From: a virus
Reading direction: 5' to 3' (one strand)
DNA length: 64,000 nucleotides
IMG/VR virus record: IMGVR_UViG_3300021091_000016
The notes under the pieces: generated by a model
Databases searched by the model: none
What the model saw: only the letters and a program-made list of their open reading frames with translations
Told to the model about the DNA's origin: nothing
Made by a program: the position numbers and the translations under genes
In this document: one piece after another, positions 1 to 64,000 of the stretch
How the letters are laid out: every line of letters starts with the position of its first letter
Position numbering within the stretch: position 1 is the first letter of the stretch

Positions 1-6
1 GGGCAG

Positions 7-813
7 TTGCTTGCCTTGCTTGTGTCAATGATTATCCTATGGGAGATTCTCCCTGGGGTATTCTTACCCTTGTCTTCATTTTGCTTCCTCCTTTACAAGA
101 GGATCGATGAAGATGACCCTGAGTACAGTTATGTGAAAGGTTGGGGGTATAGCTTCTTGGTGCTATCCCTGATGTATCACGGCTGCCAACCCCAACGCGT
201 CCCTCTAAATCTGCCTGGCAAAACAATTCAAGAATCTTTTGAGTTCAATGACTACTTGCTTTCCAAGCAAGAGCTCTTGACTCATTACAAGAGCAATTGG
301 AAAGTTACGCGTGGATTGAATTTGGAGAGGAATCTCAAAGCGGATATTCTAGAGCATCCCGCTCGAAAATACCTGTTAGAGAATCCAGCCGTGTGTGTCT
401 TGCATGTAGGCGAACTGTCCAGCCTGGACTTCGCTACATATAGGACCAACAGTTTGTTGCTGAGTGTCCCACAAGCCTTCTATTCCAATAGGAGGTTTAC
501 CTGTCGAATTGCCATTGTCTACGGACATGGTGATTCCAAGGGTGGGATTCACGGACATTTAACGCATGCTCTTAACGGTGAACCCACGAGGTTTACTGAG
601 GAAGAGCTAAGACTGGCTTACCCCCAGTTAGAGTTAATGTTCGTGAAATGTAGGGGTGGTCGTAGCTATGACTACAGCTATCCCCTATACGCTCAAGATG
701 GGAGCTTCTTTACAGCCGAAGAAGGCCAGTCCACCTATGGTGACTGGTTCTTTGAGGCTTGGAAAAGGAGGGCCCTGAAGCAATTCTTTGACCTTTACAG
801 GTACGAGGAATAA
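7..813 (+). CDS. hypothetical membrane-anchored protein (start uncertain, may extend off the window)
   Basis: 268-aa ORF with hydrophobic N-terminal segments. Confidence 0.6.
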   Translation: MLALLVSMIILWEILPGVFLPLSSFCFLLYKRIDEDDPEYSYVKGWGYSFLVLSLMYHGCQPQRVPLNLPGKTIQESFEFNDYLLSKQELLTHYKSNWKVTRGLNLERNLKADILEHPARKYLLENPAVCVLHVGELSSLDFATYRTNSLLLSVPQAFYSNRRFTCRIAIVYGHGDSKGGIHGHLTHALNGEPTRFTEEELRLAYPQLELMFVKCRGGRSYDYSYPLYAQDGSFFTAEEGQSTYGDWFFEAWKRRALKQFFDLYRYEE

Positions 814-850
814 ATAACAAAACAGGGGTAGCGTCCCTTTAAGCCACGCC

Positions 851-906
851 ATGGTCTACAGGGTTGTCCCTGTACTGATGATGGGCCAATTGAGGCCCGA
901 AACCAT
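851..906 (+). ncRNA. type III hammerhead ribozyme HH1
   Basis: ATGG-TC^ TACAGGG/CCCTGTA (stem I), CTGATGA, extra T, GGGCC/GGCCC (stem II), GAAA-CCAT; predicted cut after C856. Confidence 0.9.
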
Positions 907-985
907 TTAACTGTAATAGTGCTTTCTATTCAGCACTTAAATATGAATATAAGCAAAATGGGTCTAATCTCATCCAATCTATCAA

Positions 986-1048
986 TGACAAGATACATAG
1001 CGTTCGATGCTATGCTGATGAGACCTAATTCGGGGTCGAAATCTGTCA
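986..1048 (+). ncRNA. type III hammerhead ribozyme HH2
   Basis: TGACAAGA-TA^ CATAGC/GCTATG, CTGATGA, GACC/GGTC, GAAA-TCTGTCA; predicted cut after A995. Confidence 0.9.
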
Positions 1049-1161
1049 AGAGATATCTAAAAAACATTTCTCATCAATACTGGTGGATTAACCGCTTAAT
1101 GAATCAAGCTTAGAGCCTCAGCTGCTCTATATTTCTCTTGGTTTATTTTTAATCCTGTAGT

Positions 1162-1170
1162 GACGAGACG
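1162..1170 (+). promoter_or_regulatory. GACGAGACG motif, putative phage RNAP promoter
   Basis: Repeated 9-mer downstream of a hairpin/T-tract and upstream of RBS AAGGAG and ATG 1198. Confidence 0.6.
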
Positions 1171-1197
1171 TCAAAGCCGACATAAAAGGAGATTCTT

Positions 1198-1971
1198 ATG
1201 TCAAATTGTAAACGAGGGATATTCCCTCAAGTCTGGCCAGCACAACTGGCTAATCCAGCTGGTTGCTGGAAAAGTGTTAAGGTGGAGCGTGCTCCATCAG
1301 TTTTACCAATGATTGTTTTAATGATTGTTGGTATCCTTGGTTTAATTTTGGGTTCATTCCTGGTGGAACCTAAAGCTACTCCTTTTTCAGGCTTGCAAAT
1401 CTGTAAGCCACAGCCTCAACCCATTCCTCAGCCTCAGCCTGAACCTGAACCTCAGATTGAGCCACAGCCTGAGCCTAAAGCCGAACCTAAAACCGAAGTT
1501 AAACCTAACCTAATTGATGCTGCTATCGCTGTAGCAAAAGCGCAAGAGTTTGTTTCCTCGTCTAACGAGGAGACTATGCGTTTGAGTTTGCAAACCGCAA
1601 TTGAACACTGGGAGTCTCTAGGGGAAACCCAAGATGACATCCAAAACCTAGTAGCGCTATATTACGTGGAAACACGTTATGGCGTGAAAGGGAAGATTTG
1701 CAGGGACGATACTGGCGCTTGTGGTCATTTCCAGATTGTCCCAAAGGTGTGGAAAAAGTTATTCGGCCAGCTCAAAGATGATATCGAGTCTCAAGCAGAA
1801 ATGCTTATCGATATTAGGGAACACCTAAAGACATATAGCGCTGATAGGTGGAAGGCTTATTATGCGCTATCATTCAAAGGTGCTCAAGCCGCTATCAAAA
1901 GCGGTAAATTGAGTGCCTATGAAGTAAGAAACAATAAAATTGAGAGCGAAATAAAGGCTCTCTTAAAATAA
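1198..1971 (+). CDS. membrane-anchored lytic transglycosylase/lysozyme-fold protein with PQ/PE linker
   Basis: TM helix, PQPEPE repeats, SLT-like YVETRYG...GACGHFQI motif. Confidence 0.6.
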   Translation: MSNCKRGIFPQVWPAQLANPAGCWKSVKVERAPSVLPMIVLMIVGILGLILGSFLVEPKATPFSGLQICKPQPQPIPQPQPEPEPQIEPQPEPKAEPKTEVKPNLIDAAIAVAKAQEFVSSSNEETMRLSLQTAIEHWESLGETQDDIQNLVALYYVETRYGVKGKICRDDTGACGHFQIVPKVWKKLFGQLKDDIESQAEMLIDIREHLKTYSADRWKAYYALSFKGAQAAIKSGKLSAYEVRNNKIESEIKALLK

Positions 1972-2012
1972 AATAACAATCATAAATACTAATACTAATT
2001 ATAATAACTAAA

Positions 2013-2070
2013 TCTTATATAGAGGGTTTCTCCCTCTACTGATGAGGCCTAATTGACGGCCGAAATAAGA
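2013..2070 (+). ncRNA. type III hammerhead ribozyme HH3
   Basis: TCTTA-TA^ TAGAGGG/CCCTCTA, CTGATGA, GGCC/GGCC, GAAA-TAAGA; predicted cut after A2019. Confidence 0.92.
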
Positions 2071-2131
2071 ACATCAGTTTGTATCATATCTTTTCTGTCA
2101 TTCTCGCTGTGAATAAATAAATAAGACATTA

Positions 2132-2156
2132 ACAAGACTTTCATTAGTCTTTTTTT
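2132..2156 (+). terminator. intrinsic terminator-like hairpin
   Basis: AAGACT-TTCATT-AGTCTT followed by a T run. Confidence 0.55.
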
Positions 2157-2183
2157 GTGCTTCATTTTTTAAACACCTGTAAT

Positions 2184-2192
2184 GACGAGACG
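2184..2192 (+). promoter_or_regulatory. GACGAGACG motif
   Basis: Context CCTGTAATGACGAGACG after terminator. Confidence 0.6.
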
Positions 2193-2197
2193 ATTTC

Positions 2198-2243
2198 AAC
2201 TCTAGCATGGCGCATTTTCTAGGTTCGATTCCTAGATAGAGTT
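2198..2243 (+). ncRNA. tRNA-like minihelix (acceptor stem + T-arm only)
   Basis: AACTCTA/TAGAGTT 7-bp stem stacked on CTAGG-TTCGATT-CCTAG T-arm. Confidence 0.55.
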
Positions 2244-2360
2244 TTAGACCAATTATGGTCGAGCTGGGTTTAGTACAACCCTCCAAAAGTACTCTTAAGC
2301 TAATACAATTCCGTATAAAGCTTTCGTATTTTAACAATCCCAATGTAAGGAGAATGCATC

Positions 2361-2696
2361 ATGGGAAAGTTCAATTTCAAAATTAACAAAGCCATCAAGG
2401 CTGAGTTGATTACACGAGGGTTGTTACCCTTATTCGTTAAGGCCGTAAAAGGTCTGGTAAATCAAGGCGTCGTTGTCACTGACAACAGTAGCGTCTTGTT
2501 GGCTCTTATTTCCTTCATGAAGGATAATAAAGGGTTTTTCACAAGAAAGCAATTGCTAGTAGTGTTGCTAGCATTGTTCCAAAAAGCGAGCTTTCTCTGT
2601 AGGACCGGTTGGTCCGCAGGTGGAGAAAGCTTCCTCGTTGACACAGAGAATGGGACTCTCTATGTCAATCTAAGCCAAGTCCAATTCTACTTCTAG
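2361..2696 (+). CDS. hypothetical protein
   Basis: 111-aa ORF with AAGGAG RBS. Confidence 0.75.
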   Translation: MGKFNFKINKAIKAELITRGLLPLFVKAVKGLVNQGVVVTDNSSVLLALISFMKDNKGFFTRKQLLVVLLALFQKASFLCRTGWSAGGESFLVDTENGTLYVNLSQVQFYF

Positions 2697-2990
2697 TAGA
2701 GAAAGGTAGCTATCATGCTAATTGATTCGTCCTAAACGAATTTGCGTCTAAAGTGCAGGTGTAATTCCTGTTAATCCCAAACCCCCAAACCCCAACCCTC
2801 ACCCAATGGAGATTATTATGGATACGTCCTAAAATCCCAGAGAGATGCTATTCGTTAGCTTAAACATCTCTCTTAACGCAAGCTAACAAGCGCACACGTC
2901 CCGTGGCTATCCAATAGCCATTACCCGAAGCCCAGAACGTCAACCCTCTCATTCACCTGTTTTGTCTGTCACCATTCTCCTATATATCGG

Positions 2991-3030
2991 ATAAGCCAAA
3001 GCGCTTCGGCGTGGTCTTGGTTTATTTTTT
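2991..3030 (+). terminator. intrinsic terminator-like hairpin
   Basis: ATAAGCCAA...GCGC-TTCG-GCGT...TTGGTTTAT then T run. Confidence 0.55.
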
Positions 3031-3056
3031 CCGCTATATATTTTGTGACTTGTAAT

Positions 3057-3085
3057 GACGAGACGAAAAATGACGAGACGAGACG
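3057..3085 (+). promoter_or_regulatory. tandem GACGAGACG motifs upstream of the RNAP gene
   Basis: Copies at 3057, 3072 and an overlapping copy at 3077. Confidence 0.65.
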
Positions 3086-3127
3086 AACTCGGTAAAATCA
3101 ATTGTACAACTGCATAAGGAGATTACC

Positions 3128-6100
3128 ATGCAGCAAGTAACTATTAAGGGGATTTTTGACCCCATATACGACCGCAACGTAAGTTTGGGTCGTGACATTC
3201 TAGCTTTGGCGTTAAAAAACGTTAAAGCAATTGCTTCAACCCAAGCCAAGGTTCAAACCAAGGCTAATTTCAAGATTAAAGCTAAGGTTAAAACCAAGGT
3301 CCAAGCAGAAGTCGTACGCGCTGAAAGAGCTGCAGCTAAGGCTAAAGCTCGTAAGGGTTATGATGTAGCTAGAGCCGCTCTCTGTTACCTATTAGGTGGC
3401 GGAAAGATTTTCAAAGACACTTTAGAAGCAGCAAGACTGTTTCTAAGAGGTGGAGTTGAAGCTCTCGGCTTGAATGGCATGCCCAGTAACGATGCTGGTG
3501 TTTATTATGCCTCGAGCTTGAATGCTGTACAAATGGTGTTGGCTGAGAAAATCGGTTTACTCAGCAGACCAGGGAAAGCCTTAAGCTCTGCAGCAAATTA
3601 TGATCAATATCGTGATTTATTGGAGAAGGTAATTCATGATGCTTTTCCTAAGAACGGGTTACAGCTTGATGAAGTCCAAATGAAAAGGGAATGGTTTAAG
3701 AATCTAACTGGCACTGCCGATTTAGATTCTGCTATCGGAGACTTTTTGGATGATGCAAGAAGAGCTGTCATGAGTCTAGATTGGGTGGGTCTGGATAATG
3801 GGGGGCTTGCGGTAAGAGTGAGTGGTCGTTTGATTACGGTGCTCAAACCACAAGTCAACTCCTTAAGGAGAAAGAGCGAGAGCAAGGTTTCGAAGGCTGG
3901 GAGCTCTATTAAGTTCGATCAAACGAACAATAGAGATGGTTCTCAGCTAATTGGAGAGTTAGTGGTGCTCCCAACTGGAGTTAAGAGTGAAACAAAAGCT
4001 GAAGGTTATGTAACTGAATCAAACAGCGACACAACCTTTGGTGTAATCACAAAGGTAAACTCAAGCTGGAATTCCAGTTTATTCCCTCTTTGTGAGGCGT
4101 TTGGAATTCAAATTGACCCAATCAAAGACGTAATTAAGATTACGTCTAAGGACCTGACGGAGGGTAACAAATCTAGAGCAAACGAAGGTTTGTTGGCTTT
4201 AGGCTACCTTCCTGTTACGGAAGGTGTTTATCTAAGGGAAGAAATTTGGGAAAAAGTAATGGGTGTCTTTGCTAAAGTATTTGGTGAGCTCAAAGATATA
4301 AGAAGCTATGGTAGGAGCTTCATAAGCACCCCAGCCTTGACGGCGTTCAAGGAGTATCAAAACATCCCAGTATTCCTTGCTGGTGATGATTTGCTGGGGT
4401 GGGAAGGGAATGATGGTGCTGGGTTGGTAACCGCAGGTACCATCATGGATAAGGGTTTCCAATTTAGATATATTGGAAATGGGCGGTTCGGTAAGGGATT
4501 AATTGCTAGATCCCATTATTTAGTGAAGGAACTGGAAGGAAAGTATAGCTTGGTAAGCTACAAAGATGATCTTAAACCAAGCGAATTCAATAAGATTCAA
4601 GAGTGGTTAAGCGATCTCGCTTGCTCAACTGGGTATTCAATAGAAAGTGAAAATGGGGGGACTTATCATAAGGCATTAATTCTAACGCCTTCAACCCTCA
4701 AGGGAATCAATAAAAAGATTCCCAAAGGTGGAGAATTTTTCCAAGGGGATGTGAATAGATTGACAACGATTATCGGCAAGGATGCTGATAAGCAAAAAAC
4801 TAGTAATAACTGGCAAATCGCTCAGCTATTACAAGCGTTGTCAAACCCCTCTCAGGATAAGGGATTTCTTCAGTTGAAGGATCATTTCTTTAAGGCCTTG
4901 GATAAAAAGGTAGGAAAGGCGATTGAGAAAGGGTTAAATTTGAGGGACAAAGGTGGCAACATGGATCTAATCCAATTGGCCACTTTTTTCAGCAGTGAGA
5001 AATATGCTCATCTGTTGAATACCTTCAATACCAAGGCCGAAAGTCGTTATGTCAACATGATGACGTTCGGTGGGGATGGTGTCTATGGAAATGGTGTGAT
5101 CCTAAAAGCATTCAGCAACGCTCACAAGGATAAGCTGGTGCTTAACAGCGTGTTAACACGCACGCCAAACCAAGATAGTCAATCTGTCCAGCTGCAGGAT
5201 AAAATCAATCCGGCTAAGTTGAGAGAGGTTCTGGATAGGTTAAAGCTGAATGGTTGGAACCGTAGCACATTAAAGACCTCAGAGGAGATTGAGGTAATCA
5301 ATAAAGTACTTGGCAATTGGAGTGCTGAGGAATGTGATAGATTCTTAGAGTTTTTCAAGAATGTAATATCACCCCAAATCAAGGATGGTTTGATTTGGGT
5401 CTCCAGTAATCTGCAAGGTATGATTACAGGAGATAATGATGGCGATAGAGATATCATTACTGATGACCCCTTATGGATTGCCATGGGAGAACTGATAGCT
5501 CTCAATACGGATGAGCGTCCGGTGAAGGAGAGCTTAAAGGCCTTTGTGCTTAAAGCAAAGGTCATACATGGGGATGGTAACGAGGTCGAATTGATGGTGG
5601 GAATGATGGATGATGAAAGTAGGAAGCCTGAACTTCTGAAATGTCTCAACTATCTGACTGCTAAAAATAGTGGTCAATTGAATGTAGGAGCAATCACAAA
5701 TGGTGCTGCGATAGCAACCACCTATTTTGATCCTATATTTGATGAGGATGGGACGTTTAGGATGAAGGAATGGGTAAGAAGATACTTCTTTACTTGTTTC
5801 GACATTCAGCAAGTAAGTATCGACAGGCAGAAATATGCCTATGTCATCCCGTCGTTGAGATACTTCCATCTCAATAAGGGTTTTTATCTACTTGATAATG
5901 GGAATGCCTTAATCATCCCAGGGTTAAGCTTTGTACCTGCGGGTATGCACAAGCTCAAACAAGTCCAGGGTGGACTTAAGGATGAGACGGAGGCAATCGA
6001 ATTTTTCAAGAAGGAATTTGGAAATTTTGAAGATGGCATAGAACATATGCCAGATCTAGAGCTGGGTGCAAAGCAAGTACAGATCACGGACCCCGTGCAA

Positions 6101-8659
6101 GGGTTTAGCGTGATTGGTGTGTACACATGGGCGCAATTTGTGCTCATGAGCTTCAAGCTTTGCGAAGCTCTAGGCGTGGATGAAATGAAATGGGGAGAGG
6201 TGTATGAGAAGCTCCTGACATCGCAAGATTTTGTTGGTTTCTTTAACGCAGATGGCAGGGATAAAGCAGGGCTTGCAACAAACTTAATTACTCTCTTGGA
6301 TGATTTAGTAGAGGTAAATGATCCTGCAAAGTCTTTGTTGGAGTTAACCCTAATCAGCAAAAAGGATATGTTGGGGTGGTTGGATGACGCAAATGCTATA
6401 AATCGTCCAGCACATATGCAACTCATCAAAGACAAAATTGATGGGATTGTGTTAAGTGCCTTGGATGATTGTAATATCAAAGCTCCTGATGTCAAGGACT
6501 TAGAAGCAGCGTTCCATACCGCTATAGGATCTCAATATGAGAGTTTAAGCTTCATCACCAACTATGAGGGTCATCAGATTGATCCTCAAGCCCACATGCG
6601 TGTCTTTAGTGATGCGCTAGCTAAGGCCAAAGAGGTCATGGCAAGAGAGGCAGAGGGTACTGCACAGAGCGTGAGGAAGCAGAGCTCTGCAGATAGCAGT
6701 ACTAAGGTCCTCTCTAAGGTAGCCAGCGCCTTTGGTGAAGCCTGGTATTTGGGTGGAGAGAGGGTAAGTGAGGAGGAGAAGGTGATGCAGAGTTTCTCTA
6801 ATAGTGTCTCGAAAGCACTATTGAACTCACAGGTCAATACAGCTAGCCGTAAGGATTATCTGGATAGATTTGAAGAAGCTGTTCAAAAGACAGCTTCTCA
6901 CGTCGTACTTAACGCAAATAAGTATGATAATGTGGGTGAGTTTATTGCATTCCTTGCGGAATGCATGGAGGCAATTGGAGAAGCAAGAACCAATACAGAT
7001 CGTTTAGATTTTCATGGTGAAAACCTAAAGGTGGATCTTATTGCTTTCTTCAATAAGCTGAACATGCATTCCGACCTCAAAACCCAAATAAATGCCTTAT
7101 ACAACCAGGTGTTTAAGAAGGGAGTAGAGGCTCTTTGGGACGGGATGGGGGACAAGGAAAAGGCTGTTCAAATTCTGGGACTTAAGCCAGGCACCAACCC
7201 AAGCTTTGATCAAAAGCTCTATTTGGTAAAGTTTAGTGCTTCGTATCAATTCTTTGAGAACAGCCTGGCTGTAATCAACAGATTGTATAAAGCAATAAGC
7301 TTTTATCCATCTGATTCTTCCTTGAAGGATAAGATGAAAGCTACAGTGCTGAGAAGCATTAAAAGCTTTGATAGAAACGCAAACCAATGGGTTGATGAGT
7401 TGGTAGTTGCTCCTGTAGCTGATTTCCAGCTCCCATTGGAATTCTGGGCTGAAAAGTTGATGGTTCTGCTTAACAGTGGAATCAATATCAACTTGAGGCT
7501 TAAGAAAGCTAAAAGGATCAAGACCCTAGATAACGGATATGATTTTTTCAAGAGTGATGATTGGGTCATGTACTCAAGCGTCATGCTGAAGTATCTGTCT
7601 GCTTTGGGGATTGATGTAAACCAATACCTCAGGACCGACCTAGAAATAGGTTTTGGTCATGTTTGGGGTTTAGCGGATTACCTCACTCTCTTACTAGGAG
7701 AGGCTGATACCAAGGGGAAGTTGGTAGGACATGCAGATGCAGCCGATGAGGCCGCCATTCAAGATATCTTTAAATCCAAAGGCTTAAATCTAGATGAATA
7801 TCGAAAGGCGCTTAATGTGCTCAAAGATAGCTCATTTAGCTTAAGTGGTGAGTGGAACCAAAAGATGAAAAATGGCGGAGAGACCCTTGTCGCAAATGAA
7901 ATGTATGTTGCGTTTCCTCTGATGTTAGTCAATAGCTTGGTTAAAAAATCAAGGAGAGATTCCAAACTTGACATCATGGATTATAATTATACCACAGCGT
8001 TGCGTGTTTCATTACACAATGCGTTGGGGGTAGAAATGGATAATTCAAGTGTTGGTGGGAATCAAGTTGATTTCGACCGAGTCCTAAAGGCTTTGTGGCC
8101 AGATAGAGTCCAGGAAGTCCTGGAATACTCTGGTTTTGGCCGTATTGCGTTTAGCAATTATCAGCCAAAAGAGTATATCTATGGCGGGTACCAGGTTGCT
8201 AGGTCTGTTGGTAAAGTCTTTGGTAAGGTCGCACAGGAGAAAACAGCTTACCAAAAGCTGAAAGAATCCAGACCTGTCGGGGGTTACGACCGCATAGAGT
8301 ACCAAGAGGAGTGGACCATGCAGACGCTCTTTGAAGCTCTAGCCCCTGAAGTACTTGAGAGTAACAAAAATTACAATCAAGACAAAAAGGGTTTAGTCTC
8401 TCTACTAGGTGTGATGTTGCTACAAAGCGATTTCATTACCTTAACAGAGATTGCCTTAGGGCTCAATAAGTTTGACGGTTCTGAAAGTCTTGTCGATCCA
8501 TGTTATTTCAGCTTGTACAGAAAAATCTCCAACAGAGATTTTCGAAGTTTACTGGCTTTGATTAAATATGGACAGCAAGGCAATAAGACCTTAAGCAAGT
8601 GGAATCTTCAGGTAAACCCAAAGCTTGACATCAAAGGCTTACTAAAAGCCTTCAATTAA
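3128..8659 (+). CDS. single-chain two-barrel (DPBB) RNA polymerase, YonO/QDE-1-like
   Basis: Ordered motifs FQFRY..G..GKG, TRTP, catalytic GDNDGD (DxDGD), VGAITN, SIDRQK match the cellular RdRP/YonO family order. Confidence 0.8.
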   Translation: MQQVTIKGIFDPIYDRNVSLGRDILALALKNVKAIASTQAKVQTKANFKIKAKVKTKVQAEVVRAERAAAKAKARKGYDVARAALCYLLGGGKIFKDTLEAARLFLRGGVEALGLNGMPSNDAGVYYASSLNAVQMVLAEKIGLLSRPGKALSSAANYDQYRDLLEKVIHDAFPKNGLQLDEVQMKREWFKNLTGTADLDSAIGDFLDDARRAVMSLDWVGLDNGGLAVRVSGRLITVLKPQVNSLRRKSESKVSKAGSSIKFDQTNNRDGSQLIGELVVLPTGVKSETKAEGYVTESNSDTTFGVITKVNSSWNSSLFPLCEAFGIQIDPIKDVIKITSKDLTEGNKSRANEGLLALGYLPVTEGVYLREEIWEKVMGVFAKVFGELKDIRSYGRSFISTPALTAFKEYQNIPVFLAGDDLLGWEGNDGAGLVTAGTIMDKGFQFRYIGNGRFGKGLIARSHYLVKELEGKYSLVSYKDDLKPSEFNKIQEWLSDLACSTGYSIESENGGTYHKALILTPSTLKGINKKIPKGGEFFQGDVNRLTTIIGKDADKQKTSNNWQIAQLLQALSNPSQDKGFLQLKDHFFKALDKKVGKAIEKGLNLRDKGGNMDLIQLATFFSSEKYAHLLNTFNTKAESRYVNMMTFGGDGVYGNGVILKAFSNAHKDKLVLNSVLTRTPNQDSQSVQLQDKINPAKLREVLDRLKLNGWNRSTLKTSEEIEVINKVLGNWSAEECDRFLEFFKNVISPQIKDGLIWVSSNLQGMITGDNDGDRDIITDDPLWIAMGELIALNTDERPVKESLKAFVLKAKVIHGDGNEVELMVGMMDDESRKPELLKCLNYLTAKNSGQLNVGAITNGAAIATTYFDPIFDEDGTFRMKEWVRRYFFTCFDIQQVSIDRQKYAYVIPSLRYFHLNKGFYLLDNGNALIIPGLSFVPAGMHKLKQVQGGLKDETEAIEFFKKEFGNFEDGIEHMPDLELGAKQVQITDPVQGFSVIGVYTWAQFVLMSFKLCEALGVDEMKWGEVYEKLLTSQDFVGFFNADGRDKAGLATNLITLLDDLVEVNDPAKSLLELTLISKKDMLGWLDDANAINRPAHMQLIKDKIDGIVLSALDDCNIKAPDVKDLEAAFHTAIGSQYESLSFITNYEGHQIDPQAHMRVFSDALAKAKEVMAREAEGTAQSVRKQSSADSSTKVLSKVASAFGEAWYLGGERVSEEEKVMQSFSNSVSKALLNSQVNTASRKDYLDRFEEAVQKTASHVVLNANKYDNVGEFIAFLAECMEAIGEARTNTDRLDFHGENLKVDLIAFFNKLNMHSDLKTQINALYNQVFKKGVEALWDGMGDKEKAVQILGLKPGTNPSFDQKLYLVKFSASYQFFENSLAVINRLYKAISFYPSDSSLKDKMKATVLRSIKSFDRNANQWVDELVVAPVADFQLPLEFWAEKLMVLLNSGININLRLKKAKRIKTLDNGYDFFKSDDWVMYSSVMLKYLSALGIDVNQYLRTDLEIGFGHVWGLADYLTLLLGEADTKGKLVGHADAADEAAIQDIFKSKGLNLDEYRKALNVLKDSSFSLSGEWNQKMKNGGETLVANEMYVAFPLMLVNSLVKKSRRDSKLDIMDYNYTTALRVSLHNALGVEMDNSSVGGNQVDFDRVLKALWPDRVQEVLEYSGFGRIAFSNYQPKEYIYGGYQVARSVGKVFGKVAQEKTAYQKLKESRPVGGYDRIEYQEEWTMQTLFEALAPEVLESNKNYNQDKKGLVSLLGVMLLQSDFITLTEIALGLNKFDGSESLVDPCYFSLYRKISNRDFRSLLALIKYGQQGNKTLSKWNLQVNPKLDIKGLLKAFN

Positions 8660-8750
8660 CAATTAACACAAAACCCCCACATCGGGGCTACTAAAGTGAA
8701 TAGTTTAAGCTAATCATTTTAAAAGTCCCGTATGTGGGAGAAAGGTATTT

Positions 8751-9209
8751 ATGGACCTAAATGAATACAAAGCTTTCCTAGATGAGCTTAAACAACTAGG
8801 GGTTGAAGAATATATCATGGCGGATATCTTGTTCGAAAAAGGATACACTTCACCGTATCAGTTGGCACGTGCTGGTGTGTCAAGCGCGATTATACATGGA
8901 GTGAGGATTCTTATGTCACAAAAGGCTGCTAGCCAAACTGGCAGTCAGATAAATGTTACTATTGGGAATATTTATGTTCTTGATGGTAAGACTGACCTCA
9001 AAACAATGCTGGCTTTAGCTGGTATCAATGGGGTTGACCCAAAGCAGATAACTTCCTCGCCAAAAGTATCTGTTAAAGCTACCCCGGTAACACCAACTCC
9101 TAGCACAGTGGTGATACCTCCCCTCAAAGCTCCTGCTACATCTAATAAGTTCGCAAACCTCTCCAACGATGACGATGAGGATGATGAGACTGATTATGAT
9201 GACAATTAA
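8751..9209 (+). CDS. hypothetical protein, acidic C-tail
   Basis: 152-aa ORF with RBS. Confidence 0.75.
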   Translation: MDLNEYKAFLDELKQLGVEEYIMADILFEKGYTSPYQLARAGVSSAIIHGVRILMSQKAASQTGSQINVTIGNIYVLDGKTDLKTMLALAGINGVDPKQITSSPKVSVKATPVTPTPSTVVIPPLKAPATSNKFANLSNDDDEDDETDYDDN

Positions 9210-9214
9210 CGAAA

Positions 9215-9276
9215 GGAACTGATGAGCCTCCCGGGAGTGGGAGGCGAAACCTAGGGCTAACCCCCGATGGTCTTCC
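9215..9276 (+). ncRNA. type I hammerhead ribozyme HH4
   Basis: GGAA CTGATGA GCCTCCC/GGGAGGC GAAA CC-TAG..CGAT-GG TC^ TTCC; cut after C9272. Confidence 0.9.
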
Positions 9277-9388
9277 ATTGCTCCAACCCTTTTTATACAC
9301 ATACTATAGTGTTTCGATGCGGACTCCGCCTGAAGAAAACTCCACTATAGCAGATGGTATTCTAACACTTTTTTAAAGGAGTATAAAT

Positions 9389-9760
9389 ATGTTAGACACA
9401 GACAGTTTACTAGACGCCGCCCAGAAAGCTACTCTTGATATTCTTCCCGATGATCAAAAAGCAGTAATCAAGGCACTGTTAACAACGCAAGCCCAACTAC
9501 AAGCCAGGAATTTAATTCTCGGTGAGTTCAGCAAGGCAACGGCACTGGCACTTCCCTATGGGAAGGAAGTCAAGGCTTTAACGCATATTGTTAATACGCA
9601 AGCGGACCTAGCCACGCTAAGTGATTTTATCACAAAAGCAATGGCTTTAGGTTGTGGCTTCTCGCTAGTTATCCAAGCACCCCAAGGTGATTTGTTCCAG
9701 AAATGGAATAAAGATATCCACAAAGGTGTAGTTGGACTAAAATCCGAGCTTAGTAAGTAA
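9389..9760 (+). CDS. hypothetical protein
   Basis: 123-aa ORF with AAGGAG RBS. Confidence 0.75.
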   Translation: MLDTDSLLDAAQKATLDILPDDQKAVIKALLTTQAQLQARNLILGEFSKATALALPYGKEVKALTHIVNTQADLATLSDFITKAMALGCGFSLVIQAPQGDLFQKWNKDIHKGVVGLKSELSK

Positions 9761-9808
9761 GGGTTTTTAGGACCGGTTAGGTTCTTTTTTTCTAAACCTT
9801 GCAGTCGA

Positions 9809-9817
9809 GACGAGACG
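9809..9817 (+). promoter_or_regulatory. GACGAGACG motif
   Basis: CGAGACGAGACG after a T-tract. Confidence 0.6.
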
Positions 9818-9930
9818 GCAAAAATAGAGTCTACTTGTAAAAATCAGAATACCATCCGTGGAGCTTCACGTAAAAGAGCTAGACCTTGACTCGAGGTCGT
9901 CTTAACTGTTTTGCATCAAAGGAAACTATC

Positions 9931-10071
9931 ATGTTCTATTCAATAGAAATCGCAATCAAATATTTAAGCTGTCTCCCCTACAATGTTAACACTTCTGTTG
10001 ATGTTGTATTACTCGATAAAACCTTTTGCGTTAGTAAAAGATACGCAATCATAACTGTAAAGGAAGTCTAA
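9931..10071 (+). CDS. small hypothetical protein
   Basis: ATG 9931 behind AAGGA, in frame with track ORF 9886..10071. Confidence 0.5.
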   Translation: MFYSIEIAIKYLSCLPYNVNTSVDVVLLDKTFCVSKRYAIITVKEV

Positions 10072-10072
10072 A

Positions 10073-10219
10073 ATGAAGTTATTTACTGTATTATTAAATA
10101 ATGGTCAGGTAGAAAGTATTAAGTGCCGCGATCAACAAATGGTTGGCGGTATTATTTCGGAGCTCACAGGTGGTGAGTTATATGTAGTTGCCATTTTAAA
10201 TGAGCAACAATTGGGCTAA
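10073..10219 (+). CDS. small hypothetical protein (48 aa, not in track)
   Basis: MKLFTVLLNNGQVESIKC...QQLG*; AAGGA RBS; stop overlaps HH5. Confidence 0.6.
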   Translation: MKLFTVLLNNGQVESIKCRDQQMVGGIISELTGGELYVVAILNEQQLG

Positions 10220-10268
10220 CTGATGAGTTCTTAAGAACGAAACCTAGGGTAAAACCGATGGTCTTAGT
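10215..10268 (+). ncRNA. type I hammerhead ribozyme HH5
   Basis: GCTAA CTGATGA GTTC/GAAC GAAA CC-TAG..CGAT-GG TC^ TTAGT; cut after C10263. Confidence 0.9.
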
Positions 10269-10299
10269 ATAAACACAACACAACACAAGGAGATCAAAC

Positions 10300-10476
10300 A
10301 TGCTAAAGTTTGTTATCAGGCAATTAGAGGTACCAGATTGGGATCCTCTTAGGTGGGAAGTCGCGGTGTATAGGAATGGTGTCGAGGTGTATAATGATAT
10401 TGATACCAAGGAGAATCTCGTAGGTTTATTTGAACACTTTGTTCAGAAGGAGAATCAAAATGAGATTGGAGATTGA
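10300..10476 (+). CDS. small hypothetical protein (58 aa, not in track)
   Basis: MLKFVIRQLEVPDWDPLRWEVAVY...; AAGGAG RBS. Confidence 0.65.
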   Translation: MLKFVIRQLEVPDWDPLRWEVAVYRNGVEVYNDIDTKENLVGLFEHFVQKENQNEIGD

Positions 10477-10603
10477 AGTATGGGATAAGGAGCATTGGGA
10501 AGTTAAGGTTATGGATGAGAGTCAAGTCATGTATCATGACGTAATTTATTGGACTCAATTAGAGGGTTTAATTGCGGAATTGAAATTGAAATATAATTTT
10601 TGA
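10460..10603 (+). CDS. small hypothetical protein (47 aa, not in track), likely paralog of upstream ORF
   Basis: MRLEIEVWDKEHWEVKVM...; AAGGAG RBS; shared WEV-x-V...V-x-Y/Y-x-D pattern. Confidence 0.65.
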   Translation: MRLEIEVWDKEHWEVKVMDESQVMYHDVIYWTQLEGLIAELKLKYNF

Positions 10604-10801
10604 TGGGGCGCCATTATTACGCGGTCTCTTATTGTCTGGTCTTACAATAAAAGGCTATGGTAGTCAAGTTTGATTACCAGAATAGACCTATATATTTTTT
10701 AATATCTTGGATCGGCATCCAAGCGAAATTATACGCCGTAGACAGTGAAAGGTCGCATTAAACCTTTCTTTGTTAACAAGAGCAAAAATTAATGCCGTCC
10801 A

Positions 10802-10874
10802 GCCAACTGATGAGGACGTTAAACTTAGACCCTTGAACAAGGTCGAAACCTAGGGGAAACCCGATGGTCTTGGT
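10802..10874 (+). ncRNA. type I hammerhead ribozyme HH6 with 14-nt core insertion
   Basis: GCCAA CTGATGA [GGACGTTAAACTTA] GACC/GGTC GAAA CC-TAG..CGAT-GG TC^ TTGGT. Confidence 0.75.
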
Positions 10875-10949
10875 AGTTTAATAGTAGTATGTTGCTATTA
10901 TTGAATTGGTTTTTTAAAACCAATCTTTTTTTAAAACCCTTTCTTTTCC

Positions 10950-10973
10950 GACGAGACGTCACCTGACGAGACG
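10950..10973 (+). promoter_or_regulatory. two GACGAGACG motifs
   Basis: GACGAGACGTC at 10950 and 10965, after TTGGTTTT/AAAACCAA hairpin + T run, before RBS of 11000. Confidence 0.65.
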
Positions 10974-10999
10974 TCGCTGTACAATAGGAGATTTTTAAT

Positions 11000-11254
11000 A
11001 TGCAAGAATTTTTAAGTTTTGTTGAGAGCCAAAAACAAGTAACAAGAAACAGAAACTCTACAAATAGCATTGTTGAGAATGTTGCCAAGCTACTTGAAGC
11101 AAACATTACACATCTATTAAAGGATCATCATGCTATATATCAAATTTCCCCTGATCCATTAGAATATGGAAAAGTATTTATTAATAAGACAGTTTATCAA
11201 ATTGTAGATACTGAAAATAGAAAAGCATTATTAATTTATAATTTATATAACTAG
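11000..11254 (+). CDS. hypothetical protein
   Basis: 84-aa ORF, AGGAG RBS. Confidence 0.7.
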   Translation: MQEFLSFVESQKQVTRNRNSTNSIVENVAKLLEANITHLLKDHHAIYQISPDPLEYGKVFINKTVYQIVDTENRKALLIYNLYN

Positions 11255-11313
11255 CCAACTGATGAGACCTTTAGCATGGTCGAAACCTAGAAGTGATTCG
11301 ATGGTCTTGGTAG
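11251..11313 (+). ncRNA. type I hammerhead ribozyme HH7
   Basis: GCCAA CTGATGA GACC/GGTC GAAA CC-TAG..CGAT-GG TC^ TTGGT; cut after C11306. Confidence 0.9.
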
Positions 11314-11342
11314 CTTTAACCGTAACAAGAAGGAGACTCATT

Positions 11343-11648
11343 ATGAGTATTGTAGAAATAAATATTATTGCGGCGATTATTTGTATATGTATCGCAACAA
11401 TATATAACCTACTCACTGATTTTAAACGATTCAATGATGTAGCTGTAGTAGCATGGTCTATATTAGAAGTGCTGGGATTCAAAAGAGAGTACCATTGGAG
11501 CGGTAATATTATTGCATTCGTTCTTAACCAAGTAGTGAATGTAGTAGTATTTATGTATTTGCCAGGACTATTCCTAATCTGTGCTATATCCTATATTATT
11601 GTAGGATTAAATAGCATATCAGAGGAGTTGAATGCAAATGAGCTTTAA
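11343..11648 (+). CDS. hypothetical membrane protein
   Basis: AAGGAG RBS favours ATG 11343 over 11262 (which lies inside HH7); hydrophobic. Confidence 0.65.
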   Translation: MSIVEINIIAAIICICIATIYNLLTDFKRFNDVAVVAWSILEVLGFKREYHWSGNIIAFVLNQVVNVVVFMYLPGLFLICAISYIIVGLNSISEELNANEL

Positions 11649-11868
11649 TATTGCTTTATGTATCTTTTCATCCTGGTTGTTCGTAGACGAAATGCAATTC
11701 TTAAACGCAACACTTAACCAAACGCTTAGACTCGATATAAAGATTCTAATGCATATGATTACCTTAACTGTACTTTCAATGAATGCATCAATGATGCTAT
11801 CCATGCCACAAAGCTACACTCTATTCGGAGTAGTAGCTATCATAACCTATATCATCTACAAAGGATAA
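11632..11868 (+). CDS. hypothetical membrane protein
   Basis: Hydrophobic 78-aa ORF. Confidence 0.6.
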   Translation: MQMSFNIALCIFSSWLFVDEMQFLNATLNQTLRLDIKILMHMITLTVLSMNASMMLSMPQSYTLFGVVAIITYIIYKG

Positions 11869-11873
11869 CTGTA

Positions 11874-12200
11874 ATGTTAGAAGAACACTATCAAGGCTCA
11901 GCATTTAGAGAATGCCAAACCACTGACAATGAAATGTATTGTCAAACAAACAAATTTATTACTAGAGATGATAAGGTAATTGAGTATGTCGAAAGATATT
12001 ATAAGAAAACCTCATCGTTCTTGGTAATGTTCAATCCCTCAAATATCCCACTATTTGAGGATAGGGTCATGGTCTATGCAGAACAAATTCAATTTGCTAA
12101 GAACCTAGACATGGATATTAAATTTAAGAAGGATAAAAGACATCCAGATTTATATGTAGTACATATCGACCCAAAGAGTGAGATAAACACTACATGTTAG
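11874..12200 (+). CDS. hypothetical protein
   Basis: 108-aa ORF in a tight gene chain. Confidence 0.65.
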   Translation: MLEEHYQGSAFRECQTTDNEMYCQTNKFITRDDKVIEYVERYYKKTSSFLVMFNPSNIPLFEDRVMVYAEQIQFAKNLDMDIKFKKDKRHPDLYVVHIDPKSEINTTC

Positions 12201-12436
12201 ATTTGTATATTAGCTGTTGGATATTCAGCAGTATCTTTTTTATTGGTTATATATTGGTAAAGAGAGATGAGATAGAAGCTGTTAATGTGCCGTTTGATTT
12301 AGAATTTATTAAATCGGTAATAGGCTTTTACTTCATGTCATTCTTTACCTGGCATATGCTAGTGGCTCTATTAGTCACAGACCCAAAAGGATTTGATAAT
12401 GAAATTAAGAAATCAGTCCAAAACTACTCAAAATAA
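12194..12436 (+). CDS. hypothetical membrane protein
   Basis: 80-aa ORF, two hydrophobic segments. Confidence 0.6.
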   Translation: MLDLYISCWIFSSIFFIGYILVKRDEIEAVNVPFDLEFIKSVIGFYFMSFFTWHMLVALLVTDPKGFDNEIKKSVQNYSK

Positions 12437-12449
12437 AGGAACACAAAAA

Positions 12450-12830
12450 ATGAGCAATCAAGACACAACAACAGAGACTCCTAAGGTAGATACACCTAAG
12501 GTAGAAGCTCCAAAAGAAGAAACTCCCAAAGTGGAGACTCCTAAGACAGAAGTAAAAAGCTTTAATGAAATCTATAAGGACTTACCTAGATGGTCTAAGA
12601 TATTACTCTCGTTAGTAGTAATTAGTGCAATTTATAAGTTCGTCCCAATTGTGGAGCTATTGACATTGTTTTTCTGGGCTGTAATGGTTCCAGTAGTATT
12701 TCTATTTATGTTAGGCGTTATTAGTAGTGAGACCTATGATTCCATTTGTGATGGAATCACTGGTATTAAGAAAGCCGTCAAAACAAAGCTAGAAGAAGAA
12801 AAAACACAAGCTCCTCAGAATGCATCGTAG
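12450..12830 (+). CDS. membrane protein with ETPKV repeats
   Basis: AAGGA RBS before ATG 12450; TPKV repeats and two TM helices. Confidence 0.65.
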   Translation: MSNQDTTTETPKVDTPKVEAPKEETPKVETPKTEVKSFNEIYKDLPRWSKILLSLVVISAIYKFVPIVELLTLFFWAVMVPVVFLFMLGVISSETYDSICDGITGIKKAVKTKLEEEKTQAPQNAS

Positions 12831-12914
12831 TGCGTGTACTGAACACAACTACAGTCTTTTACCCCTAGAAAACCTAATCCCCCCTATCTCGAAAAGAGAG
12901 AAAGTACTTAACAA

Positions 12915-13478
12915 ATGTTTAGTAAAGTATCAAATGTAATCACAGTTTTTAAAGCATTTTGCCACAATCCAAGCATTCAAGGAGAATTGATGGACAGCTT
13001 AAGAAAGAAAGTAGTAGAAAGCTCAATGAATCTCATCACTGTATATAGTGCAGTAATTGATGAAAGACATAAGGTAATCGAGACTTTATCTAAATTAGAG
13101 GATACTGTTAATCTTATTGAGGAAAGATGGAACCTACATGTAACAGATGTAGCTACATATAAGAATACAAAGATTGGTAAAGCAGTAAAGGCAATTATTG
13201 AATCAGATTCTGAGATTGATAGCAGGGTAATTAATAAGCTAGAATCAGCAATCGACGATGTGAATCCAAGAAAAATTATCAATGTTTACAAGGCTTTAGA
13301 TACTGGTAGTCTCGAGAGAAGGCTTGATGCACTACAGGAACAATATGAGGAGATTCAAGGAATTAATGGTATTGCTGCTAGAGATACAGAGGTACTAGTC
13401 AAGCATCATATGCAACTAGTAGAGATGGTATTGGCAGAAAGGAAATGTGAATCCACACAAGAAGAATATAATTTTTAA
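12915..13478 (+). CDS. hypothetical coiled-coil protein
   Basis: 187-aa helical ORF. Confidence 0.65.
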   Translation: MFSKVSNVITVFKAFCHNPSIQGELMDSLRKKVVESSMNLITVYSAVIDERHKVIETLSKLEDTVNLIEERWNLHVTDVATYKNTKIGKAVKAIIESDSEIDSRVINKLESAIDDVNPRKIINVYKALDTGSLERRLDALQEQYEEIQGINGIAARDTEVLVKHHMQLVEMVLAERKCESTQEEYNF

Positions 13479-13720
13479 AAATATTTAAATATTTTTCTTG
13501 ATTTTCCGTTGTTACTTGTGTAATCTCAAATATGTGAGATGAGGTCGCAACGTTGCAGTTGCTTGGGTTGTTTGTGTTCAGTCCTAATTTATCGATTTTA
13601 TCGATACTTTAGGATTGCCTCTTGACTTAGTATACATAATATATGTATATATAAGTTATATACCCCCGACAGGGGGTAAGTCCTTCTGACTATAAAAGAA
13701 AAAAAGAAAAGAGATAAGAT

Positions 13721-13890
13721 GACGAGACGGCCCTAGTCTATTAGGTCAAATCAAACTCTAGTCTATTAGCAAACACTAAGGCCAAAACTCAGCTCGACTA
13801 GAGCTCACTCTATTGAGTCAAACTCAAATCAAACCCTAGTCTACTAAGGCAAACACTAAGTCAAACTCGAATCAAGCCATTCAAATCGAA
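13721..13890 (+). repeat. GACGAGACG followed by degenerate short direct repeats (CTAGTCTAYTA, GCAAACACTAAG, TCAAA)
   Basis: CTAGTCTATTAG at ~13733 and ~13758, CTAGTCTACTAA at ~13836; GCAAACACTAAG twice. Confidence 0.65.
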
Positions 13891-14013
13891 CGTAGCCTTT
13901 ATACTATTTTTTACGTCGTTGCTTAATCCCCAGAAATCCGTTAATCCCAAGATGCTCTGTAACGTCGACAATACCACACTATTCCCAATAACCAAGCAAG
14001 CGAGTAATACACT

Positions 14014-14250
14014 ATGCTATCCGAGCTTACAATCAACGGTAAAACACATTATTTTACCCGTACTGACTTTGACTCAGAGTCAAGAATGTTTCCATCTACA
14101 TTAGCTAGATTACTTAATAGAGGCTTTACTGATTTAGAAGTAATTAATCTATTAGGTGCTAGTGATGTTAGATATTGTGATGATTTTGTTCCCCCACCAG
14201 GGGGGTGGGATGAACAAATCCAAGATAAGGAAAATAAAGAATATGTCTAA
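14014..14250 (+). CDS. hypothetical protein
   Basis: 78-aa ORF. Confidence 0.55.
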   Translation: MLSELTINGKTHYFTRTDFDSESRMFPSTLARLLNRGFTDLEVINLLGASDVRYCDDFVPPPGGWDEQIQDKENKEYV

Positions 14251-14533
14251 TAGATATGTATATGATATTAGTTGTATACAGGGATTATTAAAGCCTGGAT
14301 ATAATGTAATATATTGTGGCGCGGAAAAAAATAGAGATAACATTCTTTACGACTTTAATATTGAAATGAATCAAGCTGTGCTATTTAGATTTAGATTATT
14401 AGATAATACTAATTTAGGTATTGCTGATTCATATCTTATTAATAGCTATGAGTATGTAGATGTTATTGATTCAAATATATTAGGCGCGTTTAAAACACTA
14501 ATTGGTAAAGAGAAACTATTCCTACTTAATTAA
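14243..14533 (+). CDS. hypothetical protein
   Basis: Likely start MSNRY overlapping previous stop. Confidence 0.55.
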   Translation: MSNRYVYDISCIQGLLKPGYNVIYCGAEKNRDNILYDFNIEMNQAVLFRFRLLDNTNLGIADSYLINSYEYVDVIDSNILGAFKTLIGKEKLFLLN

Positions 14534-14542
14534 GGATATACA

Positions 14543-14899
14543 ATGAAATATATTTATAATGAAATATCATTCCTTTTAGAGAATGACATTTACAGACTTC
14601 ATTTGACTAGAGAATGCTTTAATTCTGATAAGGAAATACTATTATCCGCCGCGAGAATTATAGATGACATGCTCAGTCAGAATCTACAGACAACAGGCTA
14701 TATGAATTTAGAGAATGATATCAACGATATCCCAGCACAAGACTTTCTTATATACCTAGAGCATAAATATCAGCTTAATTTAGCTGTTAGATTATGCACT
14801 GATTTTGAAACTGTATTACCCTTAAGTATTACTAAGGAAAAATACATTCCACCAACTAAGGATGATGAATGCAATACAGAAGTATCCATCCTAAAATAA
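14543..14899 (+). CDS. hypothetical protein
   Basis: 118-aa ORF, AAGGA RBS. Confidence 0.65.
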   Translation: MKYIYNEISFLLENDIYRLHLTRECFNSDKEILLSAARIIDDMLSQNLQTTGYMNLENDINDIPAQDFLIYLEHKYQLNLAVRLCTDFETVLPLSITKEKYIPPTKDDECNTEVSILK

Positions 14900-15231
14900 A
14901 TGAATATGATAATTATAGATTATATTTAGCGGCGCAAAGCTTAATAGAAAAATATGTACATAGAACTCCATTCCTATTATCACATTTAGAGGAGAGTACT
15001 AGGTTAGATATTCAAAAGGATTTATGCTTTGACTCAAATCAATATTATGTTATATATAACAGCTACCTTGCTAAGCTTATGCAAGAGCTAGGTGAGCCGA
15101 TTTCAAATAGATTGTTATATCCTATTTGGCAACGCAGATATACTAACCCTGAGATTTTAGATGACCTTATCTTTCAAAGGATAGAGGCACATGAAGTACA
15201 TAAAATACCACTTGAAGAGTTAAGAGAATGA
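14869..15231 (+). CDS. hypothetical protein
   Basis: 120-aa ORF. Confidence 0.6.
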   Translation: MQYRSIHPKINEYDNYRLYLAAQSLIEKYVHRTPFLLSHLEESTRLDIQKDLCFDSNQYYVIYNSYLAKLMQELGEPISNRLLYPIWQRRYTNPEILDDLIFQRIEAHEVHKIPLEELRE

Positions 15232-15560
15232 CTGAAAAGAAGCCAGCTCCTCCATTTCCTGAAATGGCAACCTATCAAAAGCTAGCAATGGATATTGCTA
15301 CGTTACTACAACAAAAGAATGCAGCTTATGGTAGTGCGTTTGAAAAATCTACAGAAATACTAAAGCTATTATATCCTAAAGGGATTCCATTGGATTCATA
15401 TAAGGATGTACATGTAATAGTTAGAGTATTAGATAAGCTAAGTAGAATTGCACAGAATAATGATCCATTTGGAGAGGATCCATGGATGGATATTTGTGGA
15501 TATTCTATATTAGCTCAAACAGAAAATCTTAAATTAAGAAAGAAAAAGAATGAATCTTAG
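15228..15560 (+). CDS. DUF1599/nucleotide-modification-associated (Nmad1-like) protein
   Basis: KNAAYGSAF...DKLSRI...EDPWMDICGYSIL pattern. Confidence 0.7.
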   Translation: MTEKKPAPPFPEMATYQKLAMDIATLLQQKNAAYGSAFEKSTEILKLLYPKGIPLDSYKDVHVIVRVLDKLSRIAQNNDPFGEDPWMDICGYSILAQTENLKLRKKKNES

Positions 15561-16056
15561 AAAGTATATTAATATTGCGCGCGGATTTTTTAATCTTGAT
15601 GCTAAACAAAAAATACAAACAATGTTTCATAAGCTTGCTGATGATTTAAAGATAAATGTAAGCTACGATAGCGATTATTCAAAAAGATTCTTTCAAGAAA
15701 ACAAGCATCTCTTTAATGATGAAACAAATATAAGAGAGCTTCAAGAAAAGTTCGAAGCATTCTTTTGGTCTAAGCAAAAGGAATACGAGCAAAAGGTAAT
15801 CGCTCAAACCTTTCTATTAAGAGAGCAAATTATACTACTCCAGGATTCAGATTTACAATGGTATACCGAATCCTATATGCAATACGAAGAAGAAGTCTTT
15901 AGATATCTTAACAAGCTATATTCTAGATATACAAACGATTTAAAGGATGTATATCTATCAAGCATTATGTCTGAAACCATTAATGAATTCTTTAGTAATA
16001 TACAAGATGATGATGAAGACAATGATGCGCCACCTAAAAAGAAGAGGTATCAATGA
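15550..16056 (+). CDS. hypothetical protein
   Basis: 168-aa ORF. Confidence 0.65.
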   Translation: MNLRKYINIARGFFNLDAKQKIQTMFHKLADDLKINVSYDSDYSKRFFQENKHLFNDETNIRELQEKFEAFFWSKQKEYEQKVIAQTFLLREQIILLQDSDLQWYTESYMQYEEEVFRYLNKLYSRYTNDLKDVYLSSIMSETINEFFSNIQDDDEDNDAPPKKKRYQ

Positions 16057-16349
16057 ATGCATTTGTGTTTTTCCTAGCCTGTTATGGTTTAGCATGGATT
16101 ATTAGCTATGGTAAAATAACACTACCATTTAGAGAATATTTATATGCGCAAAAAGATAATGTAGCTTGCTTCTTTCTATACGAGCTAACAAAATGTGTAG
16201 TATGCACATCGTGGTGGGTTGGATTAGTAAGTCTAGCTACTGGATTCCCACAATATGTATTTAATTATGAATACTCATTAATGTATTTATATTTACCATT
16301 TGCAGTATCTGGACTAACTGCATTGATTATTGAATTATCAGAAGAATAA
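16053..16349 (+). CDS. DUF1360-like membrane protein
   Basis: IT-x-PFRE...EL-x-x-CVVCTSWW motif with TM helices. Confidence 0.65.
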   Translation: MNAFVFFLACYGLAWIISYGKITLPFREYLYAQKDNVACFFLYELTKCVVCTSWWVGLVSLATGFPQYVFNYEYSLMYLYLPFAVSGLTALIIELSEE

Positions 16350-16350
16350 A

Positions 16351-16412
16351 TGTCATTTTTAGCTTAAAAATTAATGTCAAAAATAACACTAAAAAAACTG
16401 TCAAAAATGACA
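16351..16412. repeat. 62-bp element of TGTCA-N4-TGACA boxes, inverted copy of 33827-33888
   Basis: Reverse complement matches 33827-33888 at 55/62 positions. Confidence 0.8.
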
Positions 16413-16467
16413 TTAATTTTTGACCAATTATTGACACTTCCAACATCAAACCTGTAAAAGAATAAGC

Positions 16468-16665
16468 ATGAGATACGAAATTAAGTTTGATTATAAATCA
16501 GACGAATTGACGATTACTAAAACCAGAAGAAAAGTAGATACATTTAGAAAGTCTAGAGTAGCTAAGAAATACTTGAATCAATTGAGAAAAAACATCGAAA
16601 GATTAGAATCAATTGAAGTAGGATTTTTAAGCGACGAAGAGCTTTTAAATCATCTACTAGGATAG
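16468..16665 (+). CDS. hypothetical protein
   Basis: 65-aa ORF. Confidence 0.55.
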   Translation: MRYEIKFDYKSDELTITKTRRKVDTFRKSRVAKKYLNQLRKNIERLESIEVGFLSDEELLNHLLG

Positions 16666-16668
16666 CAA

Positions 16669-16836
16669 ATGGTACCGATATCAAAAGAAGTATACAAACA
16701 AAGAATAAAAATCTGTACAGAATGTGAAAGCTACAATGCTACATTACATCAATGTAAAGAATGTGGCTGCCTACTTCTATTAAAAGCATTTTTAAAAATC
16801 TCTGAATGTCCATTGAATAAATGGCCAAAGCAATAA
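16669..16836 (+). CDS. small Cys-rich DUF6171-like protein (55 aa, not in track)
   Basis: YKQRIKICTEC...CKECGC...KA...CPLNKW. Confidence 0.7.
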   Translation: MVPISKEVYKQRIKICTECESYNATLHQCKECGCLLLLKAFLKISECPLNKWPKQ

Positions 16837-16845
16837 AGGACTAGC

Positions 16846-17205
16846 ATGAATTTTAAAGCATATTTGAAACAATTAACACCACTTGCGTTACTTAAGCTTG
16901 CCTTTCAAGACCACCTTGAGTCTTTAGGCTACAATAAAATTTCAGATACACTTTATATTCAGAATAATATCTCAATAGAGCTTCAAATGAATTCATTTGA
17001 ACCAACTATTGTTATACACGATAGGTCTACCAATACTGTTACTAGCTATTTATTCGAACCAAACATTATGTATAAGGACTCTGCAATCATTAAAACAGAA
17101 AGATTAGATGATGTATATTTCGTTGATGATTATATAGATCCAGTAAATGCATACACTCTATTGAAAATGATTACAGATAAAAAAGAGGAATTAGAATTAG
17201 AATGA
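16846..17205 (+). CDS. hypothetical protein
   Basis: 119-aa ORF, AAGGA RBS. Confidence 0.65.
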   Translation: MNFKAYLKQLTPLALLKLAFQDHLESLGYNKISDTLYIQNNISIELQMNSFEPTIVIHDRSTNTVTSYLFEPNIMYKDSAIIKTERLDDVYFVDDYIDPVNAYTLLKMITDKKEELELE

Positions 17206-18386
17206 TTACATCTATAGTAGGCGCTCAATTTGGAGATGAAGGCAAAGGTAAAATTACAGATTATTTAGCTAGTGAATTAAACAATCCCACTGTAGTTAGA
17301 TGGTCTGGTGGTTCAAATGCTGGACATACTATTCAAGTATATGAGCGCGAATACAAATTAAAGCTAGTGCCATCTGGAGCTTTAAATAAAAATGCCACAC
17401 TGATTATTACTGGCAGCTGTTTAATTGACCTGACTAAGTTAATAAACGAGTTGGAATATTTGAAGAACAAATGGCTCGAACCAAAGCTAATTATTGATAA
17501 GGAATGTATATTAACATTACCTCTACATAAAGAATTAGACGTTAAAAATGATTCCGTACTAAATATTGGTACTACAAAATCAGGAATCGGTCCTACTGCA
17601 AGTGATTATGTAAACAGATTAGGAATCTCAATTAGAGATGTATTAAATGAAGAACATGTGGAGAGATTATTAAACGTAATTAAGCTACATGGTATTGGCG
17701 ATTTAGATGAAAATCTAAAGGAACTAAATTTAATACACGCCTTAAAAATATACTCAAATGTTACACTGCTATCTAGAAAAGAAGTGATTAAATTAATTAA
17801 GCAATCAAGCAATGTAATCTTTGAAGGTGCACAAGGTTCACTACTAGATATAAACCATGGCACATATCCCTTCTGTACTAGTACCCCCTGCCTGGCTTCA
17901 GCAATTCCTTATGTAACTGGAATTGGAAATCTAAGAATAGATAAAAATATAGGCGTTTTTAAAGCCTATGTTACTAGAGTCGGTAATGGAGAATTTAGAA
18001 CAGAGCTATTAGAAGGTAGTGTTAAAGAACACCTTCAATCTAAAGGAAAAGAAATAGGAACAAATACAGGACGTACTCGTAGAGTAGGCTGGTTAAACAT
18101 ACCAAATTTAATAGAAGCATGTGAGTTAAATAACTTTAATGAATTAGCTCTAGTAAAGATAGATGTGTTAACCGGATTAGATACTGTAGCAATCCTAGAC
18201 AAAGAGAATAATTGGTGGACTTTTGATGGTTGGAACGATGAAATCTCTAGCTGCAAATCTAAACATGAATTACCTAAACAAGTAATTCAAATTATAGAGT
18301 TTATCGAAAGCCAAACTAAATTACCTGTAACAATAATTTCTGTCGGACCAGACAGAAATCAAACAATAAGGATTCAAAATGATTGA
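17202..18386 (+). CDS. purA: adenylosuccinate synthetase
   Basis: GAQFGDEGKGK, GGSNAGHT, EGAQG, GTYPFCTS, TGRTRRVGW. Confidence 0.97.
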   Translation: MITSIVGAQFGDEGKGKITDYLASELNNPTVVRWSGGSNAGHTIQVYEREYKLKLVPSGALNKNATLIITGSCLIDLTKLINELEYLKNKWLEPKLIIDKECILTLPLHKELDVKNDSVLNIGTTKSGIGPTASDYVNRLGISIRDVLNEEHVERLLNVIKLHGIGDLDENLKELNLIHALKIYSNVTLLSRKEVIKLIKQSSNVIFEGAQGSLLDINHGTYPFCTSTPCLASAIPYVTGIGNLRIDKNIGVFKAYVTRVGNGEFRTELLEGSVKEHLQSKGKEIGTNTGRTRRVGWLNIPNLIEACELNNFNELALVKIDVLTGLDTVAILDKENNWWTFDGWNDEISSCKSKHELPKQVIQIIEFIESQTKLPVTIISVGPDRNQTIRIQND

Positions 18387-19542
18387 ACGTTATTCCGATG
18401 CTTTTATTAGTTATTTATTTTCCGATACTCAAAAATTTCAAATTCATGCAAACATTGAAATTGAACTAATAAGAGCGTTAGAAAAAAACCCTAACATTAA
18501 ATATCTACAAATTACTGATTCAGACGTAGTAAATATTAGAAATCTAGAAAAAACAACTAAACATGAAACAGCAGCATTTGTACAATACCTAGGTAAGTTA
18601 ATTGAAACAAACAAATACTTACATTATGGCTTAACTAGTAGTGACCTTTTAGATACTACATTAAGTGTACAATTAAAGGGTGCGTTAAACTATACTAAAA
18701 TTAATGTCGATAGAATCTCAAAACGATTAAAGGATTTATCTAATACAGATTTAAAAATCATGGGTAGAACTCATGGACAACATGCTCAAGTAATTAATCT
18801 AAAAAGCTTTTTTATGAATCATTTGTTAGAATTTGAAAGAGCATTTAATGACTTAGATGAACTAGGCAAATCCTTGACTGGAAAGCTTTCTGGTGCAGTC
18901 GGTAACAATACTTTTATCAGTCCAGATATCGAAGCATCAATTTTAGAAAAATTCTTTTTACAAAGAGAAGAGTTTGCTACACAAATTATTCCTAGAGATA
19001 AAATTGCAAGAATTCTAAATGCATTAGCACTTACTGCTTGTGCTGTTGAAAGATTAGCCTTAAATATTAGGCTTTATCAACAGACCGAAATCAATGAGTT
19101 ATCTGAAAGCTTTAATATGAATCAGGTAGGTTCATCTGCGATGCCACATAAAAAGAATCCAATTGATTCAGAAAAACTATGCGGACTATCTAGATTAGTA
19201 AGAAGCAATGCAGGTGCTGCATATGAAAACATTTGCTTATGGCAGCAAAGAGACATGAGTCATTCTAGCGTAGAAAGAATCATTATCCCTGATAGCTTTC
19301 ATTTAGTAGTACATATGTTAACTACTTTAAATAATGTATTATCTAAGCTAGTAATCAATGAAGAGGCAATTAAAAACAATTGCAATGATATTGAACTATC
19401 TCAAAAGCTACATCATCAATTAAGCTTTTTGAATTATAAAAACGCTTATAAGAAAGCTCAAGAGCTTGCACTTAGAGCTCAAAACGAAAACAAACCATTA
19501 AAAGAACTAGTAAAAGAACAACTAGGATTATCTTTAGAATGA
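18379..19542 (+). CDS. purB: adenylosuccinate lyase
   Basis: MIERY, HYGLTSSD, GRTHGQHA, GSSAMPHKKNP. Confidence 0.95.
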   Translation: MIERYSDAFISYLFSDTQKFQIHANIEIELIRALEKNPNIKYLQITDSDVVNIRNLEKTTKHETAAFVQYLGKLIETNKYLHYGLTSSDLLDTTLSVQLKGALNYTKINVDRISKRLKDLSNTDLKIMGRTHGQHAQVINLKSFFMNHLLEFERAFNDLDELGKSLTGKLSGAVGNNTFISPDIEASILEKFFLQREEFATQIIPRDKIARILNALALTACAVERLALNIRLYQQTEINELSESFNMNQVGSSAMPHKKNPIDSEKLCGLSRLVRSNAGAAYENICLWQQRDMSHSSVERIIIPDSFHLVVHMLTTLNNVLSKLVINEEAIKNNCNDIELSQKLHHQLSFLNYKNAYKKAQELALRAQNENKPLKELVKEQLGLSLE

Positions 19543-20111
19543 AATCACACGTAGATTACTACGAAAGCTTTGTACCTGTAGAATATGCTAACAATTTATT
19601 TAATCTACTCAAATCGCAAATACCTTGGCGACAAATTATCTATTCTAAAAAAGACCGCAGTAATGTGGTTACTCCAAGATTAACCTATGTAACTGGTAAT
19701 TATTATTATAACCAAGGTACTCCTCATCCTGAATGGATATTAAAGCTAAAAGAAAATGTAGAGATACAAACTCAAACAGAATTTAATTTTATATTATATG
19801 GATATTATAGAGATGGAAACGATTCTATAACCTGGCATTCAGATGATGAAAACTTTTTAGGTCCAAATAGTACTATCGCAGGTGTATCATTTGGAGAACC
19901 TAGAGAGTTTTTATTAAGAAACAAAACAACAAAAGAAAAAGAAACCTTTAATATGCATTCTGGGGATATGATTGTAATGAAAAACAACTGTCAATCAGAC
20001 TACGAGCATGCGGTATTAAAAACAAAAGAAAATGTAGGCGAGAGAATTTCACTTACATTTAGAAAAGCAATAACAAGCTATGCAAATAGCAATTACTATA
20101 AATACAACTGA
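19539..20111 (+). CDS. AlkB-family 2OG-Fe(II) dioxygenase
   Basis: YRDGNDSITWHSDDE, HAV, RISLTFR. Confidence 0.9.
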   Translation: MKSHVDYYESFVPVEYANNLFNLLKSQIPWRQIIYSKKDRSNVVTPRLTYVTGNYYYNQGTPHPEWILKLKENVEIQTQTEFNFILYGYYRDGNDSITWHSDDENFLGPNSTIAGVSFGEPREFLLRNKTTKEKETFNMHSGDMIVMKNNCQSDYEHAVLKTKENVGERISLTFRKAITSYANSNYYKYN

Positions 20112-20122
20112 TAGGAGCTAAT

Positions 20123-20422
20123 ATGTTTCAATTAGAATTAACTCAACAAGATGTTGCTTCAATGAGAAGTATCATGAATCTGTTTGAAGATATTAATCTC
20201 GCGCTTTCTCAAAATGATAAAATTCAACTTAGCTTTAGAGAACTAAACTTTACTCCTACTATTGCTTTGAATCTAGTATTAAATAATTTATATGATTTAT
20301 ATTCAATCAAAATGCTAAAAGAAAGAATTGAATTAACAGAAGTAACTGCAGAAACAGAGGAAGTATATAATCAAATTTTAAATTCACTAGATTCACATAT
20401 CAAAGTATATGATGAGCTATAA
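20123..20422 (+). CDS. hypothetical protein
   Basis: 99-aa ORF, AGGAG RBS. Confidence 0.6.
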   Translation: MFQLELTQQDVASMRSIMNLFEDINLALSQNDKIQLSFRELNFTPTIALNLVLNNLYDLYSIKMLKERIELTEVTAETEEVYNQILNSLDSHIKVYDEL

Positions 20423-20867
20423 TGTAATTATTTATACAGATGGTGCATGTAACAAACAAAGAATTGGTGGTTACGGTGCTTATCTAAAGCATGATTCAAA
20501 TGAATTAAAGCTATCTGGATACGAAACAGATACTACTAATAACAGAATGGAATTAATGGGTGTTATTGTGGCTTTAGAAACATTAAAGGAAAGCTGCAAT
20601 ATAAATCTTTATACCGATTCTGTTTATGTAAAAGAAGGTATTTCTAATTGGATTAACAAATGGAAAATTAACAATTGGAAAACCGCAAATAGAAAAGACG
20701 TATTAAATAAAGACCTATGGTTAAGACTTGATGACGTCGTTAAAAAGCACAACATAGAATGGCACTGGGTGAAGGGTCATTCTGGAGTTGAAGGAAATGA
20801 AATCTGTGACAAGCTTGCTACAGATGCAATTAAAAAATATCTAGAAAATTCATTTGCAAACAAATAA
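20409..20867 (+). CDS. rnhA: ribonuclease HI
   Basis: IYTDGAC, TTNNRMEL, TDS, WVKGHSG..GNE..DKLA. Confidence 0.96.
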   Translation: MMSYNVIIYTDGACNKQRIGGYGAYLKHDSNELKLSGYETDTTNNRMELMGVIVALETLKESCNINLYTDSVYVKEGISNWINKWKINNWKTANRKDVLNKDLWLRLDDVVKKHNIEWHWVKGHSGVEGNEICDKLATDAIKKYLENSFANK

Positions 20868-20895
20868 TTTACAGGATATAAATAAATAGAACTAA

Positions 20896-20969
20896 GGGCC
20901 TGTAGCTCAGTTGGTTAGAGCAGCGGTCTCATAAACCGCGGGTCAACGGTTCAAGCCCGTTCGGGCCCA
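20896..20969 (+). tRNA. tRNA with CAT anticodon (Ile2 or elongator Met)
   Basis: Cloverleaf GGGCCTG/CGGGCCC, anticodon arm GCGGT-CTCATAA-ACCGC, GGTTCAAG T-loop; no encoded CCA. Confidence 0.93.
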
Positions 20970-20977
20970 TGAAATTT

Positions 20978-21053
20978 GTCTAAGATATTTTAATAGTAAA
21001 ATGCCAAATTTATCCTTTTATAGGCGATGTAGGTGCAACTCCTACTCTTAGAC
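20978..21053 (+). ncRNA. atypical tRNA-like element / pseudo-tRNA
   Basis: GTCTAAGA/TCTTAGAC acceptor, ATTT/AAAT D-arm, GTAGG-TGCAACT-CCTAC T-arm, non-canonical anticodon arm. Confidence 0.55.
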
Positions 21054-21194
21054 TTAAGCAGTTGCTGTTACTGTCAACAGTTCTTCCGCACCCGCCACAG
21101 GTGTACTGCGAATGTGGCATTTTATCTTAATCTTGTAAACATTTATTTTTTATGTTAAATTTCTAATATTTGATTAACTAAACAAAGGAAAATA

Positions 21195-21686
21195 ATGATT
21201 GATTCAAAATCCTTATGCTTAATGTGGCAGCTAATTGTGGCTGAAGACCCATCAGTGCAATTGTATGACTATCAAGTAAATGCTGCCTGTGAACATAGCA
21301 TTGATATAATTGAGTCAGCCAATAAATATGCAATAGACCCATTTATTCTATCTGCAATAGTGTATAACGAATCTAGATGGACTAAAGATATTAAAAACAA
21401 AGAAGGCGCATGTGGATTGGCTCAGGTTGTATATAAGTATAATCCTGAAAACGAAAGTAGAAAAAAATGTAATAAACTTTTAGAACCTAAAATAAACCTA
21501 AATACTTCAGCTAAAATAATAGCTAGTTATTATTCCAAAAGTAAGGACTACTACAAAGCATTAGCTTGCTATGCAAGCGGACCAAAATGCACCTACAAAA
21601 AATATGGAAACATAATTGTTGGCTTTGCCAATAAATTAAAAAGATACTATTCGAAAGTGAAACCAAATGTACAAAGCTCAAATTAA
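21195..21686 (+). CDS. SLT-domain lytic transglycosylase
   Basis: AIVYNESRW, GACGLAQV, ALACY. Confidence 0.8.
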   Translation: MIDSKSLCLMWQLIVAEDPSVQLYDYQVNAACEHSIDIIESANKYAIDPFILSAIVYNESRWTKDIKNKEGACGLAQVVYKYNPENESRKKCNKLLEPKINLNTSAKIIASYYSKSKDYYKALACYASGPKCTYKKYGNIIVGFANKLKRYYSKVKPNVQSSN

Positions 21687-22296
21687 TCTAACCAGAACAA
21701 CCTGGGCTACTTATAGACAAATGTATCAAAGCATAATCTATGAAGAGGTAGAAGATGCTTATAGAATTGGATTAGCAATGTATAACAATCCAGAGATTTA
21801 CAGCTTAGATTCAATAACATCAGCTAACTTTAACGAAATATGTGAGAAGCACAATATTAATGAATTTAAAAAAATGTTAATTAATATCAATTGCTTTAAC
21901 ATCAGCAATCCTAAAAAGTTTTATAAGCCTACTAAAGGTTTTTTCGATAGCATGATGCCTAAGACTAACTTTGAAGCATTAGGAGTAAAGCTAACACTAG
22001 AACCAAATCAATATCAAATTGGCTTGGAAATAAGTAACAATCCTCTTACGAATCCACTATATAAAATATTCGTAGAATGCATGGAAAATTTAATTTTTCC
22101 AAATCGCTCAGATTCCAAAATTAAAGGTTTATCTTGCTGGGATGAAAGTAATAAAATCTTAATAACAAAATCAGGTCCTAATCCATACCTTCCTGAGTTT
22201 GCTAAAAAAGAAGAAAAACAAGTAATCAAAACGTTTCTTGCAAAAGAAACGCATACACAAACAGTGGCTACTACAGATGATAAATTTTTATTTTAA
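21667..22296 (+). CDS. hypothetical protein
   Basis: 209-aa ORF. Confidence 0.65.
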   Translation: MYKAQINLTRTTWATYRQMYQSIIYEEVEDAYRIGLAMYNNPEIYSLDSITSANFNEICEKHNINEFKKMLININCFNISNPKKFYKPTKGFFDSMMPKTNFEALGVKLTLEPNQYQIGLEISNNPLTNPLYKIFVECMENLIFPNRSDSKIKGLSCWDESNKILITKSGPNPYLPEFAKKEEKQVIKTFLAKETHTQTVATTDDKFLF

Positions 22297-22383
22297 AGTA
22301 TTTTTAATCATATTTATTAATCAAGAACCTAATATTAGAGATGGAATATATCTCTATTCAACAACAACAGATAAGGTATTAGT

Positions 22384-23214
22384 ATGGAATATACAGGACT
22401 TAGAAAGCAAATCTACCTAGAACAAGGTGATGAAATTGGCTATGTAGATTTAATTCAAAGCATGGGTACTGACTTAACAATTGTTAATGCGGCGCGCGCT
22501 ACATATGATAAGTACAAACCAATTACAGATGAACAGCTTCCCGATGAAGATAAAAGACTAATTAAATATTTAATTAGTCACAAACATACTAGTACCTTAG
22601 AACATAATATCGCTACATTTCGATTCAAGGTGCCATTGTTTGTAGCTAAGCAACATATGCGTCATAGAACATGGTCATTTAACGAAATGTCTCGACGCCA
22701 TACATCAGAAAATATTGAATTCTGGACTCCAAATAAATATAGAGTCCCAGACCCAAAGAACAGACAACAATCAATTAATACAAATGATTTCAATCCAGTA
22801 GTACATATAACTCATGGAGAATTTAATTCCTATGAATGTAAAGCATCTGAGCTACAATTACAGCATGCTAAAGATTCATTAGAAAGATATAATGCATTAA
22901 TCGATGCTGGAGTAGCCAGAGAACAAGCCAGAGCATTACTTCCAGAAATGCTTTACACTACTTATTGGGGTACTATCGACCTTAACAATTTAGTAAAGTT
23001 TTTAGATTTAAGAGAAGGTGGAGATGCTCAATGGGAAATTTCTCAAGTAGCCATTGCAGTGCATGAATTTGCAAATATGCTATGGCCAGAAACCATGAAA
23101 AACTATAAGACTCCAGAGCAAAGAAAACTAGAAGAAGAAAAAAGAATTCAATTAGAAGTAGAAAAAAGAGTAAAACAAGAACTACTCAATTATCAATTAA
23201 CAAATAAAGGTTAA
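22384..23214 (+). CDS. thyX: flavin-dependent thymidylate synthase
   Basis: VNAAR, HTSTLEH, RHRTWSFNEMSRR, AREQARALLP, AQWEI. Confidence 0.95.
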   Translation: MEYTGLRKQIYLEQGDEIGYVDLIQSMGTDLTIVNAARATYDKYKPITDEQLPDEDKRLIKYLISHKHTSTLEHNIATFRFKVPLFVAKQHMRHRTWSFNEMSRRHTSENIEFWTPNKYRVPDPKNRQQSINTNDFNPVVHITHGEFNSYECKASELQLQHAKDSLERYNALIDAGVAREQARALLPEMLYTTYWGTIDLNNLVKFLDLREGGDAQWEISQVAIAVHEFANMLWPETMKNYKTPEQRKLEEEKRIQLEVEKRVKQELLNYQLTNKG

Positions 23215-23218
23215 AGCA

Positions 23219-23599
23219 ATGAGCAAAACTGTAAATGAATGGGTTGGAGAAGGTTATATCGCTACAGATTTATTACTTAGACATACTACAGATTCTGCAA
23301 GGTCTGTAACTAATTTTGTATTTCTAATTGATATGCCTTACAAGGCTAAAAAGGGACAAGAAGAAACAGTAATTAAAAAACGAGTAGAAAAGATTCCTGT
23401 GACTGCTTGGACTGGTGTTGCAGAAAATATTTGCAACACACTAGTAAAAGGTGATAAAGTGCGCTTAAAAGGCGCAATAAGAACCAAATTGATTAAAGAT
23501 AAACAAAACATTACCTTTAGTTCATTTGAGATTATTGCGTCAGAAGCAACTCTTATCTCGAGAAAAACAAACAAAAATGACGACAAAGAATCTGAATGA
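23219..23599 (+). CDS. ssb: single-stranded DNA-binding protein
   Basis: N-x-x-x-x-x-G..., VTAW..AE..L.KGD.V...G.IRT OB-fold pattern. Confidence 0.8.
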   Translation: MSKTVNEWVGEGYIATDLLLRHTTDSARSVTNFVFLIDMPYKAKKGQEETVIKKRVEKIPVTAWTGVAENICNTLVKGDKVRLKGAIRTKLIKDKQNITFSSFEIIASEATLISRKTNKNDDKESE

Positions 23600-24317
23600 A
23601 ATTAGTGAGCTTTTAACATCTTTAAGAGAATTAAAATGGGATCCTAATTGGTTGAACTGTAAGAAAGTAGATGACGGATTAATAAACGCCATAAAAGACT
23701 TTCAATCACAGCATTTTCTAGAGCCTACAGGAATAATAGATTCTGTTACATATAGAATACTTTATAACTTGTATGGAATTAAAAAACATTCAGCATCAAA
23801 AAACAAAAAAGAATTAGAAGCAAGTAAACATTTATTTTATAATTCTAAACCATTGAATTCTAGAATATTAGTATATAATCATGTTTATAATACTTGCTTA
23901 AAACCGAATGCATCAAGCTTTGACCCTTATGACGACCATAAGCAAAGAGATATAAGTCAAATAAATGTAATATATGATTACTGTTTAAATACAGAAATAG
24001 ACACTTATTTGTCTTTACACTTGAAGCATTCAACGCACTTTCAAATTGATAACGATGGTTCTATTTATCAAAATTTAGATTTACATTGTATACCCTTTAA
24101 CAGAATGCCATACTTAACAGTAGATGAAAGAATTACTATATCTATTGCAAATATAGTAATTCCAGCTATGCTTTCATGGTATGAAAAAAACGATATTCCT
24201 AGAGAGATATACAAAAATAAAATACAAATGAACCACAAACAAAATTTTAGTTTAAATCAGCTATTAGATACTCTTAATAAATATTTTTCTATAAAAAATA
24301 CAAATTATTGCTACTAG
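23577..24317 (+). CDS. peptidoglycan-binding domain + degenerate amidase-like domain
   Basis: AIKDFQ..HFLEPTGIID; STHFQIDNDGSIYQ.LDL. Confidence 0.7.
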   Translation: MTTKNLNEISELLTSLRELKWDPNWLNCKKVDDGLINAIKDFQSQHFLEPTGIIDSVTYRILYNLYGIKKHSASKNKKELEASKHLFYNSKPLNSRILVYNHVYNTCLKPNASSFDPYDDHKQRDISQINVIYDYCLNTEIDTYLSLHLKHSTHFQIDNDGSIYQNLDLHCIPFNRMPYLTVDERITISIANIVIPAMLSWYEKNDIPREIYKNKIQMNHKQNFSLNQLLDTLNKYFSIKNTNYCY

Positions 24318-24467
24318 CAATAGAAAGTATAAAGTGCCAAATTGATTTAATCATTTTGGTCCAGCTGCAACCCTTAAACTAAGAGAGAAGATTATGTTTA
24401 CAAACATTCAAAAGATTTACAAGACTACTATAGCATTATACATGTTTATAGTAACACTGGTGCAAAT

Positions 24468-24740
24468 ATGGACATAGTTTATTATCTACCAAACTGGTTA
24501 GCAACTACAGTATTTATAATTGGATTCTATTCTAGCGGCGTAATATTGGTAAAAAGCTTTGAAGTGATAACTCATTACTTAAAGTTCAAACAATACCCAT
24601 TACACCCTATAGAATACAAATACATAAATATTCTAGAGGAAAATAAAATCCTAAAACAAAAAATATCTCAACATGAAGCTCAACAAGAAGAAATCTTTGA
24701 GCAAATGATTGAACAACTTAAAGGAAAAAATTATGAATAA
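24468..24740 (+). CDS. hypothetical membrane protein
   Basis: TM + coiled coil. Confidence 0.6.
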   Translation: MDIVYYLPNWLATTVFIIGFYSSGVILVKSFEVITHYLKFKQYPLHPIEYKYINILEENKILKQKISQHEAQQEEIFEQMIEQLKGKNYE

Positions 24741-25149
24741 GTATACATTTAGTCTACGTTTGACCTCTTCTTATAATCACGTAGAGGTAATCGCAGATGA
24801 TAGAGATGAAGCATTGTCTTTAGTTTGGGATAGAATCAATGATAAAGAAATCGATGTGGATGACGAAACAATCGAAGTTTACGATGAATCTGAAGAACCA
24901 ATTGAAGCTCAACAAAGCGGTTATACTCCTATGAGTGCATTAAACGCACAACAACCTCAACCAGAACTCGATAATGGTTATGTACCTATGGTTGCTGTCT
25001 CTAATCAAGACAATGATTTGCTAGCTCAAATTGCAACCCTACTAAGAACTATTGAGGATTGCGCTGCAAAGGTTGAGGAGCTAAGAGCAACTCAAGAGCC
25101 AGAAGTATTGCCTAACGGTTATAGACCCTTAGCAAGCAATAAAAGATAG
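24733..25149 (+). CDS. hypothetical protein with internal (N/S)GY-x-P(M/L) repeats
   Basis: AAGGA RBS before MNKYTF; three GY.P motifs. Confidence 0.65.
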   Translation: MNKYTFSLRLTSSYNHVEVIADDRDEALSLVWDRINDKEIDVDDETIEVYDESEEPIEAQQSGYTPMSALNAQQPQPELDNGYVPMVAVSNQDNDLLAQIATLLRTIEDCAAKVEELRATQEPEVLPNGYRPLASNKR

Positions 25150-25166
25150 GAGTTGAGAGTTTATCT

Positions 25167-26807
25167 ATGAGTAATGTAAATTATGATAGTAATAGCGAAT
25201 CAAGGTTTAACTTTATGCATGAACTACCATATATACTTATAGATAAATCTCAATTAGTTCCTCTTCCTGGCAATTCTTATCATCTAGAAATTAATAAAAG
25301 TACATTAGTAGAAACTGCTGGCTTGGTAACAGAGCAAGAAATTTATACAAATATATTCGCTTATTGTTTTAAAGATGGATCATCTGTACTTCCTTTCGGT
25401 GTTATATGCTCCGTAAATGAACAAAAACTGTGCGACGGGAAACTAAGCTTATACTTTAGCTGTATAAGAAAAATTGAATCAATAGAAAAGAAATCTGATA
25501 GTAAATGTACTTTTTATATGTCAAAAACAACTCTTAAAAAGGACTCCTATCAATTTGTTAAATTATTTTTAGAGAATGCGCAGAAAAATCCCAATTTAAA
25601 AGACGTGATTGACACAAACGGTTCAATATTCTCAGATATTGTAAATGTCAATCGCTGCCTAGATATCATGGAACCTGATAAAGATTTATTAATTAGGTAT
25701 TTAAGTAGTTCTTCATGGTTCGAAAAGCTATGTGTTGCCGAATATATTCTTTCAGAATACAACTTAAAATTCGAAACAAATACAACGTACAAAAAAGTAA
25801 TCAAACAAGATTCTCCTGTATCTGAAAAGATACTAATGGAAAAGAAAAGATTGAGCTCTATACCTCAATCATCTGCAGAACATGCAGCGACTCAAGATTA
25901 CTTGCAAATATTAGAAAGCTTACCATTCGGTAAAGAAAATGAAGAAACTATTAATGTAGAAAATATTAAGAAAGAACTTAATGAATCTCATTATGGTTTG
26001 GAAAAAATTAAAGACGAAATACTAGATTTCTATGCCTTAAAGCAATTGACAGGTGTAGAAGCCTCTAGTCCTTTTCTCTTAAGTGGGCCTCCAGGTACTG
26101 GTAAAACTACAATAGTTAAAGCTATTGCAAAGGCTACAGGTAGAGACTTTATCTCTATTGCTTTGGGTGGTGTATCTGACGAATCAGAATTTCGTGGACA
26201 TAGACGCACATATGTAGGCGCTAGACCTGGTAGAATTATTAGCGCACTATCAAAATGTAAATCAATGAATCCTATTATCCTACTAGACGAAATTGATAAA
26301 ATTTCTACTAACGGAAACAAAGGAGACCCATTTGGTGCTTTGTTGGAAATTCTAGACCCAGAACAAAACAAAGCATTCATTGATAGATTCTTAGAAATTC
26401 CTATCGATTTATCTAAATGTACATTCTTTTGTACTGCAAATGATACAAATTATATTCCATTAGCAGTGATGGACAGATTAGATGAAATAAAATTTGTTGA
26501 TTATACATCTGAACAAAAAACGCACATTATTAAGAATTACATATTCAATAAAATTAAAACCAATTATAATATGTCAAAATACGATATCGAACTAGAGGAA
26601 AAGCTAATTAATTTTCTTGCTTGTGAGTATAATTTGCGTAAAATTAATAGAGAGATAGAACGTATTTTTAGAAAAAGTGCCTCTAAAATCCTATCAGGAA
26701 AATCCGTTAGCTTAGTAACTATGGATGATTATGATGACATGGATACAGAGGATATACCTATTCAAAAACATAATTCAAATAAAAAGAAAATCGGTTTTTA
26801 CTTATGA
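25167..26807 (+). CDS. Lon-family AAA+ ATPase lacking the C-terminal protease domain
   Basis: HYGLEKIK, GPPGTGKT, RGHRRTYVGARPG, LLDEIDK, LLEILDPEQN; ORF ends shortly after the AAA module. Confidence 0.88.
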   Translation: MSNVNYDSNSESRFNFMHELPYILIDKSQLVPLPGNSYHLEINKSTLVETAGLVTEQEIYTNIFAYCFKDGSSVLPFGVICSVNEQKLCDGKLSLYFSCIRKIESIEKKSDSKCTFYMSKTTLKKDSYQFVKLFLENAQKNPNLKDVIDTNGSIFSDIVNVNRCLDIMEPDKDLLIRYLSSSSWFEKLCVAEYILSEYNLKFETNTTYKKVIKQDSPVSEKILMEKKRLSSIPQSSAEHAATQDYLQILESLPFGKENEETINVENIKKELNESHYGLEKIKDEILDFYALKQLTGVEASSPFLLSGPPGTGKTTIVKAIAKATGRDFISIALGGVSDESEFRGHRRTYVGARPGRIISALSKCKSMNPIILLDEIDKISTNGNKGDPFGALLEILDPEQNKAFIDRFLEIPIDLSKCTFFCTANDTNYIPLAVMDRLDEIKFVDYTSEQKTHIIKNYIFNKIKTNYNMSKYDIELEEKLINFLACEYNLRKINREIERIFRKSASKILSGKSVSLVTMDDYDDMDTEDIPIQKHNSNKKKIGFYL

Positions 26808-27040
26808 AATTAATATGCTTAGATGTAGATAACTGTGGATATTCCACAATGTCAATAACAGATAATTTAGAATACAATATAGATATAAACCAAAACGTTC
26901 AAATGTGCCCTGAATGTAAAGACAGTTTAGCTATGTTAGTAGATGATTTCTTTCATTTTGATACTCTACATCCAGCAGAAAGAAAAAGAATTCAAATTTT
27001 AGAATTTGTAAAAGCCTTAGAGGAAAAAATAAAATTGTAA
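26804..27040 (+). CDS. small zinc-ribbon protein
   Basis: C-x5-CGY...CPEC. Confidence 0.6.
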   Translation: MKLICLDVDNCGYSTMSITDNLEYNIDINQNVQMCPECKDSLAMLVDDFFHFDTLHPAERKRIQILEFVKALEEKIKL

Positions 27041-27064
27041 TAAAAACTAAAAGGAGAATTAGCT

Positions 27065-27871
27065 TTGGAATTTGAAAGCTTTAGCCTTGACGAAGCGTAT
27101 GATGAGAACCATATAAACTCGTATAAAAAAATAGTATCATTATTAAACAAAATAGATGATAAAATTATGAATTATAAATTTATATTATCTGGCGGATTTT
27201 TAATTTTTCATATGCTTGAAACACATAACGAAAATCGTAAATACAACGATATAGATTTATTTTTCGAATCAAAAGAAGACTTCAATAAATTAAATTCATA
27301 TTTATTAGAGTCTTTCGCTAACAAACAAATTGTATACACAGAATACAAAACAAACAATGCAAACACTTATTCCTTTCAAATTGATTCCAAGGATGTCAAG
27401 CTTCAATTAATTCAAAGTATTTTTGAATCAAAGGAAAAAACCATAGCTTCCTTTGATTTACAAAATTGTCAAATTGCTTTAGATAATAAAGGCGAACTAT
27501 GTATGAATAAAGATTTTGAGAATCTTTATTGGCGAAAAGAATTAAGAGTAAACAAGCTTGTAATCAAATATTTAGAGGAACGCGGCCCTGGTTATCTATT
27601 TACCTTACTGAATAGATTTAAAAAATATCAATGGAGATATAATTTAATAAATTTAAATGAATCTACCATTAAGATAATAGAACAAATAGAACAAGATTAT
27701 TCTCAAGAGATAACAAAAGATAAAACTATAACATGTGTGATTACAACATCCGGAGAATCAGAAGAAGAGATTACAAAAAATCTTTTTGAAGAATGGACTA
27801 GCTTCTTTATTGCATTCTTTAAAGAATATGTAAAAGAAAGCAACTGGATTATAACTAAAACTCAGCTTTAA
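27065..27871 (+). CDS. Pol-beta superfamily nucleotidyltransferase
   Basis: LSGGF...DIDLFF, QLI, FDL..CQIA; TTG start with AAGGAG. Confidence 0.75.
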   Translation: MEFESFSLDEAYDENHINSYKKIVSLLNKIDDKIMNYKFILSGGFLIFHMLETHNENRKYNDIDLFFESKEDFNKLNSYLLESFANKQIVYTEYKTNNANTYSFQIDSKDVKLQLIQSIFESKEKTIASFDLQNCQIALDNKGELCMNKDFENLYWRKELRVNKLVIKYLEERGPGYLFTLLNRFKKYQWRYNLINLNESTIKIIEQIEQDYSQEITKDKTITCVITTSGESEEEITKNLFEEWTSFFIAFFKEYVKESNWIITKTQL

Positions 27872-27889
27872 ATTGTAAAGGAAATCATT

Positions 27890-30800
27890 ATGATTATCTC
27901 CATTCCAAACAAAACTACCTGTATGCCAAAGGAAAAATATGAGCTATTAACAAGCCTTAATAGCTATGGTTCACTTAGCAACGAATTCTTAAATGAATTA
28001 GAGCAACAAAAGGTTTACAAAATCGATAATGTAAACTCTGTTATCAGTTCAATTGACAGAAGATATGCTCTATCAAAAAACTTATTTAACAATTTGACTT
28101 ATAAATCAAGACTTAGAAATCAATTGTTTTATCAACAGAATAATGCCTATTTAAATAAATTCTTGACTGTTTTTATAGTTGAAAATTGGCATGACAAAAA
28201 CCAAACATACTTAATTGAAAATATAGTTGCTAACTCTTGTACCCCATTTAAAAATCCTTTCATTCGTAACTTTAATGAATCTAACTTAATGAGATTGCCT
28301 AATCATCTATCAGATCAATATGCTAATTGTAATGGCTTAGAAATTAAAGACATCTATAATATGTGGCGTGCCTCTGATTCCCCAGATGAATTCAATGAAG
28401 TGCTTAAGCAATTAGCAAATGAAAATAAAATTAATCCATTTTATATTTATGCTAATGCAAGTGAGGAAACGATTCGTCAATTAATTGACGAATCAAATTC
28501 AGTTACAAAATCTAATATGAGATCAGATACAATCAGCACTTCAGATGTAAAGAGTATCATAAATAGTGGGGTGCTTGGTTTAAAATATCTCTCTAATTTT
28601 ATTTATGCATATTTATTATGTATCACTAAAGATTCGTTATTACTAGATGTAGAAAATGAATTGCTGACTACTAATAATGGAGAGTATAATTTTATAAATT
28701 TACTTTTTGATTTTTCTGGAATGAATCAAAATACAATTATGGGTGACCAATTCTCTATTACTTCTATGAACTTTGACGGATTTAAATATAGTCCAATTTC
28801 AAGCACAGAAGAAAAACAGTACAAGCTTATTAAAAAATATCATCAATATAAAGTCAGCAATGCAAAGCAAATTGCAACTCAGAATGAACTTCCAGTATTT
28901 TCATGCTTTCCAAAAGAGTGGCTAGATTCTATTGGAATTAATTATTTTGAAAATAATATCAAGGTAGAACCCTCTCTACCTATAGGCTTTGTATACACTA
29001 AGCTCGACAATTATATGTTTAATGTTACAGAGACATCTACCTTAGGTGATTTTTCATTTGTAGGAGATTATACCTTATCTAAGGTTAAAGCTAAAAATGA
29101 AATCGTTAATCTTGTAAACGATAGTCAAAAATCCGTAATTGAAATAGTTGAAAGTGCTTTCAACTTCGAAGTTGAAAAGATTAATTTAAAGGAAGCATTT
29201 TTACAAACACTCACATTTACTAATAATAAGATTAAAGCATTAGTGCTTAACAATTTTACTTCTGGTTCTCAACCATTCAATATGGAAGTAAAACAACTAA
29301 CAAAAAATCAATTGATTCAATCAAACAATGCATTCGTACCAATTGCATTCAAAACAACAAAGATAAATCAATTCACAGGCGAAAAAGAAGAAATTTATTT
29401 TGTAAGCTTAGTTAACTTCCAGCCATTAAGTAGCTTTAGAAAATATACAAAATCTCAAAGATATCTCCAATATCTGAATAATTTGATTGAGTATGATTCT
29501 ATTCAAGACCCATCTATTTATGACCAAATTCTTGTTAAAAGATTTGGAAATACAATTAAATACAATTTAGCAAATCAAGAAGTATACGAAAGCTTTGGAG
29601 AGGATTTCGTTATGAAAATAACTGAGCAAGACGTAAAAGAAATGCAGGTTATTGATAATGAAAAACTAGCTTTTTTAAATGGTAGTTTGAATATAGATGA
29701 AAAGTTAATTACTAAATTCAAAGCCTTAAAAGATAAACAAGATATAATCTTAGCTAAATACACTGAAGAAGATAAAAGACTTACTGATTTAATTGATTCA
29801 AGCATTTTAAATGACAGATATATTGAAGATGATAAAATTCAATTACAATCAATTACAGCTAGATTGAATGAAAGACTTCAACTAAAGGAAACATTTCCTA
29901 CAAAAATTCAATTACAAGAAAAAGTATCCAGTGACCAAAGAGCTTTATTCGAATCAATCTCTAAAGAAGTACAAAAGCTAAATGAAATTCAAATAGAAGC
30001 TAAAAGAGATGCAATTGAAAATAAAAATTATATTCCCGATAGTTTTTTTACTGGGTTAAAAACAAGAGGTATTTACATTCAAGAAATTGAGTATCTGGAT
30101 CAAAATCAAAATACTTTTAAATTTAACGCTAAGAACTTTAATAAGTTGAGTCTTGATAACATTCAAGATTTCACTCTAAGCTCTTTAAGTTTTATCGTTA
30201 ACAAACCATTTAAGATTAAAGTAGATGGAGATGCTGCAAATATCATTTACGCAGGACCAATGAAGGTTCAAATAACAAATTCAAGTATCTCTGTTGGTGC
30301 TTTAAATTCATCTACTATCTTAGGCTTTCTTGATAATAGAAACGCAATGGTACATCCACATTCATCTCCTATGAATTTGAGTAGCAATTTTGTAGCAACC
30401 GAATTCTTTTCATATAGAAGGGGATGCTTAGGCGAATCATCACCATATATTTACAATGCATTTAGCTCTACGTCTCCTTTAAAGAATGTTTTAGTAAATG
30501 CATTCATTTGGTTATCTAGTGCAAATAGTTCAGATCATTGGGGCAGAAATTACAAATTCTTCCCAAGATATGGCAGTACATCACTAGTTAACCTAGAAGA
30601 GGAAGCAATTAACTTAATTACCATCAATGAATATATTGAATCAGAGGAACCATTATTAAAACCTAAAAAACAATGTGAACATGAATATGAAAATTCTATA
30701 TGTATTCATTGTGGATTAGAATGTGTTGACCATAATTACGATTACGATGGTATTTGTACTATATGTGGGCATTACAATTCACGTTATGATGATTCAGATG

Positions 30801-30901
30801 AAGAAGATGAAATCTATGACGAAGAGATAACACCAGAACAAGTAAATACAGCTCCAAATGTATATACACCCTACTCTCCATTAACAAACAATAATAACTA
30901 A
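27890..30901 (+). CDS. large protein with C-terminal prokaryotic E2-like domain and Cys/His tail
   Basis: HPH...RGCLG...N..D.WG near C-terminus; coiled coil; CEH..CIHCG..C..H..CTICGH tail; adjacent to JAB and E1. Confidence 0.65.
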   Translation: MIISIPNKTTCMPKEKYELLTSLNSYGSLSNEFLNELEQQKVYKIDNVNSVISSIDRRYALSKNLFNNLTYKSRLRNQLFYQQNNAYLNKFLTVFIVENWHDKNQTYLIENIVANSCTPFKNPFIRNFNESNLMRLPNHLSDQYANCNGLEIKDIYNMWRASDSPDEFNEVLKQLANENKINPFYIYANASEETIRQLIDESNSVTKSNMRSDTISTSDVKSIINSGVLGLKYLSNFIYAYLLCITKDSLLLDVENELLTTNNGEYNFINLLFDFSGMNQNTIMGDQFSITSMNFDGFKYSPISSTEEKQYKLIKKYHQYKVSNAKQIATQNELPVFSCFPKEWLDSIGINYFENNIKVEPSLPIGFVYTKLDNYMFNVTETSTLGDFSFVGDYTLSKVKAKNEIVNLVNDSQKSVIEIVESAFNFEVEKINLKEAFLQTLTFTNNKIKALVLNNFTSGSQPFNMEVKQLTKNQLIQSNNAFVPIAFKTTKINQFTGEKEEIYFVSLVNFQPLSSFRKYTKSQRYLQYLNNLIEYDSIQDPSIYDQILVKRFGNTIKYNLANQEVYESFGEDFVMKITEQDVKEMQVIDNEKLAFLNGSLNIDEKLITKFKALKDKQDIILAKYTEEDKRLTDLIDSSILNDRYIEDDKIQLQSITARLNERLQLKETFPTKIQLQEKVSSDQRALFESISKEVQKLNEIQIEAKRDAIENKNYIPDSFFTGLKTRGIYIQEIEYLDQNQNTFKFNAKNFNKLSLDNIQDFTLSSLSFIVNKPFKIKVDGDAANIIYAGPMKVQITNSSISVGALNSSTILGFLDNRNAMVHPHSSPMNLSSNFVATEFFSYRRGCLGESSPYIYNAFSSTSPLKNVLVNAFIWLSSANSSDHWGRNYKFFPRYGSTSLVNLEEEAINLITINEYIESEEPLLKPKKQCEHEYENSICIHCGLECVDHNYDYDGICTICGHYNSRYDDSDEEDEIYDEEITPEQVNTAPNVYTPYSPLTNNNN

Positions 30902-30912
30902 GGATTAAAGAT

Positions 30913-32037
30913 ATGAAATCTGTAAATTCATTTAAAATCTTAACACAATCATCTGTAGAACCTTTTATCTCTATGGATTATGATTTAATGCAACAAATTC
31001 AACATATTGTTGAAATCGCACCAAAAGAAGCTCAATGGTTTCATCTAATGGAACAAATTGATTCAGCAGAATTTAGAATCTCAGAGATGTTTATTCCAGA
31101 ACAAATCTGTAGTTCCGTAGAAGTAGATACTGATAGTCAAATGATGGTACGCTTTTGGAATGAACTAAAAGAAAAATATGGCGTAGTAGAAGCCTCTAAT
31201 AAGTTAACTGTAATGACTGTTTGGTGTCACAGTCATCACAATATGGCGCCTAGTCCTAGCGCTCAAGATAATACTCAATTCTATCAATTAGTTAAACAAC
31301 AGAAGGATGCTGGGACTAATAAACCAGTACTTATGTTTATCTTTAATAAACGTAATGAATATTATTCTAGATTATGGGATCCAAAAACTAATTTAGTATA
31401 TGAAGGCTTAGATATCGTTTATACTCATTACGATATGTCTTGGATTGACGCAGAAGCTAAAAAGAAATTTAAAGAACCACCAATCGTACCTAAGAGTTTT
31501 TTAGGTACAACTCCAGCAAATACAAAAGCAACATCTTATTATTGGACGAATCCATTAAAAGATGTACCAGCATATAGCTATACTGGAAAAGCAAATGGCA
31601 ATCATTTAACTGCAAGCACATCATCAAAAATGGCTATTTCAGATTGTTTTGGAGTGACTTACAATGAATTCAATGTAATCACCCAACCAATGGCAGATGA
31701 ATTTGCAAGCTATGTTTCAGATGAATTAGAATCTCAAGAAAAATATATTTTGGCTTCGTTATTAAGAAAAGATAAAAACTTTTACAATAAAGCTTTAGAA
31801 GCAAAGAATAAGAAAATCGCTCCTAAACCATTCAAAGAAACAATTATCAAAGCTATTACCTCTAATAAAATGACAATTGGATTACTAGAATGCATTTTGA
31901 CAAATGTATTTGAAATGTATGACCAATTATTAATAGAGGATAAAGAAAGCTTTGATGTCTGGACAACAGATGTTATCGATATGATGGAAGAAACACTAAC
32001 AGAACCAAAACCTCAATATACCTTGTTCTCTAAATAA
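30913..32037 (+). CDS. JAB/MPN metallopeptidase (Ubl-processing)
   Basis: E..W, PEQ, WCHSHHNMAPSPSAQD (HxH-x7-S-x2-D). Confidence 0.88.
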   Translation: MKSVNSFKILTQSSVEPFISMDYDLMQQIQHIVEIAPKEAQWFHLMEQIDSAEFRISEMFIPEQICSSVEVDTDSQMMVRFWNELKEKYGVVEASNKLTVMTVWCHSHHNMAPSPSAQDNTQFYQLVKQQKDAGTNKPVLMFIFNKRNEYYSRLWDPKTNLVYEGLDIVYTHYDMSWIDAEAKKKFKEPPIVPKSFLGTTPANTKATSYYWTNPLKDVPAYSYTGKANGNHLTASTSSKMAISDCFGVTYNEFNVITQPMADEFASYVSDELESQEKYILASLLRKDKNFYNKALEAKNKKIAPKPFKETIIKAITSNKMTIGLLECILTNVFEMYDQLLIEDKESFDVWTTDVIDMMEETLTEPKPQYTLFSK

Positions 32038-32046
32038 AGGATAAAA

Positions 32047-32736
32047 ATGTCTGTATCATTTCTTAGACACAGTGCATTCTTTGGGCCAGAGGATGCAAAT
32101 CAATATGTATTAAATATCATTGGAGTAGGTGCAACAGGCTCTTGGATTGCTATGCTAGCTGCCAGAATGGGTTGGCACAAGTTTAGAGTATGGGATTTAG
32201 ATATTGTAGAATCTCACAATTTACCTAATCAAGCATATACCCATGATGATATTGGTAAGAAAAAAGTAATCGCGCTTAAGGAACAACTACTTAGATTCAA
32301 TCCAGAAATTGAAATTGAAACACATGATTATTTCTTTGAATCAGAAAAGCATAAAGAATTACTAGACGGGCCAGTTATCATTACTGTTGATTCACTATCT
32401 GCAAGAAAGGATATTGCAGAAGCAATTAAAGGTAATTGGAATGTCATGCATGCATTTGAAACTCGTATGGGATTTACTCATGCAGAAATCAATTACCTAG
32501 ATTGTTTAAACATCCAATCAGTAGAAAACTTTCAAAACTTACTTAAAAGCGATTCTGAAGTAACTGAAGCTGCATGTAATGAAAGAATTATCACAACTCT
32601 CACTTGCCAAGTTGCAGCAACTGTGGTACATTATTTATGTGCTTTAGTTACCAAAGATAGAAACAAGAACGAAGTACAAATTAGAAACAAAACTATTTTT
32701 ACAAATACACCCACACTTTCCGTGTTTGGTATGTAG
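32047..32736 (+). CDS. ThiF/E1-like Ubl-activating enzyme
   Basis: IIGVGATGS, DLDIVESHNLPNQ, GKKKV, VDS..AR, candidate catalytic Cys in AAC. Confidence 0.92.
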   Translation: MSVSFLRHSAFFGPEDANQYVLNIIGVGATGSWIAMLAARMGWHKFRVWDLDIVESHNLPNQAYTHDDIGKKKVIALKEQLLRFNPEIEIETHDYFFESEKHKELLDGPVIITVDSLSARKDIAEAIKGNWNVMHAFETRMGFTHAEINYLDCLNIQSVENFQNLLKSDSEVTEAACNERIITTLTCQVAATVVHYLCALVTKDRNKNEVQIRNKTIFTNTPTLSVFGM

Positions 32737-32745
32737 GAGAAACAA

Positions 32746-32973
32746 ATGCAAGAACAAGAGTTCAAATTACAAGATGAATTAACTCAATTGAGTCAAACAT
32801 TAGCAGCCTTGCAAATTGATGCTCAGAAGTTTGATGATGGTAATGGTGCGGCTGGTAGACGTGCTAGGTCTTACTTAGCAAGTTTAAGAACAAGTATGCA
32901 GTCATTGCGTTTCAAGATTCAAGAAGTAAAAAATCAAAGAATTGCACAAAAGAAAACCCAAGTTACTGAATAA
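32746..32973 (+). CDS. histone H1-like (Hc1-type) protein
   Basis: DAQKFDDGNGAAGRRAR...LR..IQ..KN. Confidence 0.75.
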   Translation: MQEQEFKLQDELTQLSQTLAALQIDAQKFDDGNGAAGRRARSYLASLRTSMQSLRFKIQEVKNQRIAQKKTQVTE

Positions 32974-32982
32974 GGAAATAAA

Positions 32983-33198
32983 ATGAGAAACATTACATTA
33001 GTAATCGTGCCAGGCACAGGCGCAAAACAAATCCAGGTAGAAGACACAATGACCGTAGCAGAGCTTGTTGCTCGTGAATCTCTATTTGGTAGAGACATCA
33101 TTGTAAATGGTGTTGGAGTACAAGCCACACAATTTAATACTCAAACCTTAGCAGGTGCAATTGAAGTATTTGCTACAGGGAGTGTTAAGGGCAATTAA
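32983..33198 (+). CDS. ubiquitin-like (beta-grasp) protein
   Basis: 71 aa, MTVAELV, IIVNG, C-terminal SVKG-N. Confidence 0.85.
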   Translation: MRNITLVIVPGTGAKQIQVEDTMTVAELVARESLFGRDIIVNGVGVQATQFNTQTLAGAIEVFATGSVKGN

Positions 33199-33348
33199 AT
33201 GGATTGGTGGAATAAAAATTCTGACGATCCAATTATTAATCTAATAGTAGGTGTTGGATTTATTATCTATGCAATCATTGTAAGCCTATATAATCCGCTA
33301 TATCTTATTATTTATTGCTTATTAACTATAATTTACTATTTGATTTAA
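33199..33348 (+). CDS. small membrane protein (49 aa, not in track)
   Basis: MDWWNKNSDDPIINLIVGVGFIIY...; immediately follows Ubl stop. Confidence 0.5.
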   Translation: MDWWNKNSDDPIINLIVGVGFIIYAIIVSLYNPLYLIIYCLLTIIYYLI

Positions 33349-33401
33349 AAGATAAAAAATAAAAAGATTTAATCGATTACCTAATACAAAAGGATAATCT
33401 T

Positions 33402-33815
33402 ATGTCTACAACAGTAATTGTTATCAAAGGCAACTCTTCTCAAAGCTTATTAAATAGAATTGCACAAGCTTTAACAGATGAAGATAGAAATGCTCAAACT
33501 ACAGAAATCAAACAAAATCTAGTAAGAGCTTTTTCAGATGCAACTCAATTAAAAACAGAAGAAAATAAAAAAGAACGCAAAAAGCATGAAATGACTTATA
33601 GATTTGATTCAAATCAAGAAAAGCTAGTAAGGGCGTTTATCAATAAGAACCCAAGCTTTACTTTTAATCAAGTCTGTAACTTTTTAAGGAATGCAGGATA
33701 TGAAAAGGTATATTTCAGAGATTTAAAAATTTGTTTAACAAAGTTTAATGCTACCTGTAGTATCGATTCAATAACCAGAAAGCATACCTGGATTGTAAAA
33801 AATGTCAGAAAATAG
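33402..33815 (+). CDS. hypothetical protein
   Basis: 137-aa ORF, AAGGA RBS. Confidence 0.65.
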   Translation: MSTTVIVIKGNSSQSLLNRIAQALTDEDRNAQTTEIKQNLVRAFSDATQLKTEENKKERKKHEMTYRFDSNQEKLVRAFINKNPSFTFNQVCNFLRNAGYEKVYFRDLKICLTKFNATCSIDSITRKHTWIVKNVRK

Positions 33816-33826
33816 TTAAATATTTC

Positions 33827-33888
33827 TGTCATTTTTGACACTTTTTTTCATGTCATTTTTGACATTAATTTTTAACCAAAAAATAACA
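33827..33888. repeat. 62-bp element of TGTCA-N4-TGACA boxes, inverted copy of 16351-16412
   Basis: TGTCATTTTTGACA at 33827 and 33851; upstream of poly-Ubl gene. Confidence 0.8.
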
Positions 33889-33956
33889 CTTTTAAAGATA
33901 ATAAGAACAAAAATCTAAAGAATTGTAAGAGTCTAACAAATTTTAGGAGAATTTAT

Positions 33957-35108
33957 ATGACTACACGTAATCTTACCCTCGTTGTTGTCCCTGGTACTGG
34001 CGCACGTTCTATCTCTGTAGATACTACTATGACCGTTGCTGATCTAGTTTGTCGTGAGAATTTACACGGTAGAGATATCATTATTAACGGTGTTGGTGTC
34101 AATCCACAATCCTGGAATACCACAACACTTCAAGATGCAGTAGAAGTATTTGCAACTGGTAGTGTTAAAGGTAATGTTGATAGAACTGTAACTTTAGTAG
34201 TAGTTCCAGGTACAGGTGCTAGACAAACAACAATTCCTTCTCAAATGACCGTAGCAGATTTTGTTTGTAGAGAGAATCTCCATGGCCGTGATATTATTAT
34301 TAACGGTGTAGGTTGCGCACCAACACAATGGAATACTACAACTTTAGATGAAGCTGTTGAGATTTTCGCAACAGGCTCTGTGAAAGGTAATGTTCCACAA
34401 ACTGGAGTACTTGTTGTAGTTCCTGGAACTGGAGCAAGACAAGTAAGCTTTGATTCAGAATCTACAATTGCTGATTTCGTATGTGCTAATAATCTACATG
34501 GTAGAGATATCATTTTAGATGGCGTTGGCGTTAGTCCTACACAATGGAATAGTACTCAATTAGGTCAAGCAAGAGAAATCTTTGCAACCGGCAGTGTGAA
34601 GGGTAATGCTACTCGTACTGCAACATTAGTTGTTGTGCCAGGTACTGGTGCAAGACAGGTACAAATTGATACAGAAATGACTGTAGCTGATTTTGTATGT
34701 CGTGAGAACTTACATGGACGTGACATTATTCTTAATGGCGTAGGTGTAGCTCCACAGCAATGGAATCAGACAACACTAAATGACACTGTAGAAATCTTTG
34801 CTACAGGTTCTGTTAAAGGTAATGGCGCTGAAGGGTTTATTGAAGTGACTTATGGAAATGATGCAAAAACTTGCTTTAAGAGCTTAGTAGATACAGCTAT
34901 TTACAAGCATGGTCATAATCCTTATAGCGGTACTATTGCTACTGTATCAAGCTTTAAACTTGAAGAAACAGAGTTTCAAAATGAAGAAGCTGCATTGGCT
35001 TATGCAGATGATAAAATCGAGGACTTAGAGAAAAGAGAATGCAGAGCAGTAAGCTTTGTAGAAAATAACAAAAGAGGCTTTGTCTTTTATGGTTGGGCTG
35101 CCTGTTAA
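33957..35108 (+). CDS. poly-ubiquitin-like precursor: 4 tandem 72-aa Ubl units + C-terminal fusion domain
   Basis: Four repeats each ending FATGSVKG-N; tail domain with GHNPYSGTIA...FYGWA. Confidence 0.88.
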   Translation: MTTRNLTLVVVPGTGARSISVDTTMTVADLVCRENLHGRDIIINGVGVNPQSWNTTTLQDAVEVFATGSVKGNVDRTVTLVVVPGTGARQTTIPSQMTVADFVCRENLHGRDIIINGVGCAPTQWNTTTLDEAVEIFATGSVKGNVPQTGVLVVVPGTGARQVSFDSESTIADFVCANNLHGRDIILDGVGVSPTQWNSTQLGQAREIFATGSVKGNATRTATLVVVPGTGARQVQIDTEMTVADFVCRENLHGRDIILNGVGVAPQQWNQTTLNDTVEIFATGSVKGNGAEGFIEVTYGNDAKTCFKSLVDTAIYKHGHNPYSGTIATVSSFKLEETEFQNEEAALAYADDKIEDLEKRECRAVSFVENNKRGFVFYGWAAC

Positions 35109-35488
35109 TGCTTATTCAAATCGTTGGACTGCCAGGTGTAGGTAAAACAACGCTTATAAATAAATTTAAAAATCAATCAACTGTAGATTTCAAAACACTA
35201 GACATTAGAAGCTTTCATGCTCCAAATAGAGAAGAAAAACTAATCAATAGCATCTGTAATAAACAAACAAAATATATTATTGAATCAGCTTGCGGCATTG
35301 ATATTGAACCTTCTATAGTTATATTAATTAAACAGAAAAAGTTTAATCATAAAAAACAATTGCAAAGTAGAGGTGAAGTTTACAACGAGTATGATCTACA
35401 AGCAATTGATGATCAAATTATTCCAGCAAACTACACGGTATACAATTCAAAAGTATTTTGTGAATTACTTAACTATTTACTAAGATAA
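35108..35488 (+). CDS. P-loop kinase-like protein
   Basis: IVGLPGVGKTT; ATG overlaps previous stop. Confidence 0.7.
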   Translation: MLIQIVGLPGVGKTTLINKFKNQSTVDFKTLDIRSFHAPNREEKLINSICNKQTKYIIESACGIDIEPSIVILIKQKKFNHKKQLQSRGEVYNEYDLQAIDDQIIPANYTVYNSKVFCELLNYLLR

Positions 35489-35498
35489 CGGAGTATTT

Positions 35499-36380
35499 AT
35501 GCTGGATTCTAAAGAGTACAAGCTAGACGATTATTCAATTGATGAGCTCTATTTCAAAAAACAAGTTCCCATTGAAGAGCTATTTGAATCAAATGTGCCT
35601 AATGGTGAATATGTTATTTTTCAATCCGAGGAGGATGAAAAGAAAACTGCCGTCATGTATTCATGTAAAGGTCAATTGAAGCTTATAAATAATAAAAAGA
35701 TAAGCGCTAGTGGTTTCTATCCTAAAGATATTAACCAAAGTGTTTATATGAATTTATTAAAGGATGAAGATTTCATAATCGTTTGTGCTTTAGGTCCAGC
35801 AGGTACAGGAAAGACCACAATAGCTATTGCTCAAGCTGTTGAAGATATGTCTAAATTAAAAAGAAACATAATACTAACAAAATCTACTAACATGGTACAG
35901 GGCAAGGATAGTAATGCGTTTGGTCCAGTTCCTGGAGATGTAAAAGAAAAGTATGCACCATATATAGATTCCTTTCAAATAGCTCTAACTAAAATTTTAG
36001 GTGGAGATGAAAGTAAATCCTATTTACAATTACTACTAGATAAAGAAAAGATAAAATTCTTACCAATTGAATTTACTAGAGGATGTACCTTTGAAAATTG
36101 TACAATCATTCTAGATGAGGCACAAAATTTAACCTGGCATGAATTAAAAACCTTGATGAGTCGAGTAGGTGAAAATAGTAAATTAATTATATGCGGCGAC
36201 CCACATCAGATTGATGCTAATTTACATTGGAGAGATACTGGTTTATGCACACTGTTAAATTCAGATGCATTCAAAAATTCTTATATATCAGGTAGCATTC
36301 ATTTGACAAAATGCTACAGAGGTCCTATACCAGAGTTAGTTTATCAGGTCGATAAACAGTTGACAGAAAGAATAATTTGA
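35499..36380 (+). CDS. phoH: PhoH-family ATPase
   Basis: GPAGTGKT, PGDVKEK, RGCTF, ILDEAQN, GDPHQID. Confidence 0.9.
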   Translation: MLDSKEYKLDDYSIDELYFKKQVPIEELFESNVPNGEYVIFQSEEDEKKTAVMYSCKGQLKLINNKKISASGFYPKDINQSVYMNLLKDEDFIIVCALGPAGTGKTTIAIAQAVEDMSKLKRNIILTKSTNMVQGKDSNAFGPVPGDVKEKYAPYIDSFQIALTKILGGDESKSYLQLLLDKEKIKFLPIEFTRGCTFENCTIILDEAQNLTWHELKTLMSRVGENSKLIICGDPHQIDANLHWRDTGLCTLLNSDAFKNSYISGSIHLTKCYRGPIPELVYQVDKQLTERII

Positions 36381-36802
36381 TGAGCTATCCTACATCATTT
36401 TCAGTATATAAGAAAAGTGCAGCAGCACAATTTAACCTAATTTTACCACGTCGTAATGAAAAAGGTCGTGTAGAAAAAGAAGGTGCAGTTCTAATTGAAG
36501 TAACTAAAGCTTCTGGAGAAAAGCAATATGATTGGTCTAAAAAGATTGTATTTGCTTTTGGAATGAATGACCTTTGTCAGTTCTTTGATAATCCAGAGAA
36601 TCCTCCTAGGTTAATTCATAAGCTAGATGAAGTTACTAAAAGCTTAGAATTCAAGCAAGGTGAAAATCAATACGCTGGTACTTATATGTTAAGTCTAGCA
36701 GATGGAACAAATAAAATCTCTGTACCTTTATCAGGTGGAGAATATGCAGTTGTTTCTAGATTATTTAGCTGCGCAATTCCAAAAATTATCGGATGGGAAT
36801 AA
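36377..36802 (+). CDS. Whirly-like ssDNA-binding protein
   Basis: FSVYK..AA, EG.VLIE, QYDWSKK..F, VPLS.GE resemble the plant Whirly domain. Confidence 0.7.
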   Translation: MMSYPTSFSVYKKSAAAQFNLILPRRNEKGRVEKEGAVLIEVTKASGEKQYDWSKKIVFAFGMNDLCQFFDNPENPPRLIHKLDEVTKSLEFKQGENQYAGTYMLSLADGTNKISVPLSGGEYAVVSRLFSCAIPKIIGWE

Positions 36803-37095
36803 TGTTTGAAGTTAAAAGTAAAGACGGCTCCGTTATTAAAATTGAACCTCAAATGCTATTCACACTTTTTCTAAAGGATGTAAATGAAAACAAACCAGAA
36901 CTGTTAAATGAAGTAGAAAAATTAGAAAAGCATTTTTTCAACCTATTTGATGAGTCAGCTTTATTCAACTCTCCCTTAATCAAAATCATGAATCTATTTT
37001 TTATACTTGGATATCAATATTCAAAGTTTAAGGATAAAAATGAAGCAAAGCTCAATGATTCAGATTCAACAGACACCGGCACAGAAGGCATTTAA
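36802..37095 (+). CDS. hypothetical protein
   Basis: ORF coupled to previous stop. Confidence 0.6.
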   Translation: MFEVKSKDGSVIKIEPQMLFTLFLKDVNENKPELLNEVEKLEKHFFNLFDESALFNSPLIKIMNLFFILGYQYSKFKDKNEAKLNDSDSTDTGTEGI

Positions 37096-37175
37096 TTTTT
37101 TCTGTGATGGATTATTAGATTTAACAGTAAGAACAATTATTATTTACAACCAAGCAAAACAAGAGGAAAAAAAGT

Positions 37176-37598
37176 ATGTTCAGTTACGAAGTGAAAGTTA
37201 GACAAGTAAATGCTGGTAAGATGAAGGGTGTTGCTAGCGTAGTCGTGGATGGTTTAATTGAAGTAGAAGGCTTCAAGATTTATGAAGGCTCTAAAGGGCT
37301 ATTCGTATCTAACCCATCTCATAAAGGTAAGGGCAAGGACGAGCAAGGTAATGAAATCGAAAAATATTACGATGACGTCAGAGCAGTTGGTGACCAAGGC
37401 GAAGAGCTTTTAGAAGAGATTAAACAAGAGATGCTCAAACAATATGCAGGACTCACTAACTCACCTCAAGCTGCAAGACAACAATCTGTAAATACTAGAG
37501 GTAATGCAGCAGCTGCAGTTACTGCAAAACAAACTACTACTGTAAAAGCTCAAGAACCTACATCTACACCTCCAAAACCAAAAAAGCCACTTTGGTAA
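37176..37598 (+). CDS. SpoVG-family nucleic-acid-binding protein
   Basis: KGVASVVVD...KIYEGSKGLFVSNPS...YYD. Confidence 0.85.
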   Translation: MFSYEVKVRQVNAGKMKGVASVVVDGLIEVEGFKIYEGSKGLFVSNPSHKGKGKDEQGNEIEKYYDDVRAVGDQGEELLEEIKQEMLKQYAGLTNSPQAARQQSVNTRGNAAAAVTAKQTTTVKAQEPTSTPPKPKKPLW

Positions 37599-37602
37599 AT
37601 AA

Positions 37603-38163
37603 ATGATTGAAGAACAGCAAGAAGAAAAAGAACCAATCGTCTCTTTTTCTAACTCAGAAGTAATGGATTCAATTATTGAAGGTGCCGAGCTTTACACTCA
37701 AGCAACAGAATCATTTATTAAAGAGTTTATCTTTTATGATAAAACTCTTTACGAATGGGCTTCTGAAATGATGGTAGACATTCCATCTAGTAAAAACTTA
37801 GACCCGGATAAATATAGAGAAATTCTTCTGACCCTAGCTAGAAACATACAAATTGCATCAAATTATTTATCTGTTGCAAGTAGTATGGTTGATGCTATTA
37901 GCGGAGGCAGTGATGTAAAACGGTCTTCATTGATAAATGAGATTGTAAATAATTATGCTAAAAAAGGCGCTAAAAGACCTGCAGCTACAGTAATTGAACA
38001 GATGGCAGATAGCTATCTAAACAATACTGTTTCTGCTAGCATTGCTGCTAAAATAGTAAAAAACTTTTGGAAACAAAGGTTGGATACATTATTAGATATT
38101 AGAAAAGTTTTTGAACAGATAGGGATGTCCTTACATGTGGAATTAAAAATAACTTCAACATAA
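37603..38163 (+). CDS. hypothetical helical protein
   Basis: 186-aa ORF. Confidence 0.65.
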   Translation: MIEEQQEEKEPIVSFSNSEVMDSIIEGAELYTQATESFIKEFIFYDKTLYEWASEMMVDIPSSKNLDPDKYREILLTLARNIQIASNYLSVASSMVDAISGGSDVKRSSLINEIVNNYAKKGAKRPAATVIEQMADSYLNNTVSASIAAKIVKNFWKQRLDTLLDIRKVFEQIGMSLHVELKITST

Positions 38164-38173
38164 GGATATTAAT

Positions 38174-38464
38174 ATGGCAGAAGGAGTTGCATTAGGATTA
38201 ATTGTATGGATTGGCTATATGTTTTTATGGTCAAACCTACCTGGAACTGTTACGTTGTTTGAATCTAAAATAAATTGGAAAGCACTTCTATTACAAAAAA
38301 AATATTTTGTTTGGTTAGAGCTAATCTTACTAGTGCTTAACATTATTAATATTACTGGCATCACTCAATCTATTGCAGGTGCTTTTGCAAGCGGGATTTG
38401 CAGTATGATGATTAACATTAGTTATAGAATCTATACTGCAATGAGCCCTCAAAATACAAATTGA
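38174..38464 (+). CDS. hypothetical membrane protein
   Basis: Three hydrophobic segments. Confidence 0.6.
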   Translation: MAEGVALGLIVWIGYMFLWSNLPGTVTLFESKINWKALLLQKKYFVWLELILLVLNIINITGITQSIAGAFASGICSMMINISYRIYTAMSPQNTN

Positions 38465-38528
38465 AAGAAAAAAAAGAAAAAGATAGAATTGCAAAACTCA
38501 CTTTTGAGTTTAGACATCAAGGATTAAA

Positions 38529-40250
38529 ATGACTTATCAATATTCAGAACATGCAATTAGTTTATTAAAAAATTTCTACATGTTAAATGACGAGACAAAA
38601 CCAGAGGAAGCGTTAAAAAGAGCTGCATATGCATATTCTGCGGGAGACAATGAATTAGCAGAGCGTATATTTCAATACGCTCTTGATGGTTGGTTTATGT
38701 TTTCAAGTCCAATATTAAGTAATGCAAGACTGGATAATTCTAAAACAGGATTACCTATTAGCTGTTTTTTAACTTATGTACCTGATACTGTTGAAGGCTT
38801 AATCGAGCATTCAACTGAATTAAGATGGATGAGCGTAATGGGTGGCGGAGTAGGCGGACATTGGTCTGACGTTAGGTCTGTATCTAATAAAGCTCCTGGT
38901 CCAATTCCATTTATTAAAACTGTAGACAGTGACATGCAAGCCTGGAAGCAAGGAGTCACTAGAAAGGGTAGCTATGCTGCTTACATTGACGTTAGTCATC
39001 CTGATATTATTGAATTTATTAATATTAGGGTGCCTACTGGTGGTGATACGAATAGAAAGTGCTTTACTATTAATAATGCTGTCTGTCTTACGGACAAATT
39101 CATGAATGCAGTTGCCGATGGCTTAGACTGGCAATTAATAGATCCTGCATCAAATGAAGTGAAGGAAACTATGCCAGCTAGAGAGCTTTGGCAAAGAATC
39201 CTTGAAGTTAGATTTAGAACTGGAGAACCATATTTCTTCTTTACAGACACTGCTAACAAGCATTTACCACAATCACTCAAAGAAAAAGGTCTTAAAATTC
39301 ATGGTTCAAATTTGTGTAATGAGATTTTTCTTTGCACAGATGAAAATAGATCTGCTGTATGCTGTTTATCATCGTTAAATCTTGAGTATTTTGACGAATG
39401 GAAAAATACAACAATTGTTGAGGACTGCATTACCTTCTTAGATAATGTACTACAATACTTTATCGAGAACGCACCAAAGCAATTACACAGAGCTATTTAC
39501 TCTGCAATTCAAGAACGCTCACTAGGACTAGGAGCAATGGGTTTCCATTCGTTACTTCAAAGAAATAATATAGCCTGGGAATCTCCTATGGCTAAAGGTT
39601 TAAATAGAAGAGTGTTTAAGCTAATTCAAGAGCGCGCAATTAAACAAACAGAATTGTTAGCTGCTGAACGTGGGGAATACTTAGATGGTATTGGATATGG
39701 TAGAAGGAATAGTCATCTACTTGCAATAGCACCTAATGCTAATAGTAGTATTATCTTAGATACATCTCCTAGTATTGAACCTTGGAAATCAAATGCCTTT
39801 ACACACCGTACTAGAGCAGGTAGCTTCTTACAAAAAAACAAATATCTAGATGGACTTCTTTTAAAGGTATTCGCAAATGACGAAACAAAATATAACGAAG
39901 CATGGCAATCAATTGTTTTGAATCAAGGCTCTGTACAACACTTAGATTGTTTAAACGAATACCAAAAGGGAGTATTTAAAACAGCGTTTGAAATTAATCA
40001 AGCTTGGTTAATTGAACATGCTGCGGATAGACAAGAATTTATCTGTCAAGGACAATCCTTAAATCTTTTCTTTCCAGCTGGAAGTGATAAAGCGTATGTT
40101 AATTACGTACATATTTTAGCTTGGAAAAAAGGATTAAAAGGATTATATTACCTTCGAACAAATTCTGGTGCTAAATTAGAAAAGATTTCTGAAAAAATCG
40201 AACGAAAAGCACTTAAGGATTATGACGAATGTGTTTCTTGCCAAGGATAA
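38529..40250 (+). CDS. nrdA: ribonucleotide reductase class Ia alpha subunit (no ATP cone)
   Basis: SSPIL, PISCF, GSNLCNEI, IAPNA, YYLR, C-terminal CVSCQG. Confidence 0.96.
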   Translation: MTYQYSEHAISLLKNFYMLNDETKPEEALKRAAYAYSAGDNELAERIFQYALDGWFMFSSPILSNARLDNSKTGLPISCFLTYVPDTVEGLIEHSTELRWMSVMGGGVGGHWSDVRSVSNKAPGPIPFIKTVDSDMQAWKQGVTRKGSYAAYIDVSHPDIIEFINIRVPTGGDTNRKCFTINNAVCLTDKFMNAVADGLDWQLIDPASNEVKETMPARELWQRILEVRFRTGEPYFFFTDTANKHLPQSLKEKGLKIHGSNLCNEIFLCTDENRSAVCCLSSLNLEYFDEWKNTTIVEDCITFLDNVLQYFIENAPKQLHRAIYSAIQERSLGLGAMGFHSLLQRNNIAWESPMAKGLNRRVFKLIQERAIKQTELLAAERGEYLDGIGYGRRNSHLLAIAPNANSSIILDTSPSIEPWKSNAFTHRTRAGSFLQKNKYLDGLLLKVFANDETKYNEAWQSIVLNQGSVQHLDCLNEYQKGVFKTAFEINQAWLIEHAADRQEFICQGQSLNLFFPAGSDKAYVNYVHILAWKKGLKGLYYLRTNSGAKLEKISEKIERKALKDYDECVSCQG

Positions 40251-40254
40251 TCAA

Positions 40255-40479
40255 ATGAAAATAATTTCTGACGTATATATTGTTTCTGCGCTACATTTAT
40301 TTACTTTAAATAAAGATGAATATTTAAAGCTTGAAGATAAATTAGATGTAACAAAAGCTGATTTAAATAAACCTGTATTCATTAAAAGCTCAGGTAAAAT
40401 TATTGAAGGCTGGGAAACATTAAAATACGTTTTAGATTCAAATTCTTTTATAAACCTCTATTACCAAGTAATAGAATAA
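40255..40479 (+). CDS. hypothetical protein
   Basis: AAGGA RBS before MKIISD. Confidence 0.5.
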   Translation: MKIISDVYIVSALHLFTLNKDEYLKLEDKLDVTKADLNKPVFIKSSGKIIEGWETLKYVLDSNSFINLYYQVIE

Positions 40480-40487
40480 AGGACAAA

Positions 40488-40928
40488 ATGAGTAACTCTT
40501 ATTATACTAGTAATGAAAATAGAATCATAGACATGATGTTTGAAAGAGCTTTAAAAAAAGATCATCCAAGATATCAAACTCAACAAGATTTTATTGAATT
40601 TGCTCAGGTTTACCCAGAAGTGAACCTGCATATGTCAGATTTGTATAATAATGGCGGTTGCGTTTCATTTCATTTTGCAAATGATGAATTCATTATTGTA
40701 TGTGATGTAGACGCTATGGAAATTGAATCTAGTATTTTAGTAGATTATGAGGGTGCTTCGTTTAATGTAATTGAAACTATTCCATTTAATTGGGAATCAT
40801 TAAAGCTTAGATTAAATGATATGATTTCAATTGCACCTTGGACTGAAAGCTTTAAAAATTGCAAGAGTGTAGATGAAGCTAGACAAAAAGCAACAGACTA
40901 TTTAAAAGACAAATGGAAAACAAAATGA
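40488..40928 (+). CDS. hypothetical protein
   Basis: 146-aa ORF, AAGGA RBS. Confidence 0.65.
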   Translation: MSNSYYTSNENRIIDMMFERALKKDHPRYQTQQDFIEFAQVYPEVNLHMSDLYNNGGCVSFHFANDEFIIVCDVDAMEIESSILVDYEGASFNVIETIPFNWESLKLRLNDMISIAPWTESFKNCKSVDEARQKATDYLKDKWKTK

Positions 40929-41893
40929 GTTTATTAGAGCCTAATAAAGCATACAAACCTTTTTCATATCCATGGGCTATGGAATTAGCAGAGGAACATG
41001 AAAAAATGCATTGGGGAACCTGGGAAGCTAAATTACAGGATGATGTTAATCAATGGAAAAACTCAGGATTGCTGCCTGAGGAAAAAGCTCATATTACACA
41101 AATTCTAAGAATTTTTACTCAAAGTGATTGTGTAGTTGCAAGTAATTATATTGACCAATTCTTACCTGTATTTAAAAACAATGAAATTAGAAATATGCTT
41201 CTTTCATTTGCCAATAGAGAAGGTACTCATCAAAGAGCTTATGCTTTATTGAATGATACTCTTGGTTTAGCAGAACAAGAATATTCAGCGTTCCTGCAAT
41301 ATGATCAAATGCGCAATAAATTAGACTTTATGCAATCTCAAAACATTGAAAACATGAGAGGCGCTAATAGAAAAACAGCAGTATTATTAGCTCAATCAGT
41401 TTGTAATGAAGGCATGAGTTTATTCTCTGCATTTGTAATGCTTTTAAATTATCAACGTTTTGGTAAGATGAAAGGTATGTGTGAAATTGTTGAGTGGTCT
41501 ATTCGTGATGAAACTAGTCACGTAAATGCAATGACTAAATTATTTTCTACCTTCTGTGAGGAACATCCAGATGTTGTAAATAATGATTTAAAGGCGCATA
41601 TTTATACTAATTATACTAAAGCAGTTGAACTCGAAGATGCTTTGATTGACTTAGTATACCAAGACAAAGATTCAATCTGTGAGCTATCAAAAAAAGATAT
41701 CAAAACCTATGTAAGATATTTAGCTGATAGACGCTTATTGCAATTAGGCTTAAAGCCACAATTTAAACAAAAAGACAACCCTTTACCATGGTTAGATTGG
41801 ATTGTAAGTGGAGACTCCTTTAAGAATTTCTTTGAAGGAGTAGTCACTGATTACAATGCATCTGGTATGACTGGCGACTGGGGTTGGGAGTAA
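40913..41893 (+). CDS. nrdB: ribonucleotide reductase class Ia beta subunit
   Basis: YKPFSYPWA, REGTHQRAY, RDETSH, NFFEG.VTDY. Confidence 0.96.
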   Translation: MENKMSLLEPNKAYKPFSYPWAMELAEEHEKMHWGTWEAKLQDDVNQWKNSGLLPEEKAHITQILRIFTQSDCVVASNYIDQFLPVFKNNEIRNMLLSFANREGTHQRAYALLNDTLGLAEQEYSAFLQYDQMRNKLDFMQSQNIENMRGANRKTAVLLAQSVCNEGMSLFSAFVMLLNYQRFGKMKGMCEIVEWSIRDETSHVNAMTKLFSTFCEEHPDVVNNDLKAHIYTNYTKAVELEDALIDLVYQDKDSICELSKKDIKTYVRYLADRRLLQLGLKPQFKQKDNPLPWLDWIVSGDSFKNFFEGVVTDYNASGMTGDWGWE

Positions 41894-41897
41894 AATT

Positions 41898-42254
41898 ATG
41901 TTAACTGAAGAACAAATACTTGAAAAAACATCAAGTATTCTCCAAACAGAGCTTTTATGTCGCGCACCAAAAGAACTGATTGACGCTTTAGAAGGCACAA
42001 AGCTTTTTTCAGAGTTATATACAGTAGTAGATGAAACGGCAGATTTAGAAGAAGATTCACGAGACAAAACCTTTAAAGAACCATTAGAATTTTATCTTGT
42101 TTCTAATTGGCTTGGAAACAAACTGCTAAACTTAAATCAACCGGTAATTAAACTATCTACTGCAAGCTTATGGGGTAGATGTACTACTGGACAATATATT
42201 ATAGAAGACGGTTTGATTCAGAAAATCGTAGAAAGAGCAGAAAATGCAAATTAA
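41898..42254 (+). CDS. hypothetical protein
   Basis: EF..VS.WL..KL...WGRCTTGQ, a recurring phage/bacterial hypothetical pattern. Confidence 0.65.
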   Translation: MLTEEQILEKTSSILQTELLCRAPKELIDALEGTKLFSELYTVVDETADLEEDSRDKTFKEPLEFYLVSNWLGNKLLNLNQPVIKLSTASLWGRCTTGQYIIEDGLIQKIVERAENAN

Positions 42255-42570
42255 TGAATTAGTACAAACAGCATATGAAAACGCAAAATCAAAGGGTTGG
42301 CATGATAAACCAAGAACAATCGGTGAGCTTATTTGTCTTATGCATAGCGAATTAAGTGAAGCATTTGAGGAACATCGTGCTGGACACGCTGTAGATGAAA
42401 TCTATGAAAAAGATGGGAAGCCAGAAGGAATTCCAGTAGAGCTTGCAGATACAATCATTAGAATTGCAGATTTCTGTGGACTACATGGAATTAATCTTCA
42501 AGAAGCAATTGACATTAAACTAGAATATAATAAAACTCGTAGCTATAGACACGGAAACAAAACTGTGTAA
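42244..42570 (+). CDS. MazG-like nucleotide pyrophosphohydrolase
   Basis: HSELSEAFE...ELADTIIRI..K..YN..R.YRHG. Confidence 0.85.
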   Translation: MQINELVQTAYENAKSKGWHDKPRTIGELICLMHSELSEAFEEHRAGHAVDEIYEKDGKPEGIPVELADTIIRIADFCGLHGINLQEAIDIKLEYNKTRSYRHGNKTV

Positions 42571-42636
42571 TATTTGTTGACAGATTAATTAAAAGACATA
42601 AAACTCGTAGCTAATACCTGATTAATGCGAGGAAAC

Positions 42637-43269
42637 ATGTCAAATGACAAATCTGAATACAAAGCTATAGTTAAAGCAATTATAGACAATGCTTTAGTAG
42701 ATTACGTAAAGCTACAGCATCCAAACAATAGAAAAAAGAAATTTTTACAAAACGCATATATAAATTCCATAGCATTACTTTTTGATAGCTCATTTAAATT
42801 TGATTTTTCATCTCAGTATACTGGAGATTTATTAAAATTAGATGAAGCATTAGCAATGCTCATGGATGGACAATTAGCTTCAATTCCTAAAACTAGACAG
42901 CATGTAGTATCAGAAACAGTAGAGTATTGGACTGAAAAACACTTTCAAGATTTAGTAATACCAAAAACAGTAAACGTATGTGGATACGTTTACTTTATAA
43001 GATATTTAGAAGTAGAAAAGTCTTATATAGATAAAGAAAAATTCTTAATAGTGCTTGTTAAGAATTCAAAAGACAATGATAGGTATTTTGTTAAACATGT
43101 TATTGATTTAATTTTATACCAAGCAAATATAGAGATTAATAGAAGTGAAGTAATCGAGCTCCAAAAATATATATATTTATTTTTGAAAGTAAATGGTTGC
43201 TTTTCTAATAAGTCAGAAGATTTAGACCCCGAAATACAAAAGAGAATAGACGAATATGGAACAGAGTGA
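42637..43269 (+). CDS. hypothetical protein
   Basis: GAGG RBS before MSNDK. Confidence 0.65.
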   Translation: MSNDKSEYKAIVKAIIDNALVDYVKLQHPNNRKKKFLQNAYINSIALLFDSSFKFDFSSQYTGDLLKLDEALAMLMDGQLASIPKTRQHVVSETVEYWTEKHFQDLVIPKTVNVCGYVYFIRYLEVEKSYIDKEKFLIVLVKNSKDNDRYFVKHVIDLILYQANIEINRSEVIELQKYIYLFLKVNGCFSNKSEDLDPEIQKRIDEYGTE

Positions 43270-43584
43270 ATCCTTTATTCTTGAATATGAAATGAGATTG
43301 CACGAATTAACATTATTAAAGGAAGTAGCAGAAAAAATCCTATCAGAACCAGATACGATTAGCTTCCTTATGTGGTGTAATCCATTGATTCAATTCTATA
43401 AAACAAAATTAGATGAGCTTCAAAATGCTTGAAGCTAGCCTTGAGATTTGCAATAGCTTCTATACTTATCTATTAGATTATCATTTATGGAATGATAGCT
43501 TAAGTATAGATCAATATTTATTTATGAAGTTACCAATAGATTCCTTTTGTTATTCAATTGGATACATTCCAGAAAGCTGCTAAT

Positions 43585-43977
43585 ATGCAAAGTAAGAAAG
43601 AAACTATCGAATCCTTTTTGCAAAAAGGAAAGACTATAATTTATGTAGATTCAAGAAAAGAAAATGTAATGCTACCTGATTATTTAATGGGGCTGATTCA
43701 AGTAAAGCTATCCTTAAGCTACAAGTATCCTCATAACGTTTTTCTATTAACAGATGAATTTTTAAAAATTGATTTATCATTTAATCAAAACAAATTTGTA
43801 TGTGACATTCCTTTAGATGCAATTTATCTAGTAGCGTCATCAGATGATGTATCTGATTTGGTTACATTCTTTGAATCAGTGCCAGAAATCTTTATTCAGA
43901 TTGCTGAGGATATACAAACCTTAAAAGAATCTACAAATGAAATCGATTTTGAAGGATTTTTTAAAAGCCATGATTGA
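43585..43977 (+). CDS. SspB-like ClpXP adaptor
   Basis: VDSR...V.LP..L...L.LSY...LSFN...C.IP.DAIY pattern. Confidence 0.65.
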   Translation: MQSKKETIESFLQKGKTIIYVDSRKENVMLPDYLMGLIQVKLSLSYKYPHNVFLLTDEFLKIDLSFNQNKFVCDIPLDAIYLVASSDDVSDLVTFFESVPEIFIQIAEDIQTLKESTNEIDFEGFFKSHD

Positions 43978-44380
43978 AAACAAACATTTACATGCTGGCA
44001 AAGTCATGTATAAATTTTACCATGGATACAATATAAATCCACTTTTAGAAATGATGAAACAATTCAATTACACTTTTTCTACCCTTTATCAAAGCTCTGG
44101 TCTATTTAGACTTTGGTTTGTTAATAATTTTAATCCAGCAAAAAGAATGATGATTACAGAGTACCCTCGTTATAAAAATTTAGAAATTTCTTTGTTTATA
44201 ATAGACGAGGAAACAGGTTTCTCTAAAAAAAAGGCATTTCGTAATATTGACAATTATTGGCAAACAAGCGTAATAGATGGTCTGCATTATATTAATATGC
44301 AGGCTATTCTAGAAAACTATCAAGCCGTAGAAGAAGAAATAAATAAAAAACAATGCGAACCTGGAACAATTACTTTATAG
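43970..44380 (+). CDS. hypothetical protein
   Basis: ORF overlapping previous stop. Confidence 0.6.
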   Translation: MIENKHLHAGKVMYKFYHGYNINPLLEMMKQFNYTFSTLYQSSGLFRLWFVNNFNPAKRMMITEYPRYKNLEISLFIIDEETGFSKKKAFRNIDNYWQTSVIDGLHYINMQAILENYQAVEEEINKKQCEPGTITL

Positions 44381-44781
44381 AATTAACAAAGCATGTATCA
44401 ACTAGAAGTACTTGCGATAGAAAGCATGTTGGCTGCGTTATTGTTCGTGATAACAATATTCTTGCTACTGGGTATAATGGTTCTCTTACTAAAGATGATC
44501 ATTGCGATGATGCTGGACATTTAATAGTAGATAATCATTGTATTCGTACAGTGCATGCAGAAAGAAATGCAGTATTCCAAGCTGCTAAAAATGGCGTAAG
44601 TTTGAAAGATTCTACTGCATATGTTAATGTAGAACCATGTTGGGAATGCTTTAAAAGTTTAATTAGTAGCGGCGTTATTAATATCTACTATGAAAGTGAT
44701 TATCCAAACTCAAGTAATGTCTACATTAAAGAATACTTAACTAAAAACAAAAACATAACCTTTATAAAGATAGGAGATTAA
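44353..44781 (+). CDS. dCMP deaminase
   Basis: RSTC...VG, TGYNG, HAE, PCWEC. Confidence 0.92.
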   Translation: MRTWNNYFIELTKHVSTRSTCDRKHVGCVIVRDNNILATGYNGSLTKDDHCDDAGHLIVDNHCIRTVHAERNAVFQAAKNGVSLKDSTAYVNVEPCWECFKSLISSGVINIYYESDYPNSSNVYIKEYLTKNKNITFIKIGD

Positions 44782-44783
44782 TT

Positions 44784-45212
44784 ATGGCAATAGAATCTTA
44801 TCAATATCTTCTTGGCGCATTTAAATGCGCAGAATTAATACATCATCGCAATCATTTAATTGCTAAAGGAAATTATTCAGATCACCTTTTGCTAGGTGAA
44901 ATTTACGAATCCTATACAAAGTATTTTGATTCTTTTGCGGAAAAAGGAATTGTAATATATGGAGAAGAAGTAGTAAATTTAGAAATCATTTTGAAAATGC
45001 AAATGATGTGCTATCAAAATCAAAATGTGACAACAGATGTAATTAAAACCTCTTTATCTATTGAAGAATATATCGTTTCCGAATTAGATGAACTATATGA
45101 AGAATTAAAGCAATCTGATAATCTAACATTAGGATTAGACGATTTGATAATGTCCACATCAAGCGAAGTAGAGGACAATATTTATTTATTGACTCAACGC
45201 TCTAAGGGGTAA
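44784..45212 (+). CDS. ferritin/Dps-like protein
   Basis: HH..H...G.Y.DH.LL..IY...D..AEK; YLL at end. Confidence 0.7.
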   Translation: MAIESYQYLLGAFKCAELIHHRNHLIAKGNYSDHLLLGEIYESYTKYFDSFAEKGIVIYGEEVVNLEIILKMQMMCYQNQNVTTDVIKTSLSIEEYIVSELDELYEELKQSDNLTLGLDDLIMSTSSEVEDNIYLLTQRSKG

Positions 45213-45284
45213 TATGGATCAAGATGATGACTTATTCTCTGTAATATTTTTTTTAACAATAATCCTTTATGTAATTGTAAATTG

Positions 45285-46343
45285 ATGCAAAATAAAAACT
45301 TTAATAAATATTTAAAACTTCTAACTGACAAAACATACGAAAACATTAATGAATCTCAAACAATTGATTGGCTAATTGCACCAATGTTAAGAGATTTATT
45401 TGAATGGGATCGTGAAGACCCAGAAGAAGTAAAAGCACAATGGCGAAAGCTTACAGATGGTGAAAGAGAAAACCCTGTAGACTTTGCTTTATTTGTACCT
45501 AATCAAACTAAACCAATTGCTTTAGTAGAAGCTAAAAGATTAAATGAAAAGCTAGTAGGTAAACCAGTTAGTCAGGCAATCTCGTATTGTATCTCTGCTA
45601 ATGTGCGTTGGGCTATTTTGACAAACGGATTAGAATGGAAGGTCTATGACGCGTTAGACCTATCAAAAGATGAATTAACAGATAGATTATTATTTCAAGT
45701 TAACATTTTAGATTTTATTGAAAATAGATCTGAAATGAATAACGTAGATTTAATTTCAAAAACAAAAATAGAATCATTAGAACAAATCATTCAAAATCAA
45801 AAGATCAAAGCAACTGTAGAATCATTCTTTGATTTAGATTTACATTTAAACTTATTCAGCGAGTTCATTAGTAATCAAACTAAATATAAAGTAGATTCTG
45901 TAAAAGAAATATTAAAAGATTATTGCGTCGAATTAAAAAAGAAACAAGCTGCACCAGTTAAAATATTGAATTGGCAAAGAGTAACTCAAGAATTAGATCC
46001 AAATACTAAATTAACTTCTTTAAGAGTAAAAACAAAAGATGATGATTATGTATTTGATTTTAAGAATTGGACACAAGCACTAGAGAATACTGTATCTTTC
46101 TTGTTCGACAGATATGATAAACTTCAAATGCTTTATTCAAATGAAAATCTTAAACAATATATTTCTACAAACAAACAAACATTACAAAAAGACTATGTAC
46201 TAGATTCATCTATTAAACAAATTAAAGGTGGATTTTTAAGTACACATTCAGCAACACAAACAAAACTAAAGTTAATTATTGCATTGAAAGATTATTTAAA
46301 TAGCGCTAATGAAACTGTAGATTGCTTTTATTTAGAAAGTTAA
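45285..46343 (+). CDS. HsdR_N-like PD-(D/E)xK restriction nuclease domain protein
   Basis: E..T...LI.P.L, VDFAL, VEAKR, QA.SY, ILTNG..W..YD. Confidence 0.8.
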   Translation: MQNKNFNKYLKLLTDKTYENINESQTIDWLIAPMLRDLFEWDREDPEEVKAQWRKLTDGERENPVDFALFVPNQTKPIALVEAKRLNEKLVGKPVSQAISYCISANVRWAILTNGLEWKVYDALDLSKDELTDRLLFQVNILDFIENRSEMNNVDLISKTKIESLEQIIQNQKIKATVESFFDLDLHLNLFSEFISNQTKYKVDSVKEILKDYCVELKKKQAAPVKILNWQRVTQELDPNTKLTSLRVKTKDDDYVFDFKNWTQALENTVSFLFDRYDKLQMLYSNENLKQYISTNKQTLQKDYVLDSSIKQIKGGFLSTHSATQTKLKLIIALKDYLNSANETVDCFYLES

Positions 46344-46346
46344 TAA

Positions 46347-48833
46347 ATGAATATAGATGAGTTTGCACAAAGACTTGCAGAACAAACAAAAGTATTAAAA
46401 CAAAATCTAATTAAAGATTTAAATGAATCTGAAACTTTAAGTGAGCTTAGAGATAGTATTCAAAAGAATTTAATTGCAGATATTAATGACGAATCGTTTT
46501 CTGATTTATTTGCGCAAACCATTTCTTATTCAATGTTTGCTGCAAAACAGATTTATAACGAATCAAATAAAGATTCAGATAAATTTACATTTGAGGATAT
46601 TATTTTTTATATGCCTCAATCTAATCCATTCTTAAAACAATTCTTTTATATTTTAGAAGAGAATAGTAAAATCTTAAATCAAAATATTTTTGATTCAATT
46701 AATCAGATATTTAATTTAGTTAAAGAAAATGATTTATCAATTACAGAACATCAACGTGGTGATTTGCTAATTCATTTTTATGAAGATTTTTTACAATACT
46801 ATTCACCTGAAACAAGAAAGAATCTTGGAGTATGGTACACTCCAGAACCAATCGTAGATTACATGATTGATATGTCACAATTGTTTTTAAAAGATAAATT
46901 AAATATTAATGGTGGTTTTTTAAACAATGAATATTGTGACGAAAAATATAGTAAAGTTCAAGTATTAGATCCTGCAACTGGTACTGGTAATTTTCTAGTA
47001 AGAATTGCAACAAGAATTTGCGATTCAATTGAAAATAGTAAAAAACGTTTTGAATATATTAGAGATCATTTAATTAATAAACTAAATGGCTTTGAATTAT
47101 TAATGACGTCTTATACTATTGCTAATTTTAAATTAGATCAGTTATTTAGACACTATGGTTACAAAGTAAAAACTAGTAATGGTCGCCAAAGAACAAACAT
47201 ATACTTAACTAATACCTTAGATAAAGTTTCAGTAAATGAAATTTTACTTGAAAAAGATAACTTTGTAGGTTTACTTGCAAGAGAAACTGAAGGAGCTAAT
47301 CAAGTAAAAGAAAATAAACCAGTATTTGTTGTAATTGGTAACCCACCATACAACCGTAATAGTAAAAACAACTCTAAATTTATTACTGATTTAATGCAAA
47401 CGTATAAAGCAGATTTCAATACCGCTGGTGGTTTAAATGACGATTATATTAAATTCTTTAGATACGCTCATGATTTAATTAGTAGGCAAGAAACAGGTTT
47501 AATTTCATTTATTACTAGTAATAGCTTTATCAAATCTCAGGCTTGTCAACAAATGAGAGTTTCGCTTCTGAAAGATTTTGATGAAATTTATATTTTAAAT
47601 TTAAACGGTGATAAAACAAAAGAAGATAAAAACGTTTTTGATATCAAAACGAATGTATGTATCACTTTTTTAATCAAAACAGGATTAAAAGAAAAGTATG
47701 ATTTTGGAGAAGTATTCTATGCAGATTTAATTGGTAGTAAGTGGTTCAAATTTCAATGTTTACAAAATAAAGATATTCATTTTCAAAAGCTAACACTTGA
47801 AGCACCTAATTATTTCTTTATTCCTTTAGATAATGAATTATTAAAAATTTATAATGAAGGATTTTCGCTAGGAGATATATTTAAAGTTAAAGGTGCTGGA
47901 GTACTAACAGCAACTGATGAATTATTAGTAAATACTAAACTCGATAAATTAAAATCAAATATCAAGCTTCATTTAGAATCACAGAATAGTCCATTTAAAG
48001 GAGTCTCTCTAAACAAAAAAGAAAAAGACGCAAATGGTACCTACAAGACTTTTGCTTATAGACCATTTGATAATCGTTATTATTATGATTCAAAGATGAC
48101 AGAAGGAAAAAGATTAGAGCTTGTAAAGCATGAATCAATTCAAGATAATTTCTATTTTAATTTCACTGCATCAGTAAGAGATAGTAGTGATTTTAAACAT
48201 GTTGTACTTACAAAAGGTACTCCAGAGTTTGCTTTTTTTACAGGAAAAGCAAACACGCATTCTGCACCACTATATATCTATAACGAACAAAATAAAGTAG
48301 AATCTAATATAAAAGAATCATTTATAAAAGAAATAAATGATTGTCTAGGCGATACAGAAATAGAAGCAAAACATATTATGGACTATATATATGGTTATTT
48401 AAATATGCCTAGTTATGTAGAGAAGTTCAATGGTTTACTTAAACAGAATTATCCAAGAGTACCATATCCAAAAGACTATGATGAGTTTTATAGAATAGCT
48501 AATATTGGCGCGCAACTAAGACAACATCATTTGTTCTCTTTCGAAATAGACTCTTTTGAAATAGAAACGACTGTGTTTGCAAATGTAAAGTTTCCATGCA
48601 AAATAAATGTCAATAATAAGCTAGAAATTAATGTCATTAATGACATTAATTTTCAATTAAAAAATGACATTTGGGAATTCAAGATTGGTGCCTGTCAGAT
48701 TTTAAAGAACTGGATTAAAGCTAGAGTAAATGAAGAAATTACATTTGAAGAGTTTTTGCATTTTCTAAAAATGATTAATGCAATCGAAGAAACTATTAAA
48801 CTTAGAAATAAGCTTAATGAAACAAAGGATTAA
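46347..48833 (+). CDS. N6-adenine DNA methyltransferase with type ISP/IIG-like specificity domain
   Basis: GVWYTP, LDPATGTG, GNPPY, YRPFD, YPRVP, F.IG..Q.L..W.K.R. Confidence 0.9.
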   Translation: MNIDEFAQRLAEQTKVLKQNLIKDLNESETLSELRDSIQKNLIADINDESFSDLFAQTISYSMFAAKQIYNESNKDSDKFTFEDIIFYMPQSNPFLKQFFYILEENSKILNQNIFDSINQIFNLVKENDLSITEHQRGDLLIHFYEDFLQYYSPETRKNLGVWYTPEPIVDYMIDMSQLFLKDKLNINGGFLNNEYCDEKYSKVQVLDPATGTGNFLVRIATRICDSIENSKKRFEYIRDHLINKLNGFELLMTSYTIANFKLDQLFRHYGYKVKTSNGRQRTNIYLTNTLDKVSVNEILLEKDNFVGLLARETEGANQVKENKPVFVVIGNPPYNRNSKNNSKFITDLMQTYKADFNTAGGLNDDYIKFFRYAHDLISRQETGLISFITSNSFIKSQACQQMRVSLLKDFDEIYILNLNGDKTKEDKNVFDIKTNVCITFLIKTGLKEKYDFGEVFYADLIGSKWFKFQCLQNKDIHFQKLTLEAPNYFFIPLDNELLKIYNEGFSLGDIFKVKGAGVLTATDELLVNTKLDKLKSNIKLHLESQNSPFKGVSLNKKEKDANGTYKTFAYRPFDNRYYYDSKMTEGKRLELVKHESIQDNFYFNFTASVRDSSDFKHVVLTKGTPEFAFFTGKANTHSAPLYIYNEQNKVESNIKESFIKEINDCLGDTEIEAKHIMDYIYGYLNMPSYVEKFNGLLKQNYPRVPYPKDYDEFYRIANIGAQLRQHHLFSFEIDSFEIETTVFANVKFPCKINVNNKLEINVINDINFQLKNDIWEFKIGACQILKNWIKARVNEEITFEEFLHFLKMINAIEETIKLRNKLNETKD

Positions 48834-48835
48834 AA

Positions 48836-49462
48836 ATGGCAATTAAAAAACTAACTGGTATTCCAGAAATTGATGCAATTGCATCAGCCTTTACTAAGAA
48901 ATATGGTAAAGAAGAAATTCTATCTATGGGCCCTAAGTACGAGAAAGTAGAGCCTATTTCTACTGGCTCTGTATCTTTAGATGCTGTACTTGGTATTGGT
49001 GGCGTACCAGATGATAGAGTAATTGAAATATTCGGTCCACCTTCTGCTGGTAAAACATCCTTATGTTTGCAGATTGTACGTAATTATGTTCAAGCAAAAG
49101 GATATACAAAGCCACCAGTATGGATCGACTTAGAAAGAACTACAGGTTTAGATCTTGTAGAATCTATGGGTTTAGATCCAGATAAAATGATTTTTGTTTA
49201 TCCAGATACGGCAGAGGAAGCATTACAACTAGCACAAGACTTAGGCAAGACTGGTAAAGTTGGTGTTGTAGTATTTGATAGTATTGATGCCGCACAATCA
49301 GAAAAAGAAACCAAACGTAATATGAACGAGGTTGGCGTTGCTGATTTGCCAAGACTACTGTCTAAAGCCTTACGTTCTATTAGTAAAATCAGTGTAGATA
49401 ATAAAGTCTGTTATTTGTTTATTAATCAAGTGCGTACTAATATTGGCGTCATGTATGGAAAT
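48836..49462 (+). CDS. recA: RecA exon 1
   Basis: STGS..LD..LGIGG.P, EIFGPPSAGKT, DS, FINQVR.NIGVMYGN. Confidence 0.93.
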
Positions 49463-50402
49463 TAACTTGAAGTTACAACGATTTTATGTAAAATATTTTT
49501 AGATCAAATACAAGGATTTAAAAATGGCATTAACTATAAATGGAATGACTTTTAACAAGATGACAATGGAACAAGTTGATTTTGTTAAAGAAAACTTTTC
49601 AACAATGAAAATGAAAGATATTTGTGAACAAGCAGGCATTTGTGATGAAACGTTTTATCGTTTATTAAAAGCTTTAAAATTAAAACGCGAGCGAATGTGG
49701 TATCACAAAATACCAAAGACAGAAGAAGCTTTAAATATTTTAAAAGATCCTTACATAAGTCATGTAAAGGCTGCAGAAATATTTGGAGTTAGTGAATCTG
49801 CCGTAGGTCACCTTAGAAAATCTTTAAATGTTTCTGTAAGAAGAAATTTCTCAATGAACTTAATAGAAGAAAAAGTATCTAAAATATTAGATGAATTAGA
49901 CTATGCTTATATTTATGAAAAAAGAATAGCTCAATGGTCTATTGATTTTTATTTAGGTCAAAAAATATGTATAGATGTTCATGGAGTTTGGTCTCATTCT
50001 TTTGAAAAACAAAAGGAAAGAGATTCAAGGAAAGAAATTTTTCTCAAAGAAAACGGATACAAATATTTAGTAATTCATGAATCAGAATTAAGTAATGCTA
50101 AACAAAAAATCGAACAATTTCTAATCGGTTTCCCTCAATAGTGATATTGAGTAAAAAACCTTGTGAACCATGTCCATGGGTGTTATGTAAAAACATAGCT
50201 AACGGTGAAACCCTTCAATAATTGGGCAATACCGTGCCAAGACTCTTTAGAGTAAGGTGTAGAGACTATCGAAAACCTATGAATAATAGAAGTGAGTAGA
50301 GTAGAGATTGAGATAGACACAATCTCCAAGCGCAAGGCTCTCAGTAAAATGAGATGAAGATATAGTCCTTTCCATAGAAATGATAAATTTATGGGTAAAA
50401 AG
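49463..50402 (+). mobile_element. group I intron in recA
   Basis: Removal joins GVMYGN|PETTSGG; exon ends in T, intron ends in G; P7 GACTAT(50264)/ATAGTC(50362), P3 CCTTG/CAAGG. Confidence 0.9.
49524..50141 (+). CDS. intron-encoded Vsr-like/DUF559 (EDxHD-type) homing endonuclease
   Basis: N-terminal HTH-like repeats; IDFY...IDVHG.W.H...RD..K...GY..L.I.E. Confidence 0.82.
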   Translation: MALTINGMTFNKMTMEQVDFVKENFSTMKMKDICEQAGICDETFYRLLKALKLKRERMWYHKIPKTEEALNILKDPYISHVKAAEIFGVSESAVGHLRKSLNVSVRRNFSMNLIEEKVSKILDELDYAYIYEKRIAQWSIDFYLGQKICIDVHGVWSHSFEKQKERDSRKEIFLKENGYKYLVIHESELSNAKQKIEQFLIGFPQ

Positions 50403-50849
50403 CCAGAAACAACAAGCGGTGGTAATGCAATTCCATTCTATGCTTCTGTACGCTTAAGGGTTTCATCAAAGCCATCACAAGATCAAGAAAATGCTTTGAC
50501 AATGCGTGTTAAAGTAGTAAAGAATAAATGCGCACCAGCATTAAGTAAAGAGGCTAGCTTTGATTTTGTACCAGGTATTGGTACTGATAAATTTCTTGAC
50601 GCAGTTAACTATTGTAAGGATAATGGGCTCGTTAGATTTGCAGGCTCTAGTGTTAAGTATACAAATCCAAACACTGGAGAAGAAACAAGTCTTTGTAATG
50701 GCGGGAGAATGGGTATGAGAGATTATCTTGTATCTAATCCCGAATTCTTTGAAAAGCTAAAGGATCAAATATTAAATGCTAACAAAAGAAGAGAAACAGG
50801 CGATATATCAAGCACTGAATCTGAACCAACCAGCGACAGTGAAGAGTAA
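50403..50849 (+). CDS. recA: RecA exon 2
   Basis: PETTSGGNAIPFYASVRL, VKVVKNKCAP. Confidence 0.93.
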   Translation, partial: PETTSGGNAIPFYASVRLRVSSKPSQDQENALTMRVKVVKNKCAPALSKEASFDFVPGIGTDKFLDAVNYCKDNGLVRFAGSSVKYTNPNTGEETSLCNGGRMGMRDYLVSNPEFFEKLKDQILNANKRRETGDISSTESEPTSDSEE

Positions 50850-51216
50850 TCCGTATACTGATGGTGCTAGATTATATTATCAAAAGATATCTGATATCCT
50901 ACCTTATATGATTAGTGCTGCAATATACGAACCATTATTAGCTGATTATTTAATGCATATGCTTCAAAGACATTATTTGGAGCTAAATGCATTTATAGAT
51001 GCCAATTATGGAAGATGTAAAAACTGCAATAAAGTTTATTATGAGCATTCTTTATGCTCTAAATTTGAATACAAAGAAAAATGTGTGCAAGAAATAAAGG
51101 ATGACTTTCCTATATTTTGCGTCCCAGAAATGCCATTGTCATCTCCTAAAAGCTTAGACGATATTCAAACATGGCGTAATTATTTAGATCAATTAGAATA
51201 CTTATTAAAGGATTAA
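50776..51216 (+). CDS. hypothetical protein
   Basis: 146-aa ORF with CKNC. Confidence 0.55.
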   Translation: MLTKEEKQAIYQALNLNQPATVKSNPYTDGARLYYQKISDILPYMISAAIYEPLLADYLMHMLQRHYLELNAFIDANYGRCKNCNKVYYEHSLCSKFEYKEKCVQEIKDDFPIFCVPEMPLSSPKSLDDIQTWRNYLDQLEYLLKD

Positions 51217-51217
51217 A

Positions 51218-52477
51218 ATGAGTTTTGTTCATTTACATGTACACACCGAATATTCATTATTGGATGGTATCAATAGAGTAGATACATTACCAAAACATGT
51301 TAAAGATATTAACCAAACAGCAATTGCTATGACTGATCATGGTAGTGTCAGTGGTTCGTACAAATTTTTTAAACATTGTAAAAGTAATGGCGTACAGCCA
51401 ATTATTGGAATGGAAGCATATTATACTTGCGCTGACAGAACTGTAAGAGAAAAAGATGATTTAGAAGAAAATTATTATCATCTTGTTTTGCTTGCAATGA
51501 ACAATAAAGGTCTACACAACTTATATAAATTATCTACATTCTCTTATACAGAAGGAATGTATCACAAACCTAGAGTTGATGATGATTTACTTGCTCAATA
51601 TAGTGAAGGCATTATTGCTACTACTGCATGCTTGGGTGGTAGGGTTGGTCAACTCATATTGCGTGGTAGATCAAATGATGCAGCCAAACTTATTGATCAT
51701 CATAGGGCTATCTTTAATAACAGACTACTTATCGAGCTACAGCTTCATCATAACGAGGAACAAAGATTAGTTAACCAAGAACTAATTAAAATTGCCAACC
51801 GATATGATTATCCTATTATTTGTACTAACGATTGTCATTATACGCATGAGCATGATAAGCATCATCATGAGGCGGCGTTATGCTTACAAACAAAAACAAA
51901 ACTTTCAGATCCTAAAAGATTTACTTTTGGTGAAATCAAAGTACATGTCGCTGACCATGACTGGATGTGGCAGGAAGCACAGCACCTAGGGTTACCATAT
52001 GATGCTATCTCTAATACTGTAGAGGTTGCTAAAATGATTAATTCTGACGACTATTTTTCAGATAGAATGAATCGCTATCCAAAGTTTAAAGAGCTTAACG
52101 GTATGCAAAGCTTTGAGTATTTAGAGGTTGAAGCTAAACAAGGCTTATGGGAAAGATTTCAAAGTATGCCTCCTCAAGAATACAGAGATAGACTTGACCA
52201 TGAACTTACTGCAATTAAACGCATGGGGTTCTCAGATTACATGCTAGTAGTTGCTCAATTTATGGATGGTGCAAGAGAACGTGGAGTTTTACATGGTCCA
52301 GGTCGAGGTTCTGCTGCAGGCAGTCTTGTAGCCTGGGCACTTAAGATTACTGAAGTAGACCCAGTTAAATACAATTTGATATTTTCTAGATTTTTAAATG
52401 AGGGACGTGGTGCAACTCCCTTGATTTTTACACCAGAAATGAGTATAGAAGCTAGTAAGTTTATTATGCCATTTTAA
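51218..52477 (+). CDS. dnaE: DNA polymerase III alpha, fragment 1 (PHP domain + start of palm)
   Basis: FVHLHVHTEYSLLDG, TDHG, TND.HY, GPGRGSAAGSLV, FSRFLN. Confidence 0.93.
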   Translation: MSFVHLHVHTEYSLLDGINRVDTLPKHVKDINQTAIAMTDHGSVSGSYKFFKHCKSNGVQPIIGMEAYYTCADRTVREKDDLEENYYHLVLLAMNNKGLHNLYKLSTFSYTEGMYHKPRVDDDLLAQYSEGIIATTACLGGRVGQLILRGRSNDAAKLIDHHRAIFNNRLLIELQLHHNEEQRLVNQELIKIANRYDYPIICTNDCHYTHEHDKHHHEAALCLQTKTKLSDPKRFTFGEIKVHVADHDWMWQEAQHLGLPYDAISNTVEVAKMINSDDYFSDRMNRYPKFKELNGMQSFEYLEVEAKQGLWERFQSMPPQEYRDRLDHELTAIKRMGFSDYMLVVAQFMDGARERGVLHGPGRGSAAGSLVAWALKITEVDPVKYNLIFSRFLNEGRGATPLIFTPEMSIEASKFIMPF

Positions 52478-52490
52478 AATAGGAGCAATC

Positions 52491-52853
52491 ATGCTAGAGC
52501 ATAAACATATTATTATTCGTGCAGAGGTAGAAGAACCACCCTCTGATGTTGTTAAAACCGCGCAATGGTTTAAAGACCTAGTGGAAGCAATTGATATGAA
52601 AATTCTTATGGGTCCCCACGTCGTTTACTTAGACAAAGAAGGAAACCGTGGACTTACTGGTGTTTGTGTAATCGAAACATCTCATATGGCAATGCATGTC
52701 TGGGATGAAACAAATCCAGGCTTAATTGAGCTAGATGTCTATTCGTGTAAAACCTTTAATCCAGAAATTGTTTTACAAGCTTTACAGCAATTCAAACCAA
52801 CAAAAGTAGAGCATATTTTACTTGATAGAAAAGATACTATCGAACTTCTATAA
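52491..52853 (+). CDS. speD: pyruvoyl-dependent S-adenosylmethionine decarboxylase-like protein
   Basis: G.TG...IETSH...H.W.E...LDVYSCK. Confidence 0.8.
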   Translation: MLEHKHIIIRAEVEEPPSDVVKTAQWFKDLVEAIDMKILMGPHVVYLDKEGNRGLTGVCVIETSHMAMHVWDETNPGLIELDVYSCKTFNPEIVLQALQQFKPTKVEHILLDRKDTIELL

Positions 52854-52857
52854 AAAT

Positions 52858-53208
52858 ATGGATGATGAAAAATATACAGAATCGTATCTTAATTTAATTG
52901 ATTCTATGCCTGAAAACAAATCCTCTAAAAAGGAAATGCCGTTTATAAAAATGATGCTAATATCATTTACGCTTTCATTTATAGGAGATATGGTAAACTC
53001 ATTTGACCATTATGCAGTTACACATGATTGGATAACTACTCAAATATTTTCAGGACTACTTGCATCTGCAATATGGACTACAAATGGTATTATACTTATG
53101 GGTATGGATACTACTAAAGAAAGAATAAAATTTAGTATATGTAATGCATTAGGCTACACCACAGGTAGTACTATAATGCTTATGTATATAAAACCCTTAT
53201 TTGTTTAA
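52858..53208 (+). CDS. hypothetical membrane protein
   Basis: Three hydrophobic segments. Confidence 0.6.
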   Translation: MDDEKYTESYLNLIDSMPENKSSKKEMPFIKMMLISFTLSFIGDMVNSFDHYAVTHDWITTQIFSGLLASAIWTTNGIILMGMDTTKERIKFSICNALGYTTGSTIMLMYIKPLFV

Positions 53209-53219
53209 AAGGAATTAAA

Positions 53220-53477
53220 ATGATTGTATTTATTGATAGAGCAAAAAAGCTTTTGCATCAGATTGATGTAAGCTTAATGGAAGAAGAGTATGATTTAGTA
53301 GAACTTAATGTACAGGTATTATTAAATCTTTTAAAAGAAAAAACACAAGAAGCCTTAAAACATAAAATCTTTCTAGAAAACAAGATTTTATATTTAGATA
53401 AGATGACTTCTAGATACAAAGAACAAACTCAAGAAATACTAAAGATACTTAACAGCCTCCTTTGCAATGAGCAATAG
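53220..53477 (+). CDS. hypothetical coiled-coil protein
   Basis: 85-aa ORF, AAGGA RBS. Confidence 0.6.
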   Translation: MIVFIDRAKKLLHQIDVSLMEEEYDLVELNVQVLLNLLKEKTQEALKHKIFLENKILYLDKMTSRYKEQTQEILKILNSLLCNEQ

Positions 53478-53528
53478 GTCTTAACATGTATTTAAAAAAT
53501 AATTTAAATGTAATCATAGGTACTCCTA

Positions 53529-55139
53529 ATGTTTGATAGAAAAAAATGGTTATTAGAGGAAATAAGAAAATATGTTTCTGATGAAAGAGTAGAACAAGTA
53601 GATTATGATTTCTTAATGTATGAAATTTCTACTTTATCTGAAAATGAGCTAGACTTATTATTTGGCGCATGTTTGATGCAAGATGACAATCATAATAGGA
53701 TTAAATTTAAAGAAAATCCTCATAATTCTATTCTGCTCTATGTAACAGAATGTACTGACCAATTTGATTTTACTAAAGCTAGGTCTAATATGATTAATGG
53801 TAGCGCGCCAGACGTAGACATTGACCATGACGCTTTAGATAGAGAAAAAGCAATTGAATGGTGTGTAGATTATTGGGGCAGAGATAATGTAGCAAATATT
53901 ATCACTCATGGTACGTTTAAACCTAAATCATTAGCTAGATCCTATTATCGCATTACTGAAGGCAATATGGATGACCTTGATGATTTGCTAAAAAAAATTC
54001 CGCCACCTAAATTTGGTAAAGAAGCTACACTTACTGAAATCCTGGAATTGAATCAAGATTTAAAGGAAGAACCTAAATATGAAAAGTTCTTAGACTTTGC
54101 GTCTAAAATTGAGGATATGGTTTCGACCTATGGTATTCATGCAGCCGGCGTTATTATATCTGACTTTCCTATACATGATGTAATTCCATTATGGAAAAAT
54201 GGTAAAGCAGATCGTATTACTCAATTTGATAAAGATGAATGTGAAGAGCTTGGTTTGCTTAAGTTTGACTTCTTAGGCATTGACTCTTTGTCAGTAATTA
54301 AAGAATGTACAAAATTAATTAAACAAGAAAAAGGCTTAGATATTGAACCTTATAAAATTCCAGATGGTGATAAGCTTACCTATGATCAAATGAATAAAGG
54401 ACATCTTACTGGTGTGTTTCAAATGGAGACTTCTGGTATGGCAAAGAAGCTTATTGTAGAATGTAAACCAGAATCTATTGAAGACTTAAGTGCTATTACA
54501 GCACTTAATCGACCAGGTCCTTTACAAGCTGGCTTCGATATACAATACATTACTAATAAAAAGAATAATTTTGCGCCAATTGATTTACCAGAATCATTAG
54601 CTGAAATTTTAAAGGCTTCTTATTGGACTTTACTATATCAAGAGCAAGTAATGGAAATATGTTCTAAGATTGCAGGTTTTACTCCTAAGGAGGCAGATGA
54701 TGTAAGACGTGCGATGGGTAAGAAAAAGCATGATGTACTTAATGCTTACAAGGAACAATTCTTAAAAGGTGCTATTGATTCTAATCAGCTTACTAAAGAA
54801 TATGCAGAGAAGCTTTGGGAAGAGCTAGTAGGCTTTGCAGATTATTGTTTATCTGGCGATACTAAAGTAAAAACCAATTTAGGCTCACTTACTATTCTTG
54901 AAATAAAAGATTTACTACTTAAAGGAATTGAAGTCTACACCTACGATAGAGATTTAAAGCCTTCTAAAGTTATTGATTATTTTAATAAAGGAATAAAAGA
55001 CACATACAAATATGTATTTGAAAACGGCGCATATATAAAATCTACTAAAGAACATAAAATATTAACATCAAGCCTTGAATTAGAAATAATTGATAAAGTA
55101 TATTCAAGTAAACTATCAACAAACCTAGGAGAAAACTAA
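53529..55139 (+). CDS. dnaE: DNA polymerase III alpha, fragment 2, ending in split-intein N half
   Basis: PDVDID, GIHAAGVII, LLKFDFLG, GVFQME, RPGPL, YQEQVM, RRAMGKKK, FADY|CL. Confidence 0.93.
   Translation: MFDRKKWLLEEIRKYVSDERVEQVDYDFLMYEISTLSENELDLLFGACLMQDDNHNRIKFKENPHNSILLYVTECTDQFDFTKARSNMINGSAPDVDIDHDALDREKAIEWCVDYWGRDNVANIITHGTFKPKSLARSYYRITEGNMDDLDDLLKKIPPPKFGKEATLTEILELNQDLKEEPKYEKFLDFASKIEDMVSTYGIHAAGVIISDFPIHDVIPLWKNGKADRITQFDKDECEELGLLKFDFLGIDSLSVIKECTKLIKQEKGLDIEPYKIPDGDKLTYDQMNKGHLTGVFQMETSGMAKKLIVECKPESIEDLSAITALNRPGPLQAGFDIQYITNKKNNFAPIDLPESLAEILKASYWTLLYQEQVMEICSKIAGFTPKEADDVRRAMGKKKHDVLNAYKEQFLKGAIDSNQLTKEYAEKLWEELVGFADYCLSGDTKVKTNLGSLTILEIKDLLLKGIEVYTYDRDLKPSKVIDYFNKGIKDTYKYVFENGAYIKSTKEHKILTSSLELEIIDKVYSSKLSTNLGEN
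54846..55136 (+). mobile_element. split intein N-fragment (97 aa)
   Basis: Block A CLSGDTKV, block B TKEHKILT; no C-terminal HN/block G before stop. Confidence 0.85.
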
Positions 55140-55140
55140 T

Positions 55141-55557
55141 ATGGCAACAGGAGCAGATGTTAGAAAAAGCGGAATTGACAGAAGTTCTATAGATGCTATT
55201 GTATTTGATGGTTTCGTAAAATCAGTAGATAATACATTATATGTTACTAACAGTGTTACTGGTGACGAAACGGTTTCAATCGACCCAGGCAATATAGACC
55301 TTCCTTCTCAACTATGGAAAACATATACCATAAATCCTACCAATCCAATTATCAATCCATATTCATTTATTAATTCTGAAAATATAAAGAAAGATGACCA
55401 AAATCATTGGCTTATAAGAATTTTAATGAATGGTATAGAATTAGATTCAGATGAATTTACAATCAATGTAAATAAACGTACAGTTACACTAAATCTTCCA
55501 AACGGATTAACTATTGACAACACAGATGAACTTAAAATCTGGTATGTAAAAGAATAA
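55141..55557 (+). CDS. putative virion structural protein
   Basis: Beta-rich, NG...D.L.IWY C-terminus; start of structural block. Confidence 0.6.
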   Translation: MATGADVRKSGIDRSSIDAIVFDGFVKSVDNTLYVTNSVTGDETVSIDPGNIDLPSQLWKTYTINPTNPIINPYSFINSENIKKDDQNHWLIRILMNGIELDSDEFTINVNKRTVTLNLPNGLTIDNTDELKIWYVKE

Positions 55558-55568
55558 GGAGAATCAAT

Positions 55569-57128
55569 ATGGCTCTTATTAAAGGCAAACAAATCGCAGC
55601 TAATAGCATTGCATTAAACAGACTTCCAAAACAAGACTCTGGCAAAATTCTTGTTGGTCAAGGCGCACTCGCAGATATTGATTTTAAAACACTTTCTGGT
55701 GATGCTACACTTGCAGATACAGGTGCTTTAAGTATTGCAGCAAATGCAATTATTGAAAGTAAAATCGCAAACGATGCTATCTCTACTGCAAAAATACAAA
55801 ATGATGCAATTGATAACTCTAAAATTGCAGACAACGCTGTTCAAGAGCTTCAAATTGCAGACAACGCTGTAACTGAAAACAAAATTGCAAACCTAAGTGT
55901 AAGCGCAAATAAACTACAAGACCTATCAGTTTCTACAGGTAAGCTAATAAATAACTCTGTTAATTTTGCAAAATTGAATGCTGATGTTTGGTCTGATGCT
56001 GTTGACCTTAGCAATAATGATAAACTTCCTACATCTCTTGCTGTTAAAACATATATTACTAATAATACTACTGCGTTAGCTAATACAGATGCTTTAGCAG
56101 AAGGTAATACTAATTTATATTTTACAAATGCTAGAGCTCAAGCAGCAGCAGTAGTTGATTCAACTGCAGGTTCTGAAACTACACAAGCTCCCTCTGTTTC
56201 TGCAATTAAATCATATGTTGATGGAAAATTCGAAACAGCAGTACAAGGTTTAGATTTTCGTGCTGCATGTAAAACTGCAAGTACTGATAATGTAAACTTA
56301 GCTACTCCAGGCGCATCAATTAATGGTTTTACATTTACTGCTGGTGGCGAAAGGGTGTTGTTAAAGAATCAAGATGATGCAAAACAAAATGGTATCTATA
56401 ATTGGAATGGCGTCGCTGTTCCTTTAACAAGAAGTCCAGACAGTGACGATGATCCTGATGGTGAAGTAACCGGCGGTATGCTTACATTTATTGAAGCTGG
56501 TAATCTTGCAGGTACATCTTGGGTATTAAATTCGCCAGCTGGTGGTGTGGTTTTCGGTACAGATAATCTCGAATTTGTACAATTCTCTTCAGGTGCTGCA
56601 TATCAAGCTGGTTCTGGTATTGCTATTTCTGGTCTTTCAATTTCTTTGAACCTTAGCAATTTAGCTGATGTAGATGCTTTAGCTAAAGAAGATAAACTTA
56701 GTTTAACAGATGCAAGCGATTCAAGTGTTGGTAAGTTAGTAAGTGTTGCTGATCTCGCTACTTTCTTGGCAGATGGAAGCACAGTTACTGCAACTAATGG
56801 AAAGTTAACCTCTACTGCCACTGGTGGAACCTTAAAGAGAGATATTTCTACAAATCCAACTGCTGTTGCTGCTAGTGCAACCGGTTCTACAGGTTTAACT
56901 ATTAGTTCTACTCCATCCTCAGATGGCCATGTACAAGTATTTATTAATGGATTGTCATATAATATAGGTTCTGCAACTAATTCTGAAGTGTTCTTTAGTA
57001 ATGATAACGGCACTACAGCTAAAACAATTGTTAATATTGCTTCCGGCGATACACTATTTTTCTCAGGAACTACTTCTGGGCATTCTTTAGAAATTGATGA
57101 TGTAATTCAGATTGTATATCAAGCTTAA
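55569..57128 (+). CDS. tail fibre / virion structural protein with 10-aa (A/D)NA(I/V)xxxKI repeats
   Basis: Repeats, EG.TNLYFT.AR, RVLLKNQ..AKQNGIY motifs typical of phage fibres. Confidence 0.75.
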   Translation: MALIKGKQIAANSIALNRLPKQDSGKILVGQGALADIDFKTLSGDATLADTGALSIAANAIIESKIANDAISTAKIQNDAIDNSKIADNAVQELQIADNAVTENKIANLSVSANKLQDLSVSTGKLINNSVNFAKLNADVWSDAVDLSNNDKLPTSLAVKTYITNNTTALANTDALAEGNTNLYFTNARAQAAAVVDSTAGSETTQAPSVSAIKSYVDGKFETAVQGLDFRAACKTASTDNVNLATPGASINGFTFTAGGERVLLKNQDDAKQNGIYNWNGVAVPLTRSPDSDDDPDGEVTGGMLTFIEAGNLAGTSWVLNSPAGGVVFGTDNLEFVQFSSGAAYQAGSGIAISGLSISLNLSNLADVDALAKEDKLSLTDASDSSVGKLVSVADLATFLADGSTVTATNGKLTSTATGGTLKRDISTNPTAVAASATGSTGLTISSTPSSDGHVQVFINGLSYNIGSATNSEVFFSNDNGTTAKTIVNIASGDTLFFSGTTSGHSLEIDDVIQIVYQA

Positions 57129-57160
57129 TATGTGATATACCTCTTTTTAGGAGGTATATC

Positions 57161-57445
57161 ATGAAACCTATTTTATTTATTTTATTAAGTATTTTAATTG
57201 GATGTTCTTCTTTAGGAACAAAACCAACATGTAATAAACCATTAAAATTAGATTATAATTACTCTAATTCTGCTTGTAAAAATGAATTGCAATTATGTCA
57301 AATGGAAATGTATAAAAAACAAGTAGACTTAGAAAAATGCAATAATGATCATAAATGGATCGCTGATGCAATTGTTAATGTTGGAGTTGCTGGACTAGGT
57401 GTACTAACTGGGTATTTATACGCAACTAAGAAAGAAGAAAAATAA
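57161..57445 (+). CDS. lipoprotein with C-terminal TM (spanin-like candidate)
   Basis: Lipobox ILIGC, coiled coil, C-terminal hydrophobic helix. Confidence 0.55.
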   Translation: MKPILFILLSILIGCSSLGTKPTCNKPLKLDYNYSNSACKNELQLCQMEMYKKQVDLEKCNNDHKWIADAIVNVGVAGLGVLTGYLYATKKEEK

Positions 57446-57942
57446 TGTCTAAAATTAAATCAAAACAAATATCAGATATAAGTTCTACTATTACAAGTAT
57501 AATAAATGAAACATCAATTAATGCTTTATTAGATGTAAACACAGTAACCACTACGCCTACAAACGGGCAGGCCTTAGCGTGGAATGGGTCTAATTGGACT
57601 CCTACCACGATTTCTGGAGGGGGTGGAGGGAGCTCTTTAAATTTCCACGTAAACGTAACAAGCAACAATACTGTGTTGACTCTAACAGATGCAGAGACCT
57701 TTGTATTAGTAAAAAATGGAAGCACAGCGTTTAACGTGTACCTGCCTCCTATATCTGGTAAAAATACAAAAAAGGTGCACATAAAGAGACTCGGTACGGC
57801 TTATGTTGCAGTTAATGTAAATAGTAGTGATACAGGGAAGTTCATAGATTTTAGTGGCACCACTTCTTTTATATTGTCTATTACAGGTACAACGCTAACA
57901 CTTGTCGCAAATGAGGCTGACGGTGCTTGGTACATCATGTAA
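57445..57942 (+). CDS. tail-fibre-like protein, MSKIKxKQI family 1
   Basis: L.DV...P.NGQALAWNG..W motif. Confidence 0.7.
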   Translation: MSKIKSKQISDISSTITSIINETSINALLDVNTVTTTPTNGQALAWNGSNWTPTTISGGGGGSSLNFHVNVTSNNTVLTLTDAETFVLVKNGSTAFNVYLPPISGKNTKKVHIKRLGTAYVAVNVNSSDTGKFIDFSGTTSFILSITGTTLTLVANEADGAWYIM

Positions 57943-57957
57943 TAGAAAGGATTAAAA

Positions 57958-58404
57958 ATGAGTTATTTAGCTAAAACTATTATTCAACCCGTATTAGGTC
58001 AATATCTGTTCAGCTATCCCGCAAGTACTGCTGTTTTAAATCACATCTACACACCAATATATAATAATGGAACTAGCACATTCACCAGCTATGCATCTAT
58101 ATCAGGAAATGGAATAATCTTACAACCTGGAGATTATTTTATTGAATGTTATTTAGGTGGTGTAAAGAATGCTTTCAATAATTATGTATGGTATAATCTA
58201 GTGATTGATGGTGTAGATGCCGTAGCACCTAAAGGTCGGGGATTTATTACGGGATATCCTTATGGGACTACTCAAGACGGTTTTCAATACGATTTGACAG
58301 TAAACGAAGGCGCTACAAAAACTATTCAAGTCAGAGCAAATGCTGTTTCCGGAACGGTCACCTATAACACCAACAACGGCACTATGCTAATTTGGAGACT
58401 TTAA
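57958..58404 (+). CDS. small beta-rich fibre-associated protein
   Basis: 148 aa, LQPGDY, ends IWRL. Confidence 0.6.
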   Translation: MSYLAKTIIQPVLGQYLFSYPASTAVLNHIYTPIYNNGTSTFTSYASISGNGIILQPGDYFIECYLGGVKNAFNNYVWYNLVIDGVDAVAPKGRGFITGYPYGTTQDGFQYDLTVNEGATKTIQVRANAVSGTVTYNTNNGTMLIWRL

Positions 58405-58406
58405 AA

Positions 58407-58880
58407 ATGACTTATATTCCTAGCACACCTATTAAATATGTGAAGGCAGATTCAACAGCCACCGCTACCGGCTTTGGGACTCATTTGTGGGACTTTGCGT
58501 CTAATCAAGATGCAGAATTTTGTAGAAAAGCTACCGCTAGTTACGATAACACTAAACTTAAAGGTTTATATTTTTCTAATTGGCATTTCAATATTGGAGC
58601 ATTCTCATTAGATTATCAATATAATGTGTTTTATAACACACTTGGAGATAATATCACTGTATCAAATTATACAGGAAATCAATCTTATAAAAATGCCTAT
58701 GTCGGTAGTATGACACAGATTTACTCTGTTGCACCCTGGTGGAATAGTATTGTTGCTTTAGGTGCTCCTAAATATGGTATAAATAGTTCGGGAACTAAGA
58801 ACTCTGTTGGCGCCGCTAGATCAACCTCAAGAAATCTTAATAGTCATATTTTTATGTTACCCATAGCTGAGAATAAATAA
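58407..58880 (+). CDS. small beta-rich fibre-associated protein
   Basis: MTYIPS start. Confidence 0.6.
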   Translation: MTYIPSTPIKYVKADSTATATGFGTHLWDFASNQDAEFCRKATASYDNTKLKGLYFSNWHFNIGAFSLDYQYNVFYNTLGDNITVSNYTGNQSYKNAYVGSMTQIYSVAPWWNSIVALGAPKYGINSSGTKNSVGAARSTSRNLNSHIFMLPIAENK

Positions 58881-59372
58881 ATGTACATACCTTCAAATAT
58901 CATTAGAATGCCTAGTGTTCTACTTTTTCCTGACCAATTAAATACAGGTGGTGCAAATACCAAAGCCACCTTCACTAATGCAAGTACAAATCCCAACTAT
59001 AAATTTTTTGATTTAGAACAAAACACCAATTATTCAATAAATAATCTTGATACCTCCGTAATAACAGTAACTAAGAAAACCTTAATTAGAGCTACATTAA
59101 GGCAAGCAACAGCGGCTCAAAATCAGGGATATCTTTATGGGATTTTTGATAGCACTACTAATTTGCAATTAGGTTGTCAAGGAGGATATGGGTATTTAAG
59201 CAATTCATATGCATCACCAAATGGTGGAGCATTACATCAGTATCATAATTCTGCAGATGCAATTTTAGATGCAAATACATCGTTTTATTTAAAGATTGTT
59301 TCTGTTACTCCGTCTGGCGGAGGAATATCTACTCAAGCAAGCAAGATATATCTTTTTAATTTAGAAGCATAA
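58881..59372 (+). CDS. small beta-rich fibre-associated protein
   Basis: MYIPS start. Confidence 0.6.
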   Translation: MYIPSNIIRMPSVLLFPDQLNTGGANTKATFTNASTNPNYKFFDLEQNTNYSINNLDTSVITVTKKTLIRATLRQATAAQNQGYLYGIFDSTTNLQLGCQGGYGYLSNSYASPNGGALHQYHNSADAILDANTSFYLKIVSVTPSGGGISTQASKIYLFNLEA

Positions 59373-59429
59373 TTGAATTATATAAAAATCAAATGATATA
59401 TTACATACATGCCTAACGTGGAGTATATC

Positions 59430-59834
59430 ATGGAAATAAATGAACAATTAATAGAAGCTATCATTATGTCTGCTACTGCAGGTCAATTCGGTACTCAAAT
59501 CGTAGAAGAAAGCTTTAAGCTTTCAATTAATGCCTTAAGTGCAGCCAAAAAACAGTTATTCTTACATGTATGTAGTGGCCTTGTAGCTTTAACTGTATAC
59601 ATATTTACTAATCAAAGCTTTGTGCTTAAAGCAGGACTACTTGCTTTCTTATCTGGTATGTTTGCAGAAGCTGCATTAAAGCTATTAAAGAGAAAGAATC
59701 AAGCTGCTGTAGAAAAGTCTATGGAGCTAGCAATTAAGCTTGAACAAAAGGAACGCGAAGAGCTAGAAGAAGAAGTAAAGGCTTTAAGAGAAATGGTTAA
59801 AAAAATTCAGGAGTCTCAAAATGCTCGAACATGA
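59430..59834 (+). CDS. membrane protein with coiled-coil tail (holin-like candidate)
   Basis: GGAG RBS; 2-3 TM segments upstream of endolysin. Confidence 0.5.
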   Translation: MEINEQLIEAIIMSATAGQFGTQIVEESFKLSINALSAAKKQLFLHVCSGLVALTVYIFTNQSFVLKAGLLAFLSGMFAEAALKLLKRKNQAAVEKSMELAIKLEQKEREELEEEVKALREMVKKIQESQNART

Positions 59835-59958
59835 TTGTGAATTAGAAAATTGCTCATGCACAATACCTTTATTTATAACATGTACTTGCTGTGAAGAAGG
59901 TGAATGCAGCTGTGATGATTGTGATATTTGCGAATCAGAATTAGAAACAAAGGATTAA
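59821..59958 (+). CDS. metallothionein-like Cys-rich peptide (45 aa, not in track)
   Basis: MLEHDCELENCSCTIPLFITCTCCEEGECSCDDCDICESELETKD; AGGAG RBS; 10 Cys. Confidence 0.65.
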   Translation: MLEHDCELENCSCTIPLFITCTCCEEGECSCDDCDICESELETKD

Positions 59959-59966
59959 AGATTTTT

Positions 59967-60374
59967 ATGTTAAAAAAAGAACAGAAAACAAATCTTCAAG
60001 TTACAAAAAACTTTAATATTTCAGAATTAGAATATTATGATGCTGTACCTACTACACTTGTAGCAAATGCAACAGAGCTATTACAAAATCTTCAAGTATT
60101 AAGGGATGCATGTGGAAAGCCTATTACTATTATTTCAGGATATAGATCTCCTGAACGCAACAAAGCTGTTGGTGGGAGTACTATGTCTCAGCATATGTTT
60201 GCTAATGCAGCAGATATTCAAATAAAAGGTATGACTCCACAACAAATGTATGATCTTGTTGAAAAATTAATTAAAGAGGGTAAAATGAAACAAGGTGGTC
60301 TAGGTTTATATCCTAGAGAAGGTGGTTGGATTCACTATGATACTCGTGGCGTTAAAGCCAGATGGAATGGTTAA
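59967..60374 (+). CDS. peptidase M15 endolysin
   Basis: ISGYRS..RN..VGG...SQH...AADI, W.H.D.RG. Confidence 0.9.
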   Translation: MLKKEQKTNLQVTKNFNISELEYYDAVPTTLVANATELLQNLQVLRDACGKPITIISGYRSPERNKAVGGSTMSQHMFANAADIQIKGMTPQQMYDLVEKLIKEGKMKQGGLGLYPREGGWIHYDTRGVKARWNG

Positions 60375-60376
60375 TT

Positions 60377-60931
60377 ATGTCTAAAATTAAAACAAAACAA
60401 ATCAATAATTTTACATCCGATGTTCGAAGTCAATTTACTCCTGGAGCTGGAATTTCTATTAATTCTGGCGCGATTGCATCAACTATCACACAGTACACTG
60501 ATGTTTTAGCAAAAACTGCAGCTGTAGTTAATTCAATGGCTGGATCTCAACAGGATCAAGCTGCTTCAGTTTCCTCAGTAAAGGCTTATTATACAGGCGG
60601 AACAGGTATATCAGTTGTTAATGGTGTGATTGCTTCTACAGCTAGTGGTGGCAGTGGTTCGGTACCAGCATTCGTTACGGTAGCTCCAGTTGCAAATGAT
60701 TTTTCAACAACAAATACTGTTGTTTGGGTAATTAATGGAAATGTAACCTTACCTAATCCAAATATAGCTTCTGTAGGGCAGATTCTATTTATAAAAAATT
60801 CTACTCAAAATAATATTGTAATAACTACATCTACTTATATGTTAGAAGCCCCGTCTGGAACCTTTAATTTAAATGGATATTATAGTTCATTAGGATTAAT
60901 AAAATACAACAATCAATGGATGGTTTTATAA
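60377..60931 (+). CDS. tail-fibre-like protein, MSKIKxKQI family 2
   Basis: GAGISI/GTGISV repeats, VTLP..GQ..FIKN C-domain. Confidence 0.7.
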   Translation: MSKIKTKQINNFTSDVRSQFTPGAGISINSGAIASTITQYTDVLAKTAAVVNSMAGSQQDQAASVSSVKAYYTGGTGISVVNGVIASTASGGSGSVPAFVTVAPVANDFSTTNTVVWVINGNVTLPNPNIASVGQILFIKNSTQNNIVITTSTYMLEAPSGTFNLNGYYSSLGLIKYNNQWMVL

Positions 60932-60932
60932 A

Positions 60933-61601
60933 ATGACATGGCTGAATATACTTGATTCTGAAAAAACTCAAAAAAAAATAAATATAGATATAATTAAATT
61001 TAGTTATGATGGACCTGCATATACAGTAAGCAATGCAAATGGTGGAACTCATGCATTTGACAAAGGATATTGTCCTTTACTACTACCTAATAAAACTGTT
61101 ATATGTGGAACTGATTTTCTTACCTTGTCTACTGCTGTTTCAAATGGAGTTACTGTTCAAGCTTTTAATTTACCAAATTTCGATCATGCAAATTACATAT
61201 ATTTAATTGATTATAGTTTTGGATATTTTGGACATTCTGCAAACGAACTCAATGGTTATTATGTAAACCTAGTTAGGTCGTCGACTTTACTAAATTGTTT
61301 CAATGTAGGAGCATTCCCCTCTACCATAAGAACTGTAGGATTTTACAATTCAACAACAGGCCCAATTCGATCTACTAATTTTTTTGTATCTTCGGGAACA
61401 ACAAATTATACTGCAGATTTATCAAATGCAGAAAGCACTAGAGGAAATCTTATTATTCATGAAGGTGTTGCTGCATATGCTTTGACTGGATTTGGTGCAA
61501 TTGTTGTAAGACCAGTATTATCTTCAACAACATCTCTCAATCCTACCGGGCATAAAATTGCAAATGTAGAAATGATAATAAAAAGGATAGCAAAAGTATG
61601 A
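60933..61601 (+). CDS. beta-rich fibre-associated protein
   Basis: 222-aa ORF in cassette. Confidence 0.6.
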   Translation: MTWLNILDSEKTQKKINIDIIKFSYDGPAYTVSNANGGTHAFDKGYCPLLLPNKTVICGTDFLTLSTAVSNGVTVQAFNLPNFDHANYIYLIDYSFGYFGHSANELNGYYVNLVRSSTLLNCFNVGAFPSTIRTVGFYNSTTGPIRSTNFFVSSGTTNYTADLSNAESTRGNLIIHEGVAAYALTGFGAIVVRPVLSSTTSLNPTGHKIANVEMIIKRIAKV

Positions 61602-61975
61602 CATTTATAAATGAAAGAGAAGTAAAAGATACTTCCGTTAATCCAAAAATATTAGTTATACATAGAAATAATTTAACGCCAACAACAATGCAAGCCTACA
61701 ACAATATTCCTCTTGCAATTACTGATACTACAGGGGGTAATACTGTAGCTGCTTTGCCTGGAAATTATTATTATTTTGTAGAGTTTCATCATGCACAAAA
61801 TGTTTCTGTAACATCAGGAACTATAGGTGGTAAAAATTTAGTTTTTAAGCAGTCCTTAGATGCAGGATATTCTTGTTGTTCATTTGAATTACTTAGCTCC
61901 AGCACTCTAATAATAACCAGACTTAATGCAATCATTCCTCATGAATGGATTGTTATCTATGCAGTGAGTATATAA
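61598..61975 (+). CDS. small fibre-associated protein
   Basis: MTFIN start. Confidence 0.6.
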   Translation: MTFINEREVKDTSVNPKILVIHRNNLTPTTMQAYNNIPLAITDTTGGNTVAALPGNYYYFVEFHHAQNVSVTSGTIGGKNLVFKQSLDAGYSCCSFELLSSSTLIITRLNAIIPHEWIVIYAVSI

Positions 61976-62371
61976 ATGACATTCGTAAATAAAACTTATG
62001 AAAAATCTCCATTTCAAATTATTGAAGTAAATACAACTACTTCAGATGAAGTGTCAAATGAATTAACTTGGGACACAACAGCATATAATTTTAACGTTAC
62101 ATCTGCTAATCAAAAATTTCTTATAATTAGAAGGTTTGAAGCAACACCAGCAACAAATACAACCTTAGATGTAATTCAAAATAACAATGGAAGTAAAACA
62201 TTTTTCAATGGAACGAATACATATGTAAAAGCAAATGGAGAGCTTTACACTGTGGGAGTAGGAGATTACGGAACAACACAGTCTAATATTTCAAATACAG
62301 TCTCTCATTCAGTTATTGAAGCCACCACAAATTACACTAAAAAATTATACACTTTAATGAGAATAAATTAA
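61976..62371 (+). CDS. small fibre-associated protein
   Basis: MTFVN start. Confidence 0.6.
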   Translation: MTFVNKTYEKSPFQIIEVNTTTSDEVSNELTWDTTAYNFNVTSANQKFLIIRRFEATPATNTTLDVIQNNNGSKTFFNGTNTYVKANGELYTVGVGDYGTTQSNISNTVSHSVIEATTNYTKKLYTLMRIN

Positions 62372-62372
62372 A

Positions 62373-63023
62373 ATGTCTAAAATTAAAACAAAACAAATAA
62401 ATGACTTCACTAATGCTGTTAGAAATCAAATTTCTGCTAGCACTGGAATTACCATAATAAATGGAGAAATAGCTTCTAGTATCACGCAGTACACTGATGA
62501 GCTCGCTCAGGACGCCTCAGCATCTCTGCTCACTACGGGCACTCATACAGGCATCAGTTACTCCTATGTGGACGGATCAGATAGGATCGATTCTACCGTC
62601 TCTCTAGCAGGTTTTAGCATTGATGCCTTGAGCGATGTCGACACAAGCACAACGCCTCCGACTAGCGGTCAAGCCTTGGCGTGGGATGAGACAAGCAAGT
62701 GGGTCCCCACATCGATCACAGGTGGCAGTCGCCCATCATATACTACTGTTAGCTCATTCCCATTGACCATCTCTGCCCCTGCTTCTAGCGTGGTAAAAGC
62801 AAGATACTATCTCAATAATGGTACCAGTGCAGTCACTGTCAATCTGCCCGCTGTCGCCTCATGCGATGGCCTAGAGGTTGTCATCAAATTGCTTGGCACT
62901 GGCACTGCTACCATTGACGCAAACGCAAGCGAGACTATCGATGGGGCATTGACTTTTGCACTATCCCTGCAAAATTCATCGGTCAATTTGATCGCTACCT
63001 CTGCAGGGTGGAGGATAGAATAA
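62373..63023 (+). CDS. tail-fibre-like protein, MSKIKxKQI family 3
   Basis: YTDELAQDA, LSDVD...GQALAWD, TV.LPA...ETIDG. Confidence 0.72.
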   Translation: MSKIKTKQINDFTNAVRNQISASTGITIINGEIASSITQYTDELAQDASASLLTTGTHTGISYSYVDGSDRIDSTVSLAGFSIDALSDVDTSTTPPTSGQALAWDETSKWVPTSITGGSRPSYTTVSSFPLTISAPASSVVKARYYLNNGTSAVTVNLPAVASCDGLEVVIKLLGTGTATIDANASETIDGALTFALSLQNSSVNLIATSAGWRIE

Positions 63024-63409
63024 TGTCATATAATGTCGCTAGACAGGTCAGCCCACAGGTTGCCATCCTGTCATTCTCATCTGCAGGGGCGGGAAATGTC
63101 GATTTTGCATCGGTAAACGGCCAATTCTCCACTACTGGAATCGGTACTAGTACGCTACAACTGGAAGCAGGGTATGAGTATTTTCTGATATCATCGCCGG
63201 TCACTGCATCAGCAACGGGCGCAACATTTTATCATATAGTCAATGGGGTCAATAGGACTTCATATAGCATAGTATCCACGAGCGTTACAAGCGGACTAGA
63301 TCAACAGATTGAATCCATTCAAAGTGACTCAACGACAACTTTTTCTTTGCATTGCAGTCAAGCCACATCGAGCAACTCAAGGCTCGAAGTTTGGAGGATG
63401 CCTTTATGA
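63023..63409 (+). CDS. small fibre-associated protein
   Basis: MSYN start, LEAGYEY, ends VWRMPL (parallels 57958). Confidence 0.6.
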   Translation: MSYNVARQVSPQVAILSFSSAGAGNVDFASVNGQFSTTGIGTSTLQLEAGYEYFLISSPVTASATGATFYHIVNGVNRTSYSIVSTSVTSGLDQQIESIQSDSTTTFSLHCSQATSSNSRLEVWRMPL

Positions 63410-63783
63410 GTCACGACCCCAGTGCGAACGCAGGTATAAGGTCAATTCAAGTTGATATAGATGGGGCATCGATTGTGAGTGATGATATAGCAACTCATAC
63501 AAAAACTACATTCAATGCATCATCAGTTTATTTTATAGATCACCGATATTTTTATACTACCAGTAGTTCCAGTGCAGGTAAGATCGTATACACAAGTTTA
63601 TCTGGATTTGGCTTTATGGGGGGAATCACTAGATCAAATGCGGTTACTGGATTAAGTACGATAACCGATAGTTTATTTTGTGGGGTAAATACCAGAAACC
63701 AAAATTTAACTAATGTGGAAACGAGTCAAGGGTCGGGGACTTTAACCTCAACTACCTTTAGATCATATTGGAGGATTTTATGA
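63406..63783 (+). CDS. small fibre-associated protein
   Basis: MSHDP start overlapping previous stop. Confidence 0.6.
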   Translation: MSHDPSANAGIRSIQVDIDGASIVSDDIATHTKTTFNASSVYFIDHRYFYTTSSSSAGKIVYTSLSGFGFMGGITRSNAVTGLSTITDSLFCGVNTRNQNLTNVETSQGSGTLTSTTFRSYWRIL

Positions 63784-64000
63784 GCTACTTTGGATCAGAA
63801 AAAAGGCTACTCCTATCAATATCGGCTCTATCATCAACGGCAACTCAAGCAATTGGATTAACTGAAACTGATGTCACCGTCTTTAATGGACAGAGCTTGA
63901 CACAACTGGTATCATCTATCGGCTATCCCAGTATATCATCAGCATCTCAGCAGATCACTCTTGAGGCGGGATGGTACTATCTGTTATCTGTCAGAATCAA
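63780..64000 (+). CDS. small fibre-associated protein (runs off window)
   Basis: MSYFGS...LEAGWYY, open at window end. Confidence 0.55.
   Translation, partial: MSYFGSEKRLLLSISALSSTATQAIGLTETDVTVFNGQSLTQLVSSIGYPSISSASQQITLEAGWYYLLSVRI

Follow-up and report, generated by a model that had tools for sequence, protein, structure and literature searches.

The question raised by the early spacers of this phage is whether they carry a numerous class of small H-type pseudoknots, as a first-pass annotation had proposed on the strength of eight items. The window is the whole stretch of viral DNA that was analysed (IMGVR_UViG_3300021091_000016; 64,000 nucleotides). The stem and loop strings claimed for all eight candidates (here numbered 1 to 8) were verified in place or at most 1 nt away. 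Candidates were defined by S1 ≥ 4 bp, S2 ≥ 4 bp, Watson-Crick pairs only, a hairpin loop ≤ 20 nt and L3 of 2-25 nt, and the null was formed by 300 dinucleotide-preserving shuffles of nine early spacers (2,207 nt). No enrichment of the H-type was found in these spacers, with 70 candidates versus 81.2 ± 16.5 in the shuffles, or 1054 versus 1001 ± 103 when G-U pairs were permitted. The idea of a numerous class fails because the spacer frequency is no higher than in the shuffled controls, a test set beforehand; the strings are present and their count is not above chance. The signal above chance is confined to the top of the candidate distribution, that is, to candidate 4. When the real hairpin was held fixed and its loop and 3' flank were shuffled (85 hairpins), p was about 0.005 each for candidates 3, 4 and 8 and 0.08-0.2 for candidate 1; with 85 hairpins tested, a handful of values near 0.005 is expected. 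The linkers are A-rich as described (47% A versus 31% in the spacers), but they were chosen by eye. We give a probability of about 70% to the reading that the eight items form no single class, that candidate 4, the strongest, lies at the heart of a conserved noncoding control or insulator element, and that candidates 1 and 2 flank the hammerhead HH1. Judged by sequence comparison, these three (1, 2 and 4) appear to be conserved RNA structure and five (3, 5, 6, 7 and 8) are unsupported as pseudoknots. Covariation in relatives, whose absence would have counted against the idea, was found in both helices and three lineages for candidate 4, and candidates 1 and 2 showed kept topology.

Candidate 4 (2839..2887, plus strand; 9 + 8 bp, strings verified) is the strongest case, and is predicted to be an H-type pseudoknot with S1 of 6-9 bp and S2 of 6-9 bp, kept by compensating mutations in distant relatives. 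S1 is formed by 2839-2847 with 2865-2873 (conserved core of 6 bp, 2842-2847 with 2865-2870) and S2 by 2854-2861 with 2880-2887. The loops in the window are 6 nt (L1), 3 nt (L2) and 6 nt (L3; 9 nt when S1 is the 6-bp core). The stacking sum of -28.6 kcal/mol is the best in the spacers and was equalled by 1 of 300 shuffles. Only three lineages, with five sequences, carry this element: the window (lineage A), L001 and L032 (B), and L076 and L047 (C). Position and topology recur in the two other phage lineages with differing sequences, and the candidate ranks top in each of the three (shuffles of the same stretch equalled it in 0/500, 3/500, 0/500 and 1/500 cases). Conditional shuffling gave p of 0.0044, 0.031 and 0.0054; the values of lineages A and B are non-independent because S2 is partly shared (GTTA...TAAC). 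Between the window and L001/L032 there are three compensatory pairs in S1 and two in S2, and this covariation between lineages A and B was matched by 1 of 500 shuffles. The stems in lineage C, GGTATCTAG/CTAGATACC and GCAGAT/ATCTGC, have no sequence in common with lineage A. L001 has an S1 of 6 bp and an S2 of 9 bp with loops of 4, 4 and 9 nt, and L076 has 9 and 6 bp with loops of 9, 6 and 13 nt; over the three lineages these lengths (L1 4-9, L2 3-6, L3 6-13 nt) allow the helices to coexist. Loops of coexisting length and compensatory change in both helices are the features that would place candidate 4 in the H-type class. A nested alternative for the 5' strand of S1 is found in L001 only, and it does not covary.

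The candidate is embedded in a conserved, noncoding element some 340 nt long (2697..3040, plus strand, as are the parts described below). The element begins at the stop codon of its upstream neighbour, a 111-aa gene that is itself conserved (2361-2696), and extends to an intrinsic terminator. The core of the element sits before this terminator and a double GACGAGACG module, ahead of the gene for an RNA polymerase of 1843 aa. The element and L001 share 70% nucleotide identity over 406 nt (E 2e-31); the adjacent polymerase is 35% identical (protein). The element has diverged far less than the proteins beside it. With lineages A and B as input, a covariance model located lineage C at the expected place; its scores of 28.6 and 24.5 bits are somewhat inflated because motifs whose sharing was known in advance had been used to place the model boundaries. 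The same model found no second copy within the window. Rfam 15 gave no match for 2697-3127 of the window or for the homologous places in L032 and L076 (E ≤ 1-10), and a search of GenBank phages with the ~340-nt element gave none. Candidate 4 would mark a structured RNA element that is new, lies immediately ahead of the phage RNA polymerase gene and is absent from the RNA libraries searched.

The element opens with a Shine-Dalgarno sequence and mini-ORF 1, followed by a hairpin with an invariant loop, a C-rich tract, and a Shine-Dalgarno sequence with mini-ORF 2. The putative mini-ORF 1, read from the sequence, has 6 codons (MLIDSS; 2715..2735) and the Shine-Dalgarno-like GAGAAAGG ahead of it; its counterpart in L001 and L032 is MRHKIDSS, at the same place and with the same Shine-Dalgarno-like sequence, and lineage C has a Shine-Dalgarno sequence and ATG opening an ORF of 18-37 codons. 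The hairpin (2755..2771, 5 bp) with the invariant 7-nt loop TGTAATT is 100% paired in all of the window, L001 and L032, where a single pair changes from G-U to A-U. The C-rich tract (2776..2805) contains zero G, includes CCCCAACCC, and was found in all three lineages; matches to CCCCAACCC with ≤ 1 mismatch concentrate at 2776-2798. The putative mini-ORF 2 (ATG GAT ACG TCC TAA; 2818..2832) is preceded by GGAG, and its stop codon is 6 nt upstream of S1 of candidate 4. Mini-ORF 2 in L001 reads ATG AAT ACA TCT TAA and is 10 nt upstream of S1; in lineage C, AGGAG and ATG begin an 11-codon ORF that extends into S1.

From mini-ORF 2 the order continues with candidate 4, a covarying hairpin, the GAAGCCC and CAACC motifs, and the intrinsic terminator, past which come a phage-type double promoter motif and then the RNA polymerase gene. 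The stem of the hairpin downstream of the pseudoknot (2904..2920) covaries in the three lineages, being fully paired in each (TGGCTA/TAGCCA, TCACCA/TGGTGA and AGGTTG/CAACCT). The conserved single-stranded motifs GAAGCCC-7 nt-CAACC (2927..2945) are exact in the window, L001, L032, L076 and L047. The order is kept in three lineages both for the terminator, a hairpin with a TTCG loop and a T run (2995..3030), and for the double GACGAGACG module (3057-3085), 3' of the terminator.

The findings on candidate 4 bear on two other explanations. All candidates, this one included, might be chance complementarity in AT-rich, hairpin-laden spacers, with none functional; the total count not above that of the shuffles, the abundance of short stems (70 candidates in 2.2 kb) and the p values of about 0.005 expected among 85 tested hairpins all suit that view. 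It is extremely improbable in light of candidate 4: three lineages have it at a matching position with stems unrelated in sequence, its helices show five compensatory pairs when lineages A and B are compared, and the surrounding element is conserved far beyond the flanking proteins. It is also conceivable, if unlikely, that the two helices of candidate 4 are mutually exclusive, so that ribosomes on mini-ORF 2 would switch the RNA between two states and the helices would not form a simultaneous pseudoknot. Each helix is stable alone (-10.8 and -7.6 kcal/mol in the window, -11.1 and -5.2 in L076), and the mini-ORF stops 6-10 nt ahead of S1 in lineages A and B and enters S1 in lineage C, a placement from which translation would free the 3' strand of S1 and the strands of S2. 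Against a switch, the loop lengths in all three lineages permit both helices at once. The covariation fits either arrangement.

Among the other candidates, S2 of candidate 3 is absent in the relative L001 (best 3 bp, p 0.79), and candidate 6 has only 4 + 4 bp and no homologue was found; both are probably chance pairings atop hairpins. Candidate 5 has an L1 of 0, and its S1 clashes with a conserved nested long hairpin (8676..8738, plus strand) that contains the claimed S2 and is not a pseudoknot. RNAalifold with L001 gave 24 pairs for this hairpin, 6 of them compensatory and several G-U. The 4-nt loop of candidate 7 is too short, and the knot is sterically impossible because all 4 loop nucleotides would have to pair (L1 = L2 = 0). 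Its hairpin (10706..10723, plus strand; 7 bp, 4-nt loop) is itself real and is conserved in L075, where it is maintained via one compensatory change and two G-U changes. Candidate 8 (10747..10795, plus strand; 7 + 7 bp, L1 1 nt, L2 0, L3 20 nt) lies 5 nt before the hammerhead HH6 and has a conditional shuffle p of 0.0066. Both helices are identical in L075, with 3 substitutions in L3, so that the comparison carries no covariation information; candidate 8 is regarded as conserved and as a pseudoknot is left undecided. Grading candidate 3 as chance and candidate 8 as undecided may be too harsh because the conditional p is about 0.005 for each.

Proximity to hammerheads, noted for several candidates, applies to 1, 2 and 8 only, candidate 4 being ~820 nt from the nearest one. 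Candidate 1 (824..849, plus strand; 4 + 4 bp) ends 7 nt before the cleavage site of HH1 (after 856). In relatives S1 is invariant, and S2 differs by a single compensatory pair, C:G to U:A, plus one pairing-consistent change. Across relatives 96% of cells are paired, a value not significant in the shuffle control (270/500); geometry-restricted shuffles gave p of 0.03, 0.02 and 0.008, mutually non-independent. The pairing is kept in L001 and L032, the L032 copy adjoining a different hammerhead, and HH1 is present without candidate 1 in L076 and L047. One compensatory pair weakly suggests that the topology of candidate 1 is conserved. Candidate 2 (918..949, plus strand; 6 + 5 bp) is a hairpin and possible pseudoknot 13 nt past HH1, and its 3' strand covers the position expected for a Shine-Dalgarno sequence. 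Its hairpin covaries in L001 and L047, with S2 of 6 and 4 bp at the same spacing (Fisher p 0.004 for the two, the geometry having been pre-set by the window); candidate 2 is missing from L076 and L032. The loop is palindromic in L001, where the knot therefore has a longer, plain hairpin as its competitor. Conservation of the topology of candidate 2 is supported with moderate strength.

Candidate 1 would be the final structure on the upstream cleavage product of HH1, a type III hammerhead, followed by a 7-nt tail that carries a cyclic phosphate. Protection of this 3' end is one possible role, support of the short stem III another; candidate 2 belongs to the 5' leader of the gene that follows and covers the would-be Shine-Dalgarno position. 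A folding aid for HH1 is one explanation of candidate 1: S2 would abut and stack on stem III (4-5 bp), so stabilizing the active ribozyme or shielding it from the upstream coding sequence. The 3' strand of S2 (846-849) is 1 nt from stem III (851-854), the arrangement is retained in L001 and L032, and pseudoknots that stabilize hammerheads are common (PMC3088659). We hold this explanation to be unlikely, since the known stabilizing pseudoknots link loops I and II, not the exterior of stem III (PMC3088659), and L076 and L047 carry HH1 but no candidate 1. The roles first proposed, namely caps that block exonucleases on RNAs cut by the ribozymes, or protein-binding decoys of the ToxI type that counter host defence, are decidedly improbable for the set. 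A cap would be suited by candidate 1, as the 3'-terminal structure of the upstream product, whose pairing persists in L032 beside a different hammerhead, and by candidate 8, which ends 5 nt ahead of HH6. By position the role is possible for candidate 1 only, because it ends 7 nt before the HH1 cut; the best-supported knot, candidate 4, is remote from any ribozyme, upstream products of type I hammerheads already terminate in the ribozyme body, and the type III hammerheads HH2 and HH3 have no such knot upstream. The decoy reading fails because a tandem repeat array, near a 36-nt period, is absent. Tandem Repeats Finder reported only 5-15 nt periods in 1-14100 and no 34-36 nt direct-repeat array, and the direct-repeat search found only promoter, terminator and hammerhead families. 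Nor was there an Rfam match in 1-13000 (E ≤ 10, a search of curated families and not of the host's own arrays), any assignment of the early ORFs to Pfam or PHROG, or a toxin-like neighbour of the ToxN/AbiQ endoribonuclease family. The first interpretation is retained in part, for the covariation of candidate 4 and the kept topology of candidates 1 and 2, and abandoned for the numerous class and the ToxI decoy.

The flavivirus exoribonuclease-resistant RNAs form a ring-like fold around the 5' end that stops 5'-to-3' Xrn1. Candidate 1 resembles them as a pseudoknotted fold proposed to block an exonuclease, but would face 3'-to-5' enzymes, has 4 + 4 bp, and matches no such Rfam family. ToxI of the type III toxin-antitoxin systems consists of 36-nt tandem repeats that are cut and bound by the neighbouring ToxN, and a phage pseudo-ToxI that mimics this antitoxin RNA is known (PMC3475682). 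The likeness here is a small RNA pseudoknot in a phage context; the spacers differ in having no tandem array, sequence or model match, or nuclease neighbour. The tertiary pseudoknots of hammerheads connect loop I with either loop II or a tail (Perreault et al. 2011, PMC3088659). The phage hammerheads resemble those described there in having short pseudoknots (4-6 bp) beside them and in several flanking genes (PMC3088659), whereas candidates 1, 2 and 8 are entirely outside the ribozyme loops. A loop I-loop II pseudoknot was rejected for all three, candidate 1 being 5' of stem III, candidate 2 being 13 nt 3' of the ribozyme, and candidate 8 being 5' of stem I.

Pseudoknots that serve as translational operators in mRNA (T4 gene 32 leader; E. 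coli rpsO/S15 and alpha-operon/S4) occupy the leader of the gene that they regulate and bind its product. Candidate 4 is like them as an H-type pseudoknot beside a Shine-Dalgarno sequence, an AUG and unstructured tracts, with a proposed cis-regulatory role; it is unlike them in its place between the end of a gene and a terminator, and in having no known binding protein. Leader-ORF attenuators with Rho-loading sites, of the tna and mgtA type, are without a conserved pseudoknot. The element shares with them very short ORFs and tracts rich in C and poor in G ahead of the point of termination, and differs in its conserved pseudoknot, in the intrinsic terminator that follows, and in a role of Rho that is only putative. 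H-type pseudoknots also stimulate recoding, as in retroviral stop-codon read-through and -1 frameshift signals. Such pseudoknots have been reviewed (PMC8310308). Candidate 4 is like these signals in starting 6-10 nt past a stop codon in lineages A and B, a recoding-type spacing, and unlike them in that the ORF has 4 codons with no conserved extended frame beyond, and in that the ORF of lineage C enters S1.

Our leading guess is that the element around candidate 4 is a cis-acting control or insulator RNA located where the upstream transcription unit ends. A ribosome terminating on, or passing through, mini-ORF 2 would melt S1, so that the pseudoknot could report whether the RNA is under translation. 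The mini-ORF of lineage C meets the pseudoknot in another way, running into S1, which counts against this mechanism. Acting jointly with the terminator and with the C-rich tracts, which are Rho-loading-like, the pseudoknot may set the share of upstream transcripts that end before the polymerase gene, and the remaining transcripts would read on into it.

The window is phage-like, with all of its genes on the plus strand, and no close relative was found among GenBank phages by megablast, tblastn or distant blastn. Its first 11 kb hold short genes and a protein of 1843 aa bearing a DNDGD motif like that of two-barrel RNA polymerases, which we take to be a single-chain two-barrel enzyme. The same 11 kb contain seven hammerhead-like motifs, none of which (0/7) reaches the Rfam gathering score, and a GACGAGACG motif that comes after terminators. 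By eye, the AT content looks markedly higher past the last hammerhead, from around 11300 onward. Four relatives of the polymerase are present in the protein collection, two of which, P0002 and P0003, are 60% identical to it. Searches with it in viral_contigs (single-protein query), metagenome_contigs and genome_contigs gave nothing useful; only an alignment query in viral_contigs yielded a syntenic IMG/VR contig (L001/L011, polymerase 35% identical). A double-promoter pattern scan of metagenomes returned 119 loci, mostly acidic coding repeats, with four true relatives: L032, a variant of the L001 lineage; L075, a close relative spanning window 10700-11300; and L076 and L047, which form a third lineage (polymerase about 25% identical). 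The window, L001/L032 and L076/L047 are called lineages A, B and C. The L001 contig was the sole match of the pattern scans AACAAGCGCACA...CGTCCCGT and CCCTTTAAGC...GGTCTACAGG, and beyond it a scan of viral_contigs and genomes for CCCCAACCC...GAAGCCC...YAACC gave chance coding matches only. Eight other viral contigs with the hammerhead stem III motif contained neither the polymerase nor homologous spacers.

The stem and loop strings of all eight H-type pseudoknots (#1-#8) read by the first-pass annotation in the early spacers are present at their positions. Candidates were enumerated in the nine spacers between 814 and 11341 (2,207 nt) from maximal stems: both helices (S1 and S2) needed 4 bp or more, the hairpin loop could span at most 20 nt, loop L1 had at least 1 nt and loop L3 2-25 nt. 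With Watson-Crick pairs, 70 candidates were obtained, including #1, #2, #3, #4, #6 and #8, against 81±16 in 300 dinucleotide-preserving shuffles; with G-U pairs allowed, the count was 1054 against 1001±103. As the Watson-Crick count is no higher than in the shuffles, an outcome that the first-pass annotation had itself named as refuting, the proposal of many small pseudoknots forming a class is not supported. The spacers depart from the shuffles only at the extreme tail, at #4 (9+8 bp), whose stacking sum of -28.6 kcal/mol was matched in 1 of 300. Because the real spacers are rich in hairpins, a second control kept each of the 85 real hairpins fixed and shuffled the loop and 3' flank, giving p ~0.005 each for #3, #4 and #8 and about 0.1-0.2 for #1. 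Overall, a single candidate stands as a real, conserved pseudoknot and another two as plausible; the others are chance or misread. Visually read pseudoknots of 4-5 bp are no commoner in AT-rich spacers than expected by chance and are unfit to define a class of decoy or protective RNAs.

Comparison of the lineages indicates that #4 (2839-2887) is a real, conserved pseudoknot within a new RNA element. In aligned columns, the window has S1 (AGA)GAGATG/CATCTC(TCT) and S2 GTTAGCTT/AAGCTAAC, and L001 has S1 GGTGTG/CACACC and S2 (TT)GTTAATT/AATTAAC(AA). Lineage C has S1 GGTATCTAG/CTAGATACC and S2 GCAGAT/ATCTGC at the same place, stems unrelated in sequence to those of the other lineages and of the same topology. 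The window and L001/L032 differ by three compensatory pairs in S1 and two in S2; this covariation was attained by 1 of 500 shuffles, and slid controls were all lower. Within the local ~100 nt, #4 is the top candidate in each lineage, equalled in 0/500, 3/500, 0/500 and 1/500 shuffles of the local stretch, with conditional p values of 0.0044, 0.031 and 0.0054. The 5' strand of S1 has a nested alternative partner solely in L001, without covariation. Alternation of the two helices in a two-state switch is possible, and compatible with the stability of either helix by itself, but the loops are long enough for both to form at once, as the pseudoknot needs.

The element occupies noncoding 2697-3040 (~340 nt), between the gene of 111 aa and the polymerase gene, and has no match to an Rfam family. 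The spacer 2697-3127 is 70% identical to L001 over 406 nt (E 2e-31), far more conserved than the flanking proteins. The order of parts is common to all three lineages: the stop codon of the conserved gene (about 111 aa), a Shine-Dalgarno sequence with a short ORF, an invariant-loop hairpin (in lineages A and B), a C-rich, G-free tract including CCCCAACCC, a second Shine-Dalgarno sequence with ATG, pseudoknot #4, a covarying hairpin, GAAGCCC followed after 7 nt by YAACC, an intrinsic terminator, and two GACGAGACG motifs before the polymerase gene. A covariance model of lineages A and B locates lineage C at the expected site with 28.6 bits (E about 1e-4) and 24.5 bits (E about 1e-3), scores to be read with the model ends having been set on motifs already seen to be shared; the window yields no further copy with this model. 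For lineages A and B, the stop of the second mini-ORF (MDTS or MNTS) falls 6-10 nt short of S1, and in lineage C the ORF extends into S1, so that a ribosome translating it would melt S1 in every lineage. Both mini-ORFs of the window end in a 16-nt direct repeat at 2721-2736 and 2818-2833 (ATTGATTCGTCCTAAA, ATGGATACGTCCTAAA), so that their peptides share a D-S/T-S end. CCGAAGC (window 2924-2930) is, in lineages A and B, complementary to GCTTCGG (3003-3009) in the apical part of the terminator hairpin; RNAalifold pairs the two. A tRNA-like minihelix lies directly 3' of a GACGAGACG motif at 2199-2241, and also at L001 about 8575-8618 and 16818-16856 and on the minus strand of L032 around 1607. 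Its acceptor-like stem has 5 bp, its linker has 12-14 nt and keeps GG(C/T)G, and its T-arm bears an invariant TTCGATT loop; the three copies show covariation in both stems (CTCTA/TAGAG, GTCTT/AAGAC, CCTAA/TTAGG). ARAGORN makes no call for the minihelix, which could direct RNase P or RNase Z processing beside the hammerheads.

Candidates #1 and #2 lie near the hammerhead HH1, which cuts after 856. S1 of #1 (824-849) is kept in the homologous columns of L001 and L032, and S2 changes from GCGT:ACGC to GTGT:ACAC, with one compensatory pair and one pairing-consistent change. Paired cells amount to 96%, and the shuffle control with these three sequences is not significant. Candidate #1 ends 7 nt from the HH1 cut, precedes a different hammerhead in L032, and is absent from L076 and L047. 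It is plausible as a pseudoknot and may serve to cap the 3' end or to support stem III. The hairpin of #2 (918-949) covaries in L001 and L047, and with the geometry fixed from the window (L2 at most 1 nt, L3 6-10 nt) the S2 lengths are 6 bp (p 0.006) and, in the second case, 4 bp (p 0.075), with a Fisher p of 0.004; a #2 pseudoknot is plausible. The loop is palindromic in L001, so that a longer plain hairpin competes there; L076 has a strong Shine-Dalgarno sequence instead of the hairpin, and the genes after #2 in the window and L001 have no Shine-Dalgarno sequence. HH1 and HH2 flank a variable gene slot (window 856-996; L001 6113-6860; L047 7392-8190; L076, minus strand, 3393-2912), with a coding capacity of 197 aa in L001 and of roughly 219 and 105 aa in L047 and L076, respectively. 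It is nearly empty in the window, where the predicted excised RNA is about 140 nt, with 5'-OH and cyclic phosphate ends.

The remaining candidates fared variously. The hairpin of #3 covaries in L001 and L032 and is absent from lineage C; S2 is missing in L001 and L032 (best 3 bp, p 0.79), and #3 is probably chance. Candidate #5 is rejected, as it lacks L1 and the S1 read for it clashes with a nested hairpin at 8676-8738, for which RNAalifold with L001 gives 24 pairs, six of them compensatory, including the supposed S2 as a stem. This long, conserved hairpin separates the polymerase gene from the following one, and in the window its 3' side touches the Shine-Dalgarno sequence of the latter. Candidate #6 (4+4 bp, with a self-complementary AGCT) is at chance level; L001 has no homologous stretch. 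The hairpin of #7 is preserved in L075 with one compensatory and two G-U changes, which argue for a plus-strand RNA; the knot is sterically impossible, since all four nucleotides of a 4-nt loop would pair. Candidate #8 (10747-10795) is conserved in L075, with three substitutions in L3 and identical helices, which carry no covariation information. Against window 10801-10874, L075 (minus strand, about 1230-1170) has an HH6 hammerhead without the 14-nt insertion of the window at 10815-10828, between CUGAUGA and stem II.

Among known systems, a ToxI-like decoy, as had been suggested, is rejected on its defining feature, a tandem 36-nt array, of which 1-14100 has none; there is also neither a model match nor a nuclease neighbour. 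Hammerhead pseudoknots known so far join loop I to loop II (PMC3088659), unlike all of the present candidates. Candidate #4 follows a stop codon at a distance like that seen in recoding signals, but no extended frame is conserved. Several other readings of the element were rejected: the C-rich tract is open in L076 but interrupted by stops in L047 and both other lineages, which speaks against coding; the helix order does not fit a pistol or HDV-like ribozyme, and Rfam gives no match; the window has no G-rich complement for a telomerase-like template; and an anti-terminator, in which CCGAAGC would pair with the terminator loop, is available to lineages A and B and not to C. In function, the nearest parallels are translational operators with a pseudoknot and attenuators of the leader-ORF/Rho kind, with no claim to membership in either. 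We infer that the element would act as a translation-sensitive control or insulator RNA closing the upstream transcription unit; it may instead act in trans through C-rich seeds, or bind a protein, among other roles.

The phage lineage also punctuates its early transcripts with predicted hammerhead and tRNA-like minihelix motifs. A new class of phage regulatory RNA, which would sense a ligand, protein or ribosome or bind polymerase or Rho, and govern the hand-over from host to phage polymerase, is a tentative reading, to which we give a probability of roughly 0.25. The finding is a conserved, covarying pseudoknot in an uncatalogued structured RNA directly upstream of an unusual polymerase gene, and the phage group concerned is uncultivated. 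Should read-through or the fate of the RNA be controlled there by the element, it would offer a new handle on how these phages time the expression of their own polymerase.

Follow-up and report, generated by a model that had tools for sequence, protein, structure and literature searches.

What purpose do hammerhead ribozymes serve in bacteria and their phages? The matter is unsettled, and the idea that they process polycistronic messages rests on a few prophage examples. The early region of an uncultivated freshwater phage, large (152-kb contig) and apparently of lytic type, bears on this question. We analysed a 64-kb stretch of its genome (hereafter the window), where a sequence-only reading had reported seven complete hammerheads, all sense and intergenic. 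The window and its relatives form a clade with a dense, conserved array (20 copies in three phages) and clear placement rules, which lead to specific predictions on how ribozyme topology sets message ends.

Seven hammerheads in the window

The window was searched with a regular expression (CUGANGA...GAAA) and with a structural descriptor that includes all three helices. Exactly seven complete hammerheads were found, only on the + strand and 7/7 intergenic (Table 1); the descriptor thus returned the seven elements reported before, with 7/7 identical cleavage sites. In random 64-kb sequences with the dinucleotide statistics of the window, 0.08 full motifs were expected by chance on both strands, with a maximum of 1 over 150 trials. 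The statement that the other 50 kb holds no further copies also held: the window contains no type II hammerhead, allowing one mismatch in the core brought no additional copy, a custom type I covariance model run on it matched the four type I copies and nothing else, and an Rfam search at E<=1 gave no ribozyme across 13-64 kb.

The core, CUGAUGA plus GAA, is unsubstituted in all seven copies (C3 U4 G5 A6 N7 G8 A9, then G12 A13 A14). The cleavage triplet is GUC in HH1 and HH4-HH7 and AUA in HH2 and HH3; H17 is never G, and U16.1 precedes it. Three helices with the core-adjacent pairs 1.1-2.1, G10.1-C11.1 and A15.1-U16.1 are present in the hammerheads of the window.

Table 1. Hammerheads and associated features of the window (cleavage sites are predicted)
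Feature	Position	Strand	Basis	Remarks
HH1, type III hammerhead	851..906	+	descriptor	cleavage after C856 (GUC)
Leader 3' of HH1	907..951	+		ACUGU, hairpin 918-937, AUAAGC box, AUG at 949
HH2, type III hammerhead	987..1047	+	descriptor	cleavage after A995 (AUA)
Box complementary to HH2 core	1069..1076	+	seen directly	UCUCAUCA versus UGAUGAGA
Island of GACGAGACG promoter-like motifs	1162..13729	+		overlaps the hammerhead region
HH3, type III hammerhead	2013..2070	+	descriptor	cleavage after A2019 (AUA)
CAUCAGU box complementary to CUGAUG core	2072..2078	+		2 nt 3' of HH3
Terminator-like hairpin and U-run 3' of HH3	2134..2156	+		hairpin covaries in relatives
HH4, type I hammerhead	9215..9276	+	custom model, 62.4 bits	cleavage after C9272
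HH5, type I hammerhead	10215..10268	+	descriptor, custom model	cleavage after C10263
HH6, type I hammerhead	10802..10874	+	descriptor, custom model	cleavage after C10869
HH7, type I hammerhead	11254..11311	+	custom model, 67.4 bits	cleavage after C11306

The Rfam hammerhead models, which the sequence-only reading had named as a check, recovered 0/7 copies at gathering thresholds. Scores were 15-22 bits overall against gathering thresholds of 48-56 bits; the best were 21.6 bits for HH3 (RF00008 Hammerhead_3, threshold 48.5), 19.1 bits for HH5 (RF02275 (HH9), threshold 52) and 21.4 bits for HH7 (RF03152 RAGATH-1-hammerhead, threshold 56.3; a weak match to RF02275 as well), and HH1, HH2, HH4 and HH6 had no Rfam match even at E<=10. 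The families RF00008, RF00163, RF02275, RF02276 and RF03152 have the same core nucleotides and three-helix junction as the window copies, and the low scores count against membership of the curated seed families, not against the ribozyme class. Arrays of this kind escape standard Rfam annotation altogether, and it is therefore likely that too few cases of ribozyme punctuation in phage operons have been counted.

Conservation and covariation in related phages

Two relatives carry hammerheads at syntenic junctions: L017, with 61% identity to the window in the large protein, has seven, and L022, with 35%, has six. All 20 copies of the three phages are sense and intergenic, and every stem is preserved in the relatives through compensatory changes. 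In the type III copies (n=11), 143/143 stem cells are paired and 11 of 13 pairs vary on both sides, the only invariant pairs being G10.1-C11.1 and A15.1-U16.1. The same two are invariant in 24 type I copies, where pairing extends to 96.9% of cells and 11 of the 15 pairs vary on both sides; this level of pairing was reached by 0/500 shuffles, and slid controls gave 24-49%. Multi-hammerhead arrays also occur in L001 (seven copies), L005 (five), L015 (five) and others, and clustered hammerheads are common among IMG/VR contigs.

Judged from their sequences, the seven elements are genuine hammerhead ribozymes under selection. That they are chance look-alikes without ribozyme function could appeal to the failure of every Rfam model to reach its threshold, but this explanation is effectively refuted by the count (7 against 0.08) and by the covarying orthologous copies in two relatives.

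Placement of type III and type I copies

HH1 has helices of 7, 5 and 5 bp and one additional U between A9 and G10.1, a position where the CChMVd hammerhead naturally tolerates an extra nucleotide (PMC1636495). Its orthologues, L017_a and L022_a, preserve all stems via compensatory changes. The leader behind HH1 can be aligned with those 3' of L017_a, L017_c and L022_a and with the one after the L022 promoter at 7570; it is thus shared by five sites, four behind a hammerhead and one behind a promoter motif. A gene comes after this leader in the relatives, while in the window an intact gene is absent downstream. The third helix of HH2 consists of 4 bp and then 3 extra pairs past a bulged A; a terminator-like hairpin (1111-1129) lies about 65 nt downstream, followed by the GACGAGACG motif at 1162. 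HH3 (orthologues L017_d and L022_c) has a three-way junction as its minimum-free-energy fold, and a promoter-like motif (2184-2192) comes after its terminator-like hairpin. HH2, HH3, HH6 and their orthologues all stand 30-90 nt 5' of terminator-like hairpins. AAUUGA-like sequences are conserved in loop II of the type III copies.

Moreover, a CAUCAG/CGUCAG box lies 2-6 nt 3' of HH3, L017_b, L017_d, L022_c and L022_d, that is, in 5/7 type III copies before a terminator and in 0/4 before a gene. Its complementarity to the core is not significant in single-sequence shuffles, 163-1052 of 2000 equalling it for most copies. For the box behind HH2, a putative partner of the HH2 core, the complementarity is weak when set against shuffles, 35/2000 of which equal it.

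The type I copies are tied to stop codons, as had been noticed for HH4, HH5 and HH7: HH4 begins 6 nt past a TAA, HH5 includes in its first helix the TAA stop of ORF 10073-10219, and the first helix of HH7 overlaps the TAG stop of ORF 11000-11254, the G of which is its first base. HH5 and HH7 had also been said to cut shortly before the next ATG, and the distance is 37 nt in each case (for HH7, the ATG is at 11343). HH4 has a G+C-rich second helix of 8 bp, and its loop GGAG could pair with CUCC 5 nt beyond the first helix; the second helices of its orthologues, L017_e and L022_e, covary. In HH6, the second helix is interrupted by a 14-nt bulge with UUAAACU (10819-10825), a potential pairing partner of AGUUUAA (10875-10881); a hairpin (10880-10902) and a terminator (10903-10932) follow. 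The minimum-free-energy fold of HH7 is a three-way junction. The flanks of the type I copies are near-identical (GCCAA...UUGGUAGCU), and the proximal third helix is likewise common to them. In the type I copies, the best duplex that loop II can form with the 3' flank averages 3.58 bp, a length not reached in 500 shuffles (mean 3.07, maximum 3.46); HH6 has 7 bp and HH4 has 4 bp, but HH5 and HH7 have only 3 bp each. With the 5' flank, loop II of these copies showed no excess pairing over shuffles. Hammerheads owe activity at physiological Mg2+ to a tertiary contact of helices I and II, either loop-loop or a pseudoknot, for which the pairing of loop II with the 3' flank is a candidate. The first helix has just 4-5 bp and folding energies are no better than those of shuffles, so that activity of the type I copies would depend on the putative pseudoknots.

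The array overlaps an island of promoter-like motifs at 1162, 2184, 3057-3085, 9804-9817, 10950-10973 and 13721. At <=1 mismatch the motif has 13 matches versus 1.9 expected; its exact copies all lie within the island, on the + strand, and it is also present in L017 and L022. All four differences in gene content between the window and L017 adjoin a hammerhead. L017 lacks HH5 together with the 58-aa gene behind it, and has a duplicated hammerhead-leader-gene unit whose two genes are paralogues (40% identical). In both relatives the HH1-type/HH2-type pair encloses a gene of ~200-230 aa, of which the window retains only the leader. The sequence-only reading located the hammerheads relative to an 'RNAP gene'; an invariant GDNDGD motif is the sole backing of this label, and there was no match in Pfam, PHROG, PDB or Atlas.

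Proposed role and alternatives

We propose that the seven are active cis-acting hammerheads which cut early same-strand polycistronic transcripts co-transcriptionally and so serve as operon punctuation (probability about 0.67). The computed features are complete motifs, conservation, covariation, orientation and placement; we infer that the RNA is cut in the cell and while it is being transcribed, with effects on stability and translation. Each cut would leave a 2',3'-cyclic phosphate on the upstream RNA and a 5'-OH on the downstream RNA. In HH1-HH3 (type III) the cut would fall at the 5' edge of the ribozyme itself, and the downstream RNA would therefore begin with the folded ribozyme. The HH1-type copies before the conserved leader would create, by processing, a 'promoter-equivalent' 5' end, and HH2 and HH3, preceded by a stop codon and followed by a terminator, would sever the message from the terminator. 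In HH4-HH7 (type I), which begin at or just past a stop codon, the cut would fall at the 3' edge; the upstream message would retain the ribozyme as a structured 3' end, and the next gene would begin with a leader of 37-117 nt. The net result would be a gene or cassette with defined ends, translation insulated from neighbours and separately settable stability. The earlier suggestion that the phage does this without host nucleases was too strong, since a tRNA-like element (2198-2243) suggests use of host RNase P or Z too.

The insertion of 14 nt adjacent to the HH6 core speaks against punctuation, as do the sub-threshold Rfam scores and the short first helix of the type I copies. AUA, the triplet of HH2 and HH3, is a natural variant that is slower when assayed post-transcription (PMC1636495). 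Moreover, most transcription units already possess a promoter-like motif and a terminator, which makes it less than obvious why further processing would be needed.

More tentatively, and as a possibility rather than an expectation, the hammerhead-plus-leader modules may be portable promoter-equivalent insulators, with which accessory genes could be inserted, duplicated or lost within early operons while their neighbours stay undisturbed. This idea derives from the four gene-content differences at hammerheads, the duplicated unit in L017, the leader shared with a promoter motif and the location of the array within the GACGAGACG island. If true, the ribozymes would mark the seams between plug-and-play cassettes, and the modules would be a natural RiboJ counterpart.

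The position of HH2, HH3, HH6 and their orthologues before terminator-like hairpins would also suit timed or regulated switches, as opposed to constant cutters, in which early messages become shorter-lived by loss of the protective terminator hairpin (early shut-off) and the core-complementary box sets the cleaved fraction or locks the product once cleaved. The restriction of the box to pre-terminator copies agrees with this, and regulated cleavage of phage hammerheads was raised as a possibility by Perreault et al. (PMC3088659). However, the complementarity is matched by shuffles in most copies, the boxes may persist only because these copies have a common origin, a message could be shielded instead of exposed by its 2',3'-cyclic phosphate end, and nothing resembling a ligand-binding or sensor domain can be made out; we consider such switches unlikely. 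Quite improbable is hitch-hiking, by which hammerhead-plus-leader modules would have spread through local duplication or recombination without benefit to gene expression. The near-identical type I flanks and proximal third helix, the gene-content differences at hammerheads and the duplicated unit of L017 would all be in keeping with it, but positions and all helices are maintained, with compensatory change, at ~35% protein identity, a divergence at which neutral repeats would decay. The uniformly sense, intergenic placement (20/20) and the link of type I copies to stop codons also argue against it.

A still more doubtful purpose is the release of discrete small RNAs, either the 139-nt HH1-HH2 piece, which the sequence-only reading took for a small and possibly circular RNA, or the ~140-nt pieces of ribozyme body plus terminator after HH2 and HH3. 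The predicted products (857-995, 996-~1140 and 2020-~2156) have no convincing ORF, and the pieces after HH2-/HH3-type copies are similar in length, with a covarying terminator hairpin, in 3/3 phages. On the other hand, the orthologous HH1/HH2 pair flanks a gene in both relatives, which makes the 139-nt piece the apparent leftover of a deletion. HH1 and HH2 have third helices (AUGGU and AAGAU) that are not interchangeable, and the two ends therefore cannot rebuild one hammerhead for self-ligation; ribozyme-mediated circularisation is thus not supported. The spacers after HH2 and HH3 are poorly conserved except for ribozyme, box and terminator, and no RNA ligase or kinase was found among the ten larger ORFs tested. 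Operon punctuation is the reading that we prefer.

Comparison with known systems

In the early region of phage T7, intergenic RNase III sites cut the polycistronic early transcript into messages with structured ends. Intergenic processing sites giving separate messages of this kind are also proposed here, and the sense placement at gene or operon boundaries is consistent with such transcript processing. In T7, a host protein nuclease acts on hairpins and leaves 5'-phosphate and 3'-OH, whereas here the RNA would cut itself, with predicted 5'-OH and 2',3'-cyclic phosphate ends. Synthetic insulators of the RiboJ type place a type III hammerhead and a hairpin ahead of the ribosome-binding site. 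The HH1-type copies similarly combine a type III hammerhead, a conserved hairpin and a start region, which would give a fixed 5' end whatever lies upstream, although this arrangement is natural, not engineered, and we infer its insulating effect.

The early region of the lytic haloviruses HF1 and HF2 likewise has a hammerhead, HHphage, just 5' of an early gene, and a transcript 5' end was mapped there <=3 nt from the cleavage site (PMC3088659). HHphage is a single copy of variant architecture that depends on high Mg2+ (PMC3088659), whereas the window has seven full-consensus copies.

The transcript-processing idea for phage hammerheads is already published: clustered prophage hammerheads flank genes and were proposed to cut long transcripts into single-gene or operon-length messages, with three such arrays cleaving in vitro and one in E. 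coli (Perreault et al., 2011; PMC3088659), and it is still the leading idea according to a review (PMC6765202). The window resembles those arrays in its several cis hammerheads of mixed topological types, sense and between phage genes (PMC3088659), and has several same-strand copies around single genes or short gene blocks, as clustered phage arrays do. Many of the earlier ones are pseudoknot-stabilised (PMC3088659), and the type I copies of the window could form pseudoknots. The arrays tested then were tandem or triple (PMC3088659), whereas seven copies occupy 10.5 kb here; unlike them, the window array is conserved across a clade and tied to a promoter-like motif island and a shared leader. 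It is an unusually rich case of an arrangement already described for phages. New here are type III copies before a shared leader or terminator, pseudoknot-capable type I copies at stop codons, and the location of all differences in gene content between relatives at hammerhead boundaries.

Detection of the hammerhead motifs

The pattern CUGANGA...GAAA matches the window at 14 places, and helix II is paired in only seven of them, which span 851-11311 of the + strand. The full descriptor, in which a hit must show three helices around the core, U16.1 and a cleavage nucleotide other than G, found exactly seven hammerheads on the + strand and zero on the opposite strand (table). The seven copies that the sequence-only reading had placed in the early region are thus borne out, against a chance expectation of 0.08 full motifs per 64 kb (random sequences of the same composition), and its cleavage sites are identical to all seven cuts predicted by the descriptor. 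It had also seen none in the rest of the window, and this agreed with our results: neither window-wide searches for type II copies and for cores with a single mismatch, nor a type I covariance model built for the purpose, nor Rfam on the other 51 kb gave a further hammerhead. The Rfam comparison that it proposed did not recover the seven: at the gathering thresholds 0 of 7 were reported, and at E<=10 there were weak matches of 15-22 bits, only to HH3, HH5 and HH7, small slices included.

Hammerheads and predicted transcription units of the window
Feature	Position	Strand	Description	Predicted cut after
HH1	851-906	+	type III, full descriptor	856
HH2	987-1047	+	type III, full descriptor	995
HH3	2013-2070	+	type III, full descriptor	2019
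HH4	9215-9276	+	type I, full descriptor	9272
HH5	10215-10268	+	type I, full descriptor	10263
HH6	10802-10874	+	type I, full descriptor	10869
HH7	11254-11311	+	type I, full descriptor	11306
Unit 0			gene A (ends 813), HH1, leader remnant, HH2, terminator-like hairpin 1111-1129	
Unit 1			motif 1162, gene B (1198-1971), HH3, terminator 2134-2156	
Unit 2, first part			motif 2184, 111-aa gene, conserved non-coding stretch, motifs 3057-3085	
Unit 2, rest			1843-aa gene, 152-aa gene, HH4, 123-aa gene, terminator 9769-9791	
Unit 3			motif 9809, two small genes, HH5, two small genes, HH6, terminator 10903-10932	
Unit 4			motifs 10950 and 10965, 84-aa gene, HH7, 101-aa gene and onward	

Conservation and anatomy of the ribozymes

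Three relatives of the 1843-aa protein were found, and hammerheads were compared in two of them, namely the freshwater metagenome contig L017 (large protein 61% identical to that of the window) and the IMG/VR contig L022 (35%). The contigs L018-L021 belong to the phage of the window itself; the annotated phage collection held no near-identical DNA, and a metagenome scan with the large-protein alignment gave no relative. The RNAP label of this protein has an invariant GDNDGD motif as its sole basis; searches of Pfam, PHROG, PDB profiles and the Atlas gave no match. Gene order is syntenic among the three phages. Type III hammerheads number four in L017 and four in L022, and type I hammerheads three and two, respectively; every one is sense, with type III upstream and type I downstream of the large gene.

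In the alignment of 11 type III copies, all of the 143 stem positions examined are paired, in stems delimited by maximal pairing and so biased toward paired cells; this level was reached by 0 of 1000 shuffles. Both sides have changed in 11 of 13 pairs, and the only invariant pairs, G10.1-C11.1 and A15.1-U16.1, are those expected for the hammerhead class. The type I set comprised 24 copies, nine from the clade and 15 collected from other IMG/VR contigs by core and helix III pattern. Here 96.9% of cells are paired versus 69.5% in shuffles, both-side changes occur in 11/15 pairs, and pairing fell to 24-49% in the slid-partner control. Folding energies of the type I copies were no better than those of shuffles, so the case for them rests on motif and covariation. 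Taken from these alignments, the hammerheads of the window, L017 and L022 are evidently real and under purifying selection.

HH1 and most type III copies of the relatives have an extra U between A9 and G10.1, a position where an extra nucleotide is present and tolerated in the CChMVd hammerhead (PMC1636495). The cleavage trinucleotide of HH2 and HH3 is AUA, a natural variant before the cut that performs well during transcription (PMC1636495), and AAUUGA-like sequences are kept in type III loop II. The type I copies combine a short helix I (4-5 bp) with a helix III in which a conserved UA/GAU internal loop separates three proximal pairs from a distal hairpin that covaries, a design found in 16 IMG/VR loci. 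Complementarity of their loop II to the 16 nt after helix I was above all 500 shuffles, and that to the 5' flank was not raised over shuffles. This predicted pairing of loop II with the 3' flank matches the pseudoknot stabilisation that is critical in many bacterial and phage hammerheads (Perreault et al., PMC3088659). The 14-nt insertion of HH6 is best read as a putative bulge in helix II, and its segment UUAAACU is complementary to the 7 nt directly after helix I.

Predicted transcription units and neighbouring features

Sizeable ORFs of the window are all on the + strand, and the longest contig with the 1843-aa protein is 152 kb, the window being one arm of a phage that is large and uncultivated. 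All copies of a promoter-like motif, GACGAGACG, fall within 1162-13729 of the + strand, in the island of the hammerheads. The motif usually lies downstream of a U-run hairpin, stands in tandem before the 1843-aa gene and is present also in L017 and L022; the unit map (table) was built from these motifs and the ORFs. In the window and its relatives, type I copies start 0-6 nt past a stop codon. Because of their topology they would be retained by the upstream message, giving it a structured 3' end, and type III copies by the downstream RNA, giving it a structured 5' end.

Several non-coding features were also observed in this island. An ORF-free stretch of ~350 nt (2697-3048, +) separates the 111-aa gene from the promoter motifs that precede the 1843-aa gene and has counterparts in L017 (5176-5530, 90% identical) and L022 (9012-9378, 68% identical, though the flanking proteins are only ~35% identical to those of L022). 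It has compensatory changes in several hairpins and a C-rich run CCCAAACCCCCAAACCCC, ends with a UUCG hairpin and U-run, and has no Rfam match at E<=10. The stretch may be a new structured non-coding RNA. Past the HH4 cut and ahead of the following start codon, a long hairpin (9304-9350, +; arms CUAUAGUG / CCACUAUAG) is conserved in L017. Upstream of HH6, ~200 nt without ORF (10604-10801, +) are absent from L017, where the orthologous 47-aa gene directly abuts the hammerhead.

Further downstream, a second tRNA-like gene (20979-21053, +) lies beside tRNA-Met (20896-20969); it scores 35.9 bits in Rfam, has ~11 extra nucleotides in the anticodon region and was not called by ARAGORN. A group I intron-like match of full model length lies between two ORFs at 50128-50386 (+), with 36.6 bits and E ~8e-6, under the 50-bit threshold. 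The DNA polymerase (phrog_405) is in two ORFs ~1 kb apart (51218-52477 and 53529-55139, +). At 17202-19542 (+), genes for a PurZ-type adenylosuccinate synthetase (phrog_1211, E 2e-82) and, after it, an adenylosuccinate-lyase-like protein suggest a genome that contains 2-aminoadenine.

Gene cassettes and possible function

A gene of ~200-230 aa lies between the HH1 and HH2 orthologues of L017 and of L022. The window retains between its HH1 and HH2 the leader alone, made up of ACUGU, a hairpin that covaries, the AUAAGC box and AUG. Because of this, the 139-nt piece between the HH1 and HH2 cuts would most simply be a deletion remnant. In L017 the gene between HH_a and HH_b is a paralogue of the gene after HH_c, 40% identical to it, and has the same leader; therefore the hammerhead-leader-gene unit has been duplicated. 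In L022 the same leader stands after a promoter motif, with the hammerhead absent there. The window and L017 differ in gene content at four places, each of which adjoins a hammerhead; the hammerhead-free 11.3-14.9 kb is collinear gene for gene. This suggests that the ribozymes may mark module joints.

The best-supported reading is that the hammerheads would self-cleave during transcription and so punctuate the early operons. Each gene or cassette would gain defined 5'-OH and 2',3'-cyclic phosphate ends, and such ends are expected to affect decay and translation. The transcript processing proposed by the sequence-only reading is thus supported in part: the conserved hammerheads stand, and the 139-nt piece as a small or circular RNA is not supported, the remnant being simpler. 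Ribozyme-driven circularisation of this piece was rejected, since helices III of HH1 and HH2 are incompatible. Among the ten larger ORFs there was no RNA ligase or kinase gene able to handle ribozyme-made ends.

Production of small RNAs is an unlikely rival explanation for the array as a whole, as is the view that the hammerheads are selfish repeats, for which the duplicated cassette of L017 speaks and against which the covariation does. Another rival, also of low probability, is regulated or timed cleavage that takes off terminators. Boxes complementary to the core after the pre-terminator type III copies are conserved; they were not significant by single-sequence shuffling. Self-cleavage punctuating the early operons is the reading that we retain.

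Comparison with other phage arrays

A general rule of type III upstream and type I downstream was considered and rejected, as it fails in an unbiased IMG/VR sample. Among the matches listed, this order holds in the window clade and in the contigs L002, L008, L014 and L015, is reversed in L054, L062 and L105, and is mixed in L047. Since the order is not general in IMG/VR, we treat it as a clade feature, which probably arose from local duplication of two founder modules. Arrays as such are frequent: among the matches listed for IMG/VR contigs with a hammerhead-like core, two hammerheads or more are present on at least 22 of 69 locus-strands and three or more on at least 16, with up to seven in some. 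L001 (IMGVR_UViG_3300031366_000001) packs seven copies of type I into 4 kb, and the viral contigs L005 and L015 have, respectively, five type I copies in 1.5 kb and three type III then two type I copies, each array on the same strand.

In prophages, multiple hammerheads flank single genes or short gene blocks, and experiments showed three of these arrays to cleave in vitro and one inside E. coli (Perreault et al., PMC3088659). These authors proposed that hammerheads process long phage transcripts, and they sought spliced or circular products and found none (PMC3088659); a 2019 review regarded transcript processing as still a suggestion needing more work (PMC6765202). The array of the window is a rich and well-conserved example of this known arrangement.

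What the first reader, a model, noticed from the sequence alone, without database searches (positions are those of the whole stretch)
3128..8659. Divergent 1843-aa single-chain RNA polymerase of the YonO/QDE-1 two-barrel class
Seen: motifs in the order FQFRY-x-G-x-x-x-x-GKG, TRTP, GDNDGD, VGAITN, IDRQK. Established: this is the motif order of eukaryotic RNAi RdRPs, SPbeta YonO and, more distantly, crAss-like virion RNAPs. About 1000 aa after the catalytic motif and a long N-terminus are unexplained. Inference: a phage RNAP with built-in promoter-recognition domains. Because it is flanked by ribozymes, activity on RNA templates is also worth testing.
Basis: partly seen in the sequence, partly recalled or inferred. 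Interest (0 to 1): 0.8.

Follow-up and report, generated by a model that had tools for sequence, protein, structure and literature searches.

The report
Giant single-chain phage RNA polymerase, new family
An uncultured ~150-kb phage encodes a 1,843-residue single-chain RNA polymerase built like the catalytic core of cellular RNA polymerase; it belongs to a rare, unannotated family and sits in a ribozyme-studded early gene block behind a deeply conserved promoter-like DNA box.

Summary
ORF 3128-8659 (+) is intact at 1,843 aa, and every quoted motif is present in the stated order. All eight residues that define two-barrel RNA polymerases (D429, R447, K456, R678, P680, D769, D771, D773) are conserved wherever a homologue covers them.

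An AlphaFold model of aa 371-1200 (pLDDT 84.5) matches only single-chain two-barrel RNAPs at the top of two independent fold searches: QDE-1, RDR2, P23-45-type gp64/gp62 and gp96, and crAss gp66.

By sequence it is a family of its own. There is no Pfam or PDB sequence hit, the one PHROG hit is marginal and unannotated, and 50,697 phage genomes give no match. Only 16 of 1.84 billion representative proteins match it. Similarity to YonO is limited to the catalytic loop.

The last ~700 aa have no recognisable fold. The first ~370 aa could not be folded.

The gene is the fourth gene of the early module, inside a GC-rich island. Tandem GACGAGACG boxes precede it, and they are conserved in orthologues only 27% identical. 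Hammerhead-like motifs flank it.

A relative carries a second RNAP-like giant protein in its tail module. The scan had already noted such a gene in this genome. I therefore read this enzyme as the early-made, non-virion transcriptase. That role is inferred, not shown.

The parts
3128..8659 (+). Gene for the 1,843-aa single-chain two-barrel RNA polymerase (P0001)
   Evidence: Open frame. Homologues of 1,576-2,329 aa are known only from metagenomes.
3239..3367 (+). N-terminal Lys/Ala-rich basic segment (aa 38-80, pI 10.6). The rest of the N-terminal region (aa 81-370) has unknown fold.
   Evidence: Composition. K/A/E-rich tracts recur in the N-termini of most homologues. Not folded here.
4337..4777 (+). 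DPBB-B (beta-like barrel, aa ~404-550) carrying GNDG (D429), QFR (R447) and GKG (K456)
   Evidence: Model residues 31-180 match double-psi barrels (rows 44 and 47). D429, R447 and K456 are conserved in 21 of 21 covering sequences.
5033..5470 (+). DPBB-A (beta-prime-like catalytic barrel, aa ~636-781) with R678-T-P680 and the metal-binding G768-DNDGD-773 (nt 5429-5446)
   Evidence: Model residues 266-411 match many DPBB domains and RNAP largest subunits at Z 5-7. These residues are invariant in 23 of 23 sequences.
5675..5833 (+). Conserved helices after the catalytic barrel: QLNVGAITN (aa 850-858) and IDRQK (898-902). These are probably the bridge-helix and trigger-loop-base equivalents (inferred).
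   Evidence: Predicted helices at model 480-496 and 511-529. G854, D899, Q901 and K902 are invariant. Assignment is by position only.
6533..8656 (+). Family-specific C-terminal extension (aa 1136-1843): a helical bundle followed by alpha/beta domains, no recognisable fold
   Evidence: AF2 pLDDT 78.1. Foldseek best E 0.12, VIA best Z 6.8 on generic helices. No stand-alone homologues found.
2999..3127 (+). Upstream control module: GC hairpin plus T-run (about 2999-3030), three overlapping or tandem GACGAGACG boxes (3057-3085), then Shine-Dalgarno AAGGAGA
   Evidence: Sequence. The 9-mer has 9 exact + strand hits, all within 1162-13729, against 0.06 expected. The same tandem boxes at 15-nt spacing lie upstream of the orthologous gene in L001, L006, L013 and L014.
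848..2072 (+). Three type-III hammerhead-like elements upstream (about 848-909, 984-1047, 2011-2072)
   Evidence: Pattern hits. The 984-1047 and 2011-2072 elements give a three-way junction with the core unpaired as their minimum-energy fold; for 848-909 only stems I and II form. Rfam Hammerhead_3 scores 21.6 bits for 2014-2069, below threshold.
9211..11314 (+). Four type-I hammerhead-like elements downstream (9211-9276, 10212-10268, 10798-10878, 11250-11314) sharing the stem III element ACCUAGGG..CCCGAUGGU
   Evidence: Only 10798-10878 and 11250-11314 give a hammerhead-like three-way junction as their minimum-energy fold, and none of the four folds better than shuffled sequence.

Best explanation
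The gene encodes a catalytically competent, single-polypeptide, DNA-dependent RNA polymerase of the two-barrel (double-psi beta-barrel) superfamily. It founds a rare family that is unannotated in Pfam, PHROGs and deposited phage genomes. A beta-like barrel (D429, R447, K456) and a beta-prime-like barrel (R678-x-P680, D769-x-D771-x-D773) should form one active site that holds two Mg2+ ions and the incoming NTP, as in QDE-1, YonO, crAss gp66 and P23-45 gp64/gp96. About 1,000 family-specific residues surround this core (N-terminal 370 aa, C-terminal 700 aa). They presumably replace sigma and other accessory functions, but that is an inference. In the infection cycle I read it as the phage's non-virion polymerase. 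It is encoded as the fourth gene of the early module, in a GC-rich pre-early island. It would be expressed from terminator plus GACGAGACG modules, read by host RNAP or by a tail-borne virion RNAP. It would then transcribe the densely packed middle and late genes. Early transcripts are probably trimmed by the hammerhead-like elements. What is shown: the ORF, its conservation, the predicted fold, the signature residues, the synteny and the conserved DNA boxes. What is inferred: enzymatic activity, DNA as template, timing, non-virion status, and which polymerase reads the boxes. My estimates are ~0.92 for 'two-barrel RNAP' and ~0.6 for 'non-virion early enzyme'.
For: Fold: the AF2 model of aa 371-1200 has pLDDT 84.5 and pTM 0.85. 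The 20 listed Foldseek PDB rows with E below about 2e-3 are all single-chain two-barrel RNAPs: QDE-1 at 1.7e-6, RDR2, crAss phi14:2 gp66 at 1.5e-4, and P23-45-type gp64 at 4e-4. The Foldseek-independent VIA search ranks ZmRDR2 at Z 11.9, QDE-1 at Z 11.5 (423 aligned residues), P74 gp62 at Z 10.7 and P23-45 gp96 at Z 10.4. Multisubunit RNAP largest subunits and generic DPBBs follow at Z 5-7. BFVD hits are uncharacterised phage proteins, crAss-like polymerase fragments and P23-45 gp64. Signature: the eight universally invariant residues listed in PMC2919709 are all present and conserved. The [RK]xP-x(20-100)-DxDxD filter used in PMC10770324 is met with an 88-residue spacing. Context: in every locus recovered (L001, L003-L007) the gene lies 4-5 kb into the rightward module that diverges from a leftward module. 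In the relative G001:C1 that leftward module holds terminase, portal, major head protein and baseplate genes. The gene is followed by many small ORFs and then nucleotide-metabolism and replication genes. The GC island (42% against 31%; GC3 0.37-0.54 against ~0.2) is present in this phage and in a 27%-identity relative. GACGAGACG boxes are confined to the first 14 kb of the window and sit upstream of the orthologous gene in four other lineages. Second polymerase: the relative's tail module holds a 3,226-aa ORF with FRNPQL...GDFDGD. Earlier scan notes report the equivalent gene in this genome. The layout parallels P23-45, where a tail-borne vRNAP transcribes a ~9-kb pre-early block that includes the nvRNAP gene (PMC10770324).
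Against: There is no experimental activity, and the fold is a prediction from a shallow alignment of 23 sequences. No model coordinates were available, so I could not confirm that D429, R447 and K456 sit beside the DxDxD loop. At 1,843 aa the protein is three times the size of the known non-virion single-chain enzymes (gp64 ~600 aa, YonO 839 aa) and resembles virion polymerases in bulk (crAss gp66 2,180 aa). I did not see the second RNAP-like gene of this genome myself, only motif-level evidence in a relative. No candidate promoter for this enzyme was found in the tightly packed 14-64 kb region. The gene lies only ~4 kb from the structural module.
Confidence: 0.6

Rival explanations
1. It is itself the virion-packaged, injected polymerase, like crAss phi14:2 gp66 or N4 vRNAP. 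It would recognise the GACGAGACG modules and transcribe the early island, including its own gene.
For: Large size with long extra N- and C-terminal regions, as in gp66. A conserved basic K/A-rich N-terminal tract. The boxes are restricted to the early island and are most strongly conserved directly upstream of this gene. The gene lies next to the structural module.
Against: The gene is on the early-module strand and shares its promoter-like module with neighbouring small early genes, which is not the arrangement expected for a late, packaged protein. The relative's tail module already holds a giant RNAP-like protein in the tape-measure slot (notes), which is the better candidate for the injected enzyme.
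Confidence: 0.22
2. It works mainly on RNA templates, or on both RNA and DNA as QDE-1 does. It might copy or extend ribozyme-bounded early transcripts rather than serve as the general transcriptase.
For: The best structural matches are the eukaryotic RNAi polymerases RDR2 and QDE-1, and QDE-1 has dual DdRP/RdRP activity (PMC9508822 abstract). The gene sits among hammerhead-like elements.
Against: The matches to the phage DNA-dependent enzymes gp62/gp64 and gp96 are statistically tied with the RdRP matches (Z 10.1-10.7 against 11.5-11.9). No experimentally characterised phage member of this fold class that I know of (YonO, gp66, gp64, gp96) is an RNA-dependent enzyme. The elements are explained more simply as mRNA-processing sites. 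No RNA replicon-like feature was seen.
Confidence: 0.06
3. It is a catalytically dead or repurposed barrel protein, structural or regulatory, that merely retains the fold.
For: None specific, beyond the fact that no activity has been measured.
Against: All eight catalytic-site residues are strictly conserved across ~21-65% identity homologues. That is the signature of purifying selection on an active site.
Confidence: 0.03

Closest known systems
Thermus phage P23-45 gp64 / P74-26 gp62 non-virion RNAP, with its partner gp96, the tape-measure-fused virion RNAP (PMC10770324; PDB 8F72, 8F5M, 8H2M/N)
   Same: Single-chain two-barrel fold (VIA Z 10.7 and 10.4; Foldseek 4e-4). The gene lies in a short block of early genes marked by a conserved promoter-like motif. 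The phage clade also has a giant RNAP-like protein in the tail module.
   Different: No detectable sequence similarity. This protein is about three times longer than gp64, with ~1,000 extra residues of unknown fold. The catalytic loop is DNDGD. Hammerhead-like elements are interspersed. The roles are inferred here and not measured.
Neurospora QDE-1 and plant RDR2 (eukaryotic RNAi RNA-dependent RNAPs; PDB 2J7N, 7Y7P, 7W84)
   Same: These are the best structural matches over the whole core (Foldseek E 1.7e-6; VIA Z 11.5-11.9 with 388-423 aligned residues). The barrel order is the same (B then A), and the eight invariant residues are the same.
   Different: Pfam RdRP (PF05183) gives no hit at E <= 1, and identity is 10-13%. 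The setting is a phage with a presumed DNA template. The N- and C-terminal domains are different and larger.
Bacillus prophage SPbeta YonO (PMC5467207)
   Same: A single-chain phage two-barrel RNAP with the identical DNDGD metal loop and an R-x-P motif upstream of it. YonO transcribes phage genes without host RNAP subunits.
   Different: Sequence similarity is confined to ~41 columns around the catalytic loop (hhalign probability 1%, E 0.052; BLASTP E 0.11). YonO is 839 aa, serves late genes of a temperate phage, and has no solved structure to compare.
crAss-like phage phi14:2 gp66 virion RNAP (PDB 6VR4)
   Same: A very large single-chain two-barrel enzyme with long extra regions. Fold match: Foldseek 1.5e-4; VIA Z 5.9 over 423 residues, model 1-765 against gp66 869-1816.
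   Different: No sequence similarity. The gp66 metal loop is DFDID. gp66 is virion-packaged (entry title), whereas this gene lies in the early module.

Membership tests
Two-barrel (DPBB) RNA polymerase superfamily | [quoted passage not shown] | tested here: met
   In the predicted model (pLDDT 84.5), residues 266-411 and 31-180 match DPBB domains, and the whole core matches QDE-1, RDR2, gp62 and gp96 at Z 10-12. This rests on a prediction, not an experimental structure.
Two-barrel (DPBB) RNA polymerase superfamily | Eight invariant residues: Asp plus two basic residues in barrel B, and R-x-P plus DxDxD in barrel A (PMC2919709) | tested here: met
   D429, R447, K456, R678, P680, D769, D771 and D773 are conserved in every homologue that covers them. 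Equivalence of the barrel-B residues is by order and spacing, and was not checked in 3D.
Two-barrel (DPBB) RNA polymerase superfamily | [RK]xP-x(20-100)-DxDxD filter used by Chaban et al. 2024 | tested here: met
   R678-T-P680, then 88 residues, then D769-N-D-G-D773. This is the only such ORF in the window.
Two-barrel (DPBB) RNA polymerase superfamily | Bridge helix and trigger-loop base after barrel A | tested here: inconclusive
   Conserved helices at aa 850-866 and 881-899 lie within the structurally aligned range, but residue-level equivalence was not examined.
Two-barrel (DPBB) RNA polymerase superfamily | Template-dependent RNA synthesis | not testable with these tools
   Needs biochemistry.
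YonO family | Significant sequence or profile similarity to SPbeta YonO | tested here: not met
   hhalign of A1 against YonO gives probability 1% over 41 columns, and BLASTP gives E 0.11. PHROGs gives only one marginal hit (phrog_3181, unknown function, E 0.0047, aa 1163-1258), which lies outside the polymerase core.
Eukaryotic RdRP (Pfam PF05183) | Match to the Pfam RdRP model | tested here: not met
   Zero Pfam families at E <= 1. The similarity is at fold level only.
crAss-like virion RNAP (gp66 type) | Gene in the structural/late module, and sequence similarity to gp66 | tested here: not met
   The gene is on the early-module strand. There is no PDB sequence hit and no PHROG hit to a polymerase family. 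Virion packaging itself cannot be tested here.
P23-45-type two-polymerase system (nvRNAP role) | nvRNAP gene inside a short pre-early block with its own conserved promoter motif, plus a second RNAP fused in the tail module | tested here: inconclusive
   The block and motif are present. The second RNAP-like ORF was seen only at motif level in a relative and in unchecked earlier notes for this genome.
Hammerhead ribozyme (the flanking elements) | CUGANGA and GAAA cores, three stems, and a score at or above the Rfam gathering threshold | tested here: inconclusive
   Cores and stems are present. Four of the seven give a hammerhead-like three-way junction as their minimum-energy fold, and two more show parts of it. 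Rfam reports only one, at 21.6 bits against 48.5. Cleavage is untested.

The most novel reading that the evidence does not exclude
The phage clade runs a transcription cascade independent of host RNAP, using two unrelated-looking two-barrel polymerases: a tail-borne giant and this 1,843-aa enzyme. This enzyme would recognise promoters unaided through its ~1,000 family-specific residues. The early promoter-like box (GACGAGACG, in tandem at 15-nt spacing) stays letter-for-letter fixed while the polymerase diverges to 27% identity. Early transcripts would be cut into units by self-cleaving hammerheads instead of host RNases.
Probability: 0.3. Interest if true: 0.75.

Novelty: new variant of a known kind. 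Interest (0 to 1): 0.62.

Why it matters
Single-chain two-barrel RNAPs are the simplest relatives of the universal cellular transcriptase. Only a handful have been characterised: QDE-1/RDRs, YonO, crAss gp66, and P23-45 gp64/gp96. This adds a well-conserved but very rare family with a full catalytic signature and ~1,000 residues of unknown fold. It comes with a candidate cognate DNA element and a conserved genomic setting, so promoter recognition by a sigma-less enzyme can be tested directly with a synthetic gene and a ~100-bp template. It also extends the two-polymerase logic of P23-45 from a Thermus phage with an extremely long tail to an unrelated lineage of ~150-kb phages. Finally, it links phage-encoded transcription to clustered hammerhead ribozymes, whose role in phages is unclear to my knowledge.

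Tried and rejected
These searches returned nothing useful:
- Pfam on the whole protein: no family at E <= 1.
- PHROGs: only a marginal hit of unknown function, phrog_3181 at E 0.0047, aa 1163-1258.
- phmmer and a profile search against PDB sequences: only spurious low-complexity hits.
- tblastn against 50,697 phage genomes, whole protein at 1e-5 and core at E <= 1: no match.
- Protein-atlas search with the N-terminus: no usable hit.
- C-terminal 708 aa: Foldseek best E 0.12, with non-significant bacterial beta-prime chains among the top rows; VIA best Z 6.8 on generic helical bundles. No shorter stand-alone homologues.
- Rfam at gathering thresholds: no ribozyme anywhere in the window, only tRNAs. 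At E <= 1 over 1-12 kb: none.
- Sigma-70-like promoter scan of 1-12 kb: no more hits than in shuffled sequence (27 against 26).
- k-mer search for a second promoter motif in the intergenic regions of 14-64 kb: nothing recurrent, because that region has few spacers.
- hhalign of this family against the relative's tail-module giant: only 22 columns at the metal loop, so no evidence that the two are paralogues.
- ARAGORN: no tRNA in the upstream spacers.
- IMG/VR scan: only two further loci.

I dropped the idea that this is a 2-aminoadenine (PurZ) phage needing its own polymerase. The adenylosuccinate-synthase-like gene scores far better as PurA (355 bits) than as PurZ (128 bits against a cut-off of 300) in NCBIfam, although its PHROG is labelled PurZ-like.

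No whole genome is held for this window, so I could not inspect the second RNAP-like gene that earlier notes report in this genome.
Full report
**Observation**

The window has an uninterrupted + strand ORF at 3128-8659 encoding 1,843 aa. The pattern [RK]xP-x(20-100)-DxDxD is the filter Chaban et al. used to survey viral two-barrel RNAPs (PMC10770324 Supplementary Data 4). It occurs in no other ORF of at least 150 aa in the 64-kb window.

**Homologues and conservation**

The word-indexed search of 5.8 billion proteins returned 10 relatives of 1,577-1,887 aa. The exhaustive HMMER search of 1.84 billion cluster representatives, using the core region, returned only 16 hits. None has a name or a Pfam domain. 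IMG/VR, with 2.9 million contigs, holds two loci.

In an alignment of 23 sequences reaching ~21% identity, R678, P680, D769, N770, D771, G772, D773, E801, K804, G854, D899, Q901 and K902 are invariant. D429, Q445, R447, K456, G457 and K525 are present in all 21 sequences that cover them.

Ruprich-Robert and Thuriaux define the two-barrel family by eight invariant residues. In QDE-1 these are D709, R738, K743, R962, P964, D1007, D1009 and D1011 (PMC2919709). The counterparts here, by order and spacing, are D429, R447, K456, R678, P680, D769, D771 and D773.

**Fold**

An AlphaFold2 model of aa 371-1200, built with the 23-sequence alignment, reached pLDDT 84.5 and pTM 0.85.

- Foldseek against the PDB: the 20 listed rows with E below about 2e-3 are all single-chain two-barrel RNAPs. 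They are QDE-1 (1.7e-6), RDR2, crAss phi14:2 gp66 (1.5e-4), and the P23-45-type non-virion polymerases gp64/gp62 (4e-4 and 1e-3). The next hit is at E 0.13.
- The Foldseek-independent VIA search over 48,161 chains gave ZmRDR2 Z 11.9, QDE-1 Z 11.5 (423 residues, rmsd 4.2), P74 gp62 Z 10.7 and P23-45 gp96 Z 10.4/10.1. Largest subunits of multisubunit RNAPs and free-standing DPBB domains followed at Z 5-7, on model residues 266-411 and 31-180. That places DPBB-B at about aa 404-550 and DPBB-A at about aa 636-781.
- BFVD gave an uncharacterised 1,290-aa protein of an uncultured phage (8e-11), crAss-like polymerase fragments, P23-45 gp64 and phi14:2 gp66.

The two-barrel claim is therefore well supported. 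The caveat is that it rests on a predicted structure, and I could not inspect the coordinates.

**Family placement**

At sequence level the protein stands apart. There is no Pfam family at E <= 1, the single PHROG hit is marginal and of unknown function, and there is no PDB sequence match by phmmer or profile. tblastn against 50,697 phage genomes finds nothing even at E <= 1.

YonO, fetched from SPbeta, shares the DNDGD loop. hhalign aligns only 41 columns around it, at probability 1%, and BLASTP gives E 0.11. The protein works like the YonO/QDE-1/gp66/gp64 class but is not a member of any of those sequence families.

**Unexplained regions**

Residues 774 to about 1135 belong to the structurally aligned core (model range up to ~765). 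The truly unassigned parts are therefore aa 1-370 and 1136-1843.

The C-terminal 708 aa fold with reasonable confidence (pLDDT 78.1, pTM 0.64). They form a long helical bundle followed by alpha/beta domains. They match nothing: Foldseek best E 0.12, VIA best Z 6.8 on generic helices. They have no stand-alone relatives.

The N-terminus carries a basic Lys/Ala-rich tract (aa 38-80, pI 10.6), which recurs in most homologues.

**Genomic setting**

Independent contigs from three samples reproduce the locus. In every lineage recovered, a leftward pair of genes diverges from a rightward module: a giant SNase-domain protein of 1,550-1,613 aa and a ~245-aa protein. The polymerase is the fourth to seventh gene of that rightward module.

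In the 158-kb relative (G001:C1) the leftward module continues with terminase, portal, major head protein, giant proteins and baseplate. The rightward module continues with dozens of small ORFs. After these come a PurA-like synthase, PurB, RNase HI, ThyX, ribonucleotide reductase and a split DNA polymerase. The gene is thus in the early module.

It also lies in a compositional island: 42% GC and GC3 0.37-0.54, against ~31% and ~0.2 elsewhere. The island begins at the divergent junction, ends near 10 kb, and is also seen in the 27%-identity relative.

**Control elements**

The island has unusually long spacers. The 9-mer GACGAGACG occurs nine times in the window, always on the + strand and only between 1162 and 13729 (0.06 expected). 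It typically lies 15-25 nt after a hairpin plus T-run, and where a gene follows directly, 25-50 nt before its Shine-Dalgarno sequence and ATG.

Three copies (3057-3085) precede the polymerase gene. Exactly the same 9-mer, in tandem at 15-nt spacing, precedes the orthologous gene in L001, L006, L013 and L014. Those proteins are only 27-44% identical to this one. In the 158-kb relative the exact 9-mer occurs only four times on the phage contig, and three of the four are just upstream of this gene and its neighbour. This is a strong candidate promoter or operator.

Seven CUGAUGA-N(8-30)-CGAAA elements (0.23 expected) lie on the + strand at 875-11285. Four of them (984-1047, 2011-2072, 10798-10878, 11250-11314) give hammerhead-like three-way junctions with unpaired cores as their minimum-energy fold. 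For 848-909 and 9211-9276 only parts of the junction form, and 10212-10268 does not fold that way. The equivalent loci of relatives carry five or six each. Rfam reports only one, below threshold. I treat them as probable but unproven hammerheads. They flank the gene at a distance rather than abutting it.

**Role in infection**

Notes on related genomes say the same.

I could not reach that part of this genome. In the relative G001:C1 I found a 3,226-aa ORF in the tail module. It lies between the head genes and the baseplate and contains ...GRMSGSATLEGKG......FRNPQLGMSH... and ...GDFDGD.... It shows no profile similarity to the present family beyond the metal loop.

This resembles P23-45. There, a tape-measure-fused virion RNAP transcribes a ~9-kb pre-early block from a conserved motif. 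That block includes the gene of a non-virion RNAP, which then transcribes early and middle genes (PMC10770324).

By analogy, and because the gene sits on the early strand behind the same module as its small neighbours, I favour a non-virion, early-made transcriptase (~0.6). The alternative is a packaged enzyme that reads the boxes itself (~0.2). The protein's size, three times that of gp64 or YonO, keeps that alternative alive. An RNA-templated role (~0.06) has no specific support, because the fold matches to phage DNA-dependent enzymes are tied with those to the RNAi polymerases.

**Novelty**

The kind of enzyme is known: a phage single-chain two-barrel RNAP. This family, its ~1,000 extra residues, and its conserved box-plus-hammerhead setting are not described in the papers I could search and are absent from Pfam, PHROGs and deposited phage genomes. 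I rate it a new variant of a known kind.

Noticed in passing
window 1162-13729 (+); also L001 9081-9959, L006 9107-9960, L013 3570-16267, L014 3822-4697: The exact 9-mer GACGAGACG occurs nine times in the window against 0.06 expected. It usually follows a hairpin plus T-run and often precedes a gene start. Tandem copies at 15-nt spacing are conserved upstream of the RNAP gene across lineages that are only 27-44% identical. It is a candidate promoter or operator of the pre-early block.
   Followed up: partly
window 848-909, 984-1047, 2011-2072, 9211-9276, 10212-10268, 10798-10878, 11250-11314 (+): There are seven hammerhead-like elements: three type III and four type I, the latter sharing a stem III. 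All are co-oriented and confined to the early island. Relatives carry 5-6 each. Rfam scores are below threshold.
   Followed up: partly
window 11262-11648 (+): The called ATG of this 128-aa ORF is the AUG inside the CUGAUGA core of the hammerhead-like element at 11250-11314. The ORF start, or the whole ORF, may be mis-called.
   Followed up: no
window 1-10000; L003 5800-16000; L001 6000-16000: A GC-rich island (42% against ~31%; GC3 0.37-0.54 against ~0.2) covers exactly the first genes of the early module, including the RNAP. It is conserved in a distant relative. It may reflect codon adaptation of the first-expressed genes. ORFs at 62-64 kb are also GC-richer.
   Followed up: partly
G001:C1:88122-97799 (+) (loci L011/L012): A 3,226-aa ORF in the tail module of the 158-kb relative carries beta-prime-like FRNPQLGMSH (about aa 1358) and GDFDGD (aa 2783), about 1,400 residues apart, plus a GKG loop at about aa 1249. 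It is a putative tail-borne virion RNAP, and matches earlier scan notes.
   Followed up: partly
L003 195-4895 (-), L001 822-5663 (-), L007 1-3906 (-): A giant protein of 1,550-1,613 aa with a staphylococcal-nuclease domain is always the second gene of the leftward (structural) module, next to the divergent junction. Its function is unknown.
   Followed up: no
window 17202-19542 (+): An adenylosuccinate-synthase-like gene is labelled PurZ-like in PHROGs, but NCBIfam scores it higher as PurA (355 bits) than as PurZ (128 bits, cut-off 300). A PurB-like lyase follows it. Whether the phage makes 2-aminoadenine is open.
   Followed up: partly
window 45282-48833 (+): A phage-borne gene pair resembles a Type ISP or MmeI restriction-modification system: an HSDR_N-domain protein, then an 828-aa methyltransferase with a Type_ISP_C specificity domain.
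   Followed up: no
window 2219-2235 (+): A tRNA T-arm-like hairpin (CTAGGTTCGATTCCTAG) lies in the spacer downstream of a GACGAGACG box. ARAGORN calls no tRNA there.
   Followed up: partly
window 20979-21053 (+): Rfam calls a second tRNA here (35.9 bits) next to tRNA-Met at 20896-20969. ARAGORN does not report it.
   Followed up: no
window 2697-3020 (+): The 431-nt spacer before the RNAP gene contains a C-rich tract (2779-2806) and folds somewhat better than shuffled sequence (z -1.9). No family was assigned.
   Followed up: partly
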